Below are positions 1 through 64,000 of a stretch of 64,000 nt of DNA, in pieces. How positions within the stretch are numbered: position 1 is the stretch's first letter; the number at the start of each line of letters is the position of its first letter. A model generated the notes under the pieces. The model was not told the origin of the DNA, made no database searches, and worked only from the letters and a program-made list of their open reading frames with translations. Source of the stretch: Deltaproteobacteria bacterium RBG_13_43_22 (GTDB taxonomy: Bacteria > Desulfobacterota > RBG-13-43-22); the NCBI GenBank assembly GCA_001797675.1, contig MGQB01000001.1, forward strand, positions 137,968 through 201,967. The letters are read 5' to 3'. A program made the position numbers and the translations under genes.

Positions 1-1787
1 GTATCCGTAGAACCGGGAATGAGATGGGCGGGGGATCGTAATTGATCCACCTGTAGATTCAGGCAAAGTAACCCTGAAGAAGGAACTCTTTGGGGGAAGT
101 TCATTACTAAATCGGTCCAAATCCCGGCGGGAAGATCGAAGGTGGTTTCTCCGAAAGGGACAAAGGAGAAACGGTCCGGACTATAGGCCAGTTTTAGGGT
201 TCCGGAAACCCGTTCGCCCAATAAAGGGTCGCCGCTGAAGGCTCTTACATAAAGTTGCCTATTCTTGGGCTTGGTTGAAAGATACACTTCGGCTCTCCGG
301 CTGGTCCACCGAACCTGTCCAGCTTCCCATTTTTCTAAGAAATACCACCCTGGCCCAAGTCCACGCCAGTCCTCTTTCCCCATTTGCAGGAACGGCTCAA
401 ATTCAGCTTGATGCAGATAAAGGGCTTGAAGATGGCTCCAACGATCATCATAACCATGATGTTTCCGCCGCCAGTGAATATTGGAATCAAAGTTTTCACA
501 TTTCTCCAAGTATCGTTTTTCCCGCCGGGCCACTTTGAGAAGGGCTTCATCATCATCGCAATCTTCCCTTAAAAACCCGTCCCAACCGACAACGACCCCT
601 AAGTTCCGAACGTCGTTTGTTGAAAATTCATAATCATTAGCCACCGGGTGGTCTGCCGGTTTCCATACAGGACCGGACAAAACAACAGGAAAGGTTACCT
701 GTTCGGCATCTTTCATCTGAAAAACAATTCTGACCGTCGTAAACATGCGATCCGGGGGAAGGCTGAAATGGGTGATCGGTCGTCCTTTTAGACTGATCGT
801 CCACCACCCCGGAGGAAGACTTTCCGGGACCAGATAAACCATATTCAGGTAAAATATCTGGTAACGGGCCTTGCTTGCAGGTAAATTGAGTCTGGCCTCT
901 GGTTGTGTCCAACGGAAGGGAGTGGTCAACATTCGGGCTATACCATCCATATCAGACCCATGCTCTTCAACAGGATAAAAACCGGAGATGGGCTCCACTT
1001 CTTCCGGATGAATTAATCTTATATGACTAAGACGAGCGGCCTCAACCAGGAGGGTTGAGCGAAATCGCGGCCAAAACCGGTCGATCAGACCTGCCAGTGA
1101 AGGCCTGGAGAATGGGGGGTCCAGACATTTGGAATAATGGACCTGTACTTTCCCGAATCGGTACATCTCTTTGTTTTGGCCTTCAAGCATATAGGCCAAA
1201 TCTGAAGCGGAATATTCTCGTATATGCCTGGTTGAGAGAATAGAACTAAAACTCTCATCGAATCGGCCGGAAATTTCAGAATGAATAGTACGTCCGCTTA
1301 TCATTCTAATTAAATTTTCCAGCCGATTGAGATTGGGGGTGGTGATCAGGATCCTTCCCCCCGGTTTGAGTACCCGGAATGACTCCCGAAGCAGCCGAAA
1401 GGGATTATAGTGGAGGTGCTCAATGATTTCTGAGGCCAGGACCACATCAAAAGATTCATCAGGGAAGGGGAAGTATTCGGATTCAACATCGTTCAAGGTT
1501 ATCAGGATATTGGCTCGGGAGAGTCGATCAACGATCATCTGAAGGCTGGGTGTGCTCTCGGTCCTTCCGGTAAGCCCGTCAACCTGAAAACCCAATTGAT
1601 GAGCCGCGACCGTTAGATGACCAGGAAAGGCACCCACATCCAATAGTCTCCGGCCTTGACCCGAGCCTAAGATCGCCAGGGTATCCAGAAAACGAGCGGA
1701 ATGATAGTCGAGGTAATGTTCTTCCCAGGGGAGCAGGGGTTCTCCCGCATACTGTTTTACCAAGGCCTTGAGTTCGTCGGTATTCAT
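1..1787 (-). CDS. Class I SAM-dependent methyltransferase with ~400-aa C-terminal extension (3' end runs off the window)
   Basis: Absent from the ORF track because it has no stop inside the window. Hand translation from the ATG at 1787-1785 stays open to position 1. Motifs: RRLLDVGAFPGHLT and FDVVLASEIIEHLHYNPFRLLRESFRVLKPGGRILITTPN (methyltransferase fold). The C-terminal part has two G-(F/W)-Y..E....RW-type segments (GFYPVEE...FRWTQPEA and GWYFLEKWEAGQVRWTSRRAE). The ATG lies 3 nt after the stop of the upstream gene. Confidence 0.7.
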   Translation of the reverse strand, partial: MNTDELKALVKQYAGEPLLPWEEHYLDYHSARFLDTLAILGSGQGRRLLDVGAFPGHLTVAAHQLGFQVDGLTGRTESTPSLQMIVDRLSRANILITLNDVESEYFPFPDESFDVVLASEIIEHLHYNPFRLLRESFRVLKPGGRILITTPNLNRLENLIRMISGRTIHSEISGRFDESFSSILSTRHIREYSASDLAYMLEGQNKEMYRFGKVQVHYSKCLDPPFSRPSLAGLIDRFWPRFRSTLLVEAARLSHIRLIHPEEVEPISGFYPVEEHGSDMDGIARMLTTPFRWTQPEARLNLPASKARYQIFYLNMVYLVPESLPPGWWTISLKGRPITHFSLPPDRMFTTVRIVFQMKDAEQVTFPVVLSGPVWKPADHPVANDYEFSTNDVRNLGVVVGWDGFLREDCDDDEALLKVARREKRYLEKCENFDSNIHWRRKHHGYDDRWSHLQALYLHQAEFEPFLQMGKEDWRGLGPGWYFLEKWEAGQVRWTSRRAEVYLSTKPKNRQLYVRAFSGDPLLGERVSGTLKLAYSPDRFSFVPFGETTFDLPAGIWTDLVMNFPQRVPSSGLLCLNLQVDQLRSPAHLIPGSTD

Positions 1788-1790
1788 GGA

Positions 1791-4700
1791 CTATCTCTGA
1801 CCTTCGCCTGAATCAAGCACTTCTATTCGATCAACCAATACATCGGTCTGACCTAAAAATTTTACCCGATATCCAACTTCACACTGAAAGGGAACGTTAA
1901 AATCCAACCGGACCGGTTCATAACCATCGGTTTTAAGGTCCTGGACCTTAACCGTTCTCTTGCTGAAAATCCTCTTTCCCATATCAGTGGCCACTTCTAA
2001 TAAGACAACATTTTTTTCTTTGCCAATGGGGGAAAGGTCTTTCAGGCGGATAAAAAACCCGGCCCGGTACAAACCCGGCTTAAAGGTCCGATAGGGGCCA
2101 TGACAAAGAAAAACAGGTGGATGGAATCCGGCCTTGCCGAATACCGCCTCTTTACCTGAGGCCAAAGTATCAGGAACCACCGTGCCGGTTTGACGAAGCA
2201 ACTCTTCGGCTTCAATCACTCCTGGTCCTGTGTTTTGGTCGGCAAAGCCGATGATCGCCAAGTTAAAATGCAAGGAAACCTTTCCTGAAAAATAGATCCG
2301 GAATCGTATTTCTCCCACCTGGGAAGTCTCAAATTCCAAAGGAACATCGATCCAAGTTCCGAAAGGGCTGACCTCTCGACCCAGAAAAACCTTTTGTTTT
2401 AATAGCTTATCACGGTCCTGGATAATTTCGAGTCGCCCCACTTCTTGCAGGGGATCAGCAGGTCCGGCCTTGATTCGAAATCTGGCCCTGTATTTCCCGG
2501 AAGGCAAATACCTGTTGGGCCCAAGAACCAGATATCCAGGGTGATCCTGACCGGGTGAGGCCAGAGCGACGTTACCCTTTGCACCGGGACGGGGAACCAT
2601 TTTCCCCTGAAGCAGAGCCTTTTCATCCATAAGCAAGTAATATCCGGAGGCCAAGGGATCCATTACATATCTTCCGGTTTCCTGTGGCAGGTAATTAGTA
2701 TAAAAAATAGTCGATACCGGTGAGGTAATGATGGACTCCTTTGACGAAAGATCGTTAATTAGATCCAGATTTGTTTTGGGTTTTACTCCCACCCCATTCC
2801 GCCCCCCTCTAAGGGGAAGGGTAGAAAAAAGAAAAATATCCTGATCGTGGTCAATAAATTTTAGAGAGGGGGAAGCCATCAACCGCTTCAAGGCCAGCCT
2901 CGGAGGAAAGGGACTGATCTTTTCCGGGTAGACCATAGAATTATCATGAAAAGTAATTAAATCAACTTTGAGTTTTTTTAATTTTTCTACCTGGTTCGGT
3001 TTAAATTCCCCATAATCCATAGGAAAGAGAGGCCAGAAAATTTGCCGAACATAATCCCGAACCACCACCGGGGCATATCCGTTTATCATGGGTTTTCGGG
3101 TTCTAGTAACCGTATATTCATAAGCTGAAGATTGATGGGAATCCCCAGGCCAGATAGGAAGTTCCAGGACTCGCTTCCCATCTGACAAACTTTTTTCGAT
3201 CTGCTTGTATATCCGATTATCCATGGACATTATAGAAATCCCTAAGGGTTGCCAGGTATGATATTCAGCCAATACTAAAAGAATAATCATTAAGGGAAGC
3301 CATTTCCTTAAGCGCATCCAGCCCCTTGAGGCTAAACCTTCCCGGATGGTGGTCACGGCCATTCCGGCCAGTAAACACAAGAAGATCATCCCTATCATCA
3401 AAAATCGACCAGGCACCCTGGAGTATTTAAAAAAAGGAAAATATTGGTAAAGAAATTGATAGAGGGGGAATGCGTTCAAAGTCGGCCCCAGAGTCAGGAT
3501 GGCGGCCAAAAAGGCCAGGACGCCGGCCAAAACCAAATGTCCCGGCTTTTTAGGGTTGCGTCTAAAAAGAGGAATCAGTCCAAAGACAGCCAATATGACC
3601 AATCCCCATCCCAAAAGAACAAACCGTTCAGAATTGATATCCTGCCAAAAGAGAAAATTGCTTGCTTTCGGAGAAAACATACGAATCTCGGCGATGGTCC
3701 GCCCCTTGCTGGCTACGGAAGGTAAAAAAACAGTAGTCCGGACATACAGCAGGTAAGCCGAAGCGATCAAAAACCCCGATCCCACCCCTATGATAACAGT
3801 CCAGATCCTTCTTCGGTCAAACATCAGAAGACGATCCCTTTGTTTAAGCCATTGAGCAATCAGGAGGAAGGAAAACAAACCCAAACATAATAGCATTACG
3901 ATCAGACCCAGGTGGGGAACATTGATTCGGGATTTTAAGGCATAAAGCCACAAAAGCAGGAAAATGAAAAAGAGTTTTCCCATCTGAAGACGGGCTTCGG
4001 CAAAGGAAAGGGTGGTTAATCTTGAAAATAAGGCGGACAGATAGAGCCAGATTAATAAGGTGGAAATGACCCCTAAAATCAAGGGTTGGAGCAGGTCAAG
4101 GTGCCAGAAGGGGAGTCCGGTTTTATTCCCGAATCGAATCCAAAACATAAATGAAATCGACAAACCACCGGTTAAAGCCCCAAAAAAACCGGTCCAAAAG
4201 GATATCCTTTTCCATCCTTGTCCTTGAACCAAAGGAAAGGGTTGAATGAGCAGGATGCGACTCGGCAAATAAGCCCCTACGGTCAGGGTCGTTAAAAAAC
4301 TGGTATGGGGATCCATCCAGGACATGAGAATAAAACATAATCCGGCCGCACCGCCGTAAACTTTTCGTCCGGTTGTCAAGGTCTGTTCTATAAAATACAG
4401 ACAAAGGGGCAGGAAAAAGATCACATACCCGGTGAGTTGGCCCCCGGCGATATGACTCACCCGATAGGGAAAAACTGCAAAAATGAGCCCGGCCATTAAA
4501 GAGGCCCAAAGGTCTTTGGTCCAGGTCCGGGCCAGGAGAAACATAGCCAATCCACAAAGCAAAAAAGATAGGAGAATTAATCCGTTATAAGCCCCGATAG
4601 ACCCCAAAGGCAAAAGAAGGACATAAAGGATTGAAAAAGGGAAATTGGCATAAACCGTGCTCATGGGTCCTGCCGGCCCGTTAAATTCATAGGGATTAGT

Positions 4701-4919
4701 CAAAAGGGACGAATTACCGAAAAGGTTGTCCGAAAAAAGCCAATACCAGTAGTAGGACTGCAGTTGATCGCCGGGCATCAGCGGAACCCGCTCAAAACCC
4801 GATATCGGTCTTAGGGTATAGGGGATAGAAGAAAAAAAATCCAGGGTCATGGGCCAGGTAAAAATGATCCCCGCCATCAGGAACAAGGCCAGGCAGAGGA
4901 CTATGGGACGTTTTGACAA
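1791..4919 (-). CDS. Large polytopic membrane protein, putative GT-C-type glycosyltransferase, with ~480-aa extracytoplasmic C-terminal region
   Basis: 1042-aa ORF with a TTG start and GAAGGA about 7 nt upstream. The N-terminal ~560 aa is a series of hydrophobic helices with an early loop PGDQLQSYYWYWLF. The C-terminal half is soluble and beta-rich, with two similar modules. Family assigned from architecture only. Confidence 0.55.
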   Translation of the reverse strand: MSKRPIVLCLALFLMAGIIFTWPMTLDFFSSIPYTLRPISGFERVPLMPGDQLQSYYWYWLFSDNLFGNSSLLTNPYEFNGPAGPMSTVYANFPFSILYVLLLPLGSIGAYNGLILLSFLLCGLAMFLLARTWTKDLWASLMAGLIFAVFPYRVSHIAGGQLTGYVIFFLPLCLYFIEQTLTTGRKVYGGAAGLCFILMSWMDPHTSFLTTLTVGAYLPSRILLIQPFPLVQGQGWKRISFWTGFFGALTGGLSISFMFWIRFGNKTGLPFWHLDLLQPLILGVISTLLIWLYLSALFSRLTTLSFAEARLQMGKLFFIFLLLWLYALKSRINVPHLGLIVMLLCLGLFSFLLIAQWLKQRDRLLMFDRRRIWTVIIGVGSGFLIASAYLLYVRTTVFLPSVASKGRTIAEIRMFSPKASNFLFWQDINSERFVLLGWGLVILAVFGLIPLFRRNPKKPGHLVLAGVLAFLAAILTLGPTLNAFPLYQFLYQYFPFFKYSRVPGRFLMIGMIFLCLLAGMAVTTIREGLASRGWMRLRKWLPLMIILLVLAEYHTWQPLGISIMSMDNRIYKQIEKSLSDGKRVLELPIWPGDSHQSSAYEYTVTRTRKPMINGYAPVVVRDYVRQIFWPLFPMDYGEFKPNQVEKLKKLKVDLITFHDNSMVYPEKISPFPPRLALKRLMASPSLKFIDHDQDIFLFSTLPLRGGRNGVGVKPKTNLDLINDLSSKESIITSPVSTIFYTNYLPQETGRYVMDPLASGYYLLMDEKALLQGKMVPRPGAKGNVALASPGQDHPGYLVLGPNRYLPSGKYRARFRIKAGPADPLQEVGRLEIIQDRDKLLKQKVFLGREVSPFGTWIDVPLEFETSQVGEIRFRIYFSGKVSLHFNLAIIGFADQNTGPGVIEAEELLRQTGTVVPDTLASGKEAVFGKAGFHPPVFLCHGPYRTFKPGLYRAGFFIRLKDLSPIGKEKNVVLLEVATDMGKRIFSKRTVKVQDLKTDGYEPVRLDFNVPFQCEVGYRVKFLGQTDVLVDRIEVLDSGEGQR

Positions 4920-4990
4920 TCTTTATCCTTCTCTAAAATTTTCTTGTTGCCCTTGGTTTTTTTTGGTAAACCTATTATGAATTCAAAGAG

Positions 4991-7429
4991 ATGTCAAGCT
5001 TAGAAGAGTACCGGAACCGGCCAATGCGTAACACCTTCTATTTTCTAATCATTCTATCAATTGCTATTTTCCTTATTGCAATAACCATTCCGGTTCTTCC
5101 TTTTGATTCCGATCAGGCCATCGTGGGATTGATGAGTAAACATATCCTAAACGGAGCCTTCCCCTGGCTTTATTATGGGGACTCCTACAGCGGCATTCTT
5201 GAGCCCCTTCTGGTTTCCTGGTCTTTTCTGTTTTTTGGAATAAACCAGTGGAGTCTTCATCTGATTCCCGGGTTATTTTCAATCCTTTTTATCATTTCTA
5301 TTTATCAGCTTGCTCGAGAGCTTTTTAACCGGGAGATGGGCCTGCTCAGTATGCTCCTGGCCGCAATTCCCCTTTTTCCCATGGGTTACTATCGTTCCCT
5401 GGCCTATGGGGGATATATTGAAATCCTCTGGCTGGGCAATATTATTCTGCTGATCAGTCACCGTCTGGCACTTCAAAAAAAAGAGATATCTCTTTTACTT
5501 CTGTTCTTTTTTGGCCTCCTTTGGGGAATCGCCTGGTGGACCTATCCGATCAGTATTGTCTATCTCATAGCCGGTTTTTCTTTTCTTTTCCTTATCCGAA
5601 GGGAATTGGCCTTCAATGGCAAACTTCTATCCTCAATTTTTGGGTTCTTCCTGGGCAGTACCCCCTTCTGGATTTGGAATGGGCTGAATCAATTTCCATT
5701 CCTGTCTTTTTCCCAATCCCAGGAAAATCCTGATTATTTCTATCGATTCCAAAGATTCTATCATAAGTTCATAGAGTTTTTTACAACCGGTCTCAAGGGG
5801 GATGTAAATTTACTCGCTTTTATTACAGCCGCTTTTTTTGGACTAAGCCTCTTTTTTTTAATCATAGGCCATAAACGGCTTCGAAGGCAATTTCCGGCAA
5901 ACCGGGGATCTACCCTTCTATTGCTTTTTTTTCTGATTTTTTGTTCAACCTACATCGGCTCCCGGTTTAGTGAGCAGAACGCCTCAAGGTATCTCTTGCC
6001 CCTTTATTCCCTTATCCCTATCACTATGGCTCTGGTCTGTTACACCTTCAAAAAAACCAGGAAAATTATTTTTTTCGGTTTGTTCGCTCTTCTCTTTTTG
6101 ATCCATATCTATCACCAATTTTCCCTGAATCTTTTCTTACAAAACTTCTCGGTCCAACACCGGAAACAACTGGCGATTGAACAAACCCTTGTTGATTTTA
6201 TAAGAAAAAAAAATATATCTTATGTGTATACACCGGAATATTGGAGTGCCGCCAAGCTGACGTTTAATGCCAATGAGTATCCGGTCTTCTGCCAACCCTT
6301 TAAAGAGCGATACCCCCTCTACACCTTAAGGGCCGATGCCCTTCTCAACCCGTTCTTCGTCCTGGAAGGGAAATACCGCCAAAGCTTTGAAGAAATGTTT
6401 AAGGCCGCCGGGGGCTCGTATAAAAAAGAAGTTTTTTCGTCACAGGAAAAAATAAAAGGCTATGTCCTTTATTACGATTTTCACCCCCCGGTATCGGATG
6501 GTCTGGAAATTCTGCCTGATGGCTGGAAAGGGAAAAGCAATAGTAGCCCGGACTCGAAAGGTCTGGCTTTTGACCGCAATATATCCTCCTTTTGGACATC
6601 ATCCGCCCCGCAACAATCAGGGATGTTTTATCAAATCGATCTGGGCAGGGTTTACCAAATAAAACGGGTTGTCTTTGGGTGCGGCAAAGGGAAGGAAAGG
6701 GATTTTCCGGCCTTTTATCGGATAGAAATATCCGCCAAGGAGGGGGATTGGAAGAAAGTCGCCTCTGTTAAAAACAATTGGACCTATCTGTTTTGGTCCG
6801 GGGGACGTCCCTTCTGGAAATTAAAAGATGGTCGGATAGAAATCAATTTCTGTCCCCAGGAGGCCCGATTTATCAGGGTCACTCTGACTGGTCCGGCCCC
6901 TCAGGCCTGGTCCCTCGGGGAAATATTCGTTTATCAAACCCACGAGCGGCCTGAATCAAAACCCGTCTCCGCGGAAGAACTGATTTCATTCTTATCGAAA
7001 GAAAAAATAGAATATGTCTACGCCGACTTTGGACTATCCGCCCAAATCACCCATCACACACAAGGCACGATAAAATGCCTTCAGGAAGACTATGACCTCA
7101 CCTTTGGAGAGGATTCAGGCCTGGGAGGATATAATGGTGCCTTTCCTTATTTAAATCGGTTAAAAAAAGTTGTGGATTTTTCCCTTAGACCGGCCTTTGT
7201 GGTCGCCAGAGAAAACCAACCTTCTTTTATCCGAGCCTTGGATACAATCCATGTTACTTATTCAGTTAAAAACTTTCGAGATCATATCCTTTGCTATGGA
7301 ATAAAAGTTTCAGGGCCGGGGAAGATCAAAGGAGAAGGACGTTTCGGGTCTTTTTATTGGAATGGCACCCACCTGTTGCCTATGGGTCAAACAAAACAAC
7401 TTATTACCGGTTCCTCAGCCCCTTCCTGA
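4991..7429 (+). CDS. ArnT/PMT (GT39)-like GT-C membrane glycosyltransferase with one C-terminal F5/8 type C (discoidin) domain
   Basis: 812 aa. First-loop motif PFDSDQAIVGLMSKHILNGAFPWLYYG. About 11 hydrophobic helices. Discoidin-type segment AFDRNISSFWTSSAPQQSGMFYQIDLGRVYQIKRVVF ... ARFIRVTLTGPAPQAWSLGEIFVYQ (about nt 6503-6940). Clear paralog of the ORFs at 25994 and 35553. Confidence 0.75.
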   Translation: MSSLEEYRNRPMRNTFYFLIILSIAIFLIAITIPVLPFDSDQAIVGLMSKHILNGAFPWLYYGDSYSGILEPLLVSWSFLFFGINQWSLHLIPGLFSILFIISIYQLARELFNREMGLLSMLLAAIPLFPMGYYRSLAYGGYIEILWLGNIILLISHRLALQKKEISLLLLFFFGLLWGIAWWTYPISIVYLIAGFSFLFLIRRELAFNGKLLSSIFGFFLGSTPFWIWNGLNQFPFLSFSQSQENPDYFYRFQRFYHKFIEFFTTGLKGDVNLLAFITAAFFGLSLFFLIIGHKRLRRQFPANRGSTLLLLFFLIFCSTYIGSRFSEQNASRYLLPLYSLIPITMALVCYTFKKTRKIIFFGLFALLFLIHIYHQFSLNLFLQNFSVQHRKQLAIEQTLVDFIRKKNISYVYTPEYWSAAKLTFNANEYPVFCQPFKERYPLYTLRADALLNPFFVLEGKYRQSFEEMFKAAGGSYKKEVFSSQEKIKGYVLYYDFHPPVSDGLEILPDGWKGKSNSSPDSKGLAFDRNISSFWTSSAPQQSGMFYQIDLGRVYQIKRVVFGCGKGKERDFPAFYRIEISAKEGDWKKVASVKNNWTYLFWSGGRPFWKLKDGRIEINFCPQEARFIRVTLTGPAPQAWSLGEIFVYQTHERPESKPVSAEELISFLSKEKIEYVYADFGLSAQITHHTQGTIKCLQEDYDLTFGEDSGLGGYNGAFPYLNRLKKVVDFSLRPAFVVARENQPSFIRALDTIHVTYSVKNFRDHILCYGIKVSGPGKIKGEGRFGSFYWNGTHLLPMGQTKQLITGSSAPS

Positions 7430-7786
7430 TCCCCTTTTAAGGGTCAAAAAGACTTCTATCACCACAAAAATTATTCAATAGCAATCTGACCAACCGTTCT
7501 TAATTTCTTAATTTTAGGATATTAGATTAATAGACCGCTATGAACAAAAAATTTCTCTGGATGATTTTATTTTAGGTTCTCTTAGGTGTAGGTTAATACA
7601 ATACGATCTTCTGTTCTATTCTAACGAGAAAGGTCTGCAGAAAGGATTCCTTCGGGCAGCGTTTTCCCTATTTATCTAATTTTTCCAACCGTTCTTTCTC
7701 CTTGCCCTTTGTTCCCTCTTTATTTTATACTCTTTCCACCTTTAAATCCTGACTGCTACCTATCCTAAATGACTTAACATTCTGAT

Positions 7787-10366
7787 ATGGAGAAAAAATT
7801 CCTGTTCTGGTGTTTGCTGACGATTTCAGCCATGGTTCCTTTATCTTTGTTCTTCACGGGGCCTATGGATATGGCCAGGAATATAGACGGCCCAGGCCAA
7901 GTAATGCTCACAGGCAAGTCGATACATCTGGATACTTCTCTGATACCGGGGTGGTGGACCCGGTTTGATCTCATTCTCAGACATGAATCGATTCATGGTC
8001 TTGGAGATCTTAGGGCGGAAGTCCAACCCAAGAAAACCGGAGAAAGGCCGATCCGGTACAATAAAGAAAAAACCATATTCCGGCTCCAAACCAATACAAG
8101 TCCTCCCCCCGGAGTGACCATATTCAACCCCACCAATCAAGCCCTGGTTATCCAAAAATACAGCCTACGTAATTATTCAGCCATAAATACAGGCACTCCA
8201 CGTCTGGCAATTCTTCTTACCCCCTATCCGGTTCCGCCACTCCCTGTGCGGACTTCGATACTCTTAACTTTGATCGTCTCCTTTTTACCTATACCGGGAT
8301 TGATCCTTTTTTGGTATCGGGGTGTTCGACGCCTAAATCAATGGCAGCTATGGGTACCCATATTTTTCCCCTGGATCATAATGATTTTAGCCGGAGCACT
8401 ACTCCTGGGAAGTAGACACCTTTTACTTTCCTGGGAAACATTATTAATCACCTGTCTTCCCGGTTACCTGTTGTTGGCCCTGACCAGTCGGCTCTTTCAA
8501 GAAAAACTTTTCGTGCCTATGATAGTTTCTTTAATTGTAGTGAATTTTGGTATCCTGATCGGAACGACCTTGGGCGTAGGGCTTCCTTTGAATCTATTTG
8601 TTTTAGGATTGATTTACCAACCTCAATTTATCATTACTGCTGAATATGCCGGGATGGCTTATCTTTTTCTGGCCTTTTTGCTTTATTGGAAAAGAAAAGA
8701 TTGGTTTTCCCCAAACAAGCATTTATTTCGATCATCAATTTTGCTCATCTTTTTACCATGTTTGATTATTTACCTTGCCAATGGTTATTCCATTTGGGGT
8801 GGGGACACTACCTATAATAGCCTGCTTCCATGGCGAATAATTCAAGGGGAAGGCTTTTCTTTCTCAAAAGAGTATGTCATCCAGCACGGGAGTTGGGGCC
8901 TAATTCAGGTAGGCGATTATTTTGCCCCAGTTTTTCCAATTGGCCCGGCCTTTTTGGGTATACCTACGACTTTAATTAATTATTTATTAACCCCGACCCC
9001 GATGTTTAGTGCTATAGGTTGGAACCAGAAAGTTACAGCTGTCTGGGTGACCGCCCTGTCGGCCGCAATCATGTTTCAATTGATTTATCTAGTAAGTCGG
9101 AAACGATGGCTAAGCCTACTTTTGGCATCAGGGTTTGCTTTCGGCACAACTCAGATTACAATATCTGCCGCCGCTTTATGGCAGCACGGCCCGGCGGTTC
9201 TTCTTATCTGCGTGGGTATCTTTTTTCTGGTTAGAGGTCAACAAGGAGATCCTCGGTTTTTTCCATTGGCAGCCTTACCACTGGCATTCCTTCCCGTTAT
9301 GCGTACCCAAACGGTGTTATTCTATCTGGCAGGTTTGGCCTCTGTTGCCCTCCTCCAGCCCAAAATGATTTTACGTTTTTTTTTATGGTCCCTTCCAGGA
9401 ATTAGTTTAACCCTGTGGGTCAACCTGGGACTTTATCATTCCCTCCTGGGGGGTTACGGATATCAGGCATCCGGAAATGATTTTGCTACCCCACTACTCG
9501 AAGGAGTAATGGGTTCCCTTTTTTCCCCCAACCGAGGGCTTCTGGTCTTTTCTCCCTTTCTGATCTTGGGGATTATAGGAGGGGGAATATTATGGGTCAA
9601 ACGTTCGGTTATAGCCATTTCCTTCGGCCTGGCCGCTGTGCTCTTTTTTCTGGTCCATGCCAAATATGGGCATTGGCATGGGGGCTATTGTGTGGCCCCG
9701 CGCTTTGCCAGTGAAGTGGTCCCCATCCTCGTTTTTTTCAGTATTTATTGGTTCGTCGAATTCAAAAAGCCTTGGACACGACTGGTCGGTTGGACACTTA
9801 CTTTCATCTCTATAGCTATCACCCTCCCCGGTTTTTTTTTCATACATGAACAGGGGCAATGGAATGTCTTTCCCGATGTGGACTATTACCGTAATGAAAG
9901 AATCTGGGATTATTGTGATTGGCTGCCGATTCACTTCAGGCACTACTTTGGTCTGGTGCATTTTAAAGAAACACCCGCCTATCCCTTTGTGATTATCGGT
10001 TCCCCTGAACCCTTAAAATCAAAGATGCACCATTACCGAGTAAAAGTGAACTTGGAAAAAACACCTTTAGAGGTCGTCAAGTTGACCAATATTCCTTTAA
10101 AAAAAGGCAGTTATCAGATCGTGTTCAAAGGAGATGCTGAAAATTCGACTAAGGCAATTGCCGATTTCATCATTGGATTCACTGGCCATAAAATTGAAGA
10201 AAGGTCCCTTCCGATCGAAAAAAAACCATCCTTCACCTTAAGCCATATTATTAAGGTCGAAAAACCAGTTTCGGTTGATGTCCGCCTGAAGGTCTCCGGC
10301 CAGGGGGCCCTTATTTTTGACACAATACAGATTTTTCCCAAAACCATACGATCAAAGGGTCAATAA
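7787..10366 (+). CDS. Large polytopic membrane protein (possible GT-C fold) with C-terminal beta-rich module
   Basis: 859-aa ORF with many hydrophobic helices between aa ~150 and 690. The soluble C-terminal ~130 aa (KKGSYQIVFKGDAEN...VDVRLKVSGQGALIFDTIQIF) resembles the modules in the ORFs at 1791 and 22027. No diagnostic catalytic motif recognised. Confidence 0.5.
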   Translation: MEKKFLFWCLLTISAMVPLSLFFTGPMDMARNIDGPGQVMLTGKSIHLDTSLIPGWWTRFDLILRHESIHGLGDLRAEVQPKKTGERPIRYNKEKTIFRLQTNTSPPPGVTIFNPTNQALVIQKYSLRNYSAINTGTPRLAILLTPYPVPPLPVRTSILLTLIVSFLPIPGLILFWYRGVRRLNQWQLWVPIFFPWIIMILAGALLLGSRHLLLSWETLLITCLPGYLLLALTSRLFQEKLFVPMIVSLIVVNFGILIGTTLGVGLPLNLFVLGLIYQPQFIITAEYAGMAYLFLAFLLYWKRKDWFSPNKHLFRSSILLIFLPCLIIYLANGYSIWGGDTTYNSLLPWRIIQGEGFSFSKEYVIQHGSWGLIQVGDYFAPVFPIGPAFLGIPTTLINYLLTPTPMFSAIGWNQKVTAVWVTALSAAIMFQLIYLVSRKRWLSLLLASGFAFGTTQITISAAALWQHGPAVLLICVGIFFLVRGQQGDPRFFPLAALPLAFLPVMRTQTVLFYLAGLASVALLQPKMILRFFLWSLPGISLTLWVNLGLYHSLLGGYGYQASGNDFATPLLEGVMGSLFSPNRGLLVFSPFLILGIIGGGILWVKRSVIAISFGLAAVLFFLVHAKYGHWHGGYCVAPRFASEVVPILVFFSIYWFVEFKKPWTRLVGWTLTFISIAITLPGFFFIHEQGQWNVFPDVDYYRNERIWDYCDWLPIHFRHYFGLVHFKETPAYPFVIIGSPEPLKSKMHHYRVKVNLEKTPLEVVKLTNIPLKKGSYQIVFKGDAENSTKAIADFIIGFTGHKIEERSLPIEKKPSFTLSHIIKVEKPVSVDVRLKVSGQGALIFDTIQIFPKTIRSKGQ

Positions 10367-10412
10367 TTTTTTCGTAAAGCTTATCAAAGAGTTTTAAATT
10401 TTCTCTCTCCAT

Positions 10413-13298
10413 ATGATAAAGTTGAAGATCATTCAAAAACCTCATTTTCTGCTTGATCTCCTCAGGTCCTTATTTTATAATTCTTTACGCAAAGACTCTT
10501 CAGGGAATATCTCTTTCTCCCCTCATAAGGCCAAAATGAATTGGCAGACCGTAACTTTTTTCAATTATTTCAAATTTAGTAAAGAGGAATGGATAAAGGA
10601 TCTATCTTCTCATCTTTTCCTGGCACTCTTGGTCATTTTTAAGTTCTGGGACTATTTAAATCCCTATGGTGAGTTCTATTGGGCGGGCGACTTTCTTGAA
10701 GTCACCCCGATGCGGGACTATTTTTACCACAACTTAAAGAAAGGAATCCTGATCCTTTGGGATAGCCATATTGCCACCGGAATGCCTTATCTGGCTGCAG
10801 ATTATGGAGTTTTTTACCCGATAGATTTGCTTATGGGGATTCTGGGTCAAGATTATTTTGTCCCTTATCGACTCGCATTAATTCATGCTTTGCATTTTTG
10901 GTTGGGTGGTCTATTTACTTTTATCTATACCCGCCAATTAGGCCTTTCCCGTTTCCCTGCTCTGACAAGCTCCATTTGTTTTATACTGGGAGGTTTTTTG
11001 CTTGGACATGCCTATCATCGAAATGTAATACAAACCTATATCTGGTTTCCTTTAATCCTTTATTTTTTAGACAAAGCCCTTCATCACCGTAATGCCATCT
11101 GGGCTATGGTGGCTGGACTAATTCTGGCTGTATCTTTCCTGGCCGGTCATGCCAATTTTTTTTATTTTATCATCTTATTTTTAGCCTTTTATTTCCTTTT
11201 AAGGGTCTACCTGGGAATACAAGAAAAAAATTGGAGAAACATGACCGTGGACGCCTCTTATTTCATGATCATGGGTATCTTTTGCCTGGGAATCTCAGCG
11301 ATTCAACTGTTTCCTGTTGTTTTCACCAGCCTGAATACCCATCATGCATCTTTTCCTTTCGAATGGAAGGCCCAGCTTCCCTTTCCGCTTTTCAATCTGA
11401 TTCATTTCCTCATCCCGGATTATACCCAATGGGCGGCTTTTGATATTGGGGAGCAATACGGATACATAGGCGTCCTGCCCTTACTCTTTGCTATCTGGAG
11501 TATTTTTCAAATGAGAGATAAAAGGGTCATTTTTTTTGCATTGGTTGCTTTTTTTGCCTTTATCGCCTCTCTGGGTGAACTCACTCCCTTATATAAAATC
11601 CTTTATCATTTCCTTCCCGGTCTTAACCAATTCCGTATCCCGAGCCGGTTTAATGCCTTGATCATCTTTCCGCTGGCCGTTTTGGCCGGCTTCGGATTTC
11701 AATTCTTTCTCGATCAAAATAATCGTGAACAACCGACCAGAATAAAGGAATCTCTTAAGGGCTTCCTTTTTCTTTTTTTGGGATTAGGCCTTATTATCTT
11801 TTCTTATTTAGAGTTCTTTTACTTGCCTTCTCTCGAATCAACAAAACTTTCTTCCGGCCCTTGGGGATTATTACGGAAAGGTTTTTTTTGGTTTTTATTC
11901 CTCTGGGGGGCCTCCTATTGTTTGATCTCCCGAAGGAACCAAAACCGTTCCACCCTTTTATTAAAAATTTTCATGGTTGTTTTGATTAGCATCGATTTGC
12001 TCTTCTTGGGCCGAATTGAAGGCGGCGGATCACCAACCGATCCGGCCCTTATTTCTCCTCAGGCCCAAACAATCATCAAGGAGATAAAAAAAGGGGCCTC
12101 TCCTTTCAGGATCAGCAATCGAGAAAAACAATTATCTCCGTTGTCTTTATCCCGGGAAGGTATCTCCGATTATGACGCAGATAACTGGGTGGGTTATATT
12201 GGGACGATTGTTCCTCAAGAATATCTGGGGATCTATTTTCTCATTAACAAAAACCCTGCGCTGCTGGATCTTATAAATGTGAGGTATTACATCGGTTCCA
12301 AGCTAAAAATGAATACCGGGCCGAAGGAATTCAAGATCGGGGGGACCGGTGAGGATAAGGAATTTTTCCTGAACTATCCGATAAAAATATCCAGTCTGAT
12401 TTTATATACTTCCTTAGCGAATTCCACCTCTATCCCTCAAGGGCAAACCGTCGCCAGGATTCATTTTCAAAAAAAGGACGGCTCCATCCGACCAATATCT
12501 ATTCGAGCCGGCATAGAAACGGCAGAGTGGGCCATTGACCGCCCCGGTTTGCGGTGTTTTCATCAAAAAGCCCAGGTTGCCGAATCCTGGGAGATCTCCC
12601 ATGAAGGCTACCAGGGGCATGCTTATATTTTTAAAACGACCTTCTCAGTCCCGATAGAGATTTCAAAAATCCGCTTTGAATACCTCGGCGATCAAGGGAG
12701 CCTGATAATTAAAAAAATGTTAATTAATAATTTGGAGATCGATGCAATATACCCGGAGATAATAAAAGAACGGTTTCAATGGATCGCCCCGAATATTTAT
12801 AATAATAAATTTTGCCTTCCAAGAATTTTTATGATCAGCAGGGCCAAAGTCATTCCCGAAGAAAAAGTATTGTTGAAAAACCTGGAACAGTTGGATCCCC
12901 GGGATCATGTTTTATTGAACCACTTGCCTCCGGACTATCTTGAACCGGTGGATTCCGGTTTTTCAACCCAGGAAGCTGAAATAAATCATTATTCTTCCGG
13001 CAAGATAAAAATTACCACAAAGGCCAGGGTCGATAAATTTTTAATCCTTAGTGATACTTATAGCCCTTATTGGAAAGCTATGATTGATCAAAGAGTCATG
13101 CCCATCTTAAAAGCCGATTACGGCCTCAGAGGCCTATATGTGCCCAGGGGAAATCATCAAGTAGAATTTTCGTTCCATTTCTACCCATTTTATTACGGGT
13201 TGGCCATTAGCTGTTTCAGCCTATTGATGCTCATTATTACTTTCTGTGGCCTATTTATCCGAAACCGGATCCGCCATGAAAAACCTTCTTGTGATTAA
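10413..13298 (+). CDS. YfhO-like polytopic membrane protein (GT-C family candidate)
   Basis: 961 aa. It has a multi-helix N-terminal half, a large extracytoplasmic domain and a final C-terminal helix. The ending YSPYWKAMIDQRVMPILKADYGLRGLYVPRGNHQVEFSFHFYPFYYGLAISCFSLLMLI matches the YfhO-family C-terminus as I remember it. Confidence 0.6.
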   Translation: MIKLKIIQKPHFLLDLLRSLFYNSLRKDSSGNISFSPHKAKMNWQTVTFFNYFKFSKEEWIKDLSSHLFLALLVIFKFWDYLNPYGEFYWAGDFLEVTPMRDYFYHNLKKGILILWDSHIATGMPYLAADYGVFYPIDLLMGILGQDYFVPYRLALIHALHFWLGGLFTFIYTRQLGLSRFPALTSSICFILGGFLLGHAYHRNVIQTYIWFPLILYFLDKALHHRNAIWAMVAGLILAVSFLAGHANFFYFIILFLAFYFLLRVYLGIQEKNWRNMTVDASYFMIMGIFCLGISAIQLFPVVFTSLNTHHASFPFEWKAQLPFPLFNLIHFLIPDYTQWAAFDIGEQYGYIGVLPLLFAIWSIFQMRDKRVIFFALVAFFAFIASLGELTPLYKILYHFLPGLNQFRIPSRFNALIIFPLAVLAGFGFQFFLDQNNREQPTRIKESLKGFLFLFLGLGLIIFSYLEFFYLPSLESTKLSSGPWGLLRKGFFWFLFLWGASYCLISRRNQNRSTLLLKIFMVVLISIDLLFLGRIEGGGSPTDPALISPQAQTIIKEIKKGASPFRISNREKQLSPLSLSREGISDYDADNWVGYIGTIVPQEYLGIYFLINKNPALLDLINVRYYIGSKLKMNTGPKEFKIGGTGEDKEFFLNYPIKISSLILYTSLANSTSIPQGQTVARIHFQKKDGSIRPISIRAGIETAEWAIDRPGLRCFHQKAQVAESWEISHEGYQGHAYIFKTTFSVPIEISKIRFEYLGDQGSLIIKKMLINNLEIDAIYPEIIKERFQWIAPNIYNNKFCLPRIFMISRAKVIPEEKVLLKNLEQLDPRDHVLLNHLPPDYLEPVDSGFSTQEAEINHYSSGKIKITTKARVDKFLILSDTYSPYWKAMIDQRVMPILKADYGLRGLYVPRGNHQVEFSFHFYPFYYGLAISCFSLLMLIITFCGLFIRNRIRHEKPSCD

Positions 13299-13519
13299 AA
13301 GGGGGGAATATTTGATTGACCAAATTGAATAAATATGTCAATGGACACCTTATTGTGGTTTATCAGGAGGGGTTAAGACTTATCATAGGGGACTCTTGGA
13401 GAGTGAAATAGTATCCACCTCCTTCCCCTCCATATCAAAATGAAATGGTGCGCAGGAGAAGGAACTTCGAGGAATATTTATTTCTCTAAGAACTGAATCA
13501 TTCTTAAGGAATTACCATC

Positions 13520-14131
13520 ATGAGCATTAATCCAAACAGGGAACTGGATGACATTCTCCGATTTTACGGAAAGAAGAATACTTTTTGGAATAGGATACAG
13601 TTTCGTTTTCTCTACCTTTTCCGCTTCATCCTGGCCAGACTGACGTTTTTCTGTCCGATTGTCGGTTTAAGAGTTCTCTTAACCCGCTGGCGTGGCGTTT
13701 GTATCGGTAAAGATGTTTACCTTGGTCATAACATTGATTTTGATTATGTGTTTCCATCTAAGATTACCATTGGAGATCATTCCGGTATAGGAAGTGGTTG
13801 TTCAATTTCCGCCCATCACAGTATCCCCATGAACACACCCCTGGCTCAACTATTTCCTCGAACGGTCAAGCCCGTCCATATCGGTCGCGGAGTAGACTGT
13901 AATCTGCATGTGATTATTCAACCAGGGGTAACCATCGGGAATTATACCGTCGTTGGCAATGGAGCGGTTGTCACCAGAGATATTCCGCCGATGACTTTTG
14001 CCGCCGGCAACCCGGCCAAACCTATTTCCGATTTAAGCGAAAAACTCCGTCCGTACATCCCGGCCGATGAATTTGAAGCCTTGCTGCAGGAACGTCGGGA
14101 GCGGTTTAACTGGCCCCCTCAAGGAAAATAA
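13520..14131 (+). CDS. Hexapeptide-repeat (left-handed beta-helix) O-/N-acetyltransferase, WcaF/WbbJ-like
   Basis: 203 aa. Hexapeptide repeats: IGDHSGIGSGCSISAHHS and IGRGVDCNLHVIIQPGVTIGNYTVVGNGAVVTRDIPPMTFAAGNPAKP. First gene of a tightly spaced operon. Confidence 0.75.
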   Translation: MSINPNRELDDILRFYGKKNTFWNRIQFRFLYLFRFILARLTFFCPIVGLRVLLTRWRGVCIGKDVYLGHNIDFDYVFPSKITIGDHSGIGSGCSISAHHSIPMNTPLAQLFPRTVKPVHIGRGVDCNLHVIIQPGVTIGNYTVVGNGAVVTRDIPPMTFAAGNPAKPISDLSEKLRPYIPADEFEALLQERRERFNWPPQGK

Positions 14132-14133
14132 TC

Positions 14134-15465
14134 ATGAAAAAACCTTATTCGGGCATCATTTGGAATCCGATTGAGCTTTTTTCTCATCAAGAATTGACTT
14201 CGGAGATGATTCCGGAGTTATTGGTTCATCAGTTGAACCGAGCAAAAATAGGTTCCCCTTTTTATAGAAAAAAATTGGTCGACTTAAAGATTCCGGACAA
14301 ACGAACTATTCTGGATTTATATGCGACTCTCCCCTTTACCGACAAATCGGAATTACTTGCCGATCAACAACAATTTCCCCCTTTCGGCAGCAACCTTCCC
14401 GTCCGGGAATCAAAGATACAAAGGATCAACAGGACCTCAGGCACAACCAGTGAACCCTTATTGTTAATTCTTACCTCAAAAGACGTCATGAACACCTATG
14501 AATGCGGCGCACGCTGTTTTTATGCCTCCGGTTTACGCCGCCATCATACGGTCATCCATTGCATGAACTATTGCATGTGGGCCGGAGGGTATACCGACCA
14601 TGGGAGCTTGGAGCATCTCGGCGCTGCGGTAATCCCCTTTGGTGTGGGAAATTCAAGATTGCTCATTGAAACCATCCTTCGGATTCGTCCCCAGGCCCTG
14701 CACGCCACACCGTCCTATCTGACCAAACTGCAGGAGGTGCTTAACCAGGATTTTGGCCTAGCACCGATCGAGTTGGGCCTGCAACTCGGCCTTTTTGGAG
14801 GAGAAGCCGGAATCCAGGATTCTAACTTTAGGCGGCAGATTGAAAAAATCTGGGGGTTTAAAGCCATGAATGCGAATTATGGAAGTGCGGAGGTTCTAAG
14901 CATGTTCGGCGCCGAATGTCATGAACGGGCCGGCCTTCACTTTATGGGCCAGGGGGTCCTCTATCCAACCTTGATCGACATGACCAGTGCAAAAGATATC
15001 CCTATTACCTCAGGGGCGGTGGGAGAATTGGTTTTGACTAATCTTGTCAAGCAGGCCCAGCCGCTTATTCGTTATCGAACCCATGATCTTATTGAAATCC
15101 TTTCTACAGACCGGTGTCTCTGCGGGCGGGGTAGTTTTCGATTTAAAGTAATTGGCCGCAACGATGATATGATAATTATTAAAGGTATTAATGTCTTTCC
15201 CACAGGCATTCAAAAAATAATCAATGAAAACCTTGACTATCTGAACGGCCAATATGTTATACTGATCAATAAAATCGACCCCATTGATCGGTTTGTGGTC
15301 CGTGCGGAGGTTCGTCCTGAAATGTCGGAGCCAAGGGACTTCAGGTCCAAGCTGCAATCGGCCTTTGTGGCCCATCTGGCCGTTCGCCCGGAAATCGAAC
15401 TGATTGCCGAAGGAACTTTGCCCAGGACGGAAAACAAGACCAAACGCCTACAAAGAATCCTTTAA
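14134..15465 (+). CDS. PaaK/CapK-family adenylate-forming ligase (phenylacetate-CoA ligase-like)
   Basis: 443 aa. Motifs: NRTSGTTSEPLL (P-loop-like AMP motif), NYGSAEV, IRYRTHDL and GRNDDMIIIKGINVFPTGIQ. Starts 2 nt after the upstream stop. Confidence 0.8.
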   Translation: MKKPYSGIIWNPIELFSHQELTSEMIPELLVHQLNRAKIGSPFYRKKLVDLKIPDKRTILDLYATLPFTDKSELLADQQQFPPFGSNLPVRESKIQRINRTSGTTSEPLLLILTSKDVMNTYECGARCFYASGLRRHHTVIHCMNYCMWAGGYTDHGSLEHLGAAVIPFGVGNSRLLIETILRIRPQALHATPSYLTKLQEVLNQDFGLAPIELGLQLGLFGGEAGIQDSNFRRQIEKIWGFKAMNANYGSAEVLSMFGAECHERAGLHFMGQGVLYPTLIDMTSAKDIPITSGAVGELVLTNLVKQAQPLIRYRTHDLIEILSTDRCLCGRGSFRFKVIGRNDDMIIIKGINVFPTGIQKIINENLDYLNGQYVILINKIDPIDRFVVRAEVRPEMSEPRDFRSKLQSAFVAHLAVRPEIELIAEGTLPRTENKTKRLQRIL

Positions 15466-15474
15466 GGAAATACC

Positions 15475-16371
15475 ATGGACGAAATACGAGAACAGGAAGT
15501 TTATGTTTCAGAGATAGCCCAATTTCTAAATTCCAGTTTCAAGGGGGAAGATTTTATCATCAAAAAACCGGCAACGATTGATGATCTGTCTGATCATGCT
15601 ATGATCTACCTTGAAGCCATGAATCCTGAGGTGCAGGCTAAAATCGATAAACATCAGGCGGTCCTGATTATTGCCGACAGCCTATTCCCTGTTAAAAACG
15701 GGGCTGTCCTTGCAACCGATCGTCCCAAGCTGTCTTTTGTCCGGGTTTTAAGGGAATTTTTTATTGAGCAAAACCTGCCCGTTATCCATAAAACCGCCAT
15801 AGTATCGCCGCAGGCCTCCATTGGAACTAACGTGACCATTGGTGAATATTGTCTCATCGGTTCACAGGCCGTCATTGACAACGGGAGTGAGATTTTGTCC
15901 GGCGTTGTAATCGCCGGCAAGGCTAAAATCGGGAAAAACTGCTTAATTAAAGACCGGGCGGTAATCGGAAGCGAGGGATACGGATTTGTATTTGACGAAA
16001 ATAACAAACCGATACATTTCCCGCAGTTCGGACAGATCATTATCGGTGATGCGGTTTGGATCGGATCCAATACCACCATTGAGCGGTCGGCTTTCAAGGA
16101 TACCATAATCGAGGATAATGTCAAAATCGATGACTTGGTCCACATTGGAAACGGATGCCGGATTGAGAAAAACACTATGATAACAGCCGGTACGATCATC
16201 AGTGAAAATGTTCATATTGGTTCCAACTGCTGGATCATGCCCAACGTATCCATAAGGAACAATATTGCGATAGGTTCTAATGTAACGGTGGGCATGGGCA
16301 GCGTAGTAGTGAATGATCTGCAATCCCCCGGGGTTTACATCGGGAATCCGGCACATTGGATAAAAAAATAA
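15475..16371 (+). CDS. LpxD-like left-handed beta-helix N-acyltransferase (atypical, short)
   Basis: 298 aa. LpxD-like core GSEGYGFVFDENNKPIHFPQFGQIIIGDAVWIGSNTTIERSAFKDTIIEDNVKIDDLVHIGNGCRI. Ends at ...PGVYIGNPAHWIKK without the C-terminal helical extension of E. coli LpxD. No lpxA, fabZ or lpxB neighbours. Confidence 0.65.
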   Translation: MDEIREQEVYVSEIAQFLNSSFKGEDFIIKKPATIDDLSDHAMIYLEAMNPEVQAKIDKHQAVLIIADSLFPVKNGAVLATDRPKLSFVRVLREFFIEQNLPVIHKTAIVSPQASIGTNVTIGEYCLIGSQAVIDNGSEILSGVVIAGKAKIGKNCLIKDRAVIGSEGYGFVFDENNKPIHFPQFGQIIIGDAVWIGSNTTIERSAFKDTIIEDNVKIDDLVHIGNGCRIEKNTMITAGTIISENVHIGSNCWIMPNVSIRNNIAIGSNVTVGMGSVVVNDLQSPGVYIGNPAHWIKK

Positions 16372-16394
16372 AGATCAATCAACAACGAGAGATT

Positions 16395-17504
16395 ATGAAT
16401 ACCCCCATCAAACCCATTCCTTTCAAAGAATTGGTATCCCCTTTCATCAAAAGAAAGTTGGATGAACTGCGAAGTCAATATGGGGAGAATTCTTCCCACT
16501 ATCTCGGTTTGGCCAGACAATATCTGCAAGTCCCTCTTGAAAACATTGTCTATCAAGATGAACGGGACAGGCATTATGATGCCCATACGGATTTTGTGGT
16601 TGACGATAAACCCATACCCGGTCTCGAACGCCTTTATCGTCGGGGGTTGGTCATTGAACCGACCATGATCTGCGCGGCCCACTGCCGGTATTGTCTGCGG
16701 GCCAATTATAAAACGCCTTACACGCTGTCCGAAGAAGAGCTCTTGGGAGTAGCCAAATTTTGTGGGTCCCAAGAACGAAAAGCCGTCCTTCATGAAGTTC
16801 TGATTACCGGGGGAGACCCCTTAATTATTCCCAATCGTCTGGCCTTTCTGGTTGACGCCCTGGTTGAATTCGCGCCCAACATCAAAATCATGCGAATTGC
16901 CACTCGGCTTCCCCAACAAGCCCCGAGCCGAATCACCAATACAGTCTATAGAATTTTTCAGAAACGGGAAGGCGTTCGATTTGAATTAGCCACACAGATC
17001 AATCATCCGGTGGAACTGTCTTTCCCGGAAACCGTTGATATTATTAAGACCTTCCGGAATATGGGCGTGGTGATCTACAGCCAAAATGTTTTATTGAAAG
17101 AGGTGAATGACGACCTTCCCGTGCTCATTGATCTTTACGATGCCATAAGAGATTTAGGTATTGAAGCCCATTATCTTTTTCATTGTATCCCCTTGCGGGG
17201 CATGAGTCATATGAGAACCTCCGTGGAAAAAGGACTCCGGTTGACCAATGCCTTAGTCAACAGCGGCCATATTTCAGGACGGGCCAAACCGATGTTTGCC
17301 GCCATGACCGATATCGGCAAAATTACCTTTTATGAAAATACAATCCTCCAAAAAGACCCGACCCACAACTCCCTTTTATTGCAAAGTCAATATTTAGATA
17401 AGGAAAGAAAGACCTGGAATCCTTCTTGGGTTTTGCCTTCCTCGGCGGAAGTGGATGAAAACGGGCGCTTGCGGATCTGGTACCTGGACGGCAGGGATGA
17501 TTAA
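16395..17504 (+). CDS. KamA-family radical SAM/PLP aminomutase (lysine 2,3-aminomutase-like)
   Basis: The ORF track opens at a TTG at 16356, overlapping the upstream gene. I prefer the ATG at 16395 (MNTPIKPIPF...). Motifs: CAAHCRYCLRANY (CxxxCxxC) and VLITGGDPL. Length and layout are typical of the KamA/EpmB/AblA family. Confidence 0.8.
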   Translation: MNTPIKPIPFKELVSPFIKRKLDELRSQYGENSSHYLGLARQYLQVPLENIVYQDERDRHYDAHTDFVVDDKPIPGLERLYRRGLVIEPTMICAAHCRYCLRANYKTPYTLSEEELLGVAKFCGSQERKAVLHEVLITGGDPLIIPNRLAFLVDALVEFAPNIKIMRIATRLPQQAPSRITNTVYRIFQKREGVRFELATQINHPVELSFPETVDIIKTFRNMGVVIYSQNVLLKEVNDDLPVLIDLYDAIRDLGIEAHYLFHCIPLRGMSHMRTSVEKGLRLTNALVNSGHISGRAKPMFAAMTDIGKITFYENTILQKDPTHNSLLLQSQYLDKERKTWNPSWVLPSSAEVDENGRLRIWYLDGRDD

Positions 17505-17513
17505 CATCTGATC

Positions 17514-18341
17514 ATGGATAAACATCCGGGGGGTCCCAAAATTTGTTTTCTAACCATGGACCTGGAAAATGACTGCGGAGGACGTATCGGACCGGTCTTT
17601 GATACTATTAACGAAAAAAATATTCGCAAGTTGATAAATTTTATCAATAATCAAAACGTTCCGTTAACCTTATTTATTACCGGCCGACTCTTTGAAGAAA
17701 AAAGGAGGGAACTCCAATTAATTCAGGAGGAAATAAAAACGATAGAGTTTGCCCTCCATTCCTACTCTCATCCCAATCTTTTGAATGATTATTCCGAGGA
17801 AATTGAAAAGGCCGTATCAGCCTACAAGGATTTTATGGGAGTGCCCCCTTTGGGCTACCGGGGACCACAAGGAAAAATTTCCAAGGTAGATTTTGAATGT
17901 CTTAAAAAACACCGCTTTCAATACGATTCCAGTATCATACCCACCATCCGGCCCGGGGTTTTTAACAACAGAAAAATGCCCAAAGGACCTTATTACCTGG
18001 ACGAGTACAACTTATGGGAAATTCCTTGTTCGGTTTTCCCCTTTACCGGCATTCCTATGGGTTTAGGACATCTCCGCCTGCTGGGACCAACAGTTACAAA
18101 ATTTCTTTTTTCATTTTTACCGCTGCTGCCGGTCATCGTATTCGTCTTTCATCTGCATGATATTATTCAAACAGAACATGCTGATAAACTGCAGGGTGCT
18201 TGGAATTTCTTTTATCGAAGGAATGTTGACCAGGGTTTCAGTCTCTTTGGCTTTGTGATCGAGGATCTTAGGAAAAAAGGTTATGGTTTTGATCTGATGA
18301 AAAATGCTCAAGCTAATCCAGTGCAGAACTTTCAACTTTAA
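17514..18341 (+). CDS. Polysaccharide deacetylase family protein (CE4/NodB-like)
   Basis: 275 aa. Motifs: FLTMDLENDCGG and ALHSYSHPNL (H-x-x-x-H type metal motif). Last gene of the operon. Its 3' end overlaps the convergent gene by 29 nt. Confidence 0.6.
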   Translation: MDKHPGGPKICFLTMDLENDCGGRIGPVFDTINEKNIRKLINFINNQNVPLTLFITGRLFEEKRRELQLIQEEIKTIEFALHSYSHPNLLNDYSEEIEKAVSAYKDFMGVPPLGYRGPQGKISKVDFECLKKHRFQYDSSIIPTIRPGVFNNRKMPKGPYYLDEYNLWEIPCSVFPFTGIPMGLGHLRLLGPTVTKFLFSFLPLLPVIVFVFHLHDIIQTEHADKLQGAWNFFYRRNVDQGFSLFGFVIEDLRKKGYGFDLMKNAQANPVQNFQL

Positions 18342-19323
18342 TTTTCTTCAGATTCAATCCCTCACTCCACAAATAGATCAATCCTAACAGAATTGCGGGA
18401 AAAATATCAATAAACCAAAGAATAATGGCATAACTTTGGGCATATTGGGAAGGAATTCCAAGAGCCATAAGACCTAAAGCACAGGCCAGATGAAAAGTGC
18501 CAACATAGGCCGGTGCCGAAGGAAGAGCGACACCAAGAGCCAGAACGGCTTGAATAAAAACCGCGGCCATCAATGGGAGCTGAAGATTGAAGGCTGAGAA
18601 TAGAATATAAGTCACCAGGACATAGATACTCCATATCACCAAAGAGCTCAACATTACGATCCCGATTTCCTTATAATTGTTCAAAATCGAAAGTCCTTCA
18701 GAAAAAGAGGTTATCATTTTTATAATCTTTTCAATAACCGAAGAGGGCAAAGGCGAGAGGATTTTTTTAAGGATATTATTAATGGATACGGTTTTAATTT
18801 TTAGTATTATTAGAAAAAAAAGCAGACTACTACAAAAAAACATAAAAAGATAACCGCCCACCCTGATCCCTTTCAAGCTGAGACCCTCATGGCCCATCTT
18901 GACATAGGGGAAAAAGAGTAGGGTCAGAGAAAAAAGAAGAATAACTATAAATCCGTCAAAGAGGCGTTCGACGATAATGGTGGCAAATGAAGAGGATTTG
19001 CTGATCTTTTCTTTTTTGCCGATGATATAGGCACGGACCAATTCCCCAAAGCGTGCCGGTAAAATGATATTGGCCATAAATCCAATAAAAGCGGCGGGAA
19101 GCAAACTTAATAAGGGAATTTTTTTAATCGGAGAAAGCAAATATTTCCAACGGAAAGACCGAAAAAAAAGAGCCAGCACATTGGCAAAAAACAAGGGAAT
19201 GACATACCAATAGTCGGCCTCCGCCAGGGCCTGGAATAGTTCCTGAGGGTGAATATTTCGGAGGAACAGAAAGACAAAAACGGCACTGACGGCCAACCCG
19301 AGTAAATAGTGAAATTTTCTCAT
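18313..19323 (-). CDS. UPF0104 / lysyl-PG-synthase-TM-region-like flippase-like membrane protein
   Basis: 336 aa with about 8 helices. The N-terminus MRKFHYLLGLAVSAVFVFLFLRNIHPQELFQALAEADYWYVIPLFFANVLALFFRSFRWKYLL is typical of this family, which is often found beside GT2 genes. Confidence 0.65.
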   Translation of the reverse strand: MRKFHYLLGLAVSAVFVFLFLRNIHPQELFQALAEADYWYVIPLFFANVLALFFRSFRWKYLLSPIKKIPLLSLLPAAFIGFMANIILPARFGELVRAYIIGKKEKISKSSSFATIIVERLFDGFIVILLFSLTLLFFPYVKMGHEGLSLKGIRVGGYLFMFFCSSLLFFLIILKIKTVSINNILKKILSPLPSSVIEKIIKMITSFSEGLSILNNYKEIGIVMLSSLVIWSIYVLVTYILFSAFNLQLPLMAAVFIQAVLALGVALPSAPAYVGTFHLACALGLMALGIPSQYAQSYAIILWFIDIFPAILLGLIYLWSEGLNLKKIKVESSALD

Positions 19324-19334
19324 GGAATAATATG

Positions 19335-19465
19335 GATGAATTCGTAAAAAGTTAGAAAATTCCTCTTGGAGTTTTTCCGGAGAAGACCGGAATCCAGTCC
19401 CGTTGGCGGGATGGTTCCTGGCTTTCGCCGGGGTAACGGCCTTAACGACTTTTTACGAGTCCATC
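19335..19465. mobile_element. MITE-like palindromic element, copy 1 (TCGTAAAAAG-type inverted termini)
   Basis: The left end GATGAATTCGTAAAAAGT (19335-19352) matches the reverse complement of the right end GACTTTTTACGAGTCCATC (19447-19465) at 16 of 18 positions. The element has no ORF and sits in a 176-bp gap between two minus-strand genes. Confidence 0.55.
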
Positions 19466-19499
19466 GATCTTGACAAGTTTAAAAGAAGTAACCCAGCCG

Positions 19500-20927
19500 T
19501 CAAATTTTAAACATTTTCAAACCTGCTTTTGCCTTTCGTTTAAATTCATTCCAGGATCCGGTCTTTAAAATCTGCTGAAAGATATAGGTCGGCCTGAAAT
19601 AAAATTTTTTGTAGGCCAACCGGAGCATTTCAAACAATTCGTCTCGATTTAGATTTTCTTCCCAAAGAGGAGGCAAAAAATCGGCACTGGGGTTTTCGGC
19701 AAATTCCTTCCAATAATCTCGTTTGATAATTCCTCGTTCTAATCCTAATTTGTATAACTCCGTAGCCGGGAAAGGGGAGGTCAGAGAAATGTGAACAAAA
19801 TCCGGCCTGATCTTCCTGCTAAATCCGATCGTTTCCAAAATCTGCTCCCTGGTTTCAAAAGGATTACCCAACATGAAATAGGCCAAGGTTGTCAGGCCGG
19901 CTTTCCTGGCGGCTTGAAAAGCAGTTTCTACCTGATTCAGAGTAATGCCTTTTTTTAAAACCTTTAATATCTCATTGTTTCCAGATTCCACCCCGAAATG
20001 GATGCGGTCGCAGCCGGCGGATTTCATTTTTTCCATCATCTCCAGATCGATCAGATTAACCCGGGCCCGGACATCCCAGAAAATTTTTAATTTTCTGGAT
20101 ACGATTTCCGCACAGATATCCAATACCCTTTGACGATTGACGGTGAAGGTGTCATCATATAAAATAAACTCTGCGATCCCCATTTGAATGCATTCTTCCA
20201 TCTCATCAACCACATTTTTGGCGGAACGAAACCTAAAACTCTTGCCCAGGTGCGGCCGGTCGCAAAAGATACATTTGTAGGGACACCCTCGGCTGGTCAT
20301 GATGGTCGTAACCGGATTACTCCGGGCCAGAACGGACCAATATTTTTCGACGGGAACCAAGCTCCTAGCTGGATGAGGCAACTCATCTAAATTATCGATC
20401 AAAGGTCTGGAGCCCGTATTAACGAGCTTTCCATCTTTCTTGAAAACCAATCCTTTGATAAGGGAAAGATCGTCATTCCGATTCAAGCCATTTAATAATT
20501 CGGTAAAAGGGACCTCCCCCTCTCCTAAAATAAGAAAGTCGATCTCAACCTGCTCGATACTCTCTTCCGGGTATATGTTGACATGAGGGCCGCCTAAAAC
20601 AATGATCGTCTTCGGATCAGCCTTTTTAACAATTCTGGCGACCATCATCACGTCGATCAAGGTGAACGTCATGGTCTGAATGCCGACCACATCCGGATTT
20701 CTTCTAACGATCTCTTTTTCTATGTCCGCATAAGTCAATTCCTCCACCTGAGTGTCTAAAACTTCAATCTCAAAATCGGTATGACTCAGAGCATAAGAGG
20801 CCACATATAATAATCCCAAGGGGGGGTTGTAACCGGCTTTTTCCTCCCCTTCCAGTTCATCGGGGAAATTGGTTTTAATCATATGGAAATCCGGAGGATT
20901 GATAAGAAGTACTTTCATGTCCGACAC
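19500..20927 (-). CDS. B12-binding domain radical SAM protein (class B)
   Basis: 475 aa. N-terminal cobalamin-binding-type Rossmann region (KVLLINPP..., IVLGGPHV). Radical SAM motif MTSRGCPYKCIFCD. Confidence 0.8.
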   Translation of the reverse strand: MSDMKVLLINPPDFHMIKTNFPDELEGEEKAGYNPPLGLLYVASYALSHTDFEIEVLDTQVEELTYADIEKEIVRRNPDVVGIQTMTFTLIDVMMVARIVKKADPKTIIVLGGPHVNIYPEESIEQVEIDFLILGEGEVPFTELLNGLNRNDDLSLIKGLVFKKDGKLVNTGSRPLIDNLDELPHPARSLVPVEKYWSVLARSNPVTTIMTSRGCPYKCIFCDRPHLGKSFRFRSAKNVVDEMEECIQMGIAEFILYDDTFTVNRQRVLDICAEIVSRKLKIFWDVRARVNLIDLEMMEKMKSAGCDRIHFGVESGNNEILKVLKKGITLNQVETAFQAARKAGLTTLAYFMLGNPFETREQILETIGFSRKIRPDFVHISLTSPFPATELYKLGLERGIIKRDYWKEFAENPSADFLPPLWEENLNRDELFEMLRLAYKKFYFRPTYIFQQILKTGSWNEFKRKAKAGLKMFKI

Positions 20928-20942
20928 TTTCTTGGACCTTTT

Positions 20943-21797
20943 TTATTTTAGGAGTTCTCTTCTTAATTTGGCGATTTGATCAGAAACGAGTCCAAAAAAG
21001 AAAATGAGTATGCCGATTAAAAAAATAATTAATGCGGATACCGATCCTCTGTTCAATAAAAAATAGGTAAACAAATAAAATAAAATTCCTATGGAAGCAA
21101 GAACAAAACTGACGGGGATGAATATCCGTAAGGGATTAAACAACGTTATGATTCTGAGAACCGACAACAAAGATTCAAACCCGGTTTTAACGGTCACCGA
21201 GCTCTTACCGATCCTTTTCCTTATTTTGATGTCCATAAATTTTACGTTATAATTATCACTTAAAAAAGCGAGAAGACTGGTCATGGAAAAGGAGAAACGG
21301 TCCGGACAGATCGACAAATATTTTAAAATAATCTCCTTTTTATATACCCGGAACCCCGAATTAATATCTGGAATCTTTTGTCGGGTCAAGTAATTGGCCA
21401 GAAAACCCAAAAGCCATTTTCCGGGCATTCTCCACAGACTGCTGTGAATGATCTGATTACGTGAACCGACAACCAGATCATAATTATCCATATACTGTAG
21501 GAGAGGTTCTATTTCAGACGGATCATGCTGGCCGTCCCCGTCCATAATCAATACCTGATCGGCCTTGGCTTCTTTAATGCCGCACTTTAAGGACGCCCCA
21601 TATCCTTTGTTAACCGGATTCCGGATTAATCTAACGCTAAACTGCAAAATGATCGCTGCCGAATTATCCAAAGAACCATCATCCACGACAATAATTTCCC
21701 AATCTTTCCCCTGGACGACAGAAATCAATTCGTTTAAGACCTCCCCAATAACCGCTTCTTCATTAAAAACCGGGATGACAATGCTTAACTTAGGCAT
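20943..21797 (-). CDS. GT2 polyprenyl-phosphate sugar synthase (ArnC/GtrB/DPM1-like) with two C-terminal TM helices
   Basis: 284 aa. Motifs: LSIVIPVFNEE, VVDDGSLDNS and IMDGDGQHDP. C-terminal helices IFIPVSFVLASIGILFYLF and ALIIFLIGILIFFFGLV. Confidence 0.8.
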   Translation of the reverse strand: MPKLSIVIPVFNEEAVIGEVLNELISVVQGKDWEIIVVDDGSLDNSAAIILQFSVRLIRNPVNKGYGASLKCGIKEAKADQVLIMDGDGQHDPSEIEPLLQYMDNYDLVVGSRNQIIHSSLWRMPGKWLLGFLANYLTRQKIPDINSGFRVYKKEIILKYLSICPDRFSFSMTSLLAFLSDNYNVKFMDIKIRKRIGKSSVTVKTGFESLLSVLRIITLFNPLRIFIPVSFVLASIGILFYLFTYFLLNRGSVSALIIFLIGILIFFFGLVSDQIAKLRRELLK

Positions 21798-22026
21798 AAC
21801 AGGATTCCTGAAATATTCTTTAGGGTATTTAAATCAGCCGGGTATCTCACCGGGCGGTTAGTCGACATCATGGAATAATCGGTCTGCGCTTTTTTCAAAT
21901 CTCCCAATTTCGTTACCTCGACAAGTCTGGAATCCGGTCCGGGGGTACGTCTGGAATATAGAATAAACCCTGATCCGGCTTTCCCCGAATCACGCTCTAG
22001 GTACTTTAATATAATAAGAACCTGAT

Positions 22027-25000
22027 CTAATCAATCGTAATAGTCGTCAACAAAAATTTGTCCTTGAAGGAATAGGGGCTCGGATAAGAAATTTTCAACC
22101 GCCTTTCGGAATACCTGGAATCCCAGAGACCAAGGTATATTTTATAGGTACCGGCGGTAATGTCGGCCGGAATTTTTATTTGAAAATCTTTCTTAATGAT
22201 TTCTCCGGGAATAAGGGAATCTAAGGTTTTTTCACCTTCCTGAATTAAAAGATGCCCTTGAAAGAGCATTTGGTCGTTTTTTAAAACGTGGAGGAAAACA
22301 TCATAATCCAGATCCATTTTTTCAAGCCCCTTCCAAAAAAGGGACCCTTTGAGGATGTCGCCCCCTTTGCCCTTTGTTTGTTCGAGAGAATATCCCATCA
22401 ATTGAATTTTGCCGGAAAAAACGGCTCGACTGGCCGTTTGGGGGAAAGGAAGATTGTCGATTCTCTTCTTAACAACTTCTGCGGCAACCGGTTCATTTAT
22501 TTTTTGATAACGGTCATATAAGGTTTTCAGTTTGGATGGGTTGTTTTGATTTAACGCTTCATATTTTTTTAAAAAAACCATGCCGTCCCGGTGATGCCCG
22601 GTTTGTATTAATAGGTTTCCCAAATTCCAACCAACATCATTATAGTCCGGGCTAAGGTTGAATAATTTTTGAAATAAATCTATTGCCGATTTATAATCGG
22701 CATGCGCCTGATAAGTGCTGGCCATGGCGGAAAGAATTTGCTTCATATTTTCTTCCATTGCTTTTTTGAGGTCCAAATAAATATCAACTTGTTTTATGAT
22801 GAATTGGACTTCCTTATGGAAAGAAAAAACCCGGAATTCAAACTGGCCCACTCTGGGATCATTGGTAATATTAAAAGAGATATTTTGAAGGCCTCCGTTG
22901 GACTTTTGAATTTCATTATTGTCAATCACTTTCTCCGCTATTTGAAAAAAGCCTTGGGGAGTATGTTTTAAAATATCAACCCGTAATGCGGGACCAACTC
23001 CGGCAGCCGATGATACCGCCGATAAACGAAAATGAACATTAAAAAAGCCTTGAGGAAAAACGTCTCTGCTCCATAACTTAAAATAAAGGAGTCCATCATC
23101 TCCTCTATTATATTCGCCGATAAAACCTTCTTTTGAAATCCTGTTTACCTTTTCCGAATAAGTGCATTGATCCGGTAAAACATAATGATGAGTTGATTTT
23201 ATTTGAATCAACGGCAGATAAAACCCAGTGAAATCGCAGAAAAGTTTGAGCCAGGCCTCACCGGTTAAGGTACTTTTTGCCAAAGCAAAATAATTGGACA
23301 AAAAGAAAGGATCCTTTTCTTCAACAGACTTGAAATAATTCAAAGCGTCGACCTTCTTGCCGTCCGCAAAACAGGCGGATCCTAAAAGGGCAAGACTTTC
23401 CAGGTTTTCAGGGTCCTGTTGTCGGGAGGTCTCAAAAAATTGAACGGCCTTTTTAGGCTGTTTGAATCGCAGCCGGTTCAAGCCCATTTCCACTGGATCG
23501 GCCACCCATTTGACATATAGATTTCCTTTGCTTTGAGAGAAAGCCTTAAGTTGGTAAATATTTTTAATGAAGGGGAAAGCCGGGGAGGGTTCCATTTCAA
23601 GAATTTCAATTTGGCCCGATTCCATTTGCCTTTCCTTTTTGGCGGACCCGCATTTGATTTTAACTTTAGCCTGATTTTCACTATATACTATTAATTGGAT
23701 TTGTTTAAGTTTTTTAGTTGTTCTTAAAACTCTTACCGCTTCAGAATACGGTTTTACCACAAAAATACTGCTGCTTTTTTCATATTCAGGATGATTTAAA
23801 AAAACTACTTTATATGAACTATCAGCATCTTCAATAAGCGCAGGAAATGATATTTTATGTTTTATAGGACCTGCCTTTGTAGAATATACTCTTAGGGCCG
23901 GATCAAGAAAGTCGGGAAACTTGAGGCTGCCGTTTTTTTCAATTCCCGTCTCTTGGTGTTTTAAATCAAATTCCTTGATCAAGGTAAAGTAACGTTGCAG
24001 CGATAATAAATTTTCCCCTTCCGGTTTGATAGGCCTATGGGTCCAGAGACTGAAATATCTATCTCCCTCCAGGGAACTAATTACCAGGAAATCGCAGTTA
24101 TTTTTATAATATTCAATCGGCTTCAGATACTCAAAATCGATTTTTGAAAATTTGATACTATATGGGGTATACCCATCCAGTGCAACTACACTTTCAGAAG
24201 GTAGATTTTGGTTTAACCATTTTTCTGCTAAATCTCTGTTGTCATCCAGCCAATAATAATAATCGATCTCAATAGTCTTCCAGGTGGGCCATACCAACAA
24301 ACCGAGAAATAGAATCGTCATCACTGTTTTTTTAAAACGCCAGGAATACCAGTAGTGGAGGAATTTATAAAAAAAGGCGGCGGCCATCAAAGCCAAAAAG
24401 GGGATCATAACCACAACATCTCTTTCCCCAAACCGCCTTCCCCACAAGCCCACCAGAAAAAAATAACCGATTGGGAAAGAACAAATCATCAGAACTTCTT
24501 TGTTTTTTCGCAACAAGTGATATGTGATCCCGATTATGGTAATTAAAATCAGTATGCCACCAAAACCATCCATCAGCGTTTGAATAGCCCAGGCAAATCG
24601 TGACCCTTGAGGGCCCTCGATCCAAGAACCTGTCCAGGGAAGGGATTGTTTAGCCATTTCCAAGGTTTTACCAAAGATCCTGTCTACCGTACTGGGGAAA
24701 TTAACAAAAAGACCGGGGGCCCCAATGACAAATCCTGCAAGTGAGGTCGTTATAAATAATAGTATTCGTTTTAATAAAGATATCCGAACTTTCTTAAACG
24801 ATTCATCAAAGAATAGGTAACAGAAAGAAATGAAGAAAGGAATGCAAGTCAATATCCCATTAGGCTTAGTGGTAAAGGTTAAACCGAAAAAAAGCCCTCC
24901 GAGAGCAAAAAATAAGGAACGTTTATGGGTGAGGATGAAATAAGAGAACATGAAACTTAATGTAGCCATAAACGCCAGAGGAGAATCCATTTCCAGATAA

Positions 25001-25464
25001 TGGGCTTGGGCCACCGATAGAGGGGTTACAGCAAACAAGGCTGCGGCCATTAACCCGATATGTCTGTTCTGAAATATTCTTTTCCCTAAAAAATAAAGTA
25101 ACCATATATTTAATGTACTAAAAATAACCGAAGTAATTCTCCCGATGAGGACCATATCAGGATCAACTTCAGTTTGAATCTTGTAAAAACTGAAGATAAT
25201 GCCGAACAAGAAAGCAATTTTATTAATAACAACATATACGATAGCAATGCAATAATTATATACAAAATACCAAGTTTCCAGACCCACCTGTGAAAAATCA
25301 CCTTGGATCATTTGATAGATTATTGTGCAATCTCCCTGTTCATCAGGATGAAGGGCAGTGGTGGAATTCAGACCCCACATTATCCCCCATAAACGGAAAA
25401 CTAAACCTATTACTATTATTAAGAAAAGCAGGTAGGTGTACGATTTTGAGACTTGATTTTTCAT
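22027..25464 (-). CDS. ArnT/PMT (GT39)-like GT-C membrane glycosyltransferase with C-terminal TPR repeats and beta-rich module
   Basis: 1145 aa. First-loop motif ALHPDEQGD after an N-terminal helix. About 12 helices. TPR-like segments AVQFFETSRQQDPENLESLALLGSACFADGKKVDALNYFKSVEEKDP and YQAHADYKSAIDLFQKLFNLSPDYNDVGWNLGNLLIQTG. Confidence 0.7.
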   Translation of the reverse strand: MKNQVSKSYTYLLFLIIVIGLVFRLWGIMWGLNSTTALHPDEQGDCTIIYQMIQGDFSQVGLETWYFVYNYCIAIVYVVINKIAFLFGIIFSFYKIQTEVDPDMVLIGRITSVIFSTLNIWLLYFLGKRIFQNRHIGLMAAALFAVTPLSVAQAHYLEMDSPLAFMATLSFMFSYFILTHKRSLFFALGGLFFGLTFTTKPNGILTCIPFFISFCYLFFDESFKKVRISLLKRILLFITTSLAGFVIGAPGLFVNFPSTVDRIFGKTLEMAKQSLPWTGSWIEGPQGSRFAWAIQTLMDGFGGILILITIIGITYHLLRKNKEVLMICSFPIGYFFLVGLWGRRFGERDVVVMIPFLALMAAAFFYKFLHYWYSWRFKKTVMTILFLGLLVWPTWKTIEIDYYYWLDDNRDLAEKWLNQNLPSESVVALDGYTPYSIKFSKIDFEYLKPIEYYKNNCDFLVISSLEGDRYFSLWTHRPIKPEGENLLSLQRYFTLIKEFDLKHQETGIEKNGSLKFPDFLDPALRVYSTKAGPIKHKISFPALIEDADSSYKVVFLNHPEYEKSSSIFVVKPYSEAVRVLRTTKKLKQIQLIVYSENQAKVKIKCGSAKKERQMESGQIEILEMEPSPAFPFIKNIYQLKAFSQSKGNLYVKWVADPVEMGLNRLRFKQPKKAVQFFETSRQQDPENLESLALLGSACFADGKKVDALNYFKSVEEKDPFFLSNYFALAKSTLTGEAWLKLFCDFTGFYLPLIQIKSTHHYVLPDQCTYSEKVNRISKEGFIGEYNRGDDGLLYFKLWSRDVFPQGFFNVHFRLSAVSSAAGVGPALRVDILKHTPQGFFQIAEKVIDNNEIQKSNGGLQNISFNITNDPRVGQFEFRVFSFHKEVQFIIKQVDIYLDLKKAMEENMKQILSAMASTYQAHADYKSAIDLFQKLFNLSPDYNDVGWNLGNLLIQTGHHRDGMVFLKKYEALNQNNPSKLKTLYDRYQKINEPVAAEVVKKRIDNLPFPQTASRAVFSGKIQLMGYSLEQTKGKGGDILKGSLFWKGLEKMDLDYDVFLHVLKNDQMLFQGHLLIQEGEKTLDSLIPGEIIKKDFQIKIPADITAGTYKIYLGLWDSRYSERRLKISYPSPYSFKDKFLLTTITID

Positions 25465-25993
25465 TTTGATTGCTCACTTATTTCAATAACATTAAATCCC
25501 TGGTCCATAAACATTTTTTTTAATTTAAAAACAAAAGGCGGGGTCAATTGATGTCAAATTATAAGAGGTTATCAAACTTGTTTATGAAATGCATTAAAAA
25601 AAAGAATAAAGTGAAAAAGGAGGAATCCCCAGCCATATCGCTGAGGTTCATGCGACCCACAGTGGTTTCATCCAATCCGAGAACAGGGACCACAAAAGGG
25701 TCAGGCCCCGGGAAAGGGTTGCCACTCCTATAATGATTAGGAATATAATTCTTTCTCGTTTCCCCATAATAAGAAATGAAAAATAAGTAGTTGTGAATAA
25801 TTATTTATTACTTGGATCCGGGAAATAACACAATATTGGTTTTAACTGAATAGAAACATTTACTTTCTTTTTTCAGTGTGATATTTATCCGAAAATCCTT
25901 ATAGAGTTAATGGGACCAGATACTTTGAGAAAGCCTTCCTTGCCTACATCAGGAAAAGCTGTTTTTCGATGAGGTTCTGAAGAATAGCTGGAC

Positions 25994-28783
25994 TTGCCCC
26001 CCTGCCTTCAGATAAAGCAGCAAAAGAGGCTTCAAACTGTGAAAAAAATTTTTAATTTTTGTCCCAAAATAAATCTTCCCCAAAAACCCTCTTTTTATCT
26101 TATCCTTATCATCTTTATTGGACTTGTCATAAGAGTCCCTTATCTCAGTAAATACCATTATGTGCTTAATATGGATGAAGCGGTATTTGGGATTATGGCA
26201 CAGGATATCATCAATGGTAAAGGAATCCCCCTTTTCTTTTACGGACAGGCCTATTTCGGTCCCCTCGAGGCCATTTTTGCGGTCCCCTTTTTCCTGATTT
26301 TCTCACCCAGCACTTTAATCCTGCGTATTTCGGTTTTGGTTTTGACCTTGCTGGCTCTGGTTTTATTCTGGCGAGGACTTCGGGTAATGGTCCGGGACAG
26401 CAATGGATTGACGCTTATGGGCTGGCTGACTGTTTCCCCTCTTGTTCTAAGTGTTCGATCAATCCACCCATCAGGTCACATGGGGGGTTTATTTTGTGGA
26501 AGCCTGGTTTTTTATCTTGCCGTCAGGGTGATCACTTCCCCAAGAAGGAATGGATTGAATTTCTTTTTATGGGGACTGGCTTCCGGATTCGGATTATGGA
26601 TGCATCCGGGAACACTGACCTATATCATTGCTGGCGGATGTATGATCCTGTTAAACGATTTCCGAATTTTCCGCAACTTTCCGTTATCTATTCTGGGATG
26701 TTTAGCCGGCGGATTTCCCTTCTGGATAAAAACCATCTCCTTACGTTATGCCACCTTCAATTTCGGGCAGACCAAACTGAACGGGTCGCTTTTACTCCCT
26801 TTTATTAAGGATATGAAACAATCCCTAACCAACATGAACACCTTACTTGGGTACGATATATTCCCTAAATTTATTTCCCTGACTATCTGGGGTTGTATCA
26901 TTTTTCTACTGCTGTTCAGTTTCTTCTTATTTTTAAGGCGTAGGAAGGGCAGGTTTTCCCGTGAGGAATTGGTTCTGGTTTTTGCTTGGCTGGTCATTAT
27001 ATTAACTCTCTTTGCCTATAGTTATATTCAAGCCCGCCGTTTTGGATACGTCAGCTATCGTTATTATATTCCGATGCTCATAGGGCTGGCTTTAATTTTT
27101 GATATTGTTTTAACCTGGGTCGGAAAGCGATCACCTAATTTGAGACTTCTGTTATTTCTATTTTTAATCATCATCAATATAGGGACAAATTTCCTGGGAT
27201 TTAAAAACCAGCTTTATTTTCGATACGAATTCCTCCTTGGAGAGTCCTACACTCGATGGAAAAGTCTTCCCCCTTTCTTGGAGCAAAAGGGGATCAAGGA
27301 AGCCTATATTAATTTTTTTGAAGAAGGGCCTCTTAACTTCATATCCCGAGGAAAAATGATCTTCAGCGATTTTTATGACAGCCGCTATCCCCTTCGATCC
27401 CAGGCAGTCGATGGCAGCCTTAATCCGGCCTTTATTTTCCAAGACCCCAAAGAAGCCGAGCTTTTCAAACAAGGTCTTGGGTCATTAGGAAACACCCGCT
27501 ATTCATTTTTTCAATCACCAGGTCATATATTTTTTTACAACATTAAGGCCCCTGAAGATGTATATACCCCTATCGACCGAGATAAAATTCTAATTTCAAC
27601 CCATCCCAACCATCAATGGTCTCGTTTTTTATTAGATGGAAACATGGCCACAAAGTGGTCAACCGATGGAGTACAAAAAGGCGATGAATTTATTTCCCTT
27701 GATTTACAGAAAGAAATTGAGCTGGCTCGAGTTGACTTGGTTCCCCCTTGGTTGGATACTTATCCCATTCATATCCGGATAGAGACCTCCTTGGATAATC
27801 GAAGATGGACGGTTGTGACCGATAGAGAGATATCGAATACCTTGTTTTGGGCTGGACCGCATCCGGGTTATAAAGTTTGGGAAGGTTTTTTTCAATTTAT
27901 CTTTCGCGGGCAGAGGGCCCGTTATGTTCGGATAAAGCAAACCGGGCACTCGCCAATGCCCTGGGAACTGGCTGAAATTTTCTTATATACTTCACGACCA
28001 GGGGAACAGGCTGTTTCCTCGATCGATTGGGAGTCCATCACGGCCTTTTTAAAAAAACAAGGGATTAAAAGTGTGGTTTCCGATCTGTTCTTTTCCCCCA
28101 ATATCATGAAATACTCGCAGGGAGAGGTCAGAGCCACTCCCCGGTATAATGGCGCTTATCCTGACCTTAGGGTAAGGCCGGGTTATTCCCCGGACCAGAT
28201 TGAGGCTCTAAGTATTCACCAAAGAGACCGGGCAGAAGTAATAGCTTTTTTAAATCGGAACCAATGGCAATATCAAGTTCAACCCTTTGGAGAATATACG
28301 CTGTTCCATCATTTAATAAATCCCTTGCCCTTTACCAGACAACTTGATATCAGGGAAGCAGCCCTAACCACCAGCCATAATCAAAAAGATACTCTATCCA
28401 TGATCGACAAGAACAGAAATTCGAGGTGGACAAGTCTGACTCCCCGGGAAACCGGAATGTTTATTCATTGTGATTTAAAAAAAATCCAAAAGATATCGGC
28501 CCTCATCCTTGATCCTGGTCCGCATATCCAGGATATCGCCAATGATCTCGATTTGTTCTACTCCCTTGATGGACTTCATTATCAAAAAATAGACCAGAAG
28601 GGACGTTTTCATCAACACTTCCGCTGGACCGGAAGCCATCTGATTGGCAGTGGGACTTCATCGGCTTACATTTTTTTGCCTATTGAGGCCCGATACTTGA
28701 AGATCGTTTGTAGGGAAAATAATAATAGCTACTACTGGTCGATCGGGGAATTGGAGATACTGGGACCACCGGAAGGTAGCTAA
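25994..28783 (+). CDS. ArnT/PMT (GT39)-like GT-C membrane glycosyltransferase with two F5/8 type C (discoidin) domains
   Basis: 929 aa from the TTG at 25994. The in-frame GTG at 26039 is an equally plausible start. Loop motif NMDEAVFGIMAQDIINGKGIPLFFYGQAY. Discoidin-type segments DGNMATKWSTDG...WELAEIFLY (about nt 27590-27990) and DKNRNSRWTSLTPRETGMFIHCDL...YYWSIGELEILG (about nt 28360-28765). Confidence 0.75.
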   Translation: MPPCLQIKQQKRLQTVKKIFNFCPKINLPQKPSFYLILIIFIGLVIRVPYLSKYHYVLNMDEAVFGIMAQDIINGKGIPLFFYGQAYFGPLEAIFAVPFFLIFSPSTLILRISVLVLTLLALVLFWRGLRVMVRDSNGLTLMGWLTVSPLVLSVRSIHPSGHMGGLFCGSLVFYLAVRVITSPRRNGLNFFLWGLASGFGLWMHPGTLTYIIAGGCMILLNDFRIFRNFPLSILGCLAGGFPFWIKTISLRYATFNFGQTKLNGSLLLPFIKDMKQSLTNMNTLLGYDIFPKFISLTIWGCIIFLLLFSFFLFLRRRKGRFSREELVLVFAWLVIILTLFAYSYIQARRFGYVSYRYYIPMLIGLALIFDIVLTWVGKRSPNLRLLLFLFLIIINIGTNFLGFKNQLYFRYEFLLGESYTRWKSLPPFLEQKGIKEAYINFFEEGPLNFISRGKMIFSDFYDSRYPLRSQAVDGSLNPAFIFQDPKEAELFKQGLGSLGNTRYSFFQSPGHIFFYNIKAPEDVYTPIDRDKILISTHPNHQWSRFLLDGNMATKWSTDGVQKGDEFISLDLQKEIELARVDLVPPWLDTYPIHIRIETSLDNRRWTVVTDREISNTLFWAGPHPGYKVWEGFFQFIFRGQRARYVRIKQTGHSPMPWELAEIFLYTSRPGEQAVSSIDWESITAFLKKQGIKSVVSDLFFSPNIMKYSQGEVRATPRYNGAYPDLRVRPGYSPDQIEALSIHQRDRAEVIAFLNRNQWQYQVQPFGEYTLFHHLINPLPFTRQLDIREAALTTSHNQKDTLSMIDKNRNSRWTSLTPRETGMFIHCDLKKIQKISALILDPGPHIQDIANDLDLFYSLDGLHYQKIDQKGRFHQHFRWTGSHLIGSGTSSAYIFLPIEARYLKIVCRENNNSYYWSIGELEILGPPEGS

Positions 28784-28878
28784 GCATCACCTTGTCTATA
28801 GGGCAAATGGATGGCTTGAATAAAAAGGACCGTTTTAAAGAATGGGCACTTATCCGAACACCGGATCAGGGAAATTGA

Positions 28879-30777
28879 ATGATCATCCCAGTTAACTCAA
28901 GAAAATTTTATTTGATTCTCGTTCTATCCGTCAACCTGTGTCTGTTGATCCCGCCCCTTCGATTCGCGGCTTCTTTACTGCTCATTTGTTTTTTGCCCGG
29001 TTATTTTCTTGTAACCAAGTTGACCCTCTGGAAGAATCCCCTGTTCGCCGCCATAGGCTCCATAGGATTGAGTTTCTTGCTATCTCCTTTGATCACCTTG
29101 CCGGGGAGCATTCTTTTTCACAGGGCAACGCCCTATGTTATCACCTTGTCCATCGATTTGTTTCTATTGGTTTTACTATACTCCCTGAGGGACAGAGAAC
29201 CGATCAGGTTCCCGGAGAAGAATCATAGCCTTTTCCTTGGCCCCCTTTTTCTCCTTATTTGTAGTCTGGTTTTTATTTATTCGGACATCACCAAGTTTGG
29301 TCCCTACTCGGAGGATTGGGCCTACCTTTTCGGGATTATCAAGGAACTTTCCAGAAACATGCCCCCCAGTAATCCGGAGGCCTCCTTCCTGCTGTTGAAA
29401 CAATCATGGGGGTTCTGGTTCCTTTTTGCCCTGGTTCATAGCCTTGGAGGGGTTTCGGTCTGGAAAGTTTTGGAGTTTATGCCGGTCCTTTTAAGTTTTG
29501 TTTATTTGGGACTAGTTTATATGATTCTTTTTCAGGCCACCAAAAACAGTTCGATGGGATTATGGGCTATAGCGTTATTAGCCCTTGGAAAACAATCCGA
29601 TTGGGTCCTGAGAGGATTTCAAGGTCTGGGATGGCATCCGGGTTATTTTTTTAATCTTCATTGGGAGGAAGCCCAGGCCCTGACCGGCTACTCCTTACTT
29701 TGGGGTTGGTATATCCTGCCGAGCATCATACCCCCTCTCACGTCCCTCTTTTTTTTAATTCGCTATCAGCAGGAACGGAGGAAAAAAGATCTTTGGTTCT
29801 CTCTTGGCGCCTGTTCGATCAGTCCTTTTTTTCATCCTGTTTTTTATTTTAGTTTTTTAGCCGGTTTTTCCCTTATGGTGCTTTTCCAGTGGATGAGAAA
29901 AAAATATGGCTCCTGGCTGTTATTATATGCCCTAACCTTTTTGCCTTACTTTTTGACTTTTTATTTATACGTTAAACCGGGAACTCCCGACATTCCCATT
30001 TATCAATGGTATACCGACTCAGCCAGCATTCTGATAGCTATAAGGGAATATGTTAAGGTCAACGGGGTCGTTCTTCCTTTTGCCTTGCTGGCCTTTTGTT
30101 TTTCCCCCGAAGCCCGGACCTGATTTTTGCCCTTTTCCTTCCTCTTTGCCTTTCTAAACCTTTTCGGACAAGGAGTCGTTAATCATACGGCTCATTTTTT
30201 GTATCAAAACAGCCTCTATATAACTTTACCGAGCGCTATTGGATTGGGAATGTTGAAAAAAATACCCCGATGGTCCCGAATACTGTTTATTCTGCTGGTT
30301 TTCTCGATCATTATTCCCCCCTTTTATTTTCAAGTCCTGCATCGCCTGGAGACTGGCTGGGAAGGGGCTGTTGATGTCGAACAAAATGCAGCCGGCGAAT
30401 ATATTCGCTCCTATACTGATGGAAACAGCACCTTTGTCATTCTCCCCGACTCAAGATATTCTCTGGTTTGTGTTGAAGGGATCGGAGAACGAAAAGTCAT
30501 TTCGGGTCATTTCAATCATCTAAACAAGTATGAAACCATGAATTTTATCCGAAACCTTAATGAGGAAATTAAACATTTTTATTCATCTTCAGATCTCCAG
30601 GAAAAACATATTTTTCTTCAAAAATATCAAGCCTATTACATTTTCCTGGGTCCGGAAGAAATTACTTTTATGAAAGAACAGAAAACAGACATTGAAAGGC
30701 TTAAAAAAGTTGATCAACTTGTTTATCGAAGCAAAAATGTAGAGATATTAAAAGTCAAATTGGGTGATCAATCATGA
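28879..30777 (+). pseudogene. Polytopic membrane protein (about 630 aa) interrupted by a single in-frame TGA at 30121-30123
   Basis: ORFs 28879-30123 and 30127-30777 share one frame and are separated only by TGA plus one codon. The downstream piece starts at a TTG with no RBS and begins inside hydrophobic helices (PFSFLFAFLNLF, ILFILLVFSIIIPPFYF). It therefore reads as the continuation of one protein. Confidence 0.55.
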
Positions 30778-31469
30778 ACATTCAGCTGCTCGGGAAAAAG
30801 AAAACACCGATTATCCTGGGCATAACCATCCCCTTTATCTTCTGGTCGCTTTCTGAAATACTCCCCTGGATGGCTTCCGGGATAAATCGTATAGGCTATC
30901 GATATACCCAAAATAGTTCCAATAATTTCTCGGGCAGGTTAACCATAATCGGCAAGAATTCTACAGAACGAAAATATATAAATGATCTGAAATTTCCTTT
31001 ATCGGGAAAATCTGACCCCCGCATAGTATACGATCATTTTCAACTGCAGTTGACGGGTCTGATTGAGGTTGAGAATCCTGATATTTACTGGATCGGAACC
31101 GAATCGGACGACGGGTCCTGGATTTGGATTGATGGAAAAAAGATTCTGGATAATAGGGGCCTTCATTCGCGCCAGGAAAAAATTGATTTTGTTTATTTAC
31201 AAGAAAGGAGCCATTTCATTGAATTGAAATTTTAAAATCTTATGGGAGAAGCATACTTTGATGTATTTTGGGTCCTTCCAGACGGCACCCATAAACCTCT
31301 GTCATTTTTCTCTTTCCCCTATAGCAGGACCGTTCATTATCTCTTGGGGGCAGCCAATATTTTTTTTAAAATCACCCAATATTGGTTTTTTTTCTTTATC
31401 CCTTTTCTGTTATATAAGCTATTGTTCCCTAACAAATCCAATATTGAAAATAATAGTAAGACTCGCTAA
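30774..31469 (+). pseudogene. Membrane-anchored PA14-domain protein interrupted by an in-frame TAA at 31233-31235
   Basis: ORFs 30774-31235 and 31242-31469 share one frame. The PA14-like sequence spans the stop: TESDDGSWIWIDGKKILDNRGLHSRQEKIDFVYLQERSHFIELKF-stop-NLMGEAYFDVFWVLPDGTHKPL. The start overlaps the upstream stop (ATGA). Confidence 0.6.
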
Positions 31470-31489
31470 ATGTTAACTTTGAGCTTTCA

Positions 31490-32662
31490 ATGCGCATAAT
31501 TAAATCCCACTATTTAAATGATGGTAAGTCATTCAACGACGGCCGTCCGGTAGATCTTATCCGTATTGAAGAAGAAAAGGACTTTGATACCTTACTGACC
31601 AATATTATCAGCTCCAACTATTATGACGGATCCTATTTCAACCATCATATTGATTATCAGGAAGGAAGGATAAAGTTTGACGCCTTCTATCTTGTTTCGA
31701 TCCTAAAATCCTTCAAACCGAAATCCGTTTTGGAGTTGGGCTGCGGTCGGGGAGACGTCCTGTTTTTAGAAGGCCTTGTCCCCAAGATCAAAGTTCGGGG
31801 GATCGAGATCAGCCGGGATGTCATCAAAACAATATGGCCTCCCCTGGAAGGAAAGGTGGATTGCGGGGATATCATCGAAGTCTGCAAAGAATATGATTCT
31901 CAAAAAATCACCTTTGACACCTTTTGCGCTTTTGATTTATGGGAACACCTCCTTCCCAGGAAACTTCACGACTATATCGATTCCCTTGTCGCCCTGGCGG
32001 AAAAAGACGCCTTGTTCTTCTTTTCTTTTCCGGCCTTTGGAGAAGATAAGGTCTTTGGGGAGATATTTCCGCTGGAATTTGAAGAAAACCGGGAAAAATT
32101 TAACGCCAGATCTCCCTTTGACTTTCTAATTGTTGAATCCATGAAACCGCTCATACCGGTTAAGGGCCATCTGATTTGGGCCCATACCGAATGGTGGCAA
32201 GAACAATTTAAACATCATGGACTGGTCAGGAGTGAAAGCCTGGAAAAAAATATCCATCGATATTTCGACGAGCACCTTTATTATGCCAGAAAGAGTTTTT
32301 ATATTTTTCATCTGGATACACCCCAAGCCCGGCGCCGAATTAACCGACTTTTGAGAAACAGTCCGACTTTATTTAATAAATGGAAAATCCTGGTACAGCA
32401 ACAGGAGATCATACGGCGATTCGAAGAGAGTAAAAGACGGTCGGTTATCAACTTTGAAGAGCTCAAGTCGACCATCAACCATGCTGAAGTTTTTATGATT
32501 GCCGACGTAAAGAAACAGATCGAACGATGGACCTGGAAATCCCTGGAGCAAAACAAAATTGGCCGCTTAATTCGATTTTTATTGTCCCGCATTGAGAGAC
32601 TGGCCGATGAATACTTTGATAATTATATTAAAAAATTCAAGAAACGGCATTATTGGTTATAA
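31490..32662 (+). CDS. Class I SAM-dependent methyltransferase
   Basis: 390 aa. Motif I SVLELGCGRGDVLFL. Acidic residue after beta-2 (RGIEIS). Helical basic C-terminal tail. Confidence 0.7.
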   Translation: MRIIKSHYLNDGKSFNDGRPVDLIRIEEEKDFDTLLTNIISSNYYDGSYFNHHIDYQEGRIKFDAFYLVSILKSFKPKSVLELGCGRGDVLFLEGLVPKIKVRGIEISRDVIKTIWPPLEGKVDCGDIIEVCKEYDSQKITFDTFCAFDLWEHLLPRKLHDYIDSLVALAEKDALFFFSFPAFGEDKVFGEIFPLEFEENREKFNARSPFDFLIVESMKPLIPVKGHLIWAHTEWWQEQFKHHGLVRSESLEKNIHRYFDEHLYYARKSFYIFHLDTPQARRRINRLLRNSPTLFNKWKILVQQQEIIRRFEESKRRSVINFEELKSTINHAEVFMIADVKKQIERWTWKSLEQNKIGRLIRFLLSRIERLADEYFDNYIKKFKKRHYWL

Positions 32663-32812
32663 AGGATAGCCGATGGGACTTTTCGGGTAATGATTCCGGA
32701 TTGTAGCTTTGATTTGATTTTTTTATGGTTTGGGCTTATTATCCGGTCCCAATATCTTGGAATTTCTGCATCGTTAGACTTTTATGAACCGCCGATAGGG
32801 AGATAATCTGCT

Positions 32813-33958
32813 TTGAATGTATTTCACAATATTGGCCCAAAAAAAATTATTCGGGAAGGACTGATTATTCTTCCTTTAGTTGCCCTGGGATTCCTGTCAA
32901 TTCTTTTCTTATATTCCTTAAAGTTTAATAAGAATATTACCGGCTTTATGGTCATAGGGGATTATTTTAAGGCCCCTCAAATTTGGACAGCCGAAACCCT
33001 CATTCAGAAAGACAGTGTCGGGTATGACGGCCAATACTACTATTATATCGCTCATGATCCATTCATCCTGGGACAATCCTATGACCATATAGATTTCCCG
33101 GCCTATCGTTATCAACGCATTATTTATCCCCTGTCCGCCTGGCTGCTGTCCTTTGGTCAACCGACCTTGATTCCCTGGATGATGATGGCAGTGAATCTCA
33201 TCGCAATCTTATTGGGGACCTGGTTTCTTATTATGATACTCCAACATTTTGGCCGTAGCCCATGGTACAGTCTGTTCTATGCCGGCCTCTGGGGATTTTT
33301 ACTTTGCCTTTTGCGCAGCCTGCCGGAACCGTTGGCTATCACTTTTATGGTCATGGCCGTCTTTTTTTATCTTAAAGGAAAAACCTTCCAGCAGACCCTT
33401 TTCCTTACCTTGGCCGGTCTCACCCAAGAGACCACCTTACTGGTTAGTCTGGCTTTCCTTTTTTACTTTTTCGGAAAAAAGGATTTTCGAAAATCCCTTT
33501 ATATGCTCTTACCTCCCGTGGCTTATTTCGTTTGGCAACTCTATCTTTATGCTCATTTTCAGACCTTTTCTTTTCTGGGGGGAACCCAAAATTTCGGACC
33601 CCCTTTCATGGGAATCACGGAAAAATTTTATTCTCTGAGCCAAGGGAGCCTCTCCTATGAAATAATTTCCGAACTCTTATTTTTATTTTTGATCTCCGTC
33701 CTTATCATCGCGGCCCTTTTTGACATCTTTAAATATTACAGTCCCCTTACCCTGTCCTTCCTGGGATATGCCCTGATGACCGCCTTATTGAATCATTTGA
33801 TCTGGGTCGAACCCTGGTCCTATGCCCGAGTCACATTAGGTTTATTGGTTTTTAATCTTTTGATCTTTACAAAATATGGAAGAAAGCTTAATCTGTTTCC
33901 TATGTTCCTGATTCCTGTTATCTTTTTGCTGTCCTTATTGTCGATGAAGCTGTTGTAG
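32813..33958 (+). CDS. Polytopic membrane protein (about 10 helices), possible small GT-C/PIG-V-like protein
   Basis: 381 aa from a TTG start; the true start is uncertain. The first extracytoplasmic loop contains SVGYDGQYYYYIAHDPF, which is reminiscent of the D-x-x-W/Y-Y..IA motif of PIG-V/GT-C-type mannosyltransferases (from memory). Confidence 0.45.
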   Translation: MNVFHNIGPKKIIREGLIILPLVALGFLSILFLYSLKFNKNITGFMVIGDYFKAPQIWTAETLIQKDSVGYDGQYYYYIAHDPFILGQSYDHIDFPAYRYQRIIYPLSAWLLSFGQPTLIPWMMMAVNLIAILLGTWFLIMILQHFGRSPWYSLFYAGLWGFLLCLLRSLPEPLAITFMVMAVFFYLKGKTFQQTLFLTLAGLTQETTLLVSLAFLFYFFGKKDFRKSLYMLLPPVAYFVWQLYLYAHFQTFSFLGGTQNFGPPFMGITEKFYSLSQGSLSYEIISELLFLFLISVLIIAALFDIFKYYSPLTLSFLGYALMTALLNHLIWVEPWSYARVTLGLLVFNLLIFTKYGRKLNLFPMFLIPVIFLLSLLSMKLL

Positions 33959-33968
33959 CTAAAAATCA

Positions 33969-33992
33969 AGATTCAAAGGATCAAGGATTCGA
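33969..33992 (-). repeat. Tandem degenerate octamers, consensus TTGAATCC (3 units, minus orientation)
   Basis: The reverse complement reads TCGAATCC TTGATCCT TTGAATCT. It shares the 13-mer CTCGAATCCTTGA with 51361-51373. Confidence 0.7.
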
Positions 33993-34083
33993 GACCTTTT
34001 TGGGGCGGGATTGTAACCCGGTCCTGCAAAATCCAAACATCATGTTCTAAATAACAAGCCGCGAAAAATAGTTAATTTCAAGT

Positions 34084-35532
34084 ATGGTTAAAATTATTTT
34101 TAGACATTTAATGATCTTTCTCTCATGTCTCTATCTAATAACTGCCGGGTGTTCCTCCTCCCAAGACGCCAATTTCTCCGAACCTCGATGGGCAAAAAAA
34201 TACCTAATCGGTACCTACTATTACCTCTGGTATCCGGGGAACTGGCGGGAAGGATATATCAACGGCCGATTGCTTCCCCAGCAATTACCGGCCCTGGGAC
34301 AGTATGATTCCTCGGATCTGAAAACCATTGAACAGCATATCGCCTGGTCCTCTCAATACGGGATTGATTTCTGGGCTATCAGTTGGTGGCCGGACCATCC
34401 CGAATTGGACAAGATAATTCGAGAAAAAATCCTTAAGGCAAAAAATATTAATGATATTAAATTCTGTATCTTTTACGAATCGGCCGGCCTTGGACTGAAA
34501 GAGGATCGAATTGTTTTTACCTCTGATAAGAGTGAAAAATTGCTCTCTGACTTCAAGTTTTTAGCAAAAAACTATTTCTCCCACCCCTCTTATTTGAAAA
34601 TCAATGAGCGTCCGGTGGTTATCATCTATTTAACGCGGACCTTTATTGGAGATTACCCGGAGGCTATCAGTAAACTAAGAAAAAGCCTCCAAGAGATGGG
34701 GTTCAATCCTTTTCTTATCGGAGATGAAATCTTCTGGTATGTCATGCGCCCAAATCCTCTCCCTCCTTCCCCCCATCCAGAAATGAATCGGATCAAATTG
34801 TTTGATGGAATTACCGCTTACAATATGTATAATTGGGCAAAGCCAAAACAAATGGGTTATGGGAATCAGAGTACCTTTCTTTCTGAAGTTCAGGGGCGTT
34901 ACCGGGAGTACCAATTGGCAATCGATAAAAAAATCAAGCTTATTCCTTCCACCATCCCGGGTTATAACGACCGAGGGGTTCGTCTTTCAGATAATCATCC
35001 GGTAATTCCTCGTCGATTCGACCCTGGCGGGGAAGAGGGGTCTTTTTTCGTTCAAGCCCTTAAACAAACGGTTTTACCTTTTTTGGATCGAGAGATGCCT
35101 ATGACCTTGATCACCTCTTTTAATGAATGGAACGAAGGGACCCAGATTGAACCGACTCGCGAAACGAACGTCACCAGCCAGGATCACAGTCCCACCAAAA
35201 CCGATTATACTCAAGGATATGCTTACCAGGGCTATGGGGAAAAGTATCTTTCCATCCTCCAAAATACGTTCATGGCGGTTAGTGGGCAGGTGATGGATGA
35301 ACAAGGGGGAATTCCCCTGACAAAGGTTGATCTGAGGGTCTTTCAAGGAGAGACCCTGCTCGCAACTGCCTTGAGCGACAGCCGGGGATTTTACAACCTC
35401 TCCCGCCTGAATCTCCCACCCGGTCACTATGAAGTCAGGGCAAATACCCCCGGGTACCAAGAAATTAGGACCGGAATTCGAGTGGACGCAAACAAGAAAG
35501 CCCCTCTTATCCTTGAAATGAAGAAAAAGTAA
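34084..35532 (+). CDS. GH99-like glycoside hydrolase lipoprotein (endo-alpha-mannosidase family-like) with C-terminal CarboxypepD_reg-like beta-sandwich
   Basis: 482 aa. Lipobox LITAGC. Segments GTYYYLWYPGNW, LGQYDSSDLKTIEQHIAWSSQYGIDFWAISWW, IPSTIPGYNDRGVR and LITSFNEWNEGTQIEPT line up with the MANEA/GH99 sequences I remember. C-terminal module VSGQVMDEQGGIPLTKVDLRVF...GHYEVRANTPGYQ. Confidence 0.75.
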   Translation: MVKIIFRHLMIFLSCLYLITAGCSSSQDANFSEPRWAKKYLIGTYYYLWYPGNWREGYINGRLLPQQLPALGQYDSSDLKTIEQHIAWSSQYGIDFWAISWWPDHPELDKIIREKILKAKNINDIKFCIFYESAGLGLKEDRIVFTSDKSEKLLSDFKFLAKNYFSHPSYLKINERPVVIIYLTRTFIGDYPEAISKLRKSLQEMGFNPFLIGDEIFWYVMRPNPLPPSPHPEMNRIKLFDGITAYNMYNWAKPKQMGYGNQSTFLSEVQGRYREYQLAIDKKIKLIPSTIPGYNDRGVRLSDNHPVIPRRFDPGGEEGSFFVQALKQTVLPFLDREMPMTLITSFNEWNEGTQIEPTRETNVTSQDHSPTKTDYTQGYAYQGYGEKYLSILQNTFMAVSGQVMDEQGGIPLTKVDLRVFQGETLLATALSDSRGFYNLSRLNLPPGHYEVRANTPGYQEIRTGIRVDANKKAPLILEMKKK

Positions 35533-35552
35533 ACCGACAAGGGCTAATAAAA

Positions 35553-38267
35553 ATGTTCAAAAATACAAGAGGCCTCGTTTTATTAATGGCTTTAATTCTG
35601 TTGGTGGGGGGAATACTTCGCCTCCTCTTCCTGGTAACGCCCTATATGGATTCAGATCAGGCTGTTAACGGATTGATGGCCCGTCATATTCTCCAGGGAG
35701 AATTCCCTTTCTTTTTTTACGGTCAGGATTATTGTGGAAGTATTGAGGCCTATTTGGTTTCCACCGTCTTTTTTTTATTGGGTCCATCCCGTTTCATGCT
35801 CAATTCGGCCATCGGTCTGGAATCGCTCTTTTTCATCATCTTGATTTATTTTTTGGCCTGGACTATCGCCGATAAAAAAACAGCCCTCCTGGCGGCCTTG
35901 TTTACAGCCGTTCCTTCTTATTACTTGTTTTTCCACTCGGTCCTGGCCAGGAGTGCCTATATTGAAATACCGATCATCGGAGTCCTTCTTTTTATTATCA
36001 GCCAAAAAATAGTTTATCGTGATGAATCACAAAGCCGGAATTTTTTATTGTTGGGTTTTCTGTGCGGCCTGGGGATTTGGACCCATTTCTTAATCATTTT
36101 TTACCTGCCGCCTATCTTCCTTCTTCTTTTCATCAAAGACCAATGGTTCTGGGGCCGTCGGACCATCCTTTTCCTGTTACTGGGCCTGATACTGGGCGGA
36201 TTGCCCCTCTGGATTCATAATAGCGTCCATCCCCTGGTTACCTGGCATTATCTAATGAACACATCCGGGGGCTCAGAACCGGTTTTGACCTCTTTAAAGG
36301 ATTTTTTCCTCTTTCGTTTTCCAGAGGCCTTGGGATTGAGAAACAACGAAACCGCGAGATTTACTATACCTTATTTCTCACCGGTTCTGTATCTCATTTA
36401 CCTGGGTTCCTTTGTATTCCTGCTCATTTCTGGAAGAAAGGGCTTTATTCGTTTATTCAGACTAAAAATAGAACCGGACAATGGTCGAGTTCTGCTTCTG
36501 CTTTTTCTTTTGCTCTATCCGCTGATCTTTTCCTTCAGCGGATTTGCCTCGGCCCATACCAGCCGTTATTTGCTGCCGTTATTTTCAGTGTTGCCAATCC
36601 TGTATGCTGTTTTTACCAAAAAATTACAATCCTTTTATGGAGCCTGGGCATTTCTTTTTATAATCTTAACCCTTTTTTCCAATATTTATGGCACGGTTAC
36701 CAGGGTTCCCCTTTTCAATAATAACCAAGTCAAACAATTCCACGAGGCCAGAAAAAAGGAGCAAGATTTATTTAAATTCTTAAAAGAAAAAAATATTAGG
36801 CGGGTGTACTGCCATGACTATTGGATATCGGAACAATTAAAATTTGACTCCAAGGAGGAGATCATCTTCGCTCAACCTATGTATGATCATTATCCCCCTC
36901 ATACCGATTTGGTTGATCGGGACCCGAGAGCTGCTTTTCTTTTCCAGGGAGATAATAAGGATTTTGAATCCACTTTAAAAAATATCGGGGGCACCTTTCA
37001 GAAAAGCCAGGTCTTCGGATATAGTATTTATCATACCTTCTCCCCCCCCTCCTTCCGGTTTATTGAACTGGATCCGACCCCATTTACAGCGGCGGCCGAT
37101 TCCAATCCCATAGAAAGGATAAACATTTTTGATCGGGATCTGAATACCCGCTGGTCTTCCCAGGCCCCGCAGAAACCCGGGGTCAATCTCCAAATCGATT
37201 TGGGCCAAGTTGTTCCCAATCTGGGTCGGATCACCCTCTTGTCCGGAAAAACGGAAGATCTACCGCGGAGGATTCAGCTGGAAATCTCTCTCGATGGCCG
37301 AAAATGGCAAACAATTCGTGAAGCCACCGGGTTATGGGGGGACCTGTTCTGGTCCGGTCCCCACCCCTTTTATCGTCCCGGGATTGGTCGGGTCGATATC
37401 ACCTTTTCTTCCCGGTCCGGCCGTTTTTTAAGGCTGACCCAACTCGGGAGCGATCCAACTTATTATTGGTCCGTGGCCGAATGCTTTATCTTCCAGGCTC
37501 AGGCGCAGCCCACATCCCAACCGGCACCTTGGGATGTGACCCAATTGATTTCTTATTTAAACCGTTTTAACATCTCCAATATTTTTACCACCCCCTGGAT
37601 CCAATCCCAGTTACCCCTGGACTGGCGGGAAAAACAAAAGTCTTTGGTTCTCCAAGAAGGGAAGGATGGACAAGTCCAGACTCTTTCCAGTCCGGTCTTT
37701 GTGGTCGAGAAAGACAATTCAACTGCCTTGACCCATTTTTTAATAAATAATTTTAAGCAGCCTTATCAAGAACAGGAAATAAGCGGCCAGGTCGTTTATT
37801 CCTTTCCCCCGTCATCCGATCGATTTCGACCTCTCTCACCTAAGAATTGGCGTTTTCAGACTAATTATAATCCCCAAAAAGCTTCACTGGCCGCGGACGG
37901 GAAGATGTCCACCCGCTGGACCACAGATAGGCCGCAAGTCCCCGGAGCTTACTTTCGAATCGATTTAGGGCGCATGGAAAAGGTCGCCCGAATTCGTTTT
38001 TTAGTAGGGGAATCGATCAATGATTTCCCTCGAGGATATTCAATCCGTTATTCAGCTGATGGGCAAACCTGGACCTTATTGGACTCAATCATAAGTCCGG
38101 TTTCCCTCCATTGGACCGGGGAAACCCTCTTAAAGGGCGGAAAGGATCTGGATTTAACCTTTCCATCCACGTCGATGCGTTATCTTCAAATTAATAATAC
38201 CGGAAAAGACAACGTGTATTATTGGTCGATCCACGAGGTGGAGATTTATGAAAGGCAAAATAATTAA
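35553..38267 (+). CDS. ArnT/PMT (GT39)-like GT-C membrane glycosyltransferase with two F5/8 type C (discoidin) domains
   Basis: 904 aa. Loop motif YMDSDQAVNGLMARHILQGEFPFFFYGQDY. Discoidin-type segments DRDLNTRWSSQAPQKPGVNLQIDLGQ...YYWSVAECFIFQ (about nt 37060-37500) and DGKMSTRWTTDRPQVPGAYFRIDLGR...VYYWSIHEVEIYE (about nt 37840-38255). Confidence 0.75.
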   Translation: MFKNTRGLVLLMALILLVGGILRLLFLVTPYMDSDQAVNGLMARHILQGEFPFFFYGQDYCGSIEAYLVSTVFFLLGPSRFMLNSAIGLESLFFIILIYFLAWTIADKKTALLAALFTAVPSYYLFFHSVLARSAYIEIPIIGVLLFIISQKIVYRDESQSRNFLLLGFLCGLGIWTHFLIIFYLPPIFLLLFIKDQWFWGRRTILFLLLGLILGGLPLWIHNSVHPLVTWHYLMNTSGGSEPVLTSLKDFFLFRFPEALGLRNNETARFTIPYFSPVLYLIYLGSFVFLLISGRKGFIRLFRLKIEPDNGRVLLLLFLLLYPLIFSFSGFASAHTSRYLLPLFSVLPILYAVFTKKLQSFYGAWAFLFIILTLFSNIYGTVTRVPLFNNNQVKQFHEARKKEQDLFKFLKEKNIRRVYCHDYWISEQLKFDSKEEIIFAQPMYDHYPPHTDLVDRDPRAAFLFQGDNKDFESTLKNIGGTFQKSQVFGYSIYHTFSPPSFRFIELDPTPFTAAADSNPIERINIFDRDLNTRWSSQAPQKPGVNLQIDLGQVVPNLGRITLLSGKTEDLPRRIQLEISLDGRKWQTIREATGLWGDLFWSGPHPFYRPGIGRVDITFSSRSGRFLRLTQLGSDPTYYWSVAECFIFQAQAQPTSQPAPWDVTQLISYLNRFNISNIFTTPWIQSQLPLDWREKQKSLVLQEGKDGQVQTLSSPVFVVEKDNSTALTHFLINNFKQPYQEQEISGQVVYSFPPSSDRFRPLSPKNWRFQTNYNPQKASLAADGKMSTRWTTDRPQVPGAYFRIDLGRMEKVARIRFLVGESINDFPRGYSIRYSADGQTWTLLDSIISPVSLHWTGETLLKGGKDLDLTFPSTSMRYLQINNTGKDNVYYWSIHEVEIYERQNN

Positions 38268-38275
38268 AGGTGAAT

Positions 38276-38397
38276 AGACTGAAGGTGGAAGGCTTTTAGT
38301 AATAAATCAGACAAGACCAAGACTCATCGAAACCGAAAAGATCTAACTGGCTGATTAGTGTCTAAGGAGAAGTATTATAAATTTCAACCTTCAGACT
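38276..38397. repeat. Imperfect inverted repeat pair built from CTGAAGG-type heptamers
   Basis: AGACTGAAGGTGG (38276-38288) matches the reverse complement of CAACCTTCAGACT (38385-38397) at 11 of 13 positions. The right arm continues as ACCTTCA GACTTCA GCCTGAA. Confidence 0.6.
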
Positions 38398-38439
38398 TCA
38401 GCCTGAATCCCCTGAGTCGTTACCACTGGAGACCATGAT

Positions 38440-38904
38440 ATGGAACAAAAAACAACTCCCTCTCTGCAGGAAGACTTTTTGACCGTCCGGCCTTCCTGGA
38501 GGAGCTATTTCGTCTTTTACGCCGCCATCCTCATTTTTGGAATTGGACCCACCCTCAATCCCGATGCGGGAATAAACCGGCCTTTCGGATTGGCTGTCTC
38601 AATTATTTTAGTGTTTTTTATTTTTTACCGACGAAAAGCCACTTATTACCGTATAACCAAACACGAAGCTCTTCGTGAATCAGGCCTTTGGGGTCATACT
38701 AAAAAAAATTCCCTTCCTTTTGAGGGAATTGCCGGTCTGGAAGTAAGGAGAGGAGTTGTCCACCGCCTTCTTGGTATCGGACATTTACAATTTCGTTCCC
38801 GGCTTGCAGGCCAACCGGACCTTTGGTGGTTTGGGGTCGAAGACCCGCTTGGGGTGAAAAAAAAAATCGAAAGCTTCCTGCCTAATCCGAACCAGTCGGA
38901 ATAA
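38440..38904 (+). CDS. Bacterial PH domain (bPH_2/YdbS-like) membrane protein
   Basis: 154 aa. Two N-terminal helices are followed by YYRITKHEALRESGLWGHTKKNSLPFEGIAGLEVRRGVVHRLLGIGHLQF, the typical membrane-flanked PH domain pattern. Confidence 0.6.
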   Translation: MEQKTTPSLQEDFLTVRPSWRSYFVFYAAILIFGIGPTLNPDAGINRPFGLAVSIILVFFIFYRRKATYYRITKHEALRESGLWGHTKKNSLPFEGIAGLEVRRGVVHRLLGIGHLQFRSRLAGQPDLWWFGVEDPLGVKKKIESFLPNPNQSE

Positions 38905-39027
38905 TTATTTGGTAACCGATCCACCCGGCGCTGTACAGCCGAAAGGGAAATATTTTTTCACCGCAAATAATTATATCTCTCCTTTAGGCCCTCTGCGTCT
39001 GTGGTGAATTTCTTATTCCCAACGCCA

Positions 39028-39549
39028 TCAGGATTTTGTTTCCAGAATATTTTTTAAGGCATTTTCAAAATGGATTGGTGATACAACTCCCTCAAACCGC
39101 TTAACAATTTTCCCTTCCTTATCGATCAGGAAGGTGGTCGGAATACCAAAAACCTGATAATCTTCCGCCACTTCTCCGGTTCCGATCAGGATGGGGTAAG
39201 GAATTTTCATCCTTTTGACAAAACTATTCAGGATAAAAGGAACTCCATCCGTATCCAAGGAAATCCCCAGAATCACCAGTCCCCTCTTCTTATTCTGCTG
39301 ATAAATCTTGGTCAATTCCGGGATCTCTTGGCGGCAGGGTGGGCACCAGGTGGCAAAAAAATTCAGCAGGACCACTTTCCCTCGAAAATCAGACAGACTC
39401 ACTTTTTTGGATTGTAAGTCTTTTAAGTAAAACTCTTTGGCCGGACGAACCTTTTCGACCTCTTTAGAATAACTCGTGGAAGGATTGGTGACAGTTCCTA
39501 TCATCAAACCGGCCAGGATCAGAATCAACCATTTCATTTTTAGCTTCAT
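39028..39549 (-). CDS. TlpA/ResA-family periplasmic thiol:disulfide oxidoreductase
   Basis: 173 aa with a signal/anchor helix and the motif FFATWCPPCRQEIPEL. Confidence 0.85.
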   Translation of the reverse strand: MKLKMKWLILILAGLMIGTVTNPSTSYSKEVEKVRPAKEFYLKDLQSKKVSLSDFRGKVVLLNFFATWCPPCRQEIPELTKIYQQNKKRGLVILGISLDTDGVPFILNSFVKRMKIPYPILIGTGEVAEDYQVFGIPTTFLIDKEGKIVKRFEGVVSPIHFENALKNILETKS

Positions 39550-39686
39550 TACGTTCTCTTGTTCCTCCCAATTTTCTTTTTCTTTTTTCTTTGACAGGAT
39601 TCCCTTAGGGAAAGTAGGTTATGGGATGCTCAATTTTTCCAAGAATCTCCGCGGTCGTATCTTGCCTCTTGTATTCTGTATCTGTA

Positions 39687-41333
39687 TTAGGCATCCAGTA
39701 TTTCTCTGACCTTCTTGATCAACTCTTCATCCCGATAGGGCTTTTGAACGAATCCCTCTACCCCTTCCTTGAGGATTTCTCCTACCTCTTTATTAGTACT
39801 ATAACCCGAAGATAACAATACTTTTATTTTCGGATTGATATCCCTCAATTTAAAGAAGGTTTCCTTCCCTCCCAGCCCGGGCATGACCCAATCCAAGACC
39901 ACCAAGGCGATATCATCCCGGTGATCTTGGTAAATTTGAATGGCCTCCTCTCCCCGTGAGGCTAAAATAATCCTATAACCTTCATCCTCGAGGATGTCAG
40001 CCCCTAATTGTCGAATAACCTCTTCATCATCGACGATAAGAATGGTTTCGGAACCCTTTGTATTGAAGGGTTCCGGAGGAAGGGGGGAGAACTCCTCGAT
40101 TATCACCTCCGGAACGGCCGGCAAAAAAAGTTCAAAAGAGGCCCCTTGACCGGGTTCACTTTTCAAATCAATATATCCACCATGATTTTGAATAATCCCA
40201 TACACCATGGAAAGTCCTAACCCTGTCCCTCTTCCCGGTTCTTTGGTGGTAAAAAAGGGTTCAAAAATCTGGGATTGAATCTCCTGGTTCATTCCACCGC
40301 CGGTATCCGAAAGGGTTATCTTTACAAAATCCCCTTCTTTCCATCCGCGCTGTTTAAAAGCGATGCCCTTTGACAAGGTTTGGTTACCGGTAACAATTTT
40401 CAAGGTTCCTCCGGATGGCATGGCATCCCTGGCATTCAAACAGATATTGATCAGGGATTGTTGAAGCTGAGTCTCGTCTCCCTCAATCAAATCCAAATGG
40501 GGATCCAGTTCCACATCCAGGATAATCCGCTTATCAATGGTCCGTTTTAAAAATTGGATCAGATCTTGAATGAGGACATTGCAGTTAATCGGCTTAACCT
40601 GATACTTTCCACGCCGGGCGAATCCAAGGAGTTGTTTAGTTAATTCAGCCGCCTGCCCTGCCGATCGTTCTATGCAGGCCAGTGAATGAAACAGGGGGTC
40701 CCCGACCTTCATTTTTTTCTTGGCAAAAGAGGCATAGCCTAATATTCCGCCAAGAAGATTATTAAAATCATGGGCAATGCCCCCGGCCAGATTCCCGATG
40801 GATTCCATCTTTTGAGCCTGGAGGAGCTGTTCTTCAAGCTTTTTATGCTCGGTAATGTCCCGGGCAATCCCCATGGCCCCCACGACCTTTCCCTGCTCGT
40901 TCAAAATGGGGGCGGCACTCCCGGAAAAATATCGAATTTGTCCATCTTTTCGAAGATATTGCCAATGGATATTTTCTACACTCTTTTTCTCATTTCGAAC
41001 TTCCTTAAAAACCTGAATCAAAAAGGCATGTTCGTTCGGGGAAGAAAAATCAATAAAATATTTTCCCAGGACCTCCGATTCATCATGTCCCAAGATCTTT
41101 TTCCATCGTGGCCCTATATAGGTTATGCTCCCGTCCATATCAAGGGCGAAAATGATATCAGGAATACTTTCCACCAGAGAGCGGTACTTCCGCTCTGAAA
41201 CCTTTAACAGTTCCTCGGATCGCTGTAATTTCTGAATGGCCTGCCGGTATCCCGAACCTTTTTTTCCGGAAGGGATTCTGGATGATTTCAGAACTCCGGA
41301 TTCCCCTGATTTGGACCCGGTTGGTCTTGACAT
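39687..41333 (-). CDS. PAS-domain hybrid sensor histidine kinase with C-terminal receiver
   Basis: 548 aa. PAS region (SIPDIIFALDMDGSITYIGPRW). H-box GGIAHDFNNLLGGI. G2 box GTGLGLSMV. Receiver ILIVDDEEVIRQL ... VVLDWVMPGLGG. Confidence 0.85.
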   Translation of the reverse strand: MSRPTGSKSGESGVLKSSRIPSGKKGSGYRQAIQKLQRSEELLKVSERKYRSLVESIPDIIFALDMDGSITYIGPRWKKILGHDESEVLGKYFIDFSSPNEHAFLIQVFKEVRNEKKSVENIHWQYLRKDGQIRYFSGSAAPILNEQGKVVGAMGIARDITEHKKLEEQLLQAQKMESIGNLAGGIAHDFNNLLGGILGYASFAKKKMKVGDPLFHSLACIERSAGQAAELTKQLLGFARRGKYQVKPINCNVLIQDLIQFLKRTIDKRIILDVELDPHLDLIEGDETQLQQSLINICLNARDAMPSGGTLKIVTGNQTLSKGIAFKQRGWKEGDFVKITLSDTGGGMNQEIQSQIFEPFFTTKEPGRGTGLGLSMVYGIIQNHGGYIDLKSEPGQGASFELFLPAVPEVIIEEFSPLPPEPFNTKGSETILIVDDEEVIRQLGADILEDEGYRIILASRGEEAIQIYQDHRDDIALVVLDWVMPGLGGKETFFKLRDINPKIKVLLSSGYSTNKEVGEILKEGVEGFVQKPYRDEELIKKVREILDA

Positions 41334-41533
41334 AAAAAACTCGCTCCCTCCTGAGAACGAATGGGTTTTGAAGAATAAACAGTATTCTCCATCATTTATG
41401 GAACTATGTCAATTTAAAACGAAAATTCATTTTAATCTCCCCTAAATGTGTGTGTAAACACACAAGCAGGCTTAATCATATCTACCAAGGGGGGAGCAGG
41501 GGGGTTTTTATGTTTTTTTCGTTAAATTCGCTT

Positions 41534-41905
41534 TCAGCCGGCAATCTGGGTAGAAAGTACCGTGGAATGGAAATGGGCCGGTTTCGAAGCACTGGGCCAA
41601 AACACTCTAACCGTTATTTCCGCCAAAGAAGAATCTTTTTGAACGATGGTTTCCCGTTGGAATAGGGTTCCTACCGTACCAATCGTTAAGCCGGATTCTA
41701 CCTCCCCCTGTAATTCGGAAAAAGAAAGGCTCTTCATCGACTCCATCTTCTCCTGAGCTAACTGAAGGGCCGCTGTCTTATTTTGGCTGTACTTATTGGC
41801 CTTCATTACTCCGACCGACAAACTGGTGAGGGACAGCACTCCGAAACACAAAATACCGAGGGCCACCATGAGTTCCAATAAAGAAAATCCATTTCTTTTT
41901 TTCAT
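41534..41905 (-). CDS. Prepilin-type N-terminal cleavage/methylation domain protein (PilV/pseudopilin-like)
   Basis: 123 aa. MKKRNGFSLLELMVALGIL matches the G/FxxxE prepilin motif and is followed by a hydrophobic helix. Confidence 0.75.
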   Translation of the reverse strand: MKKRNGFSLLELMVALGILCFGVLSLTSLSVGVMKANKYSQNKTAALQLAQEKMESMKSLSFSELQGEVESGLTIGTVGTLFQRETIVQKDSSLAEITVRVFWPSASKPAHFHSTVLSTQIAG

Positions 41906-41976
41906 CTCCCTGGTTCTCCAATTTATTAATTAATGAAATGTTTCCTCTATTCCATTAAGTGACGGGTTCGGTTCTT

Positions 41977-42378
41977 TTAAGATAATAATTTTCCAAGAAT
42001 CGGGCCAATCTCCCTTAATTTATCTTTGGGAATGATCTCCTTAATGCCTTTTTCGATCAAGTGGTGGACTTCCAGGGGAAATAGAGTCAAAGAGGCAATT
42101 AAAACAACGGGTATTCCCCGCATGAAGGCCAAGTTCGAAAGATATGGACCTCGAATTCCCGGAAAATAAAGGATCACCACATCATACCCCCCGGAGAAAA
42201 TCAAATCGACAGCAAGAGAAAAGGAGGCGGCTTTATCGAATCGACAATTCAGACCAATCTTTTGGGTTTCTTCCTTTATTGAATCGAAAATTTCCTGATT
42301 TTCATCCACTACCAGAACTCGTTTTTCTTCGAGGTTGGAATAATCCATAATAACATTTGTCTCCTTTTCACTCTCCAA
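41977..42378 (-). CDS. Stand-alone receiver-like (CheY-fold) protein lacking the phospho-acceptor Asp
   Basis: 133 aa. RVLVVDENQEIF is the acidic-pocket region. The position that normally reads D-x-x-x-L-D-x-x-M-P reads YDVVILYFPGIRG, with Tyr where Asp is expected. VVLIAS and IIPKD follow. Confidence 0.55.
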   Translation of the reverse strand: MESEKETNVIMDYSNLEEKRVLVVDENQEIFDSIKEETQKIGLNCRFDKAASFSLAVDLIFSGGYDVVILYFPGIRGPYLSNLAFMRGIPVVLIASLTLFPLEVHHLIEKGIKEIIPKDKLREIGPILGKLLS

Positions 42379-42741
42379 GTCAAACCCTATACCCGTCTAT
42401 TCGCAAAATCGAGACCAGCCCTAAAAGGGGCTTTTCCACAAATGTTGGATCAATGGTTTGTTTGGGGGACTTTTCCCTGATTATCCATTTTATCTTTTTA
42501 TTACGGTCTCTAATCGACAATTGGACTACTATTAAACCAAGGCCTGATTCTCAAAAATCCTTTTAACTTCAATATCATTGTAAAGATAAGTTCCAAAACA
42601 TGGAAACCAAGTTTACACCGATTTGGGAATGAATGTTGAGCGGGTGAAGGGATAGGATTCAGCTGGCGAGTATCCTGTTTGGCCTTGACTTTAGATAGGC
42701 TTTTTTCCTTTTTAATAAATGACCAACTTAAGGATTACCCA

Positions 42742-43371
42742 ATGGATATCTTAAATTATACCGACGAGCACTGGATCTTTCGAGAGGCCGTGCGAAAGTT
42801 TCTCAAAAAAGAGGTCACCCCTTAGGTGGAGGAATGGGAAAAAGCCGGAATTGTTCCCAAGGACATCTGGCTGAAAATGGGGAAACAGAGGTTTTTATGC
42901 ATGGGTGTGCCTAAAGAATACGGCGGACCGGCCGCTGACTTTCTTTATTCGGTGATCATAATGGAAGAGCTGGCCCTGATCAATCATACCGGGCCGGCCG
43001 TTCCCCTGCATAGCGATGTCGTTGTTCCTTACAGCACGGCCTTCGGGAAACCTGTTTCCAAATTCCAATCCAATCAATTCAAAATTGAGGAGATGGCCAC
43101 GGAAATCAAACTGGGCCGAACTTTTATGGACAAACTGATTACCGATCATCTGGAGGGGGAAAACATCATCGCGGAAGTTTCCATGGCCAAGTACTGGATT
43201 ACCGACATAGCTCAGAGCGCGGCCGACCAGTGTCTCCATCTTCACGGGGACTAAGGTTACTGCGAGGAGTACCCCATTGCCCGGGCCTGGCGGGACACCC
43301 GGGTCATGTCCATCTTCGCCGGTACCAATGAGATCATGAAGACCATCATAGCTAAAATAATGGGATGGTAG
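42742..43371 (+). pseudogene. Acyl-CoA dehydrogenase relic (two in-frame stops plus loss of the central domain)
   Basis: One frame reads MDILNYTDEHWIFREAVRKFLKKEVTP-TAG-VEEWEKAGIVPKDIW...EELALINHTGPAVPLHSDVVVPYSTAFGKPVSKFQSNQFKIEEMATEI...[49 protein letters not shown]. It spans about 210 codons against about 380 for intact ACADs. The N- and C-terminal helical domains are joined with the beta-domain missing. Confidence 0.8.
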
Positions 43372-43402
43372 CTATAGAAAATAATCTGGAATATCTAACA
43401 GA

Positions 43403-43870
43403 TTAGACCAGACCCCCTAAAGTACTAAATATTTCCTCAATATCGGGTAATTGGGCTATGGGATACACCTTAACGAAAATGACCTGATGTTTTTCGTCAA
43501 GGATGATATTGGCCCTCTCGGAAAAACCATTCGCCTCCCGGAACAGGCCATAGGCCTTGGCGACTTTGCCGTGGGGCCAGAAGTCGCACAGCAGCGGGGT
43601 CTGTTGAATGCCGAGTGTTTTGGCCCAGGCATTTTTAGAAGGCACGGTGTCTATGCTGAGGCCAAGGGCAACGGTGTTGAGAAGGTCAAACTTCTCCTTG
43701 TTGGCTTCCAGTGCCTTCATTTGTTCAGCGCAGACGCTGGTCCAGGCCAGGGGATGAAAGGAAAGAAGTACCTTCTTCCCTTTGAAGTCCGACAACCGAA
43801 TCTCCTTATCCCGATTATCCTTAAGGTCAAACGGCTTCGCTCTTTCCCTCCGCTGTATTAATTTTCTCAT
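43403..43870 (-). CDS. Peroxiredoxin (AhpC/TSA, Bcp-like)
   Basis: 155 aa. Motif LLSFHPLAWTSVCAEQM (peroxidatic Cys context). Confidence 0.8.
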   Translation of the reverse strand: MRKLIQRRERAKPFDLKDNRDKEIRLSDFKGKKVLLSFHPLAWTSVCAEQMKALEANKEKFDLLNTVALGLSIDTVPSKNAWAKTLGIQQTPLLCDFWPHGKVAKAYGLFREANGFSERANIILDEKHQVIFVKVYPIAQLPDIEEIFSTLGGLV

Positions 43871-43970
43871 GACCCTTCCTTCGGCCTGCCTACGTCATTA
43901 ACAACAATATTCTAAGAAAACAATTCCCAATAGCGTATCAGGGAAAGCTGACTCTAATTATTTCAAATTT

Positions 43971-44393
43971 TCATTTCGGCTTTTCCACATAAATCTTCAT
44001 AAGAACCTTACCCCAACCCCCCTTGTCCAGGCCGACATCCGTGCACTGGACGATGTTGAAGTTAGTAAACTGTGGATCAGATTTTGAGACCAGACGCTCA
44101 TATATGACTGGAAGCTGATGGGACACAGGTCCCAGAGCGAACATACACATCCGCTTCGGACACTCATCGGCGATTAGCTGGCCGCCTGCGGTCATAACGA
44201 ATCGGTCTCCCACTTTATGCCGAGCATGGCATCCTTGAGACTCGATCACTTCGGCAATAACCCGACATTTGACGAACTCGGGGGTTTCGGTGACCATCTT
44301 GACCTTTTTGGGATCGGAACGAAAGAGTCGCATCTCCTCATCCGTATATCCCATGTGCTTCTGGAAACGATTCCAAATTTCCTCTGCTTTCAT
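43971..44393 (-). CDS. TIGR04076-like Cys-containing small protein with N-terminal extension
   Basis: 140 aa. VKCRVIAEVIESQGCHARHKVGDRFVMT...CPKRMCMFALGPVSHQLPVIYERL...IVQCTDVG...VLMKIYVEK resembles the TIGR04076 pattern as I recall it. Function unknown. Confidence 0.45.
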   Translation of the reverse strand: MKAEEIWNRFQKHMGYTDEEMRLFRSDPKKVKMVTETPEFVKCRVIAEVIESQGCHARHKVGDRFVMTAGGQLIADECPKRMCMFALGPVSHQLPVIYERLVSKSDPQFTNFNIVQCTDVGLDKGGWGKVLMKIYVEKPK

Positions 44394-44528
44394 GTCTCTC
44401 CTCCTTTTTTAGATTAATTAAATCAAAACCACACTTCAACTTAACTACATTAAAGTTTGAAAAAAGGTCAGATCTTTATTCTGGACTTTCGACGGGACCA
44501 CACTCCTGAAAGAAGGAGGTTTGTCAAG

Positions 44529-44572
44529 TTAGGTTACTGCGGATTATGTAACCTAATCGGCCAAACTGTCAA
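44529..44572 (-). promoter_or_regulatory. Candidate sigma70-type promoter with overlapping 9-bp inverted-repeat operator
   Basis: The minus strand reads TTGACA (44572-44567), then 18 nt, then CATAAT (44548-44543). The perfect inverted repeat TTAGGTTAC-N10-GTAACCTAA (44529-44537 and 44548-44556) brackets the -10 element. It lies about 150 nt upstream of the ATG at 44393. Confidence 0.4.
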
Positions 44573-44604
44573 GAAATTTATCAAGATAGGGGTTTCTGAT
44601 GTCT

Positions 44605-44638
44605 AAAAAAGAAAAAGGCCGTGTCGGAAGACACGGCC
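44605..44638 (-). terminator. Rho-independent terminator downstream of hsp20
   Basis: Hairpin GGCCGTGTC-GGAA-GACACGGCC (44617-44638), followed on the minus strand by TTTTTCTTTTTT (plus-strand A-run 44605-44616). It starts 27 nt after the hsp20 stop. Confidence 0.8.
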
Positions 44639-44664
44639 TTTTCTTCTTTAAGAGTTTTCAGATC

Positions 44665-45111
44665 TTATTCTATATTAATCTTGACCTGTTTCTCTTTGGC
44701 CTTCTCGCTTTTAGGCAGGATAATGGTCAGTATCCCCTCTTTATGAGAGGCCTTGATATTTTTGGGATCCACATCGGTGGTCAGCCGTATACTCCGGGAA
44801 AAAGAGCCGTAACGTCGTTCGATTAGGTGATAGGACTCGTCCTTTTCTTCCTTTTCCTGTTTCTTTTCCCCTTTAATGGTCAGCAAATCACCGCTGATGG
44901 TTACTTCAACCTCTTTGGCATTTAAACCCGGGATTTCAGCGGTGACCACTATGTTTTCTTTTGTCTCCTTGACATCCAGAGCCGGTGCCCAGGCCGCTTC
45001 TGAGAAGATCGGAAACCCGGCGTCCCCGAAAAAACGGCCCCACAAATCATCCATTTCTTTTCTTAATTTGGACAAGGTCTTTGTTCTTTCCCATGGAACA
45101 AGTTCAAACAT
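44665..45111 (-). CDS. Hsp20/alpha-crystallin family small heat-shock protein
   Basis: Alpha-crystallin domain APALDVKETKENIVVTAEIPGLNAKEVEVTISGDLLTIKGEKK ... RSIRL. I prefer the ATG at 45111 (MFELVPWE), which has AAGGGGG 7-8 nt upstream. The ORF track start at 45147 would add 12 aa. Confidence 0.85.
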   Translation of the reverse strand: MFELVPWERTKTLSKLRKEMDDLWGRFFGDAGFPIFSEAAWAPALDVKETKENIVVTAEIPGLNAKEVEVTISGDLLTIKGEKKQEKEEKDESYHLIERRYGSFSRSIRLTTDVDPKNIKASHKEGILTIILPKSEKAKEKQVKINIE

Positions 45112-45172
45112 AGGAACACCCCCTTTTTTGATATTTTTACTCGTCATTACGATTCGAGTTTCGTTGGTTTAA

Positions 45173-45201
45173 TAAATAATCATCTTATAGATTCTTGTCA
45201 A
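45173..45201 (-). promoter_or_regulatory. Candidate sigma70-type promoter of hsp20
   Basis: The minus strand reads CCTATCTTGACA, then 17 nt, then TATTTA. The 10-mer CCTATCTTGA recurs at 44581-44590 upstream of the neighbouring gene. Confidence 0.4.
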
Positions 45202-45312
45202 GATAGGACGATCCATAAACAGAAAAATGCCGGTCGGCCTTTAGCATTCGGGGTTTGTCGAAGAGGATGTTCATGCTCCCTTGGTGCGTGTTAAGTTAAA
45301 ATAAAAAATCCC

Positions 45313-47070
45313 TTATTTCCCGAACAGGGTCAGCTGTTTTTTTCTGGGCCGTAAAGGTTGTTTCGCCCCTTCAATAATAATCTGGTTTTTCAGAAGCGCT
45401 TCAATATTTTCAAGAAACGGTGACGGAGACTGGATCAGTTTTTGTCCGAACAGGGTTCGCTTTTTGGCCCAGGTTAAAATCACCTTTTCTTTGGCCCGGG
45501 TCAAGCCCACATAAAAAAGACGCCTTTCTTCTTCCGGATCCGATTCCTTAAGTAAAGAGAGCGGGAGAAGGTTAGCCTCACACCCGGCAATGATGACTAT
45601 GGGAAATTCAAGCCCTTTGGCGGCATGAAGGGTTAAAAGCTTAACGGTTTCCTGATCCGGTTCATAAGTATCCAAGCCGGTTTGAATGGAAAGGGCCTCT
45701 ATAAATTCTCCCAAAGAGCCTCTAAATGTAGCCGCCCAAAGACGAAGTTTTTTCAGGGCTTCAGCCCCTTCGGTTGATGTCAGGTGAACTTCGAGGTCTC
45801 CATCAGAAATGACCTTTTCTACCGCCGATGCCGGGGAAAAACCCAGGCATGGTAAAGAGTTGAGCAAAGTCAAACAGGCTCGAATTTCCGGCCTTTCCAC
45901 CCAGTGCACTTCCTGAATCTTTTTAAAGGGGATCCCCTTCTTGGAAAAGGCCTTGGCCAGCAGCTCCCCCTCGATATGAAGTCGGTAAAGGACGGCAAAA
46001 TCGGCAAAACTTTTTGAATGGTTTTGTTCTAACCGGGAAAAAGAATCCGTCCCTTTTGATGAAAGGCTCAAGCCCCCCATTTCTTCTTCAATAATCCTGG
46101 TAATATATTCCCCTTCTTCTTCGGCAGAAGATAGGCCAACCACCGGCAAAGTGGGTTCCCCTTTAAGGTTAGAGATCAAGCTCCGGGCCGAGTTCCTCAT
46201 GACCTGTGATGAGGCATTCATTACGGTCTGGTTCAGCCGAAAGGTTTCGTCCAAGGTAATTTCCGTCAAAGAGGGGTAGTCCCGGTGGAGACGGGGAAAA
46301 AATTCGGCACTGGCCCCCCGGAAACCATAGATGGCCTGATTGGGATCGCCGATGACCATCCACTCCCCTTCCTTTCGGGTTAAGAGTTGAAAGAGCCGGT
46401 ATTGAGAAGGATTGATATCCTGAAATTCATCAATGAACACATAAGGGAATCGGGCCTGAAGGCCTGTCCTGAGGTCAGGATTTCTTTCCAAGAGAATAAT
46501 GGTTTGAACAAGGAGTTCATCAAAATCCCAAATTCGGCGAAGGGTAAGTTGTTCCTGATAAGCCCGATAGCATAAAGACCACTTTGGATAAACATCCCAA
46601 CGGGGTAATGTTTCCGAAAATTCAGAAGAGATCAGGGCGTTCTTGGCCCAAGAGATGTGCCGGGCCAACTCCTTTAAAGACTGGATCGGGAAGTCGGTGA
46701 ATTGTTCCCGGGTTGTTTCTTTAAGTAAATGGAAGGCTTCATTTTCGGATAGCAATTGAAAATGGGTGGGGAGATTCTCATGGAGGAAGCGGAAACAAAA
46801 ACCATGGAAAGTGGAAATCCAGGGAGGGGAAGGATTGGCCATCAAACGGCAGAGTTGTTCTACCCGGGAGCGCATCTCCTGGGCGGCTTTATGGGTAAAG
46901 GTGACGGCCAGTATTTGATCAGGTCCGGCGACCTGCGTTGCTATCAGGTGGGCAATACGATAGGTCAGGGTTCTGGTCTTCCCCGTGCCTGGTCCGGCCA
47001 AAACGACTAAGGGGCTTCCTCGATGTCTGACCGCTTGTTTTTGGGATGGTGTCAGAGAAGAAAGATCCAT
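45313..47070 (-). CDS. UvrD/PcrA/Rep-family superfamily 1 DNA helicase (short form)
   Basis: 585 aa. Motifs: LAGPGTGKTRTL (Walker A), VFIDEFQDINPSQ (motif II), LTLHAAKGLEFPIVI and YVGLTRAKEKV (motif VI). Confidence 0.85.
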   Translation of the reverse strand: MDLSSLTPSQKQAVRHRGSPLVVLAGPGTGKTRTLTYRIAHLIATQVAGPDQILAVTFTHKAAQEMRSRVEQLCRLMANPSPPWISTFHGFCFRFLHENLPTHFQLLSENEAFHLLKETTREQFTDFPIQSLKELARHISWAKNALISSEFSETLPRWDVYPKWSLCYRAYQEQLTLRRIWDFDELLVQTIILLERNPDLRTGLQARFPYVFIDEFQDINPSQYRLFQLLTRKEGEWMVIGDPNQAIYGFRGASAEFFPRLHRDYPSLTEITLDETFRLNQTVMNASSQVMRNSARSLISNLKGEPTLPVVGLSSAEEEGEYITRIIEEEMGGLSLSSKGTDSFSRLEQNHSKSFADFAVLYRLHIEGELLAKAFSKKGIPFKKIQEVHWVERPEIRACLTLLNSLPCLGFSPASAVEKVISDGDLEVHLTSTEGAEALKKLRLWAATFRGSLGEFIEALSIQTGLDTYEPDQETVKLLTLHAAKGLEFPIVIIAGCEANLLPLSLLKESDPEEERRLFYVGLTRAKEKVILTWAKKRTLFGQKLIQSPSPFLENIEALLKNQIIIEGAKQPLRPRKKQLTLFGK

Positions 47071-47108
47071 AAAAAAAAGAACAGGCCGGGAAATCCCCTG
47101 GCCTGTTC
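47071..47108 (-). terminator. Rho-independent terminator downstream of the ferredoxin gene, abutting the helicase ATG
   Basis: The minus strand reads GAACAGGCCAGGGGATTTCCCGGCCTGTTC followed by TTTTTTTT and then directly ATGGATC, the helicase start at 47070. Confidence 0.7.
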
Positions 47109-47132
47109 CAAATGAAAAACCAACCGGAAAGA

Positions 47133-47318
47133 CTATATTTCTTTTACTGTGATAGCCCCGGTTTCACAAACTTCAACACAGCTTTCGCAGCCCAGGCATT
47201 CGTCCATATTGACGGGCACGGCCTTATTGTCCTGAAGTTCGAAAACGCTAGTCGGGCAGGTATCCACGCAATTGGAATCTCCCGTGCACTTGTCGGCGTC
47301 AACCGTAACTTGAAACAT
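47133..47318 (-). CDS. 2x[4Fe-4S] ferredoxin
   Basis: The 61-aa form starts at MFQVTVDADKC, with GGAGGAAG 6-8 nt upstream. Cys motifs: CTGDSNCVDTCP and CLGCESCVEVCE. The ORF track's longer start at 47357 is unlikely. Confidence 0.8.
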   Translation of the reverse strand: MFQVTVDADKCTGDSNCVDTCPTSVFELQDNKAVPVNMDECLGCESCVEVCETGAITVKEI

Positions 47319-47699
47319 TGCTTCTTCCTCCTTATTCGATAGATAATTTATTGCCAAAAACCAATCAGTTACAAGTTTTTGGGATTATCCAGGTTTGGAT
47401 TGAAGGTCTTGAACCTTCAAATTAGAACGGGAGCTTAGATTATTTTTTCCCAAAGGTCAAACAATTTTTTCCCCCAAGGGAATTAAACTGGACTAATTTT
47501 AAAAAATAAATATATTATAATAGGTTAAGCTGTTCTTACTGATCGCCGTTTAACGGGACCCCAGAATAAGTCCTTTAGACCGAAGGCGTTAAAAAGATTG
47601 ACCGAATTTGTTCCTGTGGTAGATTATAAATTCTTACACACTATGATCAAAGAATTTATCTCTAACCTTTTTACTAATTGAGTCCTGTTGTGCGACCAA

Positions 47700-47800
47700 G
47701 AATCCAGAAGTCAGGAGTCAGAATCCAAAATAAAACGGTTTGGTTTATCTTTATGGTGATTGGTTCCCCTTCTTAATTCTGGCTCCTGGGTTCTGAATTC
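47700..47800. repeat. 25-nt imperfect inverted repeat built from AGAATCC-type heptamers
   Basis: GAATCCAGAAGTCAGGAGTCAGAAT (47700-47724) matches the reverse complement of 47776-47800 (GAATTCAGAACCCAGGAGCCAGAAT) at 21 of 25 positions. The spacer is 51 nt. Confidence 0.7.
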
Positions 47801-47854
47801 AGGAATTTCAAATATCTTTGGATAGACTTGAGGAAAAACAAAAGGAGGTTCCGT

Positions 47855-48580
47855 ATGCTGAATGAAAAGGAAATCCTTCGCTATGACCGGCAAATGATGA
47901 TGAACCATTTTGGCCGAGAGGGGCAGGAAAAATTAAAAAAAAGTCGGGTCATGATTGCCGGGGCCGGTGGTCTGGGTTCGGCGGCCGCCTATTATTTGAC
48001 CGCCGCCGGGGTGGGGGCCTTACGGATTGTGGACAAGGATCAGGTGGACCTTAGTAATTTAAACCGTCAAATCCTCCACTGGTCACCGGATATTGACCGA
48101 CTCAAAGTGGAATCGGCGAAGGAAAAATTGGTCAAATTAAACCCTGAGATTGATTTGGAGATCCGAAAAGACGAGATTAACGAGGGAACCTTACCCGAGT
48201 TGACGGCTGGGTGTAACCTGATCCTGGACGGCCTGGATAATTTTCCGACCCGGTATTTGATCAATCAACAGATATTACGTCAGGGGATCCCCTTTATTTA
48301 TGGGGGTATCCTGGGCATGATGGGGATGACTACCGTGATTCTTCCCGGACAAACCCCCTGTTTGAAATGCCTCTTCCCGCAAGCTCCGCCGCCTCAAAAA
48401 TTCCCGGTCTTAGGGACCACACCCGGTATCATCGGCTTGATCGAGGCCAATGAGGCCATTAAATATCTGGTCGGCTTTGGGAGTCTGCTTACCGGCCGGC
48501 TTCTGATTTATAACGGTCTGGAGATGCGTTTTTCCGAAATCCGGATTGAACCAAACCCCCAATGTCCGGTTTGCGCTTAG
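47855..48580 (+). CDS. ThiF/MoeB/HesA-family E1-like adenylyltransferase
   Basis: Preferred start MLNEKEILRYDRQ, with AAAGGAGG 8 nt upstream. Nucleotide loop IAGAGGLGS. Two CxxC pairs (CLKC and CPVC). No rhodanese domain and no adjacent ThiS/MoaD-like ORF. Confidence 0.8.
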   Translation: MLNEKEILRYDRQMMMNHFGREGQEKLKKSRVMIAGAGGLGSAAAYYLTAAGVGALRIVDKDQVDLSNLNRQILHWSPDIDRLKVESAKEKLVKLNPEIDLEIRKDEINEGTLPELTAGCNLILDGLDNFPTRYLINQQILRQGIPFIYGGILGMMGMTTVILPGQTPCLKCLFPQAPPPQKFPVLGTTPGIIGLIEANEAIKYLVGFGSLLTGRLLIYNGLEMRFSEIRIEPNPQCPVCA

Positions 48581-48627
48581 CGATTAAGGGTCTCATTGTA
48601 GTATTGCAGTAAAAAGAAAGTCTTGCC

Positions 48628-48654
48628 GAAAATAAGTTTGGAGGACTCTCCAAA
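48628..48654 (-). terminator. Possible terminator downstream of abfD
   Basis: Hairpin TTTGGAG-GACT-CTCCAAA (48637-48654), followed on the minus strand by CTTATTTTC. The stem is short, so the call is weak. Confidence 0.4.
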
Positions 48655-48709
48655 TCTTGACCAGAAAATATTGTCTAAATTATTTTGAAACCCTTGACAA
48701 GAAAGGCCC

Positions 48710-50167
48710 TTATTTAACCCTGGTGGGCGGTATGCCGGCCAGAGCCTTGGCCAGTTTCACCTTTTTATTCAGATCCCCTTCCCTAAAAATCATCACCCTC
48801 TGGGCTTGAGGAGAACCGGCCCCATGCATGGATTCCACCAAGGCCGTGCCGCCGGTCATAGACTCGATCAACCGGCCGATCTTGATGCGATCTTCGGTGG
48901 GAAAATTGGCCACCCCGGAGAAATATTTTTTCACCAAATGACCGACGTCTTCACTCTTCAGGTCGTATTCACTGGGTAAGGTGGCCAGAAATCCTCCGGC
49001 CAGGTCGGAGGCCAGACGGGCGACCTCGAAATGAAAACGGGTTGCATTATGTTTGCCCACATTGGCCAGCATGGTATCCACCATATAAGCCCCGGACGGA
49101 GTGGGCCAGCCTTCAGCCGCACAGGCAATGGCTGAGCTGTAAAGGGTTTCACCCAGATGGATCATTTCAGTCACCTTGTCCCGCACATGGGAGGCCTTGG
49201 CCGTGCCCTGAATCTGGGCCAGATAAGTCACAGCCCCGGTTAAGACATCGATTAAGCCTGTTTTACAGCCGCCGTAGTTGGCCCGGTGATGGGCAGCGAA
49301 ACGATAGACCAAGTTGCCGGTAAACTCCGTCTCACCGTTCATAAATACCCGCTCCCAGGGGACAAAGACATTTTCGAAGGCAATGACCGCCTCTCCGCCG
49401 ACCCCCCCGAAAACCGGGTTCCCGGCATCGATTCGTTCTTTGTTGTCCTTACGGTTGTCGTTGGCCTGGCGTCCGAAAATCATGGTAACCCCTGGGGTAT
49501 TAACCGGAACGGCACAGACCAGGGCGTAGTCTTTGGCTGTGGGGTCCATGGCCGTTGTGGGCATGATCAGGATCTCGTGGGAATTGACCCCTCCGGTCAT
49601 GTGCAGCTTGGCCCCCCGGATAACCAGGCCGTCTTCCCGACGCTCCACAACATGCACATATTGGTCCGGGTCGGACTGTTCGGCAGGCCCCTTGGAGCGG
49701 TCCCCTTTGGGATCGGTCATGGCCCCGACCACCATCAAATTTTCCTCTTGAATATAAGTCAGCCACTTCTTAAAGCGTTCAAAATAATCTGTGCCGTATT
49801 TTTGATCGATTTCATAGGCAACCGAATAGACGGCATTGATCCCGTCTAAACCCACACAGCGCTGAAAACAGGACCCGGTCTTCTGACCCAACACTCGTAA
49901 CAGTTTCACTTTTTTGATCAGGTCCTCCATGCCCTGGTGGACATGAGTAAACCGGCTGATGGTCTTGCCGGTCAAATGGGAGACAGCCGTGGCCAGATCT
50001 TGGTATTCCGGGTCGTTAACCAGGGCATAGGTCATAGCCGCGGCCCGGGCATGAGGGGCCGTAGCCGGATGACGGGTCACATCCTTTATCTTTTTCCCTT
50101 TATAGTAAACCACCGGGTTTATTTTTCTTAAACTACGCAGATAGTCCTGGCCGTTTTTGATCTTCAT
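48710..50167 (-). CDS. abfD: 4-hydroxybutyryl-CoA dehydratase / vinylacetyl-CoA delta-isomerase
   Basis: 485 aa. It is collinear by eye with Clostridium aminobutyricum AbfD as I remember it. Matching segments: GQKTGSCFQRCVG (two cluster Cys), YEIDQKYGTDY, GAMTDPKGDRS, HRANYGGCK (His/Cys ligands) and ESMHGAGSPQAQR. Confidence 0.9.
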   Translation of the reverse strand: MKIKNGQDYLRSLRKINPVVYYKGKKIKDVTRHPATAPHARAAAMTYALVNDPEYQDLATAVSHLTGKTISRFTHVHQGMEDLIKKVKLLRVLGQKTGSCFQRCVGLDGINAVYSVAYEIDQKYGTDYFERFKKWLTYIQEENLMVVGAMTDPKGDRSKGPAEQSDPDQYVHVVERREDGLVIRGAKLHMTGGVNSHEILIMPTTAMDPTAKDYALVCAVPVNTPGVTMIFGRQANDNRKDNKERIDAGNPVFGGVGGEAVIAFENVFVPWERVFMNGETEFTGNLVYRFAAHHRANYGGCKTGLIDVLTGAVTYLAQIQGTAKASHVRDKVTEMIHLGETLYSSAIACAAEGWPTPSGAYMVDTMLANVGKHNATRFHFEVARLASDLAGGFLATLPSEYDLKSEDVGHLVKKYFSGVANFPTEDRIKIGRLIESMTGGTALVESMHGAGSPQAQRVMIFREGDLNKKVKLAKALAGIPPTRVK

Positions 50168-50389
50168 TTGGGATGTCCTTTCATCTTCGGCGGCATCTTC
50201 AAAAATCGATGGGGGTTAACGTCAAACATAAGACGTTTCATGGTGATGTCTGGCTTTAAAATGGAGATGATCATAAAAGAAAATGCGATGAAGGGCAACA
50301 GGATATTTTGAGACTGGTAATTTTTATGGAAATTAATTACCGGTTATTCTATAACGATCACATCACGATTGTGAAGATACGATAATCCT

Positions 50390-51292
50390 ATGAGCACGCC
50401 TGAAAAAAAAATCTCATTTTTCTTCCCTTCTTTGAAAAAGGTGGGGGCTCAACCTTTCGCCCAACCAAACACCTGCGGTACTGCGGCCGTATCCGTGACC
50501 GGCACCGATTGTAGGTTGAACTGTAAACATTGCGGAGGGGTCATCCTAAAAAACATGCCGGCCGCTGAAACTCCTCCGGCCTTAAAGGAAGCGGCAGGGC
50601 GGGTGGCAGAAAAAGGCGGTCAAAGTATCCTGATCAGCGGTGGGGCAGATCAGGAGGGAAGGGTCCCCTTGTTGAATTATATCAAGATCATTAAAGAGAT
50701 TCGTTCCGAACTGGGACTGAGGGTGTTGGTCCATACCGGCTTAGTTTCTCCAAACGTGGCTGATGCTCTGGCCGAGGCCCAAATTGATATGGCCCTGGTG
50801 GATATCATTGGAGATAACCGGACCATCCGGGAGATTTATCATCTGGATGCCACGATCGGGGACTACGAACGATCCCTTAAACTACTCACGGACCGGGCCA
50901 TCCCCACGGCCCCCCATGTGGTCATGGGGCTCCATTTCGGGCAAATCCGGGGAGAACCCGAGGCGTTGAAGCTGATTGCCGGTTATCCGATAAGGACCCT
51001 GGTCCTGGTTGGATTTCGACCCATCCCCAAAACGGCGATGGCCAAAACCCCTCCCCCTCCCCCGGAGGCTATGGGAGACCTGTTTATCATAGCCCGCACC
51101 CTTTTTCCTCAAACACCGGTCGTTCTGGGTTGTGAACGTCCCCTGGGCCTCCACCGACGTAAAACCGATTGTTTGGCTGTCGAAACCGGGCTGGACGGGA
51201 TCGCCTATCCCAGCGATCTGGCCGTTCAATTAGCCGAAGACAGGGGAATAGCGATTGACTTCCATACGGATTGTTGCGCTCTTATCAAATAA
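50390..51292 (+). CDS. Radical SAM protein, about 300 aa (candidate lipoyl-synthase-like LipS-type enzyme)
   Basis: Motifs CRLNCKHCGG (CxxxCxxC) and ILISGGAD, with TIM-barrel-like periodicity. The functional guess rests only on adjacency to the lipoate-protein ligase gene. Confidence 0.6.
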   Translation: MSTPEKKISFFFPSLKKVGAQPFAQPNTCGTAAVSVTGTDCRLNCKHCGGVILKNMPAAETPPALKEAAGRVAEKGGQSILISGGADQEGRVPLLNYIKIIKEIRSELGLRVLVHTGLVSPNVADALAEAQIDMALVDIIGDNRTIREIYHLDATIGDYERSLKLLTDRAIPTAPHVVMGLHFGQIRGEPEALKLIAGYPIRTLVLVGFRPIPKTAMAKTPPPPPEAMGDLFIIARTLFPQTPVVLGCERPLGLHRRKTDCLAVETGLDGIAYPSDLAVQLAEDRGIAIDFHTDCCALIK

Positions 51293-51353
51293 AATATAAT
51301 TCTCCCATTCGATTTGAAGAACAATCAATTTTTATGATATATTGGAAGTTCAC

Positions 51354-51385
51354 TTGAATCCTCGAATCCTTGACCCCTTGTATCC
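51354..51385 (+). repeat. Tandem degenerate octamers, consensus TTGAATCC (4 units)
   Basis: Reads TTGAATCC TCGAATCC TTGACCCC TTGTATCC, preceded by CAC. It ends 37 nt upstream of the lplA-like start. Confidence 0.75.
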
Positions 51386-51421
51386 TTCTATCATCGCCCA
51401 CTCTTTGGGAGATGATCCTCA

Positions 51422-52978
51422 ATGATACGCATTATCGATACCGGATTCTTAAGCGGGGCGGAAAACATGGCCTGGGATGAGGTTTTGTTGAAAGCCCGGG
51501 CCGAGGGGATCATTCCGGATACGCTACGTTATTTGAGATTTTCGCCTCCCGTAGCCCTGGTTGGTTTTCACCAGACCGTCGCTGAAGAAATCCGAATCGA
51601 ATACTGTCGGCAGGAAGGGATCGAAATCAACCGCCGGATCACCGGAGGTGGTGCCGTTTTTTTCGATGAAGGTCAACTGGGTTGGGAGCTGATCGCCTCC
51701 AGAAAATCCATTCCCACCTGCCTGACCATGGAGGAGATCACCGCAGCGATCTGCCGGGCTGCAGCCAGAGGATTGCAAATTTTAGGGCTTGATGCCGGCT
51801 TTCGGCCCCGGAATGATATTGAAATTCAGGGTCGAAAGATCTCCGGGACAGGAGCAGCTTTTGAAGCGGATGTTTTTCTTTTTCAAGGAACCTTGTTGAT
51901 TGATTTCAACCTCGAACACCTGATTAAAGCCCTGCGTATTCCCATTGAAAAGTTGAGCCATAGGGAATTAACCTCGGCCCGGGAGCGGGTGACCAGTTTA
52001 AAAGAACAGTTGGGAGAAATCCCTCCCCTGGAAAAAGTTAAAAAGGCCCTGGAAAAAGGTTTAAGCACCGGCCTGGGGTTCCAGTTTAAACAGGGCCGGA
52101 TCACCAAAGAAGAGGAGGCCTTATTCCGACAAAAATTGTCCAAGATGCAATCGTCCGAATGGATTCAGGGTACCAGGATCCCTTTTCGGCCTCAGGAGGT
52201 ACTTCATTCCATCCATAAGGAAGACGGAGGATTAATCCGAATCGCTGTTAGGGTTGATTTAAAAAAAGAACGGATCAAAGACATCCTGATCACCGGGGAT
52301 TTTTTTATCCATCCCCAGAGGGCGATTTATGATCTGGAGACGGATTTAAAAAATACCCCGACAAGAGAATTGCATCAACGAGTGGATGCTTTTTTTAAAA
52401 AGAACTGGGTGGAACTGTTGGGGTTGAGTTCCGAAGATTTTTATCGGGCGATTCAACTGGCTTTGGATAAAATAGATTATGCTCATCTCGGTTTCACCTT
52501 TTCGGAAGCCGATTGGATGACCGCCTTTAACGGCACACTAAATGAAATCCTGGAGCAATGTGATTTGCTCTTACTGCCCTATTGCTCGAAATTACCAGAG
52601 TGTGAATATCGATATAAAAACGGCTGTGTCCAGTGCGGGCTGTGTATGATCGGTGAGGCCTTTGCCCTGGCCGAATCCAAGGGTCTAAAGGTCATGACTA
52701 TTCAGAATTACGAGCATCTGGTGGAGACCCTGGAACAAGAAAAAAGAAACGGGACCCGGGCTTATATCGGCTGCTGCTGTGATGCATTTCAGCTTAAAAG
52801 GCAGGAGGCCTTTAAAGAGGCCGGGCTGCCGGGATTGCTGATCGATATTGAAAATACGACCTGTTACGAATTGAATCAGGAAAAAGAGGCTTACCTCGGT
52901 CAATTCCAGCACCAAACTTACCTGAGATTGGGGTTGTTGGAAAAGGTTTTAAATTTAGTTACTCACAGACAGCGATAA
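51422..52978 (+). CDS. Lipoate-protein ligase A-like protein fused to a C-terminal DUF116-like Cys-rich domain
   Basis: 518 aa. LplA part: MIRIIDTGFLSGAENMAWDEVLL, NRRITGGGAVFFD and QGRKISGTGA (catalytic Lys context). C-terminal ~160 aa: LLLLPYCSKLPECEYRYKNGCVQCGLCMIGE ... GCCCDAFQLKRQEAFKEAGLPGLLIDIENTTCYEL, matching my memory of the DUF116 pattern. Confidence 0.7.
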   Translation: MIRIIDTGFLSGAENMAWDEVLLKARAEGIIPDTLRYLRFSPPVALVGFHQTVAEEIRIEYCRQEGIEINRRITGGGAVFFDEGQLGWELIASRKSIPTCLTMEEITAAICRAAARGLQILGLDAGFRPRNDIEIQGRKISGTGAAFEADVFLFQGTLLIDFNLEHLIKALRIPIEKLSHRELTSARERVTSLKEQLGEIPPLEKVKKALEKGLSTGLGFQFKQGRITKEEEALFRQKLSKMQSSEWIQGTRIPFRPQEVLHSIHKEDGGLIRIAVRVDLKKERIKDILITGDFFIHPQRAIYDLETDLKNTPTRELHQRVDAFFKKNWVELLGLSSEDFYRAIQLALDKIDYAHLGFTFSEADWMTAFNGTLNEILEQCDLLLLPYCSKLPECEYRYKNGCVQCGLCMIGEAFALAESKGLKVMTIQNYEHLVETLEQEKRNGTRAYIGCCCDAFQLKRQEAFKEAGLPGLLIDIENTTCYELNQEKEAYLGQFQHQTYLRLGLLEKVLNLVTHRQR

Positions 52979-53241
52979 GGAGGGATAGATTCTTACACCC
53001 TCATTTATATCCCACAATTTAATAAGCTGGTCTTGATTTTCTGCGATGCGCGGAAGGCTATGCTTGAGGAGCGTTTCACTTGAGGATCGTTCGTCTTCGA
53101 CGAACTTGAGGCCAAAGGCAGTTGCCTCTTCCCTCAAACGAAGTACTCCTTAAGCGAAGCGATCCTTAAACAAGTTGAACTCTGGCTCCAAGTTCCAAAA
53201 TTTCAAATATTTTGGTTAGACTTTAAAGCAGTTTCATTATC

Positions 53242-55896
53242 TTATTCCCACTCATCCAGTCCACCGGCCAAGACTGTCTGTTTAGCCGGTTGGACTGTGC
53301 GAAAGACCTGAGAAGGCGGGAATTTTTGACCATCGACGGTCAACAGGTGATCCTCGATGGAAATGCCGAAGAGGCGTTCGTTCTCCTTAAGATAAGGCAG
53401 GATCAGTTGCCAATCCTTCTCGGAGAAGGGGACGATTTCCCCGCCGTTAAGCTGTTCGGCCACTATTTTTTGATGAGGGTCCCGAATATAAATGGCCCCG
53501 CCGGAGGCCAGAGAAAAGAGATTCGCTCCGGGATAAGGCGTTTCCTGCGGAATAATATTACCCTGGTTGTCAACGGCCAAGCCGTTGACAATGACAAATC
53601 CTCCCCCGTTATGCGGGTCTCCGGCCATGAAGGATTCGGCCAGAAAATCCAGGGCTGTGCCGTTGATAACCACTTTAGGCCGGCCCACGGCATTGATCAA
53701 GGGCCGTCCGGCGGCATTGCCCAGCACATAAACCTCCCCGCCTTTGGCCCCGTAAAGAAAGGTCTGGCCCACATCGCCATGGACCACCAGTTTGCCGCTT
53801 TTAAGGATCTGCCCCAATTGGTCCTGGGCATTGCCATGGACCACGATTTCCAATCCGTCGATCCCCGAAGCCAGATAATCGCCGCTGCTCCCATAGGCGT
53901 CTATTCGGACCCCTTTGGTGTCCGGTCCCAGACCGCAGCCCAGAAACCGTTGCCCCCGATATCCATAGCCGATAAACCGTTTCCAGCCCAGTTCATAAGC
54001 CTTGACCACCAGGCGGGAATCACAGTCTTCCCCTTCGGGGGGGAACTGCTCTCCATCGACCACCAGGGTTTTTTCTCCGGCTTCCGGGGCACGAAGCATT
54101 AGACGATGGGCATAATCGATCCGGAGAAAAGGGGTTCCTTTCTCCTGGGTTAAAGATGGAATCCCGTTAAATATTTTTTCAAGCGACCGGGTGACCATTT
54201 GCAGAACGGATCGGCGGCGCTTCGTCCCTGTGGGATACCTTCGATCCAACAGCAGAGTCAATGTCTCCACCACGCCTTCCATCAGCTTTTCTTCTTTAGC
54301 CAGCGCTATCAGATGATCTAAAAAATTGTTAAGCTGAGCGTAGTCCCATTTTTCTATGGAACCCAATAAAGAAGAATATAAAGAGATAATCTTCCCGGAT
54401 TCCAATCCTTTCCTTATCTTTTGGGCCGTCGTTGCTTTTAAAGGAAAAGTCTTAAGTTCGAGGCTAAAATCAAGGGGGGTCCGGTCGGCCGGGATATCGA
54501 TAGGTCGGCCGAATTTATCCTGACAGGTCAGGTTCCAATTCCCGGAGTCCGATTCTTTGACTGAAAAAATAAAGGCCCCCCCATCGGTATAACTGCCGCC
54601 CCGGGCATTCCAATAGCGGTCGGCAATCGTGCCGAACCGGGGATCTTCCCTGGCCAAAGACTGCAAGGTGGCATCGATAGCCTGTTTTTCCGAGCAGATC
54701 AGCCCGATCTCCACTTCTCCTTTTTGCAGGGCGAAAACTTGGGGCCTGAGCATGGCCGTATCGGTGATGCCGATTAATTGATAGGTTTTTTCCCCGGTGA
54801 GATTGCGGGCAATGATGAAAAACCAAGGCCCGTCCGGGGAGCCATGGATCTGGGTAGTCTGGATCTGGCGGTAAATCCTTTGTTTTTCCACAGACAGCTT
54901 GTCAAAATCCATTTCCGTTGTCGGGGCCAGAGATTCAATGATGTATTCCAGGGGATAGCCGTAGACCCGGTTCAAGAGATCAAAGACCTGGACCGAGACC
55001 TCCGTATCCGTTAAAAACAGAGGGACTACATTTCGTTGATAAAGATATTCACTGACCGAATAATAATTGGCAAAATCCCCGTTATGGACCAGGGCCTCAT
55101 CCAGACCGATAAATGGGTGGGCTCCGCCCGGATGCCAGACCCGGCCCTTGGTGGGATAGCGCTGATGGGCAATCCAGATATGGGCCTTAAAATCATCCAA
55201 CTGATAATACTGGGCTACCTTCTCAGCATAACCGACAATCTTCAGGATCATCATGTTGCGGCCATGAGACAGGACAAAGGCTTTTTTCTCTCCCAATGAA
55301 CTATAATAGGTTTCGTTTAACCGGAAGGTGTTTTGATAAACAAATTCTTCGGCCGCTTTTTCAAGGGACAATTTTCCCAAATTTTTTTCAAGTTGAAATT
55401 TGGCGAGGACATCGGGTTGGACCTGGACGAAATAACGTTTAACCTGAGGAGGCTCAATGTCCAACCCGGGGATATCCCGAAAATCATCGACCGTCGGAAC
55501 AAAATCTTCATGAGGGATCTTAAAAAAAGGACGGACGAAACGATCTTCCAACTCCTTTAATACCGTTGGATCCAACAAGGCAATCTGGAGCAGAAAATGG
55601 GATTCCAAGGTGTTTTGATCAACCCCTAATTTCCCGGCTTCGAGCCCGACGGCGGCGATGCCGCCCCCTTTCCCATTTCCGCGGTTGTGCATCTGGACCG
55701 AAGGTTCGAAAATGTGGCGGCCCCCCACCGGGATATTACAGGCAAATCCGGTAACCCCGCAGCCCCCTTCCTCGGCCTCGGTGCGTAGAGGGAGAACGGG
55801 AAGTCCTTTGGTTTTCTCTACAAGACGGGCACGAGAATCGATAATGGCTTGGGCAATATGTTTTTGATTCATATTCAACCTATTTTTCAATTTCAT
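53242..55896 (-). CDS. Glutamate-synthase-like fusion: class II (Ntn) glutamine amidotransferase domain plus GXGXG (GltB C-terminal) domain
   Basis: 884 aa. N-terminal GGCGVTGF, IAHQRYPTKG and LVHNGDFANY. C-terminal VVHGNAQDQLGQILKSGKLVVHGDVGQTFLYGAKGGEVYVLGNAAGRPL. No FMN domain lies between them. Confidence 0.8.
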   Translation of the reverse strand: MKLKNRLNMNQKHIAQAIIDSRARLVEKTKGLPVLPLRTEAEEGGCGVTGFACNIPVGGRHIFEPSVQMHNRGNGKGGGIAAVGLEAGKLGVDQNTLESHFLLQIALLDPTVLKELEDRFVRPFFKIPHEDFVPTVDDFRDIPGLDIEPPQVKRYFVQVQPDVLAKFQLEKNLGKLSLEKAAEEFVYQNTFRLNETYYSSLGEKKAFVLSHGRNMMILKIVGYAEKVAQYYQLDDFKAHIWIAHQRYPTKGRVWHPGGAHPFIGLDEALVHNGDFANYYSVSEYLYQRNVVPLFLTDTEVSVQVFDLLNRVYGYPLEYIIESLAPTTEMDFDKLSVEKQRIYRQIQTTQIHGSPDGPWFFIIARNLTGEKTYQLIGITDTAMLRPQVFALQKGEVEIGLICSEKQAIDATLQSLAREDPRFGTIADRYWNARGGSYTDGGAFIFSVKESDSGNWNLTCQDKFGRPIDIPADRTPLDFSLELKTFPLKATTAQKIRKGLESGKIISLYSSLLGSIEKWDYAQLNNFLDHLIALAKEEKLMEGVVETLTLLLDRRYPTGTKRRRSVLQMVTRSLEKIFNGIPSLTQEKGTPFLRIDYAHRLMLRAPEAGEKTLVVDGEQFPPEGEDCDSRLVVKAYELGWKRFIGYGYRGQRFLGCGLGPDTKGVRIDAYGSSGDYLASGIDGLEIVVHGNAQDQLGQILKSGKLVVHGDVGQTFLYGAKGGEVYVLGNAAGRPLINAVGRPKVVINGTALDFLAESFMAGDPHNGGGFVIVNGLAVDNQGNIIPQETPYPGANLFSLASGGAIYIRDPHQKIVAEQLNGGEIVPFSEKDWQLILPYLKENERLFGISIEDHLLTVDGQKFPPSQVFRTVQPAKQTVLAGGLDEWE

Positions 55897-56008
55897 ACTC
55901 GCTAATGATAAAGCCTATAAAGGATTTCTTGATGCTGAATAAAAACAAAAAGCGATACTCGATTCTGGATAAAGACAATCAAGTATCCACCATCCAGTAT
56001 TCAGTAGT

Positions 56009-57523
56009 TCACTCCAACTCCCCTTCAATCTCTTCGGCCTTTATATAATCCAGATGGGCCAGGCAATCCCAGCGGCCGACCAGATCCCGGATATGGGTAA
56101 TGCCTAATCTTTTAAGGATGAATCTCAATTGTTTCATCCAGGCCGCATAAACATTGATGATCCGCTGGGTCCCCCAATCCTGGGTGATCAACTGGGTCAG
56201 TTCCGGATCGGTGGTGGCGATCCCCCGGGCACATCCCCTTCCGGATTCGCAGTTATGACAGCGCAGGCATTCCAGGGCCACCATATCGGCGGTGCCCAGG
56301 CAAACCCCATTGGCACCCAGGGCAATGATCTTGGCCACATCATAGCCGGTCCGTATCCCGCCGCTGGCGATCAGGGTTAGGTTATCCCGGATACCCTCTT
56401 CCTTAAGAAATTTATGAACTTTGGGGACGGCATACTCCAGGGGCATGGCAATATTCTTTTTGGCGATATCCGGGGCCGCCCCAGTGCCACCGTAGCTGCC
56501 GTCCAACTGAAGGATATGGGCCCCGGCAAAATAGCTCCCCACGGCCACCATATCCACATCATTCGGGGTGGAGACCTTTACGGAAACCAAAGCCCGTGGA
56601 TTGGTCGCTTTGATCCAGTCGATATGTTTTTTGTGGTCTTCCACGGAATAGACACTATGAAAGGGGAAGGGAGAAAACAGAGAACTTCCCACCACCGCCT
56701 CCCGCATGCGGGCTACCTCCGTGGTGACTTTGTCGCCCAGGAGATGTCCGCCCAATCCGGGTTTGGCCCCCTGGGCATATTTAAATTCCACGATGCGCAC
56801 CCGCTGGATGGTCTCTTCTCGCACCCCGAACAGACCGGTGGCCACCTGGGTAATAATGTGATCGTCGTACGGTTTAAGATCGTCCGGATATCCTCCTTCC
56901 CCTGTACAGCAAAAGGTCCCCCAGGCCGCTGCCGCCCGGACCCGGGAGAGGATGGCGTTGATACTCACCGAACCGAAGGACATCCCTCCCAGGTAGAAGG
57001 GGATCGGCAGGGAGATGGAGGGCCGTTCGTCTCCGGTACGGTTAAGATCCAGGGACAGGCAAATATCTTCATCCGGGCAGTCTAAGGCCTTGTTGGGAGG
57101 GAAGACCAGCCGGAGTTTATCAAAACCACCCCCCGAATCCCCGGTCTTGTAATTGAGCCCCTGATACGGGATTTCTCCGGTTTCGGCCATATACCAGGTA
57201 CTGGCCAGTAGATCGGCCGTCCATCTCCTGTCGCCCAGGACCTCGAAAGAGGGATTGGGATTCATGGTGATGGCATCCTTGGGACAGCGGGCAATACAAT
57301 AAAATTCATTCTTTTGGCAGGCCGGTCCCAGGCAAAGGAAATCCTTTCCGGCCTTGGGTCGTTTGGCCCCCGGCTGATAAACCCCAAAAGGGCAAAGGTT
57401 CAGACAAAGGCCACAATTGTCACAATTCTTACCGATGACGATACGGAACTTGCTTAAACCATGGCGAAAACGCGTTGGTGCCGGTTTCACCTCAGGAGGA
57501 ATAAATTGAGAAACGTCAAACAT
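56009..57523 (-). CDS. Glutamate synthase FMN-binding (GltB domain 2) protein with N-terminal 2x[4Fe-4S] ferredoxin domain
   Basis: Preferred start MFDVSQF at 57523, with GAGGG 5 nt upstream. The 42 extra residues in the ORF track translate a repeat element. Motifs: CDNCGLCLNLCP, CIARCP, GGMSFGSVS, YAQGAKPGLGGHL, LQLDGSYGGTGAAP and IASGGIRTGYDV. Confidence 0.85.
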   Translation of the reverse strand: MFDVSQFIPPEVKPAPTRFRHGLSKFRIVIGKNCDNCGLCLNLCPFGVYQPGAKRPKAGKDFLCLGPACQKNEFYCIARCPKDAITMNPNPSFEVLGDRRWTADLLASTWYMAETGEIPYQGLNYKTGDSGGGFDKLRLVFPPNKALDCPDEDICLSLDLNRTGDERPSISLPIPFYLGGMSFGSVSINAILSRVRAAAAWGTFCCTGEGGYPDDLKPYDDHIITQVATGLFGVREETIQRVRIVEFKYAQGAKPGLGGHLLGDKVTTEVARMREAVVGSSLFSPFPFHSVYSVEDHKKHIDWIKATNPRALVSVKVSTPNDVDMVAVGSYFAGAHILQLDGSYGGTGAAPDIAKKNIAMPLEYAVPKVHKFLKEEGIRDNLTLIASGGIRTGYDVAKIIALGANGVCLGTADMVALECLRCHNCESGRGCARGIATTDPELTQLITQDWGTQRIINVYAAWMKQLRFILKRLGITHIRDLVGRWDCLAHLDYIKAEEIEGELE

Positions 57524-57527
57524 GATA

Positions 57528-57677
57528 CCCTCGTAAAAGGCCATCAACTGGGACGGCACAGTAAAAAGTCCAGAGACAAGGCGCGCAAGTCCTGAGGAAA
57601 GAGGCGAACATTGAAGTACGCTGCATTGACGAAGGATGTAGCGCAACACCGCCTCTAGGCTTTTTTACGAAGCCGTC
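57528..57677. mobile_element. MITE-like palindromic element, copy 2 (TCGTAAAA-type inverted termini)
   Basis: The left end CCCTCGTAAAAGGCC (57528-57542) pairs with the reverse complement of GGCTTTTTTACGAAGCCGTC (57658-57677), with a 1-2 nt indel. It fills nearly the whole 163-bp gap between two co-directional genes. Confidence 0.5.
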
Positions 57678-57686
57678 GGACATAGG

Positions 57687-59069
57687 TTAATTCCTTTTAT
57701 GCAAAGGGAGAAAAATCTCCCTTTCCAGGTCTTCAAAAAACATGGCCCGGCCCATTTCACCCCTAAGGCGCCGGGCTTCCCGGATGCCCATAGCCCCCAT
57801 GACTTCCAAAAGCTGGTTGTACCAGCCGGCAATCAGGTTCCGGATCCGGGCCTGCCCCCGCGGCGGGTAGATCTGGGCGATATTCACCGGGCAGGGAATG
57901 CCTTCGGCACACCTCCGGCAAACACGGCACTCCAAAGCCACCAGGAGGGGGATATCCACGGTAACGGCATCGGCTCCGCAAATAATCAGCTTGGCCAGGT
58001 CTTCGGCCATGGCCACACCGCCCCCGGCTAAAAGGGTAATCTGATCCCGGAACCCGTTTTTAACCAGATGTAAATGGACCTCCTTGATTCGATCTTTGAT
58101 AAATAAGGGGGCTTCTCCCTGGTCGCGGCCGAATTCATCGGCCATAAAGTGAAGGATTTCCAATCCAGATTGAGTTAGTTCCAAGGCCCGGTCCTTGGCC
58201 TGAGGATTCAAGGGAATTCGGACAGCGATAACGGCCTCAGGGTTTATCCCTTTTAGCCATTTCTGTATTTCCAGAACCTTGAGTCCATCTGGGATTTCTA
58301 TCAGGCGGAGCTTTTTAAGGATTTCTTTATCGAACCCTTCGGGATCCCCGGTCAGATAGAGCATGATGTGATTCAAATAGCGTTGCAGACTCGGGTGCCA
58401 ATCCTCCTGGGTAATAATGGAAAAGGTATTGATCTTCTTTGCCGCCCGGAGCAAGGTATGATTGATGCGGTCCCGTGGGGGAGACCAGGGCAGTATGTCA
58501 AAGATGATCGGTATAGGGATTTCAACGGAAGGATAGGGCGGAGATAAAAGGTTTCCCAGGGTATCAAACTCAAGGGCCTGGTGTTTTCGTCCCAGATCGA
58601 CCTGGGTGCTGATATACTCCCGTCCAAGAATCCCATCCCGGGTGGGTCGAACGATTTCGGACATATCGGTCCACATGGCGTCAAATCCCGATCCGGAAAA
58701 AGGCCCCCCATACCCGGCACCGGAAACCGGGATACGGCCGGTCTCGGCCTGAAACCAGAGTTTGGAGATGATCTCTGGGGTCCAGTAATGGTCTCCGAGA
58801 TTTTTATAGTCGGGGTTTAAGGCCTTATGGATTAGCCGGTTGGGACAATTCTGGACACATCGAAAACAGTCTTTGCACAAACTGTCCAAAGAATCGGACA
58901 TCAAGCGAGAATCGAGTCCCCGTTTATCATAAACCCCGTAAACACATTCCCGTTTGACGCATTTAGGGCATTTAAGACAGCCCTCTTCCCAAGCAATGAC
59001 CCCGGACCGTATCACTGTGGGAAAACGATTGGGCACCGGGGCGGTATGAATATGATATTTGACTGGCAT
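57687..59069 (-). CDS. Glutamate-synthase-related Fe-S/TIM-barrel protein (divergent GltB domain-2 paralog)
   Basis: 460 aa. Cys clusters CLKCPKCVKREC, CKDCFRCVQNCP and CRVCRRCAEGIPCP. C-terminal LLAGGGVAMAEDLAKLIICGADAVTV resembles the end of the FMN barrel. The QGAKPG-type motif was not seen. Confidence 0.5.
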   Translation of the reverse strand: MPVKYHIHTAPVPNRFPTVIRSGVIAWEEGCLKCPKCVKRECVYGVYDKRGLDSRLMSDSLDSLCKDCFRCVQNCPNRLIHKALNPDYKNLGDHYWTPEIISKLWFQAETGRIPVSGAGYGGPFSGSGFDAMWTDMSEIVRPTRDGILGREYISTQVDLGRKHQALEFDTLGNLLSPPYPSVEIPIPIIFDILPWSPPRDRINHTLLRAAKKINTFSIITQEDWHPSLQRYLNHIMLYLTGDPEGFDKEILKKLRLIEIPDGLKVLEIQKWLKGINPEAVIAVRIPLNPQAKDRALELTQSGLEILHFMADEFGRDQGEAPLFIKDRIKEVHLHLVKNGFRDQITLLAGGGVAMAEDLAKLIICGADAVTVDIPLLVALECRVCRRCAEGIPCPVNIAQIYPPRGQARIRNLIAGWYNQLLEVMGAMGIREARRLRGEMGRAMFFEDLEREIFLPLHKRN

Positions 59070-59095
59070 GAATTCCTCTATAAAAAATCGGTATG

Positions 59096-59154
59096 AGGTG
59101 CAAGGGGCGAGGTTTAAGGTCCCAAGATAACAGCCTTATACCTTACACCTTGGA
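59096..59154. repeat. Heptamer-built palindrome (AGGNNNN x4 facing CCTNNNN x3)
   Basis: AGGTGCA AGGGGCG AGGTTTA AGGTCCC, then 10 nt, then CCTTATA CCTTACA CCTTGGA. AGGTGCAAGG can pair with CCTTACACCT. It lies in the metF/glt-like intergenic gap. Confidence 0.65.
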
Positions 59155-59162
59155 TCGTTTTT

Positions 59163-60086
59163 TTAAACCGTGGGTCTCGGCATCAGCCCGGCCTGTTCCA
59201 CGACTTGGGGAACGGCCTCTTCCCATTCTATGGCCATGATATGAACACCATGGACGCCTTCCATTTCTTTAAGGGCCTGGATGGTCTCGATGCTGATTTT
59301 AATCCCTTCCTTTCTTTGTCCTTTAGCCGGAACCGATTTCATGCGCCGGATCAAGGGTTCTGGGATGTCCATCCCGGCCACTTGGTTTTTAATGTACTCA
59401 GCCATTTTAGCTGATTTTAAAGGCGTAATCCCCCCCAAAATATAAACCTTTTCATGGAGGCCTCGGTCCCGCACCTGACTCATCCATTCTTTAAACCGAT
59501 CCAGATTATAAATGCACTGGGTTTGAATAAATTCAGTGCCGGCCTTGACTTTCTTGGCCAGCCGGATCACCCGGTAAAAAAAGGGGTCTGCAAATGGGTT
59601 TGCGGCTGCGCCGATAAAAAGATAGGGGGGAGGGCTGACGGCCTCGCCGCCGATGATTTGACCCTCATCCCGCATCCGGCGGACCGTCTGTATTAATTGG
59701 ATCGAATCCAGATCAAAGACTCCGATGGCCTGAGTCTGATTGCCGAAGGATTGATGATCGCCGCTCAAACAAAGGACATTCCGGATCCCCAGGGTCGAGG
59801 CCCCCAGGAGGTCGGATTGGAGAGCAATGCGGTTCCGGTCCCTGACCACCATCTGGAGCACCGGATCGAGTCCTTCCTGAAGCAGGAGGACGCAGGCCGC
59901 CAGGCTGGAGAGACGAACGACTCCGGTCTGGTTGTCGGTGACATTAACACTATCCACATAACCCTTAAGTATCCGGCCTTTTTTAATTACGGCTTCGGGA
60001 TCGGCCCCTTTGGGAGGGCCGCATTCGGCGGTGACGGCAAATCGGCCGGCGGCTAATACGTTTTTAAGTTGGCTTTCAATTTTCAA
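59163..60086 (-). CDS. metF: Methylenetetrahydrofolate reductase (anaerobe-type MetF)
   Basis: 307 aa from a TTG start that overlaps the metV stop. Motifs: FAVTAECGPPKGADPE and SVNVTDNQTGVVRLSSL. TIM-barrel layout typical of MetF. Confidence 0.8.
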   Translation of the reverse strand: MKIESQLKNVLAAGRFAVTAECGPPKGADPEAVIKKGRILKGYVDSVNVTDNQTGVVRLSSLAACVLLLQEGLDPVLQMVVRDRNRIALQSDLLGASTLGIRNVLCLSGDHQSFGNQTQAIGVFDLDSIQLIQTVRRMRDEGQIIGGEAVSPPPYLFIGAAANPFADPFFYRVIRLAKKVKAGTEFIQTQCIYNLDRFKEWMSQVRDRGLHEKVYILGGITPLKSAKMAEYIKNQVAGMDIPEPLIRRMKSVPAKGQRKEGIKISIETIQALKEMEGVHGVHIMAIEWEEAVPQVVEQAGLMPRPTV

Positions 60087-60751
60087 TTCTGTTGATCCTC
60101 CCTGACGATTTTTCGAGGTCCGGCCCCTTCTTTTTTTGACCAGTCAGCCGGGGCATAAACCTCCTCCAGAAGATCCAGTTGATTCCTGTCCTCCAGTCGG
60201 GTGACGATCAGATGCCAGGCACAAGGAGTCTCCGGATTGACTTCACACTTGCCGTCCTGAGACCCGCCGCAAGGTCCGTTAAAGATCTGTTTGGCACAGC
60301 GGGTGACCGGACAGATATCGGCAAAAAGATGGAGACGGCAATCACCGCAGCCCCGGCAGTTTTCCAGCCAGAGTCCGGCTTCTTTGGTTTGTCCCAGGAA
60401 GGAGGTGTTCAGGGCCGGCAGGATGGGAATATTGGGAAAAACTTCAGCCACGGCCTGGACCCCGGCCCCGCAGGCCAAGGAAAGGACGGCATCGTATTGA
60501 TCGATCAACCCGGTCAGTCGATCGATAAATTCATACACACATTGACGCTCCAGGGTCATTTCCCTGGTTTCCAACTCCTTGGTGGTCATCCGGGCGTCCA
60601 TCCGTAGGGCCGATCCGAGAAGTCCGACCTCCTTTTCTCCTCCCGCAGCACATTCGCCGACACAGCTTGCGCACCCCACCACCAGCACTTTCTTAAAAGG
60701 CAAAATCATGGCAATGATTTCATCCAGAGGTTTTCTTTCGGCAGTAATCAT
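60083..60751 (-). CDS. metV: MTHFR C-terminal-domain protein (MetV-type Fe-S/Zn subunit)
   Basis: 222 aa. Motifs: VVGCASCVGECAAGG, CRGCGDCRL and FNGPCGGSQDGKCEVNPETPCAW. Confidence 0.7.
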   Translation of the reverse strand: MITAERKPLDEIIAMILPFKKVLVVGCASCVGECAAGGEKEVGLLGSALRMDARMTTKELETREMTLERQCVYEFIDRLTGLIDQYDAVLSLACGAGVQAVAEVFPNIPILPALNTSFLGQTKEAGLWLENCRGCGDCRLHLFADICPVTRCAKQIFNGPCGGSQDGKCEVNPETPCAWHLIVTRLEDRNQLDLLEEVYAPADWSKKEGAGPRKIVREDQQN

Positions 60752-60870
60752 TGGTCTCTATTCTCCATTTTTTTATTCAATTAACATCTCTTTCTGTTTG
60801 GGCTTCCTCCATTATATGTATATGATTCGGATTTGAAGATTCCTAAATCCAATGGTTTTTACCTTTTCAC

Positions 60871-60902
60871 TTGGGCCCTTGAACCCCAGAATCCTTGAAT
60901 CC
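60871..60902 (+). repeat. Tandem degenerate octamers, consensus TTGAATCC (4 units)
   Basis: Reads TTGGGCCC TTGAACCC CAGAATCC TTGAATCC, preceded by CAC as at 51351. It lies between mvhD and metV. Confidence 0.75.
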
Positions 60903-60909
60903 TTTTCTC

Positions 60910-61329
60910 TTACAACCGGCTCAACAGGGAATGTCCCTTAACGGGGGCTCCCTCCAATAATTCCCGGGTCAACAGATCAATTCTTTTTGGCAAAGGAGGG
61001 TCAATGTTTATTAGAATCAATCGTTCCGGGTCCAGGCCGATTTCCCGGATCAAGTTTTGGGCAAAGGCAATCCTTTTACCGGCCCTTACATTTCCTTGTT
61101 GATAACGGCAACTCTTTACAGGACAGGTGATCAAATAGACCAGATCCGCTCCTGACTCAAAGGCATGCAGGAAGTGGAGCGGTTCTATCCGCCCGCTGCA
61201 GGGCAAAGGGAAAAATTTGATACCGGGGCCTAATTCTTTTTCGATGACCCGTCGATTGCTGTCCTGATCCGGGTCCAATTGCTGGCAAAAAAAAATGGCC
61301 ACATTTAACTCCAGATTTTCTTTATTCAT
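60910..61329 (-). CDS. mvhD: MvhD-like (methyl-viologen-reducing hydrogenase delta subunit family) Fe-S protein
   Basis: 139 aa. Motif: FFCQQLDPD ... FPLPCSGRIEPLHFLHAFESGADLVYLITCPVKSCRYQQGN. Confidence 0.8.
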   Translation of the reverse strand: MNKENLELNVAIFFCQQLDPDQDSNRRVIEKELGPGIKFFPLPCSGRIEPLHFLHAFESGADLVYLITCPVKSCRYQQGNVRAGKRIAFAQNLIREIGLDPERLILINIDPPLPKRIDLLTRELLEGAPVKGHSLLSRL

Positions 61330-61343
61330 ACCCGTCCTTCTAT

Positions 61344-61374
61344 AGCTGACAGCTCAAGGCTGAAAGCTGAAAGC
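61344..61374. repeat. Tandem degenerate heptamers (AGCTGAA-type, about 4 units)
   Basis: Reads AGCTGAC AGCTCAA GGCTGAA AGCTGAA AGC. It starts 15 nt upstream of the mvhD start. Confidence 0.7.
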
Positions 61375-61440
61375 AAATATTCCAACCTTGAAATTTAATC
61401 TTTGGATTCTTGCAAAAAATAATTTCAAAACAATCCATCA

Positions 61441-61549
61441 GACCAATCCTGTCCCCAATATTGGGCGACGGAAGTCCATAGATGGGATTTTCAGATACAA
61501 GAGGTTTACCACCCAAGGGGCTGATGATTCTGAAAGTTCCGGACTGGTC
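61441..61549. other. Nested inverted repeats: candidate structured RNA or palindromic element in the mvhD-metVF leader
   Basis: Closing pair GACCAATCC (61441-49) with GGACTGGTC (61541-49). Inner pairs: CCCAATATTGGG (61454-65), CCAT-AG-ATGG (61476-85), and TTTCAGA (61489-95) with TCTGAAA (61529-35). Confidence 0.35.
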
Positions 61550-61887
61550 TGCTCGACAACTACCCGAAGATTATGAATTGCAAAAAGATTACCAAATTGA
61601 CTGTATACAGGAATTTCGAGGGAATTTCCATAGAAAAATATTGTAACTTGTTTAATTTTATTAAAAATTAGTAAAAATAAAATTTCCAACCATTGATTAG
61701 TTGAGCTGAAAAAGATTCGTGGTGAGGAAATATTTACCAAAATTGTAATTAAATATATTCAGAAGTTAACAATTTTGTAAATTAGGCTCTGGAAGTTTTT
61801 ATTAAGGGGATCTGAATCGCCCGATTACTTTTTATGTTTCTTGGAGACCCCTTGGGCATGAGGGATTAATACCAAAGAGACTATCCC

Positions 61888-63216
61888 TTACAAAATCGGC
61901 AAATATTTATCCAATTCATACCGGCTGACATGGGTCCGGTAGTGGTCCCATTCAATCTCTTTATTGGCGATGAATTTATAAAAAATATGATCTCCCAGGG
62001 CTTCTCGAACCAGGGTGCTTTTCTTAAGCTCTTCGACGGCCGCATAAAGGTTTCCCGGGAGGGAATTGATTCCTCGGGCCTCCCGTTCTCCAGGGGTCAT
62101 TTCAAAAATATCTTCTTCCACCGGATCGGGTAGGGGGTAGTTTCCTTCGATACCGGCCAGTCCGGCGGCCAATTGTACGGCAAAACAAAGGTACGGGTTG
62201 CAGGCCGGATCGGGGGAGCGGAATTCAATGCGGGTGGCCTTTTCTTTTCCGGGTTTATACATGGGCACCCGAATCATGGTGGAACGGTTTCTTCTGGCCC
62301 AGGAGACATAGACCGGGGCCTCGTACCCGGGGACCAATCGTTTATAGGAATTCACCCATTGATTGTTGATGGCCGTCATTTCCCGGGCATGACGCATGAG
62401 CCCGGCGATATAACACTTGGCAATCGGGGAGAGATGGAAAGGATCTCCAGGTTCAAAAAAGGCGTTTTTTTCGCCTAAAAACAGGGACTGGTGGGTATGC
62501 ATGCCGCTGCCGTTTTGTCCGAAGATCGGTTTGGGCATAAAGGTGGCATAGACCCCTTTGGATCGGGCAATCTCTTTGACGACCAGACGATAGGTCATAG
62601 TCATATCGGCCATGGACAACCCCTCGGCATAACGCAGGTCGATTTCATGCTGGCTGGGGGCCACCTCATGGTGGCTGTATTCGACTTTGATACTCATGGA
62701 CTGCAGGGCGAAAATGGTCTCCCTTCTCAGGTCTCCACCCAAATCGAGTGGACGGGAGTCGAAGTATCCGCCAAGGTCCAAAAAATTGGTTTCCTTACTA
62801 TCCTGAAAGTAAAAATATTCCAGCTCCGGGCCGATATAAAAAGTATATCCTTTCTCCCTGGCCTTGGCCAACAGCCTTTTAAAAGCATACCGAGGATCAC
62901 CGGGATAAGGGGTTCCATCCGGTTGGAGGATGTCGCAGAACATACGGGCTACTGGTTGTTCTCCTGATCTCCAGGGAATCATCTGAAAGGTGGCCGGGTC
63001 CGGCTTGGCGATCATATCGGACTCTTCGATCCGGGCGAATCCTTCAATGGAAGAGCCGTCAAATCCCATGCCCTCGGTCATGCCTTCCTCCAATTCCGAA
63101 GGGGTTACGGCAAAGCTTTTTAACAATCCCAGGATATCGGTGAACCAGAACTGGATAAAACTGATATTTTTGTCCTTAACCAGACGGAGCACATCTTCGG
63201 TCGATCGGCAATTCAT
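61888..63216 (-). CDS. glnA: Glutamine synthetase type I
   Basis: 442 aa. Motifs: IQFWFTDILGLLKSFAV, GFDGSSIEGF, NGSGMHTHQSLF and RVPGYEAPVY-like LVPGYEAPVYVSWARRNRS. Confidence 0.9.
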   Translation of the reverse strand: MNCRSTEDVLRLVKDKNISFIQFWFTDILGLLKSFAVTPSELEEGMTEGMGFDGSSIEGFARIEESDMIAKPDPATFQMIPWRSGEQPVARMFCDILQPDGTPYPGDPRYAFKRLLAKAREKGYTFYIGPELEYFYFQDSKETNFLDLGGYFDSRPLDLGGDLRRETIFALQSMSIKVEYSHHEVAPSQHEIDLRYAEGLSMADMTMTYRLVVKEIARSKGVYATFMPKPIFGQNGSGMHTHQSLFLGEKNAFFEPGDPFHLSPIAKCYIAGLMRHAREMTAINNQWVNSYKRLVPGYEAPVYVSWARRNRSTMIRVPMYKPGKEKATRIEFRSPDPACNPYLCFAVQLAAGLAGIEGNYPLPDPVEEDIFEMTPGEREARGINSLPGNLYAAVEELKKSTLVREALGDHIFYKFIANKEIEWDHYRTHVSRYELDKYLPIL

Positions 63217-63568
63217 AAAACCCTCCAGGAAGCAAATTTGAAGGCAATTCTTAGTAAATAATACAGCCTACTTTATTCTCGTCCAATTAAAAAGAAGTAT
63301 ACACCCCATAAGGACAAATTGCAATTTTTACTATCAAAACTTAACCAAAGAGATTTATATAATCTCCAAATCTAAGTTTGGGGCAAATTTTATGTTTTCG
63401 ATTGCTTTTCAATGGGTTTTGATGGTAAAAAGAAAAGAAACGATAACGGTCGAAGGCATATCAGTTGCAAAAGGTCCTGTAACGATTGTATCTGAAATAT
63501 GGGTATTAACCCTTGGAACTAAGATTTTGATCCGAAAAAGGAAACAGGTCTTAAAAAATCGAATCAAC

Positions 63569-63838
63569 ATGCCTTCCCTAATCACCCTTGAAGGGGAAAT
63601 GACTCTCGACAACCTGGAAAGGCTTCATGAACAGCTCCAGACAGCTCTGCTGGATCAGGGAGATGTGATCCTATCCTGTAGCAGATTGGAATACCTGGAC
63701 ACCGCCGCCTTTCAACTTTTGGTTTCCTTAAAAAAATCCCTTAAAAAGCGCTCTCTTGTTTTTCAGGATGTCCCTTTGGCTGTCATCGAAACGGGTGACC
63801 TTTTGGGTTTGAACACTTTTCTTAAATTAGGAGGATAG
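63569..63838 (+). CDS. STAS-domain protein (anti-sigma-factor-antagonist-like)
   Basis: Preferred start MPSLITLEGEMTLDNLERLHEQL. The segment LEYLDTAAFQLLVSLKKSLKKRSLVFQDVP fits STAS. The 59 extra residues in the ORF track look non-coding. Confidence 0.55.
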   Translation: MPSLITLEGEMTLDNLERLHEQLQTALLDQGDVILSCSRLEYLDTAAFQLLVSLKKSLKKRSLVFQDVPLAVIETGDLLGLNTFLKLGG

Positions 63839-63844
63839 TTTTTC

Positions 63845-64000
63845 ATGAACCGACCTATCCTGATTGTCGATGATTCCCCAACCCTTCGGACCTCGCTAAG
63901 CTTTTGTCTGGAAAATGCCGGCTATCAAACGATTCAATCGGAAAACGGCCAGGAAGGTCTGGACACCCTTACCAAGCTAAAGGAGGAAGGGAAATCCATT
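63845..64000 (+). CDS. CheY-like response regulator receiver (5' part; runs off the window)
   Basis: Hand translation gives MNRPILIVDDSPTLRTSLSFCLENAGYQTIQSENGQEGLDTLTKLKEEGKSI. It is open to the window end and starts 6 nt after the STAS gene stop. Confidence 0.75.
   Translation, partial: MNRPILIVDDSPTLRTSLSFCLENAGYQTIQSENGQEGLDTLTKLKEEGKSI

Follow-up and report, generated by a model that had tools for sequence, protein, structure and literature searches.

Two putative glycan-tailoring modules, one built around a conserved GT2–B12 radical SAM gene pair, in a low-GC island of Deltaproteobacteria bacterium RBG_13_43_22

Judged by architecture, the closest known gene set to the locus described here is hpnJ-hpnI-hpnL/hpnK, for hopanoid cyclitol ether synthesis. 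Its enzymes act in the order HpnI, HpnK, HpnJ, that is, glycosyltransferase, deacetylase and radical SAM enzyme (PMC13459092), and HpnL is a UPF0104-family protein (bioRxiv 10.1101/2025.07.29.667474). On a Burkholderia replicon, hpnJ-hpnI-UPF0104 converges on hpnK-hpnI, which reproduces both the four-part set and the convergent deacetylase of our window, the whole 64,000-nucleotide stretch of DNA analysed here. The components nevertheless differ: the window glycosyltransferase (GT2) is unrelated to HpnI, the deacetylase is of the CE4 and not the HpnK type, and the UPF0104 protein shows hardly any similarity to its HpnL-like counterpart in Burkholderia. The likeness to the Arn system, which modifies lipid A with Ara4N, lies in enzyme classes, as GT2, CE4 and GT-C proteins occur in both. 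The “Arn-like logic” proposed by a first-pass annotation holds for the GT2 class, a cytoplasmic CE4 and a conserved gene pair, but no component is an Arn orthologue. A literature search found no paper on the GT2–radical SAM cassette, a gene set common to many lineages and unstudied so far.

Gene content and layout of the island

The island has a GC content of 0.38–0.47, compared with 0.49–0.55 in the housekeeping part of the window, and carries two convergent gene groups. The plus-strand order is hexapeptide acyltransferase, PaaK-like, LpxD-like, KamA-like and CE4 (module A), and the minus-strand order is GT-C/TPR, GT2, B12 radical SAM (rSAM) and UPF0104 (module B):

4991–7429: PMT_2-type GT-C
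10413–13298: YfhO GT-C
13520–14131, plus: hexapeptide-repeat acetyl/acyltransferase (Hexapep; WcaF/maltose O-acetyltransferase-like, below cut-off), first gene of the operon
14134–15465, plus: PaaK/F390-synthetase-like adenylate-forming enzyme (PaaK models 214–217 bits, below cut-off; AMP-binding_C_2)
15475–16371, plus: LpxD-like N-acyltransferase, left-handed beta-helix (PRK00892, 200 bits, cut-off 207)
16356–17504, plus: KamA-family rSAM, amino acid 2,3-aminomutase-like (TIGR03822 137 bits, TIGR00238 131 bits, both below cut-off)
17514–18341, plus: CE4 de-N-acetylase, CE4+DUF3473-like subfamily, 275 aa (PF01522, 45 bits, cut-off 23), last gene of the operon
18313–19323, minus: UPF0104/LPG_synthase_TM membrane protein (MprF flippase-domain family), 336 aa (PF03706, E 5e-58, 197 bits, cut-off 33)
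19324–19499, minus: structured spacer, 176 nt, between the rSAM and UPF0104 genes
19500–20927, minus: class B (cobalamin-domain) rSAM, probable start ATG 20918 (PF02310 and PF04055), second gene of the conserved pair
20943–21797, minus: GT2, ArnC/DPMS/GtrB-like, 284 aa (PF00535, E 7.7e-36), first gene of the pair
22027–25464, minus: GT-C (PMT/PMT_2, ArnT-like N-terminal region) with C-terminal TPR (PMT_2 E 1.7e-13, PMT 1.3e-9, TPR_19)
25994–28783: candidate GT-C by a weak, sub-threshold DUF2206 match
35553–38267: PMT_2-type GT-C

The CE4, UPF0104, rSAM and GT2 genes singled out by the first-pass annotation are found in the ORF list of the window exactly where it placed them. ORF coordinates likewise bear out its 29-nt convergent overlap between the 3′ ends of the CE4 and UPF0104 genes (18313–18341) and its short GT2-to-rSAM gap, which is 15 nt with the longest rSAM ORF (GTG start at 20927) and 24 nt with the ATG at 20918, the start used by gene callers and family consensus (472 aa). 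The entire tail-to-tail arrangement is kept in L007, a relative at 85% identity, and linkage of modules A and B was seen in this one lineage only (the window and L007). We read the locus as two conserved glycan-tailoring modules joined tail to tail in an envelope-glycosylation island of a sulfate-reducer-type bacterium (Thermodesulfobacteriota, Desulfobacca-like), and give this reading as a whole a probability of roughly 0.5.

The GT2–rSAM pair and its partners

Homology places GT2 in the ArnC/DPMS/GtrB polyprenyl-phosphate class, as originally suggested. Its best PDB matches, all full-length, are ArnC (9bhc/8vxh), the archaeal Dol-P-Man synthase DPMS (5mlz) and GtrB (5ekp), not processive synthases, and hydrophobic segments 216–234 and 243–261 correspond to a C-terminal two-helix membrane anchor. 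GT2 has full-length hits on the AglJ, PgfS, ArnC and PpgS models, each below cut-off, and shares 29% identity with E. coli ArnC.

The rSAM has homologues in many phyla at 51–63% identity. Its closest curated families are HpnJ (252 bits over the full length, cut-off 578) and BchE (210 bits), and it is 30% identical to Burkholderia HpnJ over 428 aa. The best fold matches of its AlphaFold model (pLDDT 89) are AprD4 (TM 0.75/0.77), TsrM, MgmA, OxsB, CysS and TokK. Nearest relatives HpnJ and AprD4 work on amino sugars or lipid-linked sugars, which we count in favour of a sugar-modifying role. An amino-sugar substrate and methylation of the lipid-linked sugar are inferred; C-methylation has a slight edge over an HpnJ-like rearrangement, a guess weakened by the fact that HpnJ and BchE are not methyltransferases.

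The 80 species genomes that we surveyed span Patescibacteria, anammox bacteria, Nitrospirota, DPANN and other groups. In 44 of the 72 genomes whose upstream sequence is long enough, an orthologous GT2 (38–47% identity) lies immediately 5′ of the rSAM gene and in the same orientation; if distances of up to 2.7 kb upstream are allowed, such a same-strand GT2 is present in 50 of 59 usable loci. The grouping is not due to chance. Gene-caller views display the pair in Patescibacteria, Brocadia, Chloroflexota, a Lokiarchaeia MAG and one further MAG. Recurrent partners, counted in the 42 loci with 5 kb or more of sequence on either side, are SAM methyltransferases (24), GT-C/YfhO proteins (18), UPF0104 (14) and CE4 (6, or 14%), next to GT2 itself (38).

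The first-pass annotation had asked whether rSAM, GT2 and UPF0104 form a conserved trio. The pair does form a conserved cassette in which UPF0104 recurs, but since UPF0104 accompanies it in only about one third of genomes, the core is the pair and not the strict trio. A family member is found within 6 kb of the rSAM gene in 23 of the 80 species loci, immediately downstream in 13. The window protein, with at least seven hydrophobic segments, also matches TIGR00374 “flippase-like domain” (104 bits, cut-off 43) and is proposed, from family annotation only, as a candidate flippase for the lipid-linked sugar. Several GT-C genes are indeed present nearby; the ArnT-model hit of the GT-C/TPR protein is weak and far under cut-off. 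The GT-C/TPR gene, immediately upstream of GT2 on the same strand, is a candidate for the transferase that uses the lipid-linked sugar. A GT-C directly adjoins the pair in Chloroflexota, Iainarchaeum, Altiarchaeota, anammox and other loci, and this flanking position in many phyla speaks for a product that can still serve as glycosyl donor.

The CE4 deacetylase and module A

The CE4 motifs T14-M-D16-x-E18, H82-x3-H86, R116-G-P and H213 line up with those of the subfamily. The protein lacks an N-terminal hydrophobic segment, and with the conserved motif-1 Asp already at residue 16 a signal peptide would not fit; with no export signal and intact catalytic motifs, the predicted location is cytoplasmic, as action on a cytoplasmic lipid intermediate demands. 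Within the GT2–rSAM cassette, CE4 genes occur in 11 of 80 species loci, too few for an amino sugar to be proven for the whole family.

Unremarked by the first-pass annotation, the CE4 gene is part of the module A operon, which adjoins module B and is independently conserved. Around the KamA-like gene, 45 related metagenome loci (40–67% identity, best segment) mostly contain PaaK-like and LpxD-like neighbours, with one or two LpxD-like copies before KamA in 23 of them. CE4 genes recur beside this module, and about 12 of 16 PaaK-carrying loci, by our count, have a de-N-acetylase (PIG-L or CE4). The probable outcome of module A is an amino sugar that bears a beta-amino acyl group in place of acetyl. 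The hexapeptide acyltransferase of the module has one N-terminal hydrophobic segment (30–48). Residues 8–290 of the LpxD-like protein align to positions 3–308 of 345 in the PRK00892 model, so that the N-terminal LpxD region, in LpxD a uridine-binding domain, is kept. Together with the occurrence of module A in nonulosonic-acid and O-antigen clusters (NeuB, Wzy, formyltransferase), this suggests that module A acts on nucleotide sugars and may function separately from module B. As last gene of a de-N-acetylate/re-acylate operon, CE4 may likewise act on a nucleotide sugar and not on a lipid.

Taken further, these observations would mean that two unrelated operons merely abut, CE4 serving solely module A and a nucleotide-activated amino sugar of another island glycan, while GT2, rSAM and UPF0104 handle a different sugar with no lipid deprotection. 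CE4 lies 9 nt behind the KamA-like gene in the same direction and converges on UPF0104, module A occurs without GT2–rSAM in the 45 loci, and KamA-like and PaaK-like genes are absent from all 80 GT2–rSAM species loci, as are convincing LpxD-like ones, with a weak hexapeptide-repeat hit in L014 as the sole LpxD/hexapeptide match. Yet the nearest relatives of the window CE4 beyond its own lineage are those of GT2–rSAM cassettes (E 1e-11 to 1e-13), with module A CE4s ranking behind (1e-8 to 1e-9). Elsewhere, module A keeps company with polyprenyl-phosphate-type GT2s and GT-Cs, in the orders DUF2304-GT2 (PpgS-like), CE4, GNAT, PaaK, LpxD, KamA, PMT_2 (L110) and two GT-Cs, PpgS-like GT2, GNAT-like ORF, PaaK, LpxD, KamA (L111), and in L116 with a GT2 (AglJ-like by NCBIfam) and UPF0104. 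L007 also preserves the joint arrangement. We consider mere abutment rather unlikely.

Proposed pathway and remaining alternatives

In the preferred two-module reading, GT2 would work at the cytoplasmic face and charge polyprenyl phosphate with a sugar, probably an N-acyl hexosamine. The rSAM would then alter the lipid-linked sugar by radical chemistry, with C-methylation that keeps the anomeric phosphate slightly favoured, UPF0104 would flip the product, and the adjacent GT-C would move the sugar to a periplasmic or surface acceptor. In module A, CE4 would de-N-acetylate an amino sugar, and the LpxD-like enzyme would place on the freed amine a beta-amino acyl group made by the KamA-like aminomutase and activated by the PaaK-like ligase; the substrate might be a UDP-sugar before loading or the lipid-linked sugar.

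Somewhat less probable than abutting operons is HpnIJKL-like remodelling, in which GT2 would place GlcNAc on a membrane lipid, CE4 would deacetylate it, the HpnJ-like rSAM would turn the glucosamine ring, by contraction, into a carbocyclic aminocyclitol head group and UPF0104 would move the finished lipid instead of a glycosyl donor. Besides the Burkholderia architecture, the order of Hpn action and the family of HpnL, the top rank of HpnJ among curated families points this way, as does a CE4 gene directly before rSAM in about eight Patescibacteria-type loci. However, the HpnJ score is far under its cut-off, the other three components differ as described above, and most loci are without CE4. 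Hopanoid-pathway families were not found among Pfam/NCBIfam matches of the larger window ORFs that were scanned. GT-Cs border the pair in 43% of the well-flanked loci, and a carbocyclic phosphate ester is no normal GT-C donor. Many host lineages, Patescibacteria and DPANN among them, are not known as hopanoid producers.

It is improbable that the rSAM leaves the sugar untouched and targets a cofactor, the polyprenyl carrier or some protein or peptide, its adjacency to GT2 reflecting some other shared pathway. Class B rSAM function is not readable from sequence, relatives at 25–35% identity sit in RiPP-like contexts (e.g., Clostridium estertheticum), and a few loci have additional rSAM genes after the pair, some of them HpnH-like. 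Against this, the recurrent partners are all glycan or lipid-carrier enzymes, no precursor-peptide/RiPP families appear among the modelled partner families or in Pfam scans of unclassified genes directly downstream of rSAM, and on a Solidesulfovibrio plasmid the gene of a more distant relative is again preceded by one for an ArnC-like GT2, which it overlaps by 4 nt. A genuine Arn locus, for which the presence of GT2, CE4 and GT-C classes speaks, is refuted at the level of membership and deserves next to no credence, with GT2 at 75 bits on the ArnC model (cut-off 529), the GT-C/TPR protein at 31 bits on ArnT (cut-off 567), CE4 not similar to ArnD (E 0.08), and no ArnA, ArnB or ArnE/F homologues in Pfam/NCBIfam scans of the larger window ORFs, those above ArnE/F size.

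The 176-nt spacer at the rSAM–UPF0104 junction has no Rfam match at gathering score, and its tested 43-nt core occurs once in the window. Its fold energy is −54.6 kcal/mol (z = −2.97; 0 of 200 shuffles as stable), and it represents an insertion relative to L007, where the junction measures 4 nt.

The locus and its glycosyltransferase island

ORF analysis recovered the four genes that the first-pass annotation had combined into an Arn-pathway-like set at the positions it had assigned, and the convergent CE4 and UPF0104 genes indeed have 29 nt in common. The gap of 15 nt described between the GT2 and radical SAM genes holds for the longest ORF and becomes 24 nt from the ATG at 20918, the start chosen by gene callers and by the family consensus.

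Features of the locus and the surrounding island
17514-18341, plus strand: CE4 deacetylase (PF01522, 45 bits against a cut-off of 23)
18313-19323, minus strand: UPF0104 membrane protein (PF03706, E 5e-58, 197 bits over residues 7-314; TIGR00374 "flippase-like domain", 104 bits)
19500-20927, minus strand: B12 radical SAM enzyme (PF02310, 83.6 bits; PF04055, 102 bits)
20943-21797, minus strand: GT2 glycosyltransferase (PF00535, E 8e-36, 124 bits against a cut-off of 23)
22027-25464, same strand as the GT2 operon and preceding it: GT-C protein of 1145 aa with fused TPR repeats
4991-7429: GT-C-type protein fused to an F5/8-type-C domain
25994-28783: weaker GT-C candidate (DUF2206-like) fused to an F5/8-type-C domain
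35553-38267: GT-C-type protein fused to an F5/8-type-C domain
30774-31235: small PA14 protein, in the island
34084-35532: GH99/WbsX-like protein, in the island

These genes lie in an island of ~38 kb (1791-38267) that is dense in GT-C-type membrane proteins of 800-1150 aa (PMT_2, YfhO) and has a GC content of 0.38-0.47, compared with 0.49-0.55 where the window carries housekeeping genes. At least three further large PMT_2- or YfhO-type GT-Cs are encoded in these ~38 kb, where several GT-C-type proteins carry F5/8-type-C domains, and weaker GT-C candidates are found at 1791-4919 (YfhO-like) and 25994-28783 (DUF2206-like). The several ArnT-like GT-Cs noted nearby are real as PMT_2/YfhO-type transferases but not as ArnT orthologues: the ArnT model reaches 31 bits (cut-off 567), and BLASTP against E. 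coli ArnT is not significant. Methyltransferases of the kind that accompanies the GT2-radical SAM pair elsewhere are encoded by 31490-32662 and by an ORF extending beyond the window start; the large island ORFs 7787-10366, 28879-30123 and 32813-33958 gave no Pfam match.

The glutamine synthetase at 61888-63216 shares 92% identity with that of a Desulfobacca sp. MAG and 91% with that of a Thermodesulfobacteriota MAG, for which reason the host is most likely a diderm, Desulfobacca-like member of the Thermodesulfobacteriota. Between 13 and 26.2 kb, neither promoter-like sites (40, against 29.0 ± 6.2 in shuffles) nor terminator-like sites (21, against 16.7 ± 4.9) were clearly in excess, the tRNA scan yielded no tRNA genes and the Rfam scan no match reaching the gathering score. 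An unusual fusion of a lipoate-protein ligase catalytic domain to DUF116 is encoded at 51422-52978 (plus strand), adjoining a small radical SAM gene (50390-51292).

The GT2-radical SAM pair: class, recurrence, and proposed chemistry

A search of PDB sequences returned ArnC (residues 2-268, E 1e-18), the Pyrococcus DPMS 5mlz (3-254), and GtrB 5ekp (3-280) as the closest solved structures over the full length of the GT2, matches to other GT2s being limited to its first ~110 residues. Its top NCBIfam models, AglJ, PgfS, ArnC, and PpgS, all describe polyprenyl-phosphate enzymes and all score far below cut-off. BLASTP identity to E. coli ArnC amounts to 29% over 176 aa, and with 74.8 bits against a cut-off of 529 in the ArnC model (NF007986) the protein does not qualify as an ArnC orthologue. 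The motifs VVDDGSLD and MDGDGQHDP align with IDDGSSD and LDADLQNPP of ArnC and provide the acidic metal/nucleotide motifs of GT-A enzymes, and hydrophobic segments 216-234 and 243-261 form a C-terminal transmembrane hairpin. Based on the PDB ranking, the model scores, the identity to ArnC, and the two C-terminal helices, we place the GT2 in a putative new subfamily among polyprenyl-phosphate sugar synthases (DPMS/GtrB/ArnC class). The same ranking and the hairpin rule out a processive synthase, the alternative against which the polyprenyl-phosphate assignment had originally been set.

The radical SAM enzyme displays class B architecture, with an N-terminal B12-binding domain preceding the radical SAM core and invariant cysteines C212, C216, and C219 (numbering of P0001, a member of the family alignment). 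Its predicted structure (pLDDT 89) matches AprD4 best in both directions (TM 0.75/0.77), followed by TsrM, MgmA, OxsB, CysS, and TokK, so that the model confirms the class B fold and does not discriminate the reaction. AprD4, a diol dehydratase solved with paromamine, is also the top PDB match by sequence, at ~20% identity; it acts on the glucosamine ring of paromamine. As AprD4 carries the domain yet is not known to use cobalamin, cobalamin use by the window enzyme is not to be assumed. The closest curated families are HpnJ (TIGR03471), whose equivalog level is missed with 252 bits, under half of the cut-off of 577.6, and then BchE (210 bits). Identity to Burkholderia HpnJ is 30% over 428 aa, and named HpnJ and BchE sequences in a plasmid collection share 28-30%. 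Beyond the CxxxCxxC motif, the family alignment contains three further cysteines, C243, C269, and C303 (P0001), two invariant and one nearly so, all absent from the aligned HpnJ; they are candidates for ligands of an auxiliary cluster, for an H-atom donor, or for a structural role.

Relatives of this enzyme number thousands. Outside its own lineage, the nearest among 120 listed share 56-65% identity and derive from Patescibacteria, Chloroflexota, Brocadia, a Lokiarchaeia MAG, and others, and a GT2 of ~285 aa lies immediately upstream in six of six gene-caller views of distant homologues. When each GTDB species was represented by a single genome (185,579 genomes), the scan matched up to 490, from which the best 80 of 490 loci (51-59% identity) were analyzed, with partners detected by tblastn and iterated HMMs over all ORFs. 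Bacterial hosts of these 80 loci are Patescibacteria/Saccharibacteria, anammox and other Planctomycetota, Nitrospirota, Omnitrophota, Anaerolineae, and KSB1, and archaeal hosts are DPANN archaea, Altiarchaeota, and Methanosarcinales; nearly all of the 80 belong to uncultured lineages, among them Patescibacteria, DPANN archaea, and anammox bacteria. A GT2 orthologue (38-47% identity) is located directly upstream on the same strand in 44 of the 72 loci with enough upstream sequence, and the same orthologous GT2 lies at most 2.7 kb upstream in 50 of 59.

Partners near the radical SAM gene in the 42 loci with at least 5 kb on each side
GT2: 38 of 42
Class I SAM methyltransferase: 24 of 42
GT-C or YfhO: 18 of 42
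UPF0104: 14 of 42
PA14 proteins (anammox): 8 of 42
CE4: 6 of 42

Across all 80 loci, UPF0104 occurs in 23 and CE4 in 11, a frequent one-strand order being GT2-(methyltransferase)-CE4-radical SAM-UPF0104 (e.g., L065, L073, and L081). Since the other partners are found in only part of the loci, the core of the cassette is the GT2 together with the radical SAM enzyme, and UPF0104, CE4, and GT-C are recurrent, optional members. The idea of a conserved trio of these two with UPF0104 consequently survives for the pair (50 of 59 within 2.7 kb) and not for UPF0104 (23 of 80). No relevant paper on such a cassette was found in the open-access literature.

Of the genes immediately following the radical SAM gene, 29 were unclassified; scanning them yielded scattered extra radical SAM genes and nothing else. 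In two Iainarchaeum (DPANN) loci (L012:5641-6589 and L037:2537-3526), the next gene codes for a radical SAM protein containing Fer4_12 and DUF3463, an architecture we take to be that of the hopanoid adenosyl-transferase HpnH; a second B12 radical SAM gene directly follows in four further loci. Eight Brocadia loci (L005, L011, L013, L025, L027, L033, L045, and L046) continue from GT2-radical SAM(-methyltransferase) into PA14-domain proteins of 700-900 aa, which may be what is glycosylated or may act as a lectin-like partner.

Characterized class B enzymes are mostly methyltransferases, and GenK and GenD1 methylate aminoglycoside sugars, MoeK5 a lipid-phosphoglycerate-linked sugar. In a B12 radical SAM network, these three are listed as Csp3-methyltransferases and HpnJ and BchE under "other or unknown transformations", outside the methyltransferases, and AprD4, despite its B12-binding domain, was placed among "unrelated enzymes" (PMC12931638). 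The frequent flanking GT-Cs argue that the product of the radical SAM enzyme would still be a glycosyl phosphate donor, which would favor methylation or another change sparing the anomeric center over ring contraction. Unlikely in our estimation is a rearrangement like that of HpnJ or calditol synthase, or another non-methylating step, on a polyprenyl-phosphate (amino) sugar, giving a novel carbocyclic or rearranged unit that would be displayed on the envelope and here additionally bear an N-linked beta-amino acid. If true, Patescibacteria, DPANN archaea, and anammox bacteria would be among the organisms bearing such a unit on their envelopes.

The UPF0104 protein is polytopic (at least seven hydrophobic segments) and belongs to the MprF-type flippase-domain family, from which a flippase role is predicted. 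It matched no PDB sequence at E up to 0.1, and no hit to the HpnL model TIGR03476 was reported; the likeness to a Burkholderia HpnL-like protein is weak (26% over 89 aa), with Pfam family PF03706 in common. A 176-nt spacer (19324-19499, minus strand) between the radical SAM and UPF0104 genes has an unusually stable fold (z = -2.97). L007, an 85%-identical relative keeping the whole arrangement, lacks this insertion and has a junction of 4 nt. The spacer is present in same-species contigs, its tested 43-nt core is single-copy in the window, and it has no Rfam match at gathering score.

The CE4 deacetylase and its plus-strand partners

The CE4 protein aligns at D16, E18, H82, H86, R116, and H213 with at least 15 members of a CE4 subfamily resembling proteins with DUF3473, in keeping with NodB homology. 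Its first catalytic motif starts at T14, and neither a signal peptide nor an N-terminal hydrophobic segment is present, which rules out an exported enzyme; export had been named as the feature that would speak against action on a cytoplasmic lipid intermediate. The protein is not ArnD-like (E 0.08 against E. coli ArnD by BLASTP), and its PDB matches at E up to 0.01 include no ArnD-named chain. What the first-pass annotation had overlooked is that CE4 is the final gene of a plus-strand operon, hereafter module A, in which it follows a hexapeptide acyltransferase, a PaaK/F390-synthetase-like adenylating enzyme, an LpxD-like acyltransferase, and a KamA-family radical SAM protein. The LpxD-like protein scores 200 bits against a cut-off of 207 with the LpxD N-terminal region included, a region that in LpxD is a uridine-binding domain. 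The KamA-like protein is a divergent relative of the amino acid 2,3-aminomutases that stays below the family cut-offs (TIGR00238, 131 bits against 199; TIGR03822, 137 against 396) and contains CxxxCxxC (CAAHCRYC).

Scanning metagenomes with the KamA-like protein returned 45 loci (L093-L137), in which PaaK-like, one or two LpxD-like, and KamA-like genes recur in varied glycan clusters with Wzy/GT1, NeuB, or a sugar formyltransferase. By manual count of the locus listing, a de-N-acetylase, either PIG-L or CE4, accompanies about 12 of 16 loci carrying PaaK, and this non-orthologous replacement points to selection for function rather than fold. Gene order in L110 is DUF2304-GT2 (PpgS-like), CE4, GNAT, PaaK, LpxD, KamA, and PMT_2 GT-C, and in L111 two GT-Cs, PpgS-like GT2, a GNAT-like ORF, PaaK, LpxD, and KamA. 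We found no description of this module. Its probable role is to attach N-(beta-aminoacyl) groups to amino sugars: the N-acetyl group would be removed, a beta-amino acid put in its place, and the product would then enter a polyprenyl-phosphate/GT-C route. The LpxD-like N-terminal region suggests that a UDP-sugar may be the substrate. Alternatively, by analogy with ArnD and NaxD, module A may act on a lipid-linked sugar (PMC10927774). As none of the 80 GT2-radical SAM loci carries the KamA/PaaK genes, the joining of module A to the minus-strand genes (module B: GT-C/TPR, GT2, radical SAM, and UPF0104) is specific to the lineage of the window and L007.

Relation to known lipid-linked sugar systems

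The nearest architectural precedent is the hopanoid-tailoring set HpnIJKL rather than Arn. In both the window and HpnIJKL, a GT2 and a de-N-acetylase occur together with a UPF0104 membrane protein and a B12-domain radical SAM enzyme. Burkholderia sp. PAMC 26561 encodes hpnJ, hpnI, and UPF0104, then convergent hpnK and a second hpnI, and the window deacetylase is likewise convergent. HpnI adds GlcNAc to bacteriohopanetetrol, HpnK then deacetylates, and a contraction of the glucosamine ring, giving the cyclitol ether, is the step proposed for HpnJ (PMC13459092), the substrate thus being a lipid-linked amino sugar; HpnL is a UPF0104 family member (bioRxiv 10.1101/2025.07.29.667474). The window GT2, however, is of another subfamily without similarity to HpnI (E 2.3), the deacetylase is CE4 in place of HpnK, the radical SAM enzyme is distant from HpnJ (30% identity, below half the cut-off), and GT-Cs and SAM methyltransferases are frequent partners of the window-type cassette, unlike in HpnIJKL. 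No hopanoid-pathway family, including squalene-hopene cyclase and other hpn genes, was detected among the larger window ORFs scanned, nor was one called in the six context tables of homologues. A GT2 unrelated to HpnI and the lack of these families in the scanned window ORFs rule out a hopanoid locus; the system resembles HpnIJKL in layout and is not a member.

With Arn, the window shares the logic: once a GT2 has loaded an N-acylated amino sugar onto undecaprenyl phosphate, its N-acyl group is taken off by a CE4-family enzyme, and flipping and GT-C transfer follow, ArnC being the best solved relative of the window GT2. In contrast to Arn, the flippase candidate is UPF0104 rather than the small ArnE/F pair, and the radical SAM enzyme and the beta-aminoacylation module are additions. 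Among the larger window ORFs scanned with Pfam and NCBIfam, a range above ArnE/F-sized ORFs, no formyltransferase, aminotransferase, or SMR-type pair corresponding to ArnA, ArnB, or ArnE/F was identified. ArnC and ArnT models far below cut-off, together with BLASTP showing no orthology to E. coli ArnC, ArnD, or ArnT, rule out a true Arn locus. The hedged proposal of Arn-like logic is largely borne out by comparative genomics, Arn orthology is not.

NaxD-type modification of lipid A with galactosamine or glucosamine operates in Francisella and Bordetella (Lgm), and the Acinetobacter pathway is also of this type; NaxD is, to our knowledge, YdjC-like and not a CE4-family enzyme. In this pathway, an ArnC-like GT2 makes undecaprenyl-P-HexNAc, which is deacetylated on the carrier before a GT-C adds the sugar to lipid A (PMC10927774). 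The NaxD-type pathway differs from the window in lacking UPF0104, re-acylation, and a radical SAM step. Three-component systems (GtrB-GtrA-GtrV, CsbB-GtcA-YfhO, and mycobacterial PpgS-Rv3632-Rv3779) follow the same chain of polyprenyl-phosphate sugar synthase, flippase, and GT-C, a likeness extended by YfhO and several PMT_2 GT-Cs in the island and by PpgS-like GT2s next to module A elsewhere. No GtrA-family flippase was present among the scanned window ORFs, a set above the size of small ORFs, and the window differs in that its lipid-linked sugar appears to be tailored by radical SAM enzyme, methyltransferase, and deacetylase before transfer. AprD4, GenK/GenD1, and MoeK5 exemplify the radical SAM tailoring of amino sugars proposed here, but they belong to antibiotic pathways whose substrates are soluble or other lipids, a polyprenyl-phosphate GT2 accompanies none of them, and identity is ~20%.

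We read the system as tailoring of a lipid-carrier-linked sugar followed by GT-C transfer, with the radical step as its interesting part. Polyprenyl-phosphate sugars are usually seen as simple shuttles, Arn and NaxD being the known exceptions of editing on the carrier. The pair points to a radical reaction on the lipid-linked sugar, which would add a new kind of tailoring to envelope glycan synthesis and gives an uncharacterized class B radical SAM family a concrete substrate candidate. Its presence in hundreds of species of both domains opens a way into the surface chemistry, so far almost unknown, of Patescibacteria, DPANN archaea, and anammox bacteria. The N-(beta-aminoacyl) amino sugars predicted for module A would constitute an unusual, cationic type of decoration, with a potential effect on surface charge comparable to that of Ara4N.

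A distant relative of the radical SAM enzyme (27% identity) is encoded by a cultured host on plasmid pDMC1 of Solidesulfovibrio magneticus RS-1 (L138, 4973-7506). An ArnC-like GT2 gene precedes it with a 4-nt overlap, and NUDIX, kinase, TPP-enzyme, and sugar-nucleotide genes follow; this locus may serve as a cultured model for GT2-radical SAM coupling.

Follow-up and report, generated by a model that had tools for sequence, protein, structure and literature searches.

The two genes analysed here appear, from homology and gene context, to be half of a dispersed, four-gene LipS1/LipS2-type system for assembly of the lipoyl cofactor. They encode a LipS1-type radical SAM lipoyl synthase and an Lpl(AB)-type lipoate ligase that ends in a cysteine-rich DUF116 module. 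The pathway assignment, in which the 518-aa ligase would act first, LipS2 from elsewhere in the genome second and LipS1 last, is based on homology and synteny and is made with high confidence. Taken whole, the best explanation is a dispersed LipS1/LipS2 system with the module as an electron relay, a complete picture that we hold with about even confidence.

Both open reading frames lie on the plus strand of the window, the 64-kb stretch of DNA analysed. Their layout, including the gap between them, was exactly as given in an earlier note on this DNA, and every motif quoted there (RRITGGGAVFFD, GRKISGTGA, LLLLPYCSKLPECEYRYKNGCVQCGLCMIGE, GCCCDAF and NTTCYEL) was found in the window translations. 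The lipS1 and ligase genes overlap or abut in most related loci, whereas those of the window are 129 nt apart. A promoter and terminator scan of positions 50100-53300 gave signal no higher than the shuffled background, an Rfam search of the window, spacer included, returned no match, and a tRNA scan of the window found none. The features of the upstream gene and the spacer are:

50390..51292, plus strand: lipS1, encoding a LipS1-type radical SAM lipoyl synthase of 300 aa (NCBIfam LipS1 match, homology)
50510..50533, plus strand: radical SAM CX3CX2C motif of LipS1 (C41, C45, C48), read from the sequence as CRLNCKHCGG
50915-50917, plus strand: invariant H176 of LipS1, upstream of the auxiliary-ligand region (conservation)
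51131..51277, plus strand: auxiliary [4Fe-4S] ligand region of LipS1, C248 and the C295-C296 pair (equivalents of residues in Neti 2022)
51293..51421, no strand: spacer of 129 nt between lipS1 and the ligase gene

The 300-aa protein matched the Pfam Radical_SAM family at 39.7 bits (cutoff 29.5), and its best NCBIfam model was LipS1 (NF053742; E = 1.7e-64). The score of 218.1 bits is marginal, being under the curated equivalog cutoff of 230; the two cluster-encoded, bona fide LipS1 partners tested against this model scored 218.4 (L007) and 233.2 bits (L046). The runner-up models, NrdG2 and BioB, scored 23 and 22.6 bits, respectively. A purpose-built LipS1 HMM scored the window protein at 413 bits, and the LipS1 encoded in the full L001 cluster shares 57% identity with it. 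Among 60 aligned orthologues, the C41-x3-C45-x2-C48 motif is 98% conserved and the auxiliary-cluster ligands are at least 95% conserved. Specifically, C248, C295, C296 and H176 correspond to C230, C276, C277 and H159 of T. kodakarensis LipS1, all required for activity (Neti et al. 2022, PMC9585515). The suggestion that the radical SAM protein serves the lipoate pathway is thus borne out: the protein is LipS1-type, keeps all published cluster ligands and matches BioB far more weakly. By homology, it would insert sulfur at C6 of 8-mercapto-octanoyl-lysine.

The features of the downstream gene are:

51422..52978, plus strand: fusion gene for the 518-aa Lpl(AB)-DUF116 protein, which ends in a Cys-rich module (HMMs, alignments, model)
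51458..52063, plus strand: LplA/B catalytic domain, aa 13-214 (Pfam PF21948, LplA-B_cat; E = 1.3e-47)
51836-51838, plus strand: catalytic-type Lys139 in GRKISGTG, invariant in 78 sequences
52211..52465, plus strand: probable LplB-like accessory domain, aa 264-348 (LplB and Lip_prot_lig_C matches, PDB match, model)
52475..52975, plus strand: DUF116 module, aa 352-518, with a predicted alpha/beta flavodoxin-like core and eight invariant Cys (PF01976; AlphaFold2)
52583..52645, plus strand: Cys-rich loop C388-x5-C394-x7-C402-x2-C405-x2-C408, including a ferredoxin-like CxxCGxC (alignments)
52772..52864, plus strand: second Cys set, G-C-C-C (C452 and C453 invariant, C451 variable) and invariant C481 in TCYEL (alignments)

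The front part of this protein, previously described as LplA-like, is that of an Lpl(AB)-type ligase with an LplA catalytic domain and a probable LplB-like accessory domain. R71, R72, T74 and G75-G77 (RRxTGGGA) are, together with K139, invariant in the 78 aligned sequences. The PDB sequences nearest to the catalytic domain were 1vqz and T. acidophilum LplA (2ars/3r07), at E values of about 1e-25; the match to E. coli LplA was weaker (9e-11). Scores for LplB (NF053749; 61.6 bits versus a cutoff of 65) and Lip_prot_lig_C (PF10437; 23.5 versus 24) fell just under their cutoffs, the region matched T. acidophilum LplB (3r07_C; E = 1.4e-7), and it forms a folded beta/alpha domain in the AlphaFold2 model. 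An LplB accessory domain, the feature that tells ligases from octanoyltransferases, is very probably present. The full protein scored under the ligase equivalog cutoffs TIGR00545 (159.7 versus 280 bits) and NF053751 LplAB (133.9 versus 550 bits).

Two samples of loci were compared, both biased: one consisted of the ligases most like that of the window, the other of LipS2 genes 47-93% identical to that of one relative. Nearly every cluster in both contained a ligase with the eight-cysteine module; in the LipS2-centred sample, the visible ligase carried it in 39 of 40 loci. Of the related loci, 47 had a flank of 5 kb or more on each side; 42 of these (about 90%) encoded LipS1, LipS2 and LipT together with the fusion, and 22 had a GcvH/LbpA acceptor gene. 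The best matches of the partner genes were the NCBIfam LipS1, LipS2 and GG-reductase-family models. A relative with 69% identity (L007) has the full lipS1-lpl-lipT-lipS2 cluster.

The earlier note had suggested that the window pair may be a compact variant of the pathway. In such a variant, LipS1 and the fusion would suffice, and DUF116 would replace LipS2 and/or LipT. Indeed, tblastn for lipS2 and lipT and profile HMMs found no lipS2, lipT or GcvH/LbpA acceptor gene in the 64-kb window, and in L006 and L089, two close relatives, the cluster likewise has no lipS2 nearby. However, the sole substrate of LipS1 is the 8-mercapto-octanoyl form that LipS2 produces, not the octanoyl form (Neti et al. 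2022, PMC9585515), a radical SAM motif is absent from DUF116, and LipS2 and LipT stand beside the same fusion in the great majority of loci noted above. Moreover, orphan lipS2 genes occur on window-like contigs (loci L092-L095), one of which (L095) is from the same metagenome as L008, the identical twin contig of the window. The tetranucleotide correlation of L095 with the window was 0.92, as compared with 0.94 between the two window halves; sample and composition are the only ties of this lipS2 to the window organism, to which it may belong. A compact two-gene pathway is thus unsupported and barely credible. Based on the synteny, the substrate specificity of LipS1 and the orphan lipS2, the window appears to hold two genes of a dispersed four-gene system. 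Other radical SAM genes in the window (16356-17504 and 19500-20927) were considered as cryptic LipS2 and rejected, as they gave no LipS2 HMM match at E<=1.

It is also very improbable that the lineage is losing the pathway and that both window genes are becoming pseudogenes. The cluster is disrupted in relatives with 76-80% identity: lipS1 is split in L006, the fusion in L011 and L089, and lipS2 in L011, while L006 and L089 carry inserted toxin-antitoxin genes. Nevertheless, both window genes are intact and keep all family-invariant residues, and an independent assembly (L008) has an identical copy. The split genes sit in assemblies that, judging from their record names, are probably long-read and frameshift-prone.

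The fusion of ligase and module proved real and recurrent in a survey of the kind that the earlier note had proposed. It is full-length in more than 100 protein clusters, which come from 10 or more phyla of bacteria and from several lineages of archaea. Both domains are present in 119 of the best 120 database matches (47-100% identity, similar length), and the best 80 genomic loci all align over query residues about 3-513. This conservation, in over 100 clusters and 80 genomes, rules out an assembly or frameshift artefact. Because a word-index search with the module alone gave only 14 matches, mostly fragments, it was replaced by an exhaustive HMMER census. This phmmer census yielded 188 clusters at 50% identity, essentially all ligase-linked, and did not reach canonical DUF116 members. 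Candidate stand-alone genes were rejected as gene fragments: L089 has a fusion gene split into three ORFs, P0122 being one of them, and the short representatives start inside the LplB-module linker. The sole separate-gene form found was a DUF116-CdhB unit immediately after the ligase gene in Aquificae. Thus, the subfamily is compact and almost always fused to lipoate ligase, with the next-gene form in some Aquificae. NCBI names the fusion proteins only 'DUF116 domain-containing protein'.

Recognition of the C-terminal ~160 aa as DUF116 was correct: PF01976 covers aa 376-483 at 38.3 bits in the full protein (gathering score 25), the module alone scored 41 bits, and 19 of 19 diverse modules were above the gathering score. 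All five loop cysteines are invariant in 78-80 sequences and in a module-only alignment that includes the Aquificae variant; the eight invariant cysteines, CxxCGxC among them, are common to bacteria, archaea and this variant. The AlphaFold2 model of the module alone (pLDDT 91.8, pTM 0.88) has a flavodoxin-like alpha/beta core, and the Cys-rich loop is modelled without regular secondary structure. A Foldseek search of the model against the PDB returned nothing at E<=1e-3, the best hits being generic flavodoxin/Rossmann folds at a TM of about 0.4, and a profile search of the PDB with the module sequence found no relative (best E 1.6). The fold, confidently predicted, is therefore without a solved relative. 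In hhalign comparisons with nearby proteins, the sole similarity of the Cys loop was to the ferredoxin [4Fe-4S] motif of an HdrD-like neighbour. Kinship to the HdrB/HdrD CCG domain, which holds a non-cubane cluster, was rejected (hhalign probability 1.8%).

The DUF116 family (PF01976, COG1852, arCOG02078) has been described as Cys-rich, with CxxCxxC and a predicted flavodoxin-like fold, found in company that includes sulfite/nitrite reductase, and was predicted from HHpred to be a metal-binding electron-transfer domain (Makarova et al. 2015, PMC5898192). Our confident flavodoxin-like model agrees with this independent prediction. The window module shares the PF01976 match, the Cys-rich CxxCxxC and the predicted fold. 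Canonical arCOG02078 proteins are stand-alone and have two N-terminal transmembrane helices, whereas the window protein has a soluble ligase N-terminus, and its AlphaFold2 model contains no long hydrophobic helix ahead of the module. Judged from the phmmer census, the window module belongs to a divergent DUF116 subfamily.

Genomic evidence links the module to LipT. Directly after the fusion and on the same strand, lipT was found in 61 of 73 loci, irrespective of how lipS1 and lipS2 are arranged; in 3 further loci it adjoins the fusion on the opposite strand. LipT is itself fused to the DUF116 module in L016, L022, P0145 and P0124. In Aquificae, a CdhB-like domain (PF02552), an unrelated nucleotide-binding fold, occupies the same C-terminal position, either fused or in the DUF116-CdhB unit. 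A redox role for CdhB-like domains is no more than a proposal, and the literature on the LipS1/LipS2 pathway names LipT just as a candidate for supplying electrons. In the supplement text of Tanabe et al. 2023 (PMC10332631) that was searched for LipT status, the Aquificae genera do not occur. LipS2-LipS1 single-chain fusions also exist and point to a physical complex.

Two roles had been suggested for DUF116, as an Fe-S or as a sulfur-donor module coupled to the ligase. Physical coupling of an Fe-S module to the ligase is plausible and has comparative support; the sulfur-donor role is less supported than electron transfer because the partners to which the module is persistently coupled or fused are of flavoprotein type. 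It is unlikely that the module carries Fe-S clusters or sulfur in order to rebuild, after each turnover, the auxiliary [4Fe-4S] clusters that LipS1 and LipS2 sacrifice. A Cys-rich module linked to the acceptor-holding enzyme would suit that role. Both synthases have an auxiliary [Fe4S4] cluster, the sulfur source in classical lipoyl synthases, and the regeneration of the LipA auxiliary cluster by NfuA/IscU provides a precedent. Yet it leaves unexplained the near-obligate adjacency or fusion to LipT and the CdhB-like partner, and genes for cysteine desulfurases or scaffolds were not recurrent in the neighbourhoods examined. Known carriers have few cysteines and labile, often bridged clusters, whereas eight cysteines on a rigid core suggest stable ones. 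NfuA/IscU resemble the module as accessory Fe-S proteins dedicated to keeping a lipoyl synthase active, but they have no homology to it, another Cys pattern and no flavoprotein coupling.

A structural Cys/Zn domain that docks LipS1, LipS2, LipT or the acceptor, or a redox sensor that gates the ligase, is distinctly unlikely. Both the CxxCxxC spacing and the adjacent cysteine pair are commoner features of Fe-S sites than of Zn ribbons, although eight cysteines could make two Zn(Cys)4 sites. The pTM of the full-length AlphaFold2 model (0.82, with a pLDDT of 87.3) suggests that the module packs on the ligase, and fusions among several pathway components suggest a complex; on the other hand, the C-terminally fused partners are redox or nucleotide-binding modules, similarity in local profiles is confined to a ferredoxin [4Fe-4S] motif, and the wider DUF116 family keeps redox company.

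For the ligase-tethered Fe-S module as a relay of electrons to LipS1 and LipS2, we place our confidence slightly below even. In this mechanism, the ATP-dependent ligase would load octanoate, or scavenged lipoate, onto a lysine of a GcvH/LbpA-type acceptor, LipS2 would insert sulfur at C8, and LipS1 from the upstream gene would then insert sulfur at C6. The DUF116 module is predicted to use its eight invariant cysteines to bind one or two Fe-S clusters and would pass single electrons from a flavoprotein-type partner to the radical SAM clusters of both synthases. The partner would be the GGR-family LipT in most lineages and the CdhB-like domain in Aquificae, and the tether would keep ligase, reductase, synthases and acceptor together. 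More tentatively, the module may be the physiological electron conduit of LipS1/LipS2: an Fe-S domain, its fold without a solved relative, that would have interchangeable flavoprotein-type inputs and feed both synthases in a ligase-centred complex.

In E. coli, the flavodoxin reductase/flavodoxin pair reduces LipA and BioB. The module and LipT would be its counterpart, with the FAD enzyme LipT and DUF116 as a small flavodoxin-fold carrier; the systems have no sequence relationship, and the proposed carrier would be Fe-S rather than FMN and covalently tethered to the ligase. In vitro, dithionite served as reductant for LipS1/LipS2 (Neti et al. 2022, PMC9585515). A bifunctional ligase/lipoyl synthase, LplA_LipA_fuse (NF053790), is a precedent for fusing a ligase to a lipoate-assembly enzyme, the Fe-S protein LipA. 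There, the ligase is joined to a complete LipA radical SAM domain, whereas in the window it is joined to a non-radical-SAM module, and the ligase half of the window protein scored 122 bits against this model, far under the 800-bit cutoff.

Many archaea and many anaerobic or sulfur-metabolising bacteria make lipoate by the LipS1/LipS2 route. As in the sLpl(AB)-LipS1/LipS2(-LipT) pathway (Cao et al. 2018; Jin et al. 2020; Neti et al. 2022, PMC9585515; Tanabe et al. 2023, PMC10332631), the window has a LipS1-type enzyme with the same cluster ligands and a ligase with an LplA domain and, very probably, an LplB domain. Its relatives have the same lipS1-lpl-lipT-lipS2 cluster near genes for GcvH/LbpA, CCG-domain (sHdr-like) and DsrE/TusA proteins, whereas in the window the cluster is split, with just lipS1 and the ligase gene together. 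The window ligase also carries the DUF116 module, about 167 aa long, which is missing from the characterised H. denitrificans sLpl(AB) of about 360 aa. Not every such system needs the module, because the characterised proteobacterial lipS1-slpl(AB)-lipT-lipS2 set functions with this DUF116-less type of ligase, and does so in E. coli as well.

In the literature searched, DUF116 as a whole word occurred in two papers, both on subjects other than lipoate, COG1852, PF01976 and arCOG02078 occurred only in Makarova et al. 2015 (PMC5898192), and the searched portions of the text and supplements of Tanabe et al. 2023 (PMC10332631) do not contain the module. Relative to these papers, the ligase-borne, conserved eight-cysteine DUF116 module looks new. 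If the proposed role is true, it would be the first function for any member of DUF116, a 25-year-old domain of unknown function, and the module may explain the arrangement of ligase, reductase and two synthases around the acceptor protein. The analysis also corrects annotations, such as the label 'CO dehydrogenase beta subunit' on a protein of Hydrogenobaculum.

The radical SAM gene and adjoining ligase gene described in the earlier note were both recovered in the ORF list, with all of the quoted motifs in place and a gap of 129 nt between them:

50390-51292, + strand, lipS1, 300 aa
51422-52978, + strand, ligase-DUF116 fusion, 518 aa

ORFs were called by a crude script that took the longest start, and shadow ORFs are present. 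Searches of Pfam and NCBIfam identified the 300-aa protein as a radical SAM protein whose sole strong family match was LipS1 (NF053742; E = 1.7e-64, 218.1 bits, cutoff 230). The BioB model scored only 22.6 bits. The radical SAM cysteines, C41, C45 and C48, are retained, as are C248, C295, C296 and H176, the equivalents of experimentally defined auxiliary-cluster ligands; these residues are at least 95% conserved in 60 orthologues. In the 518-aa protein, aa 13-214 match the LplA/B catalytic domain (E = 1.3e-47) and aa 264-348 an LplB-type accessory domain, which scored slightly below both curated cutoffs. The C-terminal DUF116 domain proposed from the sequence alone was confirmed by a Pfam match at aa 376-483, where 38.3 bits exceeded the gathering score of 25.

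The fusion is genuine and broadly distributed. In a search of 5.8 billion proteins, 119 of the 120 best matches (47-100% identity, 500-560 aa) carried both LplA-B_cat and DUF116; the source names of these 120 were "DUF116 domain-containing protein" or "lipoate-protein ligase A". Similarly, a full-length fusion was encoded in all 80 of the best loci from species-representative genomes. Within these 80, which as best matches are a biased sample, the closest loci were from Thermodesulfobacteriota (76-79%). Other bacterial carriers included Chloroflexota, Actinomycetota, Nitrospirota, Nitrospinota, Planctomycetia, Sumerlaeota, Bacillota and Chloroherpetonaceae, and archaeal carriers included Asgard archaea, Bathyarchaeia, Thermoplasmata, Nitrososphaeria and Methanobacteriota. 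Finally, a contig from an independent JGI metagenome assembly (L008) was 100% identical to the window region.

In distant members, the fusion gene recurs in a cluster with a radical SAM gene, a GGR-like FAD protein gene and a second radical SAM gene, often beside genes for GcvH, DsrE, TusA and CCG-domain proteins. This is the published lipS1-slpl(AB)-lipT-lipS2 arrangement (PMC10332631). NCBIfam identified the partners as LipS1-like (218-233 bits), LipS2-like (192-209 bits, cutoff 270) and members of the geranylgeranyl-reductase family. Partners were counted with HMMs seeded from the cluster, using the 47 non-redundant loci flanked by 5 kb or more on each side. LipS1 was near the fusion in 43 loci, LipS2 in 44, LipT in 44 and GcvH/LbpA in 22. 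LipS1, LipS2 and LipT were all alongside it in 42 of the 47.

Of this cluster, the window holds just lipS1 and the ligase gene; LipS2, LipT and GcvH were not found within the whole 64 kb using tblastn and profile HMMs. LipS2 acts first, on C8 of octanoyl-lysine, and the resulting 8-mercapto intermediate is the sole substrate of LipS1 (PMC9585515). Because LipS1 needs this intermediate, LipS1 and the ligase are not a self-sufficient pathway. The compact two-gene pathway suggested in the earlier note is therefore highly improbable. The ligase acts first on a GcvH/LbpA-type acceptor, followed by LipS2 at C8 and then by LipS1 at C6, an order that is shown or strongly supported by homology.

One relative (L007, 69% identical) has the complete four-gene cluster, and rearranged clusters were found in three relatives of 76-80% identity (L006, L089 and L011). 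In L006 and L089, the 80%-identical relatives, toxin-antitoxin genes are inserted, lipT is displaced and lipS2 is not nearby; several cluster genes are in pieces, possibly due to assembly errors. Split genes also occur in L011, which probably stems from error-prone assemblies. The toxin-antitoxin/abortive-infection insertions lie between the ligase gene and lipT, at L006:11605-12952 (AbiEii, ParE/Phd) and L089:8854-9378 (AbiEii). A LipS2-centred scan of metagenome contigs, biased in that its LipS2 relatives were 47-93% identical to L007, revealed orphan lipS2 genes in L092-L095 with no lipS1, ligase or lipT gene nearby. These contigs, the most similar to the window's clade, encode proteins 70-71% identical to the L007 LipS2. 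L095 and the window's twin contig derive from one metagenome. The tetranucleotide correlation of L095 with the window was 0.92; the window's own two halves correlate at 0.94. The L095 lipS2 lies among pyrD, pyrK, pgeF and ABC exporter genes. The metagenome assigned to the window is 3300031949, and the candidate for its organism's lipS2 is Ga0214473_10000792. The link to L095 is by sample identity and composition only; it points to a lipS2 gene elsewhere in the window organism but does not prove one. The data suggest that its lipoate system is dispersed, not reduced. That the window genes are a decaying remnant, as the disrupted clusters of relatives might be read, is improbable.

Alignments of 14, 78-80 and 19 sequences, the last of the module only and including an Aquificae variant, revealed eight invariant cysteines in the DUF116 module: C388, C394, C402, C405, C408, C452, C453 and C481 in window numbering. 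Among these is a ferredoxin-like CxxCGxC motif. Modelled alone, and with confidence, in AlphaFold2 from a deep alignment (pLDDT 91.8, pTM 0.88), the module has alternating strands and helices with an unstructured Cys loop; the full-length model had pLDDT 87.3 and pTM 0.82. The module model agrees with the single published remark on DUF116, in which HHpred was used to predict a flavodoxin-like domain that binds metal and transfers electrons (PMC5898192). Foldseek found no structural relative in the PDB at E ≤ 1e-3, the weak matches (TM ~0.4) being flavodoxin-like or Rossmann-like, and the module sequence profile found no PDB match. Kinship with CCG domains was rejected (hhalign, 1.8%). When 1.84 billion representatives were searched exhaustively with HMMER, just 188 clusters matched, 153 of them at E ≤ 1e-10. 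Almost all were of fusion length and the short matches, considered as stand-alone modules, proved to be fragments; the module thus defines a compact subfamily of DUF116 whose members are part of lipoate ligases or adjoin them.

Downstream sequence was long enough to be assessed in 73 loci. In 61 of these, lipT comes directly after the fusion gene on the same strand, irrespective of where lipS1 and lipS2 lie, and in 3 further loci it adjoins the fusion gene on the opposite strand. Pfam and NCBIfam confirmed single chains of ~900 aa comprising Lpl(AB), DUF116 and a full GGR-family flavoprotein (L016:9968-12688, + strand, 906 aa; L022:9989-12670, + strand, 893 aa; P0145; and the fragment P0124). 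In Aquificae, a CdhB-like domain (PF02552) occupies LipT's fusion position after DUF116, and the fused ligase half is divergent. Examples are a 667-aa protein of Hydrogenobaculum sp. Y04AAS1, annotated as a CO dehydrogenase beta subunit (L170:10001-12004, P0283), as well as P0257 and P0250, the last being 1117 aa with two tandem ligase units ahead of the module. In two further loci (L171:8847-11035 and L172:8856-11044), DUF116-CdhB is a separate gene straight after a plain ligase gene of the same subfamily (464-473 bits against an HMM of the fused-ligase halves). LipS2 and LipS1 are themselves fused in chains of 682-684 aa (L024:7945-9999, L104:7992-10040 and L109:5726-7259), with CX3CX2C motifs near residues 45 and 415; their N-terminal halves matched the LipS2 HMM and their C-terminal halves that of LipS1. 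Together, the LipT, CdhB-like and LipS2-LipS1 fusions argue that the ligase, module, reductase and synthases are physically assembled.

Tentatively, we consider the module to be a putative Fe-S one-electron relay: it would bind Fe-S and supply the radical SAM clusters with electrons, one at a time, taken from LipT (FAD) or the CdhB-like domain. Against this, the system characterised in proteobacteria functions although its ligase, of ~360 aa, has no DUF116 (PMC10332631). The invariant cysteines might also belong to a donor of Fe-S or sulfur through which the sacrificial auxiliary clusters are renewed, clusters whose ligands LipS1 conserves; with LipT and CdhB-like domains as the fusion partners, we find this doubtful. 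A Zn/structural scaffold or redox sensor is less likely still. The fusion provides a direct experimental handle on DUF116 and on the LipS1/LipS2 reductant.

The lipoate pathway and LipS1 are already known, and the fusion's protein family is in databases under uninformative names. In the searchable literature, DUF116 is nowhere recognised as a usual part of this pathway's ligase, and no function in lipoate assembly is proposed for it. The 2023 ligase phylogeny names the same archaeal recipient phyla (PMC10332631), so fusion proteins were probably analysed there without the extra domain being noted.

The commonest extra cluster neighbour, found at 28 fusion loci, was an HdrD-like protein of ~390 aa with two ferredoxin motifs and CCG domains (e.g., L069:5738-6892). 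It co-occurs with GcvH-like, multihaem cytochrome/NarI-like, GlcD-like FAD oxidase and DsrE genes, suggesting that in Desulfobacterota too the cluster serves a GcvH/LbpA-centred redox system. Ten loci (L017, L029, L043, L051, L053, L054, L068, L069, L082 and L108) have, near GcvH-like genes, a second, plain Lpl(AB)-type ligase gene of ~340-380 aa without DUF116 in addition to the fused one (e.g., L051:5980-7035). This suggests that the paired ligases differ in acceptor or substrate role.

Upstream of lipS1 are three genes, the last of which is in divergent orientation and may encode a 4-hydroxybutyryl-CoA dehydratase-type protein; the twin contig L008 shares the order of the ThiF and HpaB genes:

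47133-47357, - strand, 2x[4Fe-4S] ferredoxin
47828-48580, + strand, ThiF/MoeB adenylyltransferase
48710-50167, - strand, HpaB-family gene

Beyond the fusion gene, three adjacent glutamate-synthase-like genes have a split archaeal-type arrangement. The layout of the genes after them recalls the electron-bifurcating MetFV-Hdr-Mvh modules of anaerobes:

53242-59069, - strand, 884-aa protein (GATase and GXGXG domains); 546-aa FMN-domain protein whose N-terminus bears a 2x[4Fe-4S] motif; 460-aa protein with a partial Glu_synthase match only
59163-61329, - strand, MetF-like methylenetetrahydrofolate reductase, unassigned 222-aa ORF and MvhD/HdrA-like Fe-S protein
61888-63216, glutamine synthetase, after the MvhD/HdrA-like gene

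Finally, positions 1791-38267 hold a long series of very large ORFs (800-1145 aa). ORFs 1791-4919 and 7787-10366 had no Pfam match, and the series includes:

14134-15465, AMP-binding enzyme
16356-17504, radical SAM gene
19500-20927, B12-binding radical SAM gene

PMT_2/YfhO-type glycosyltransferase and F5/8 type C (discoidin) domains occur in several of the ORFs, and the region resembles an island for the modification of surface glycans or glycoproteins.
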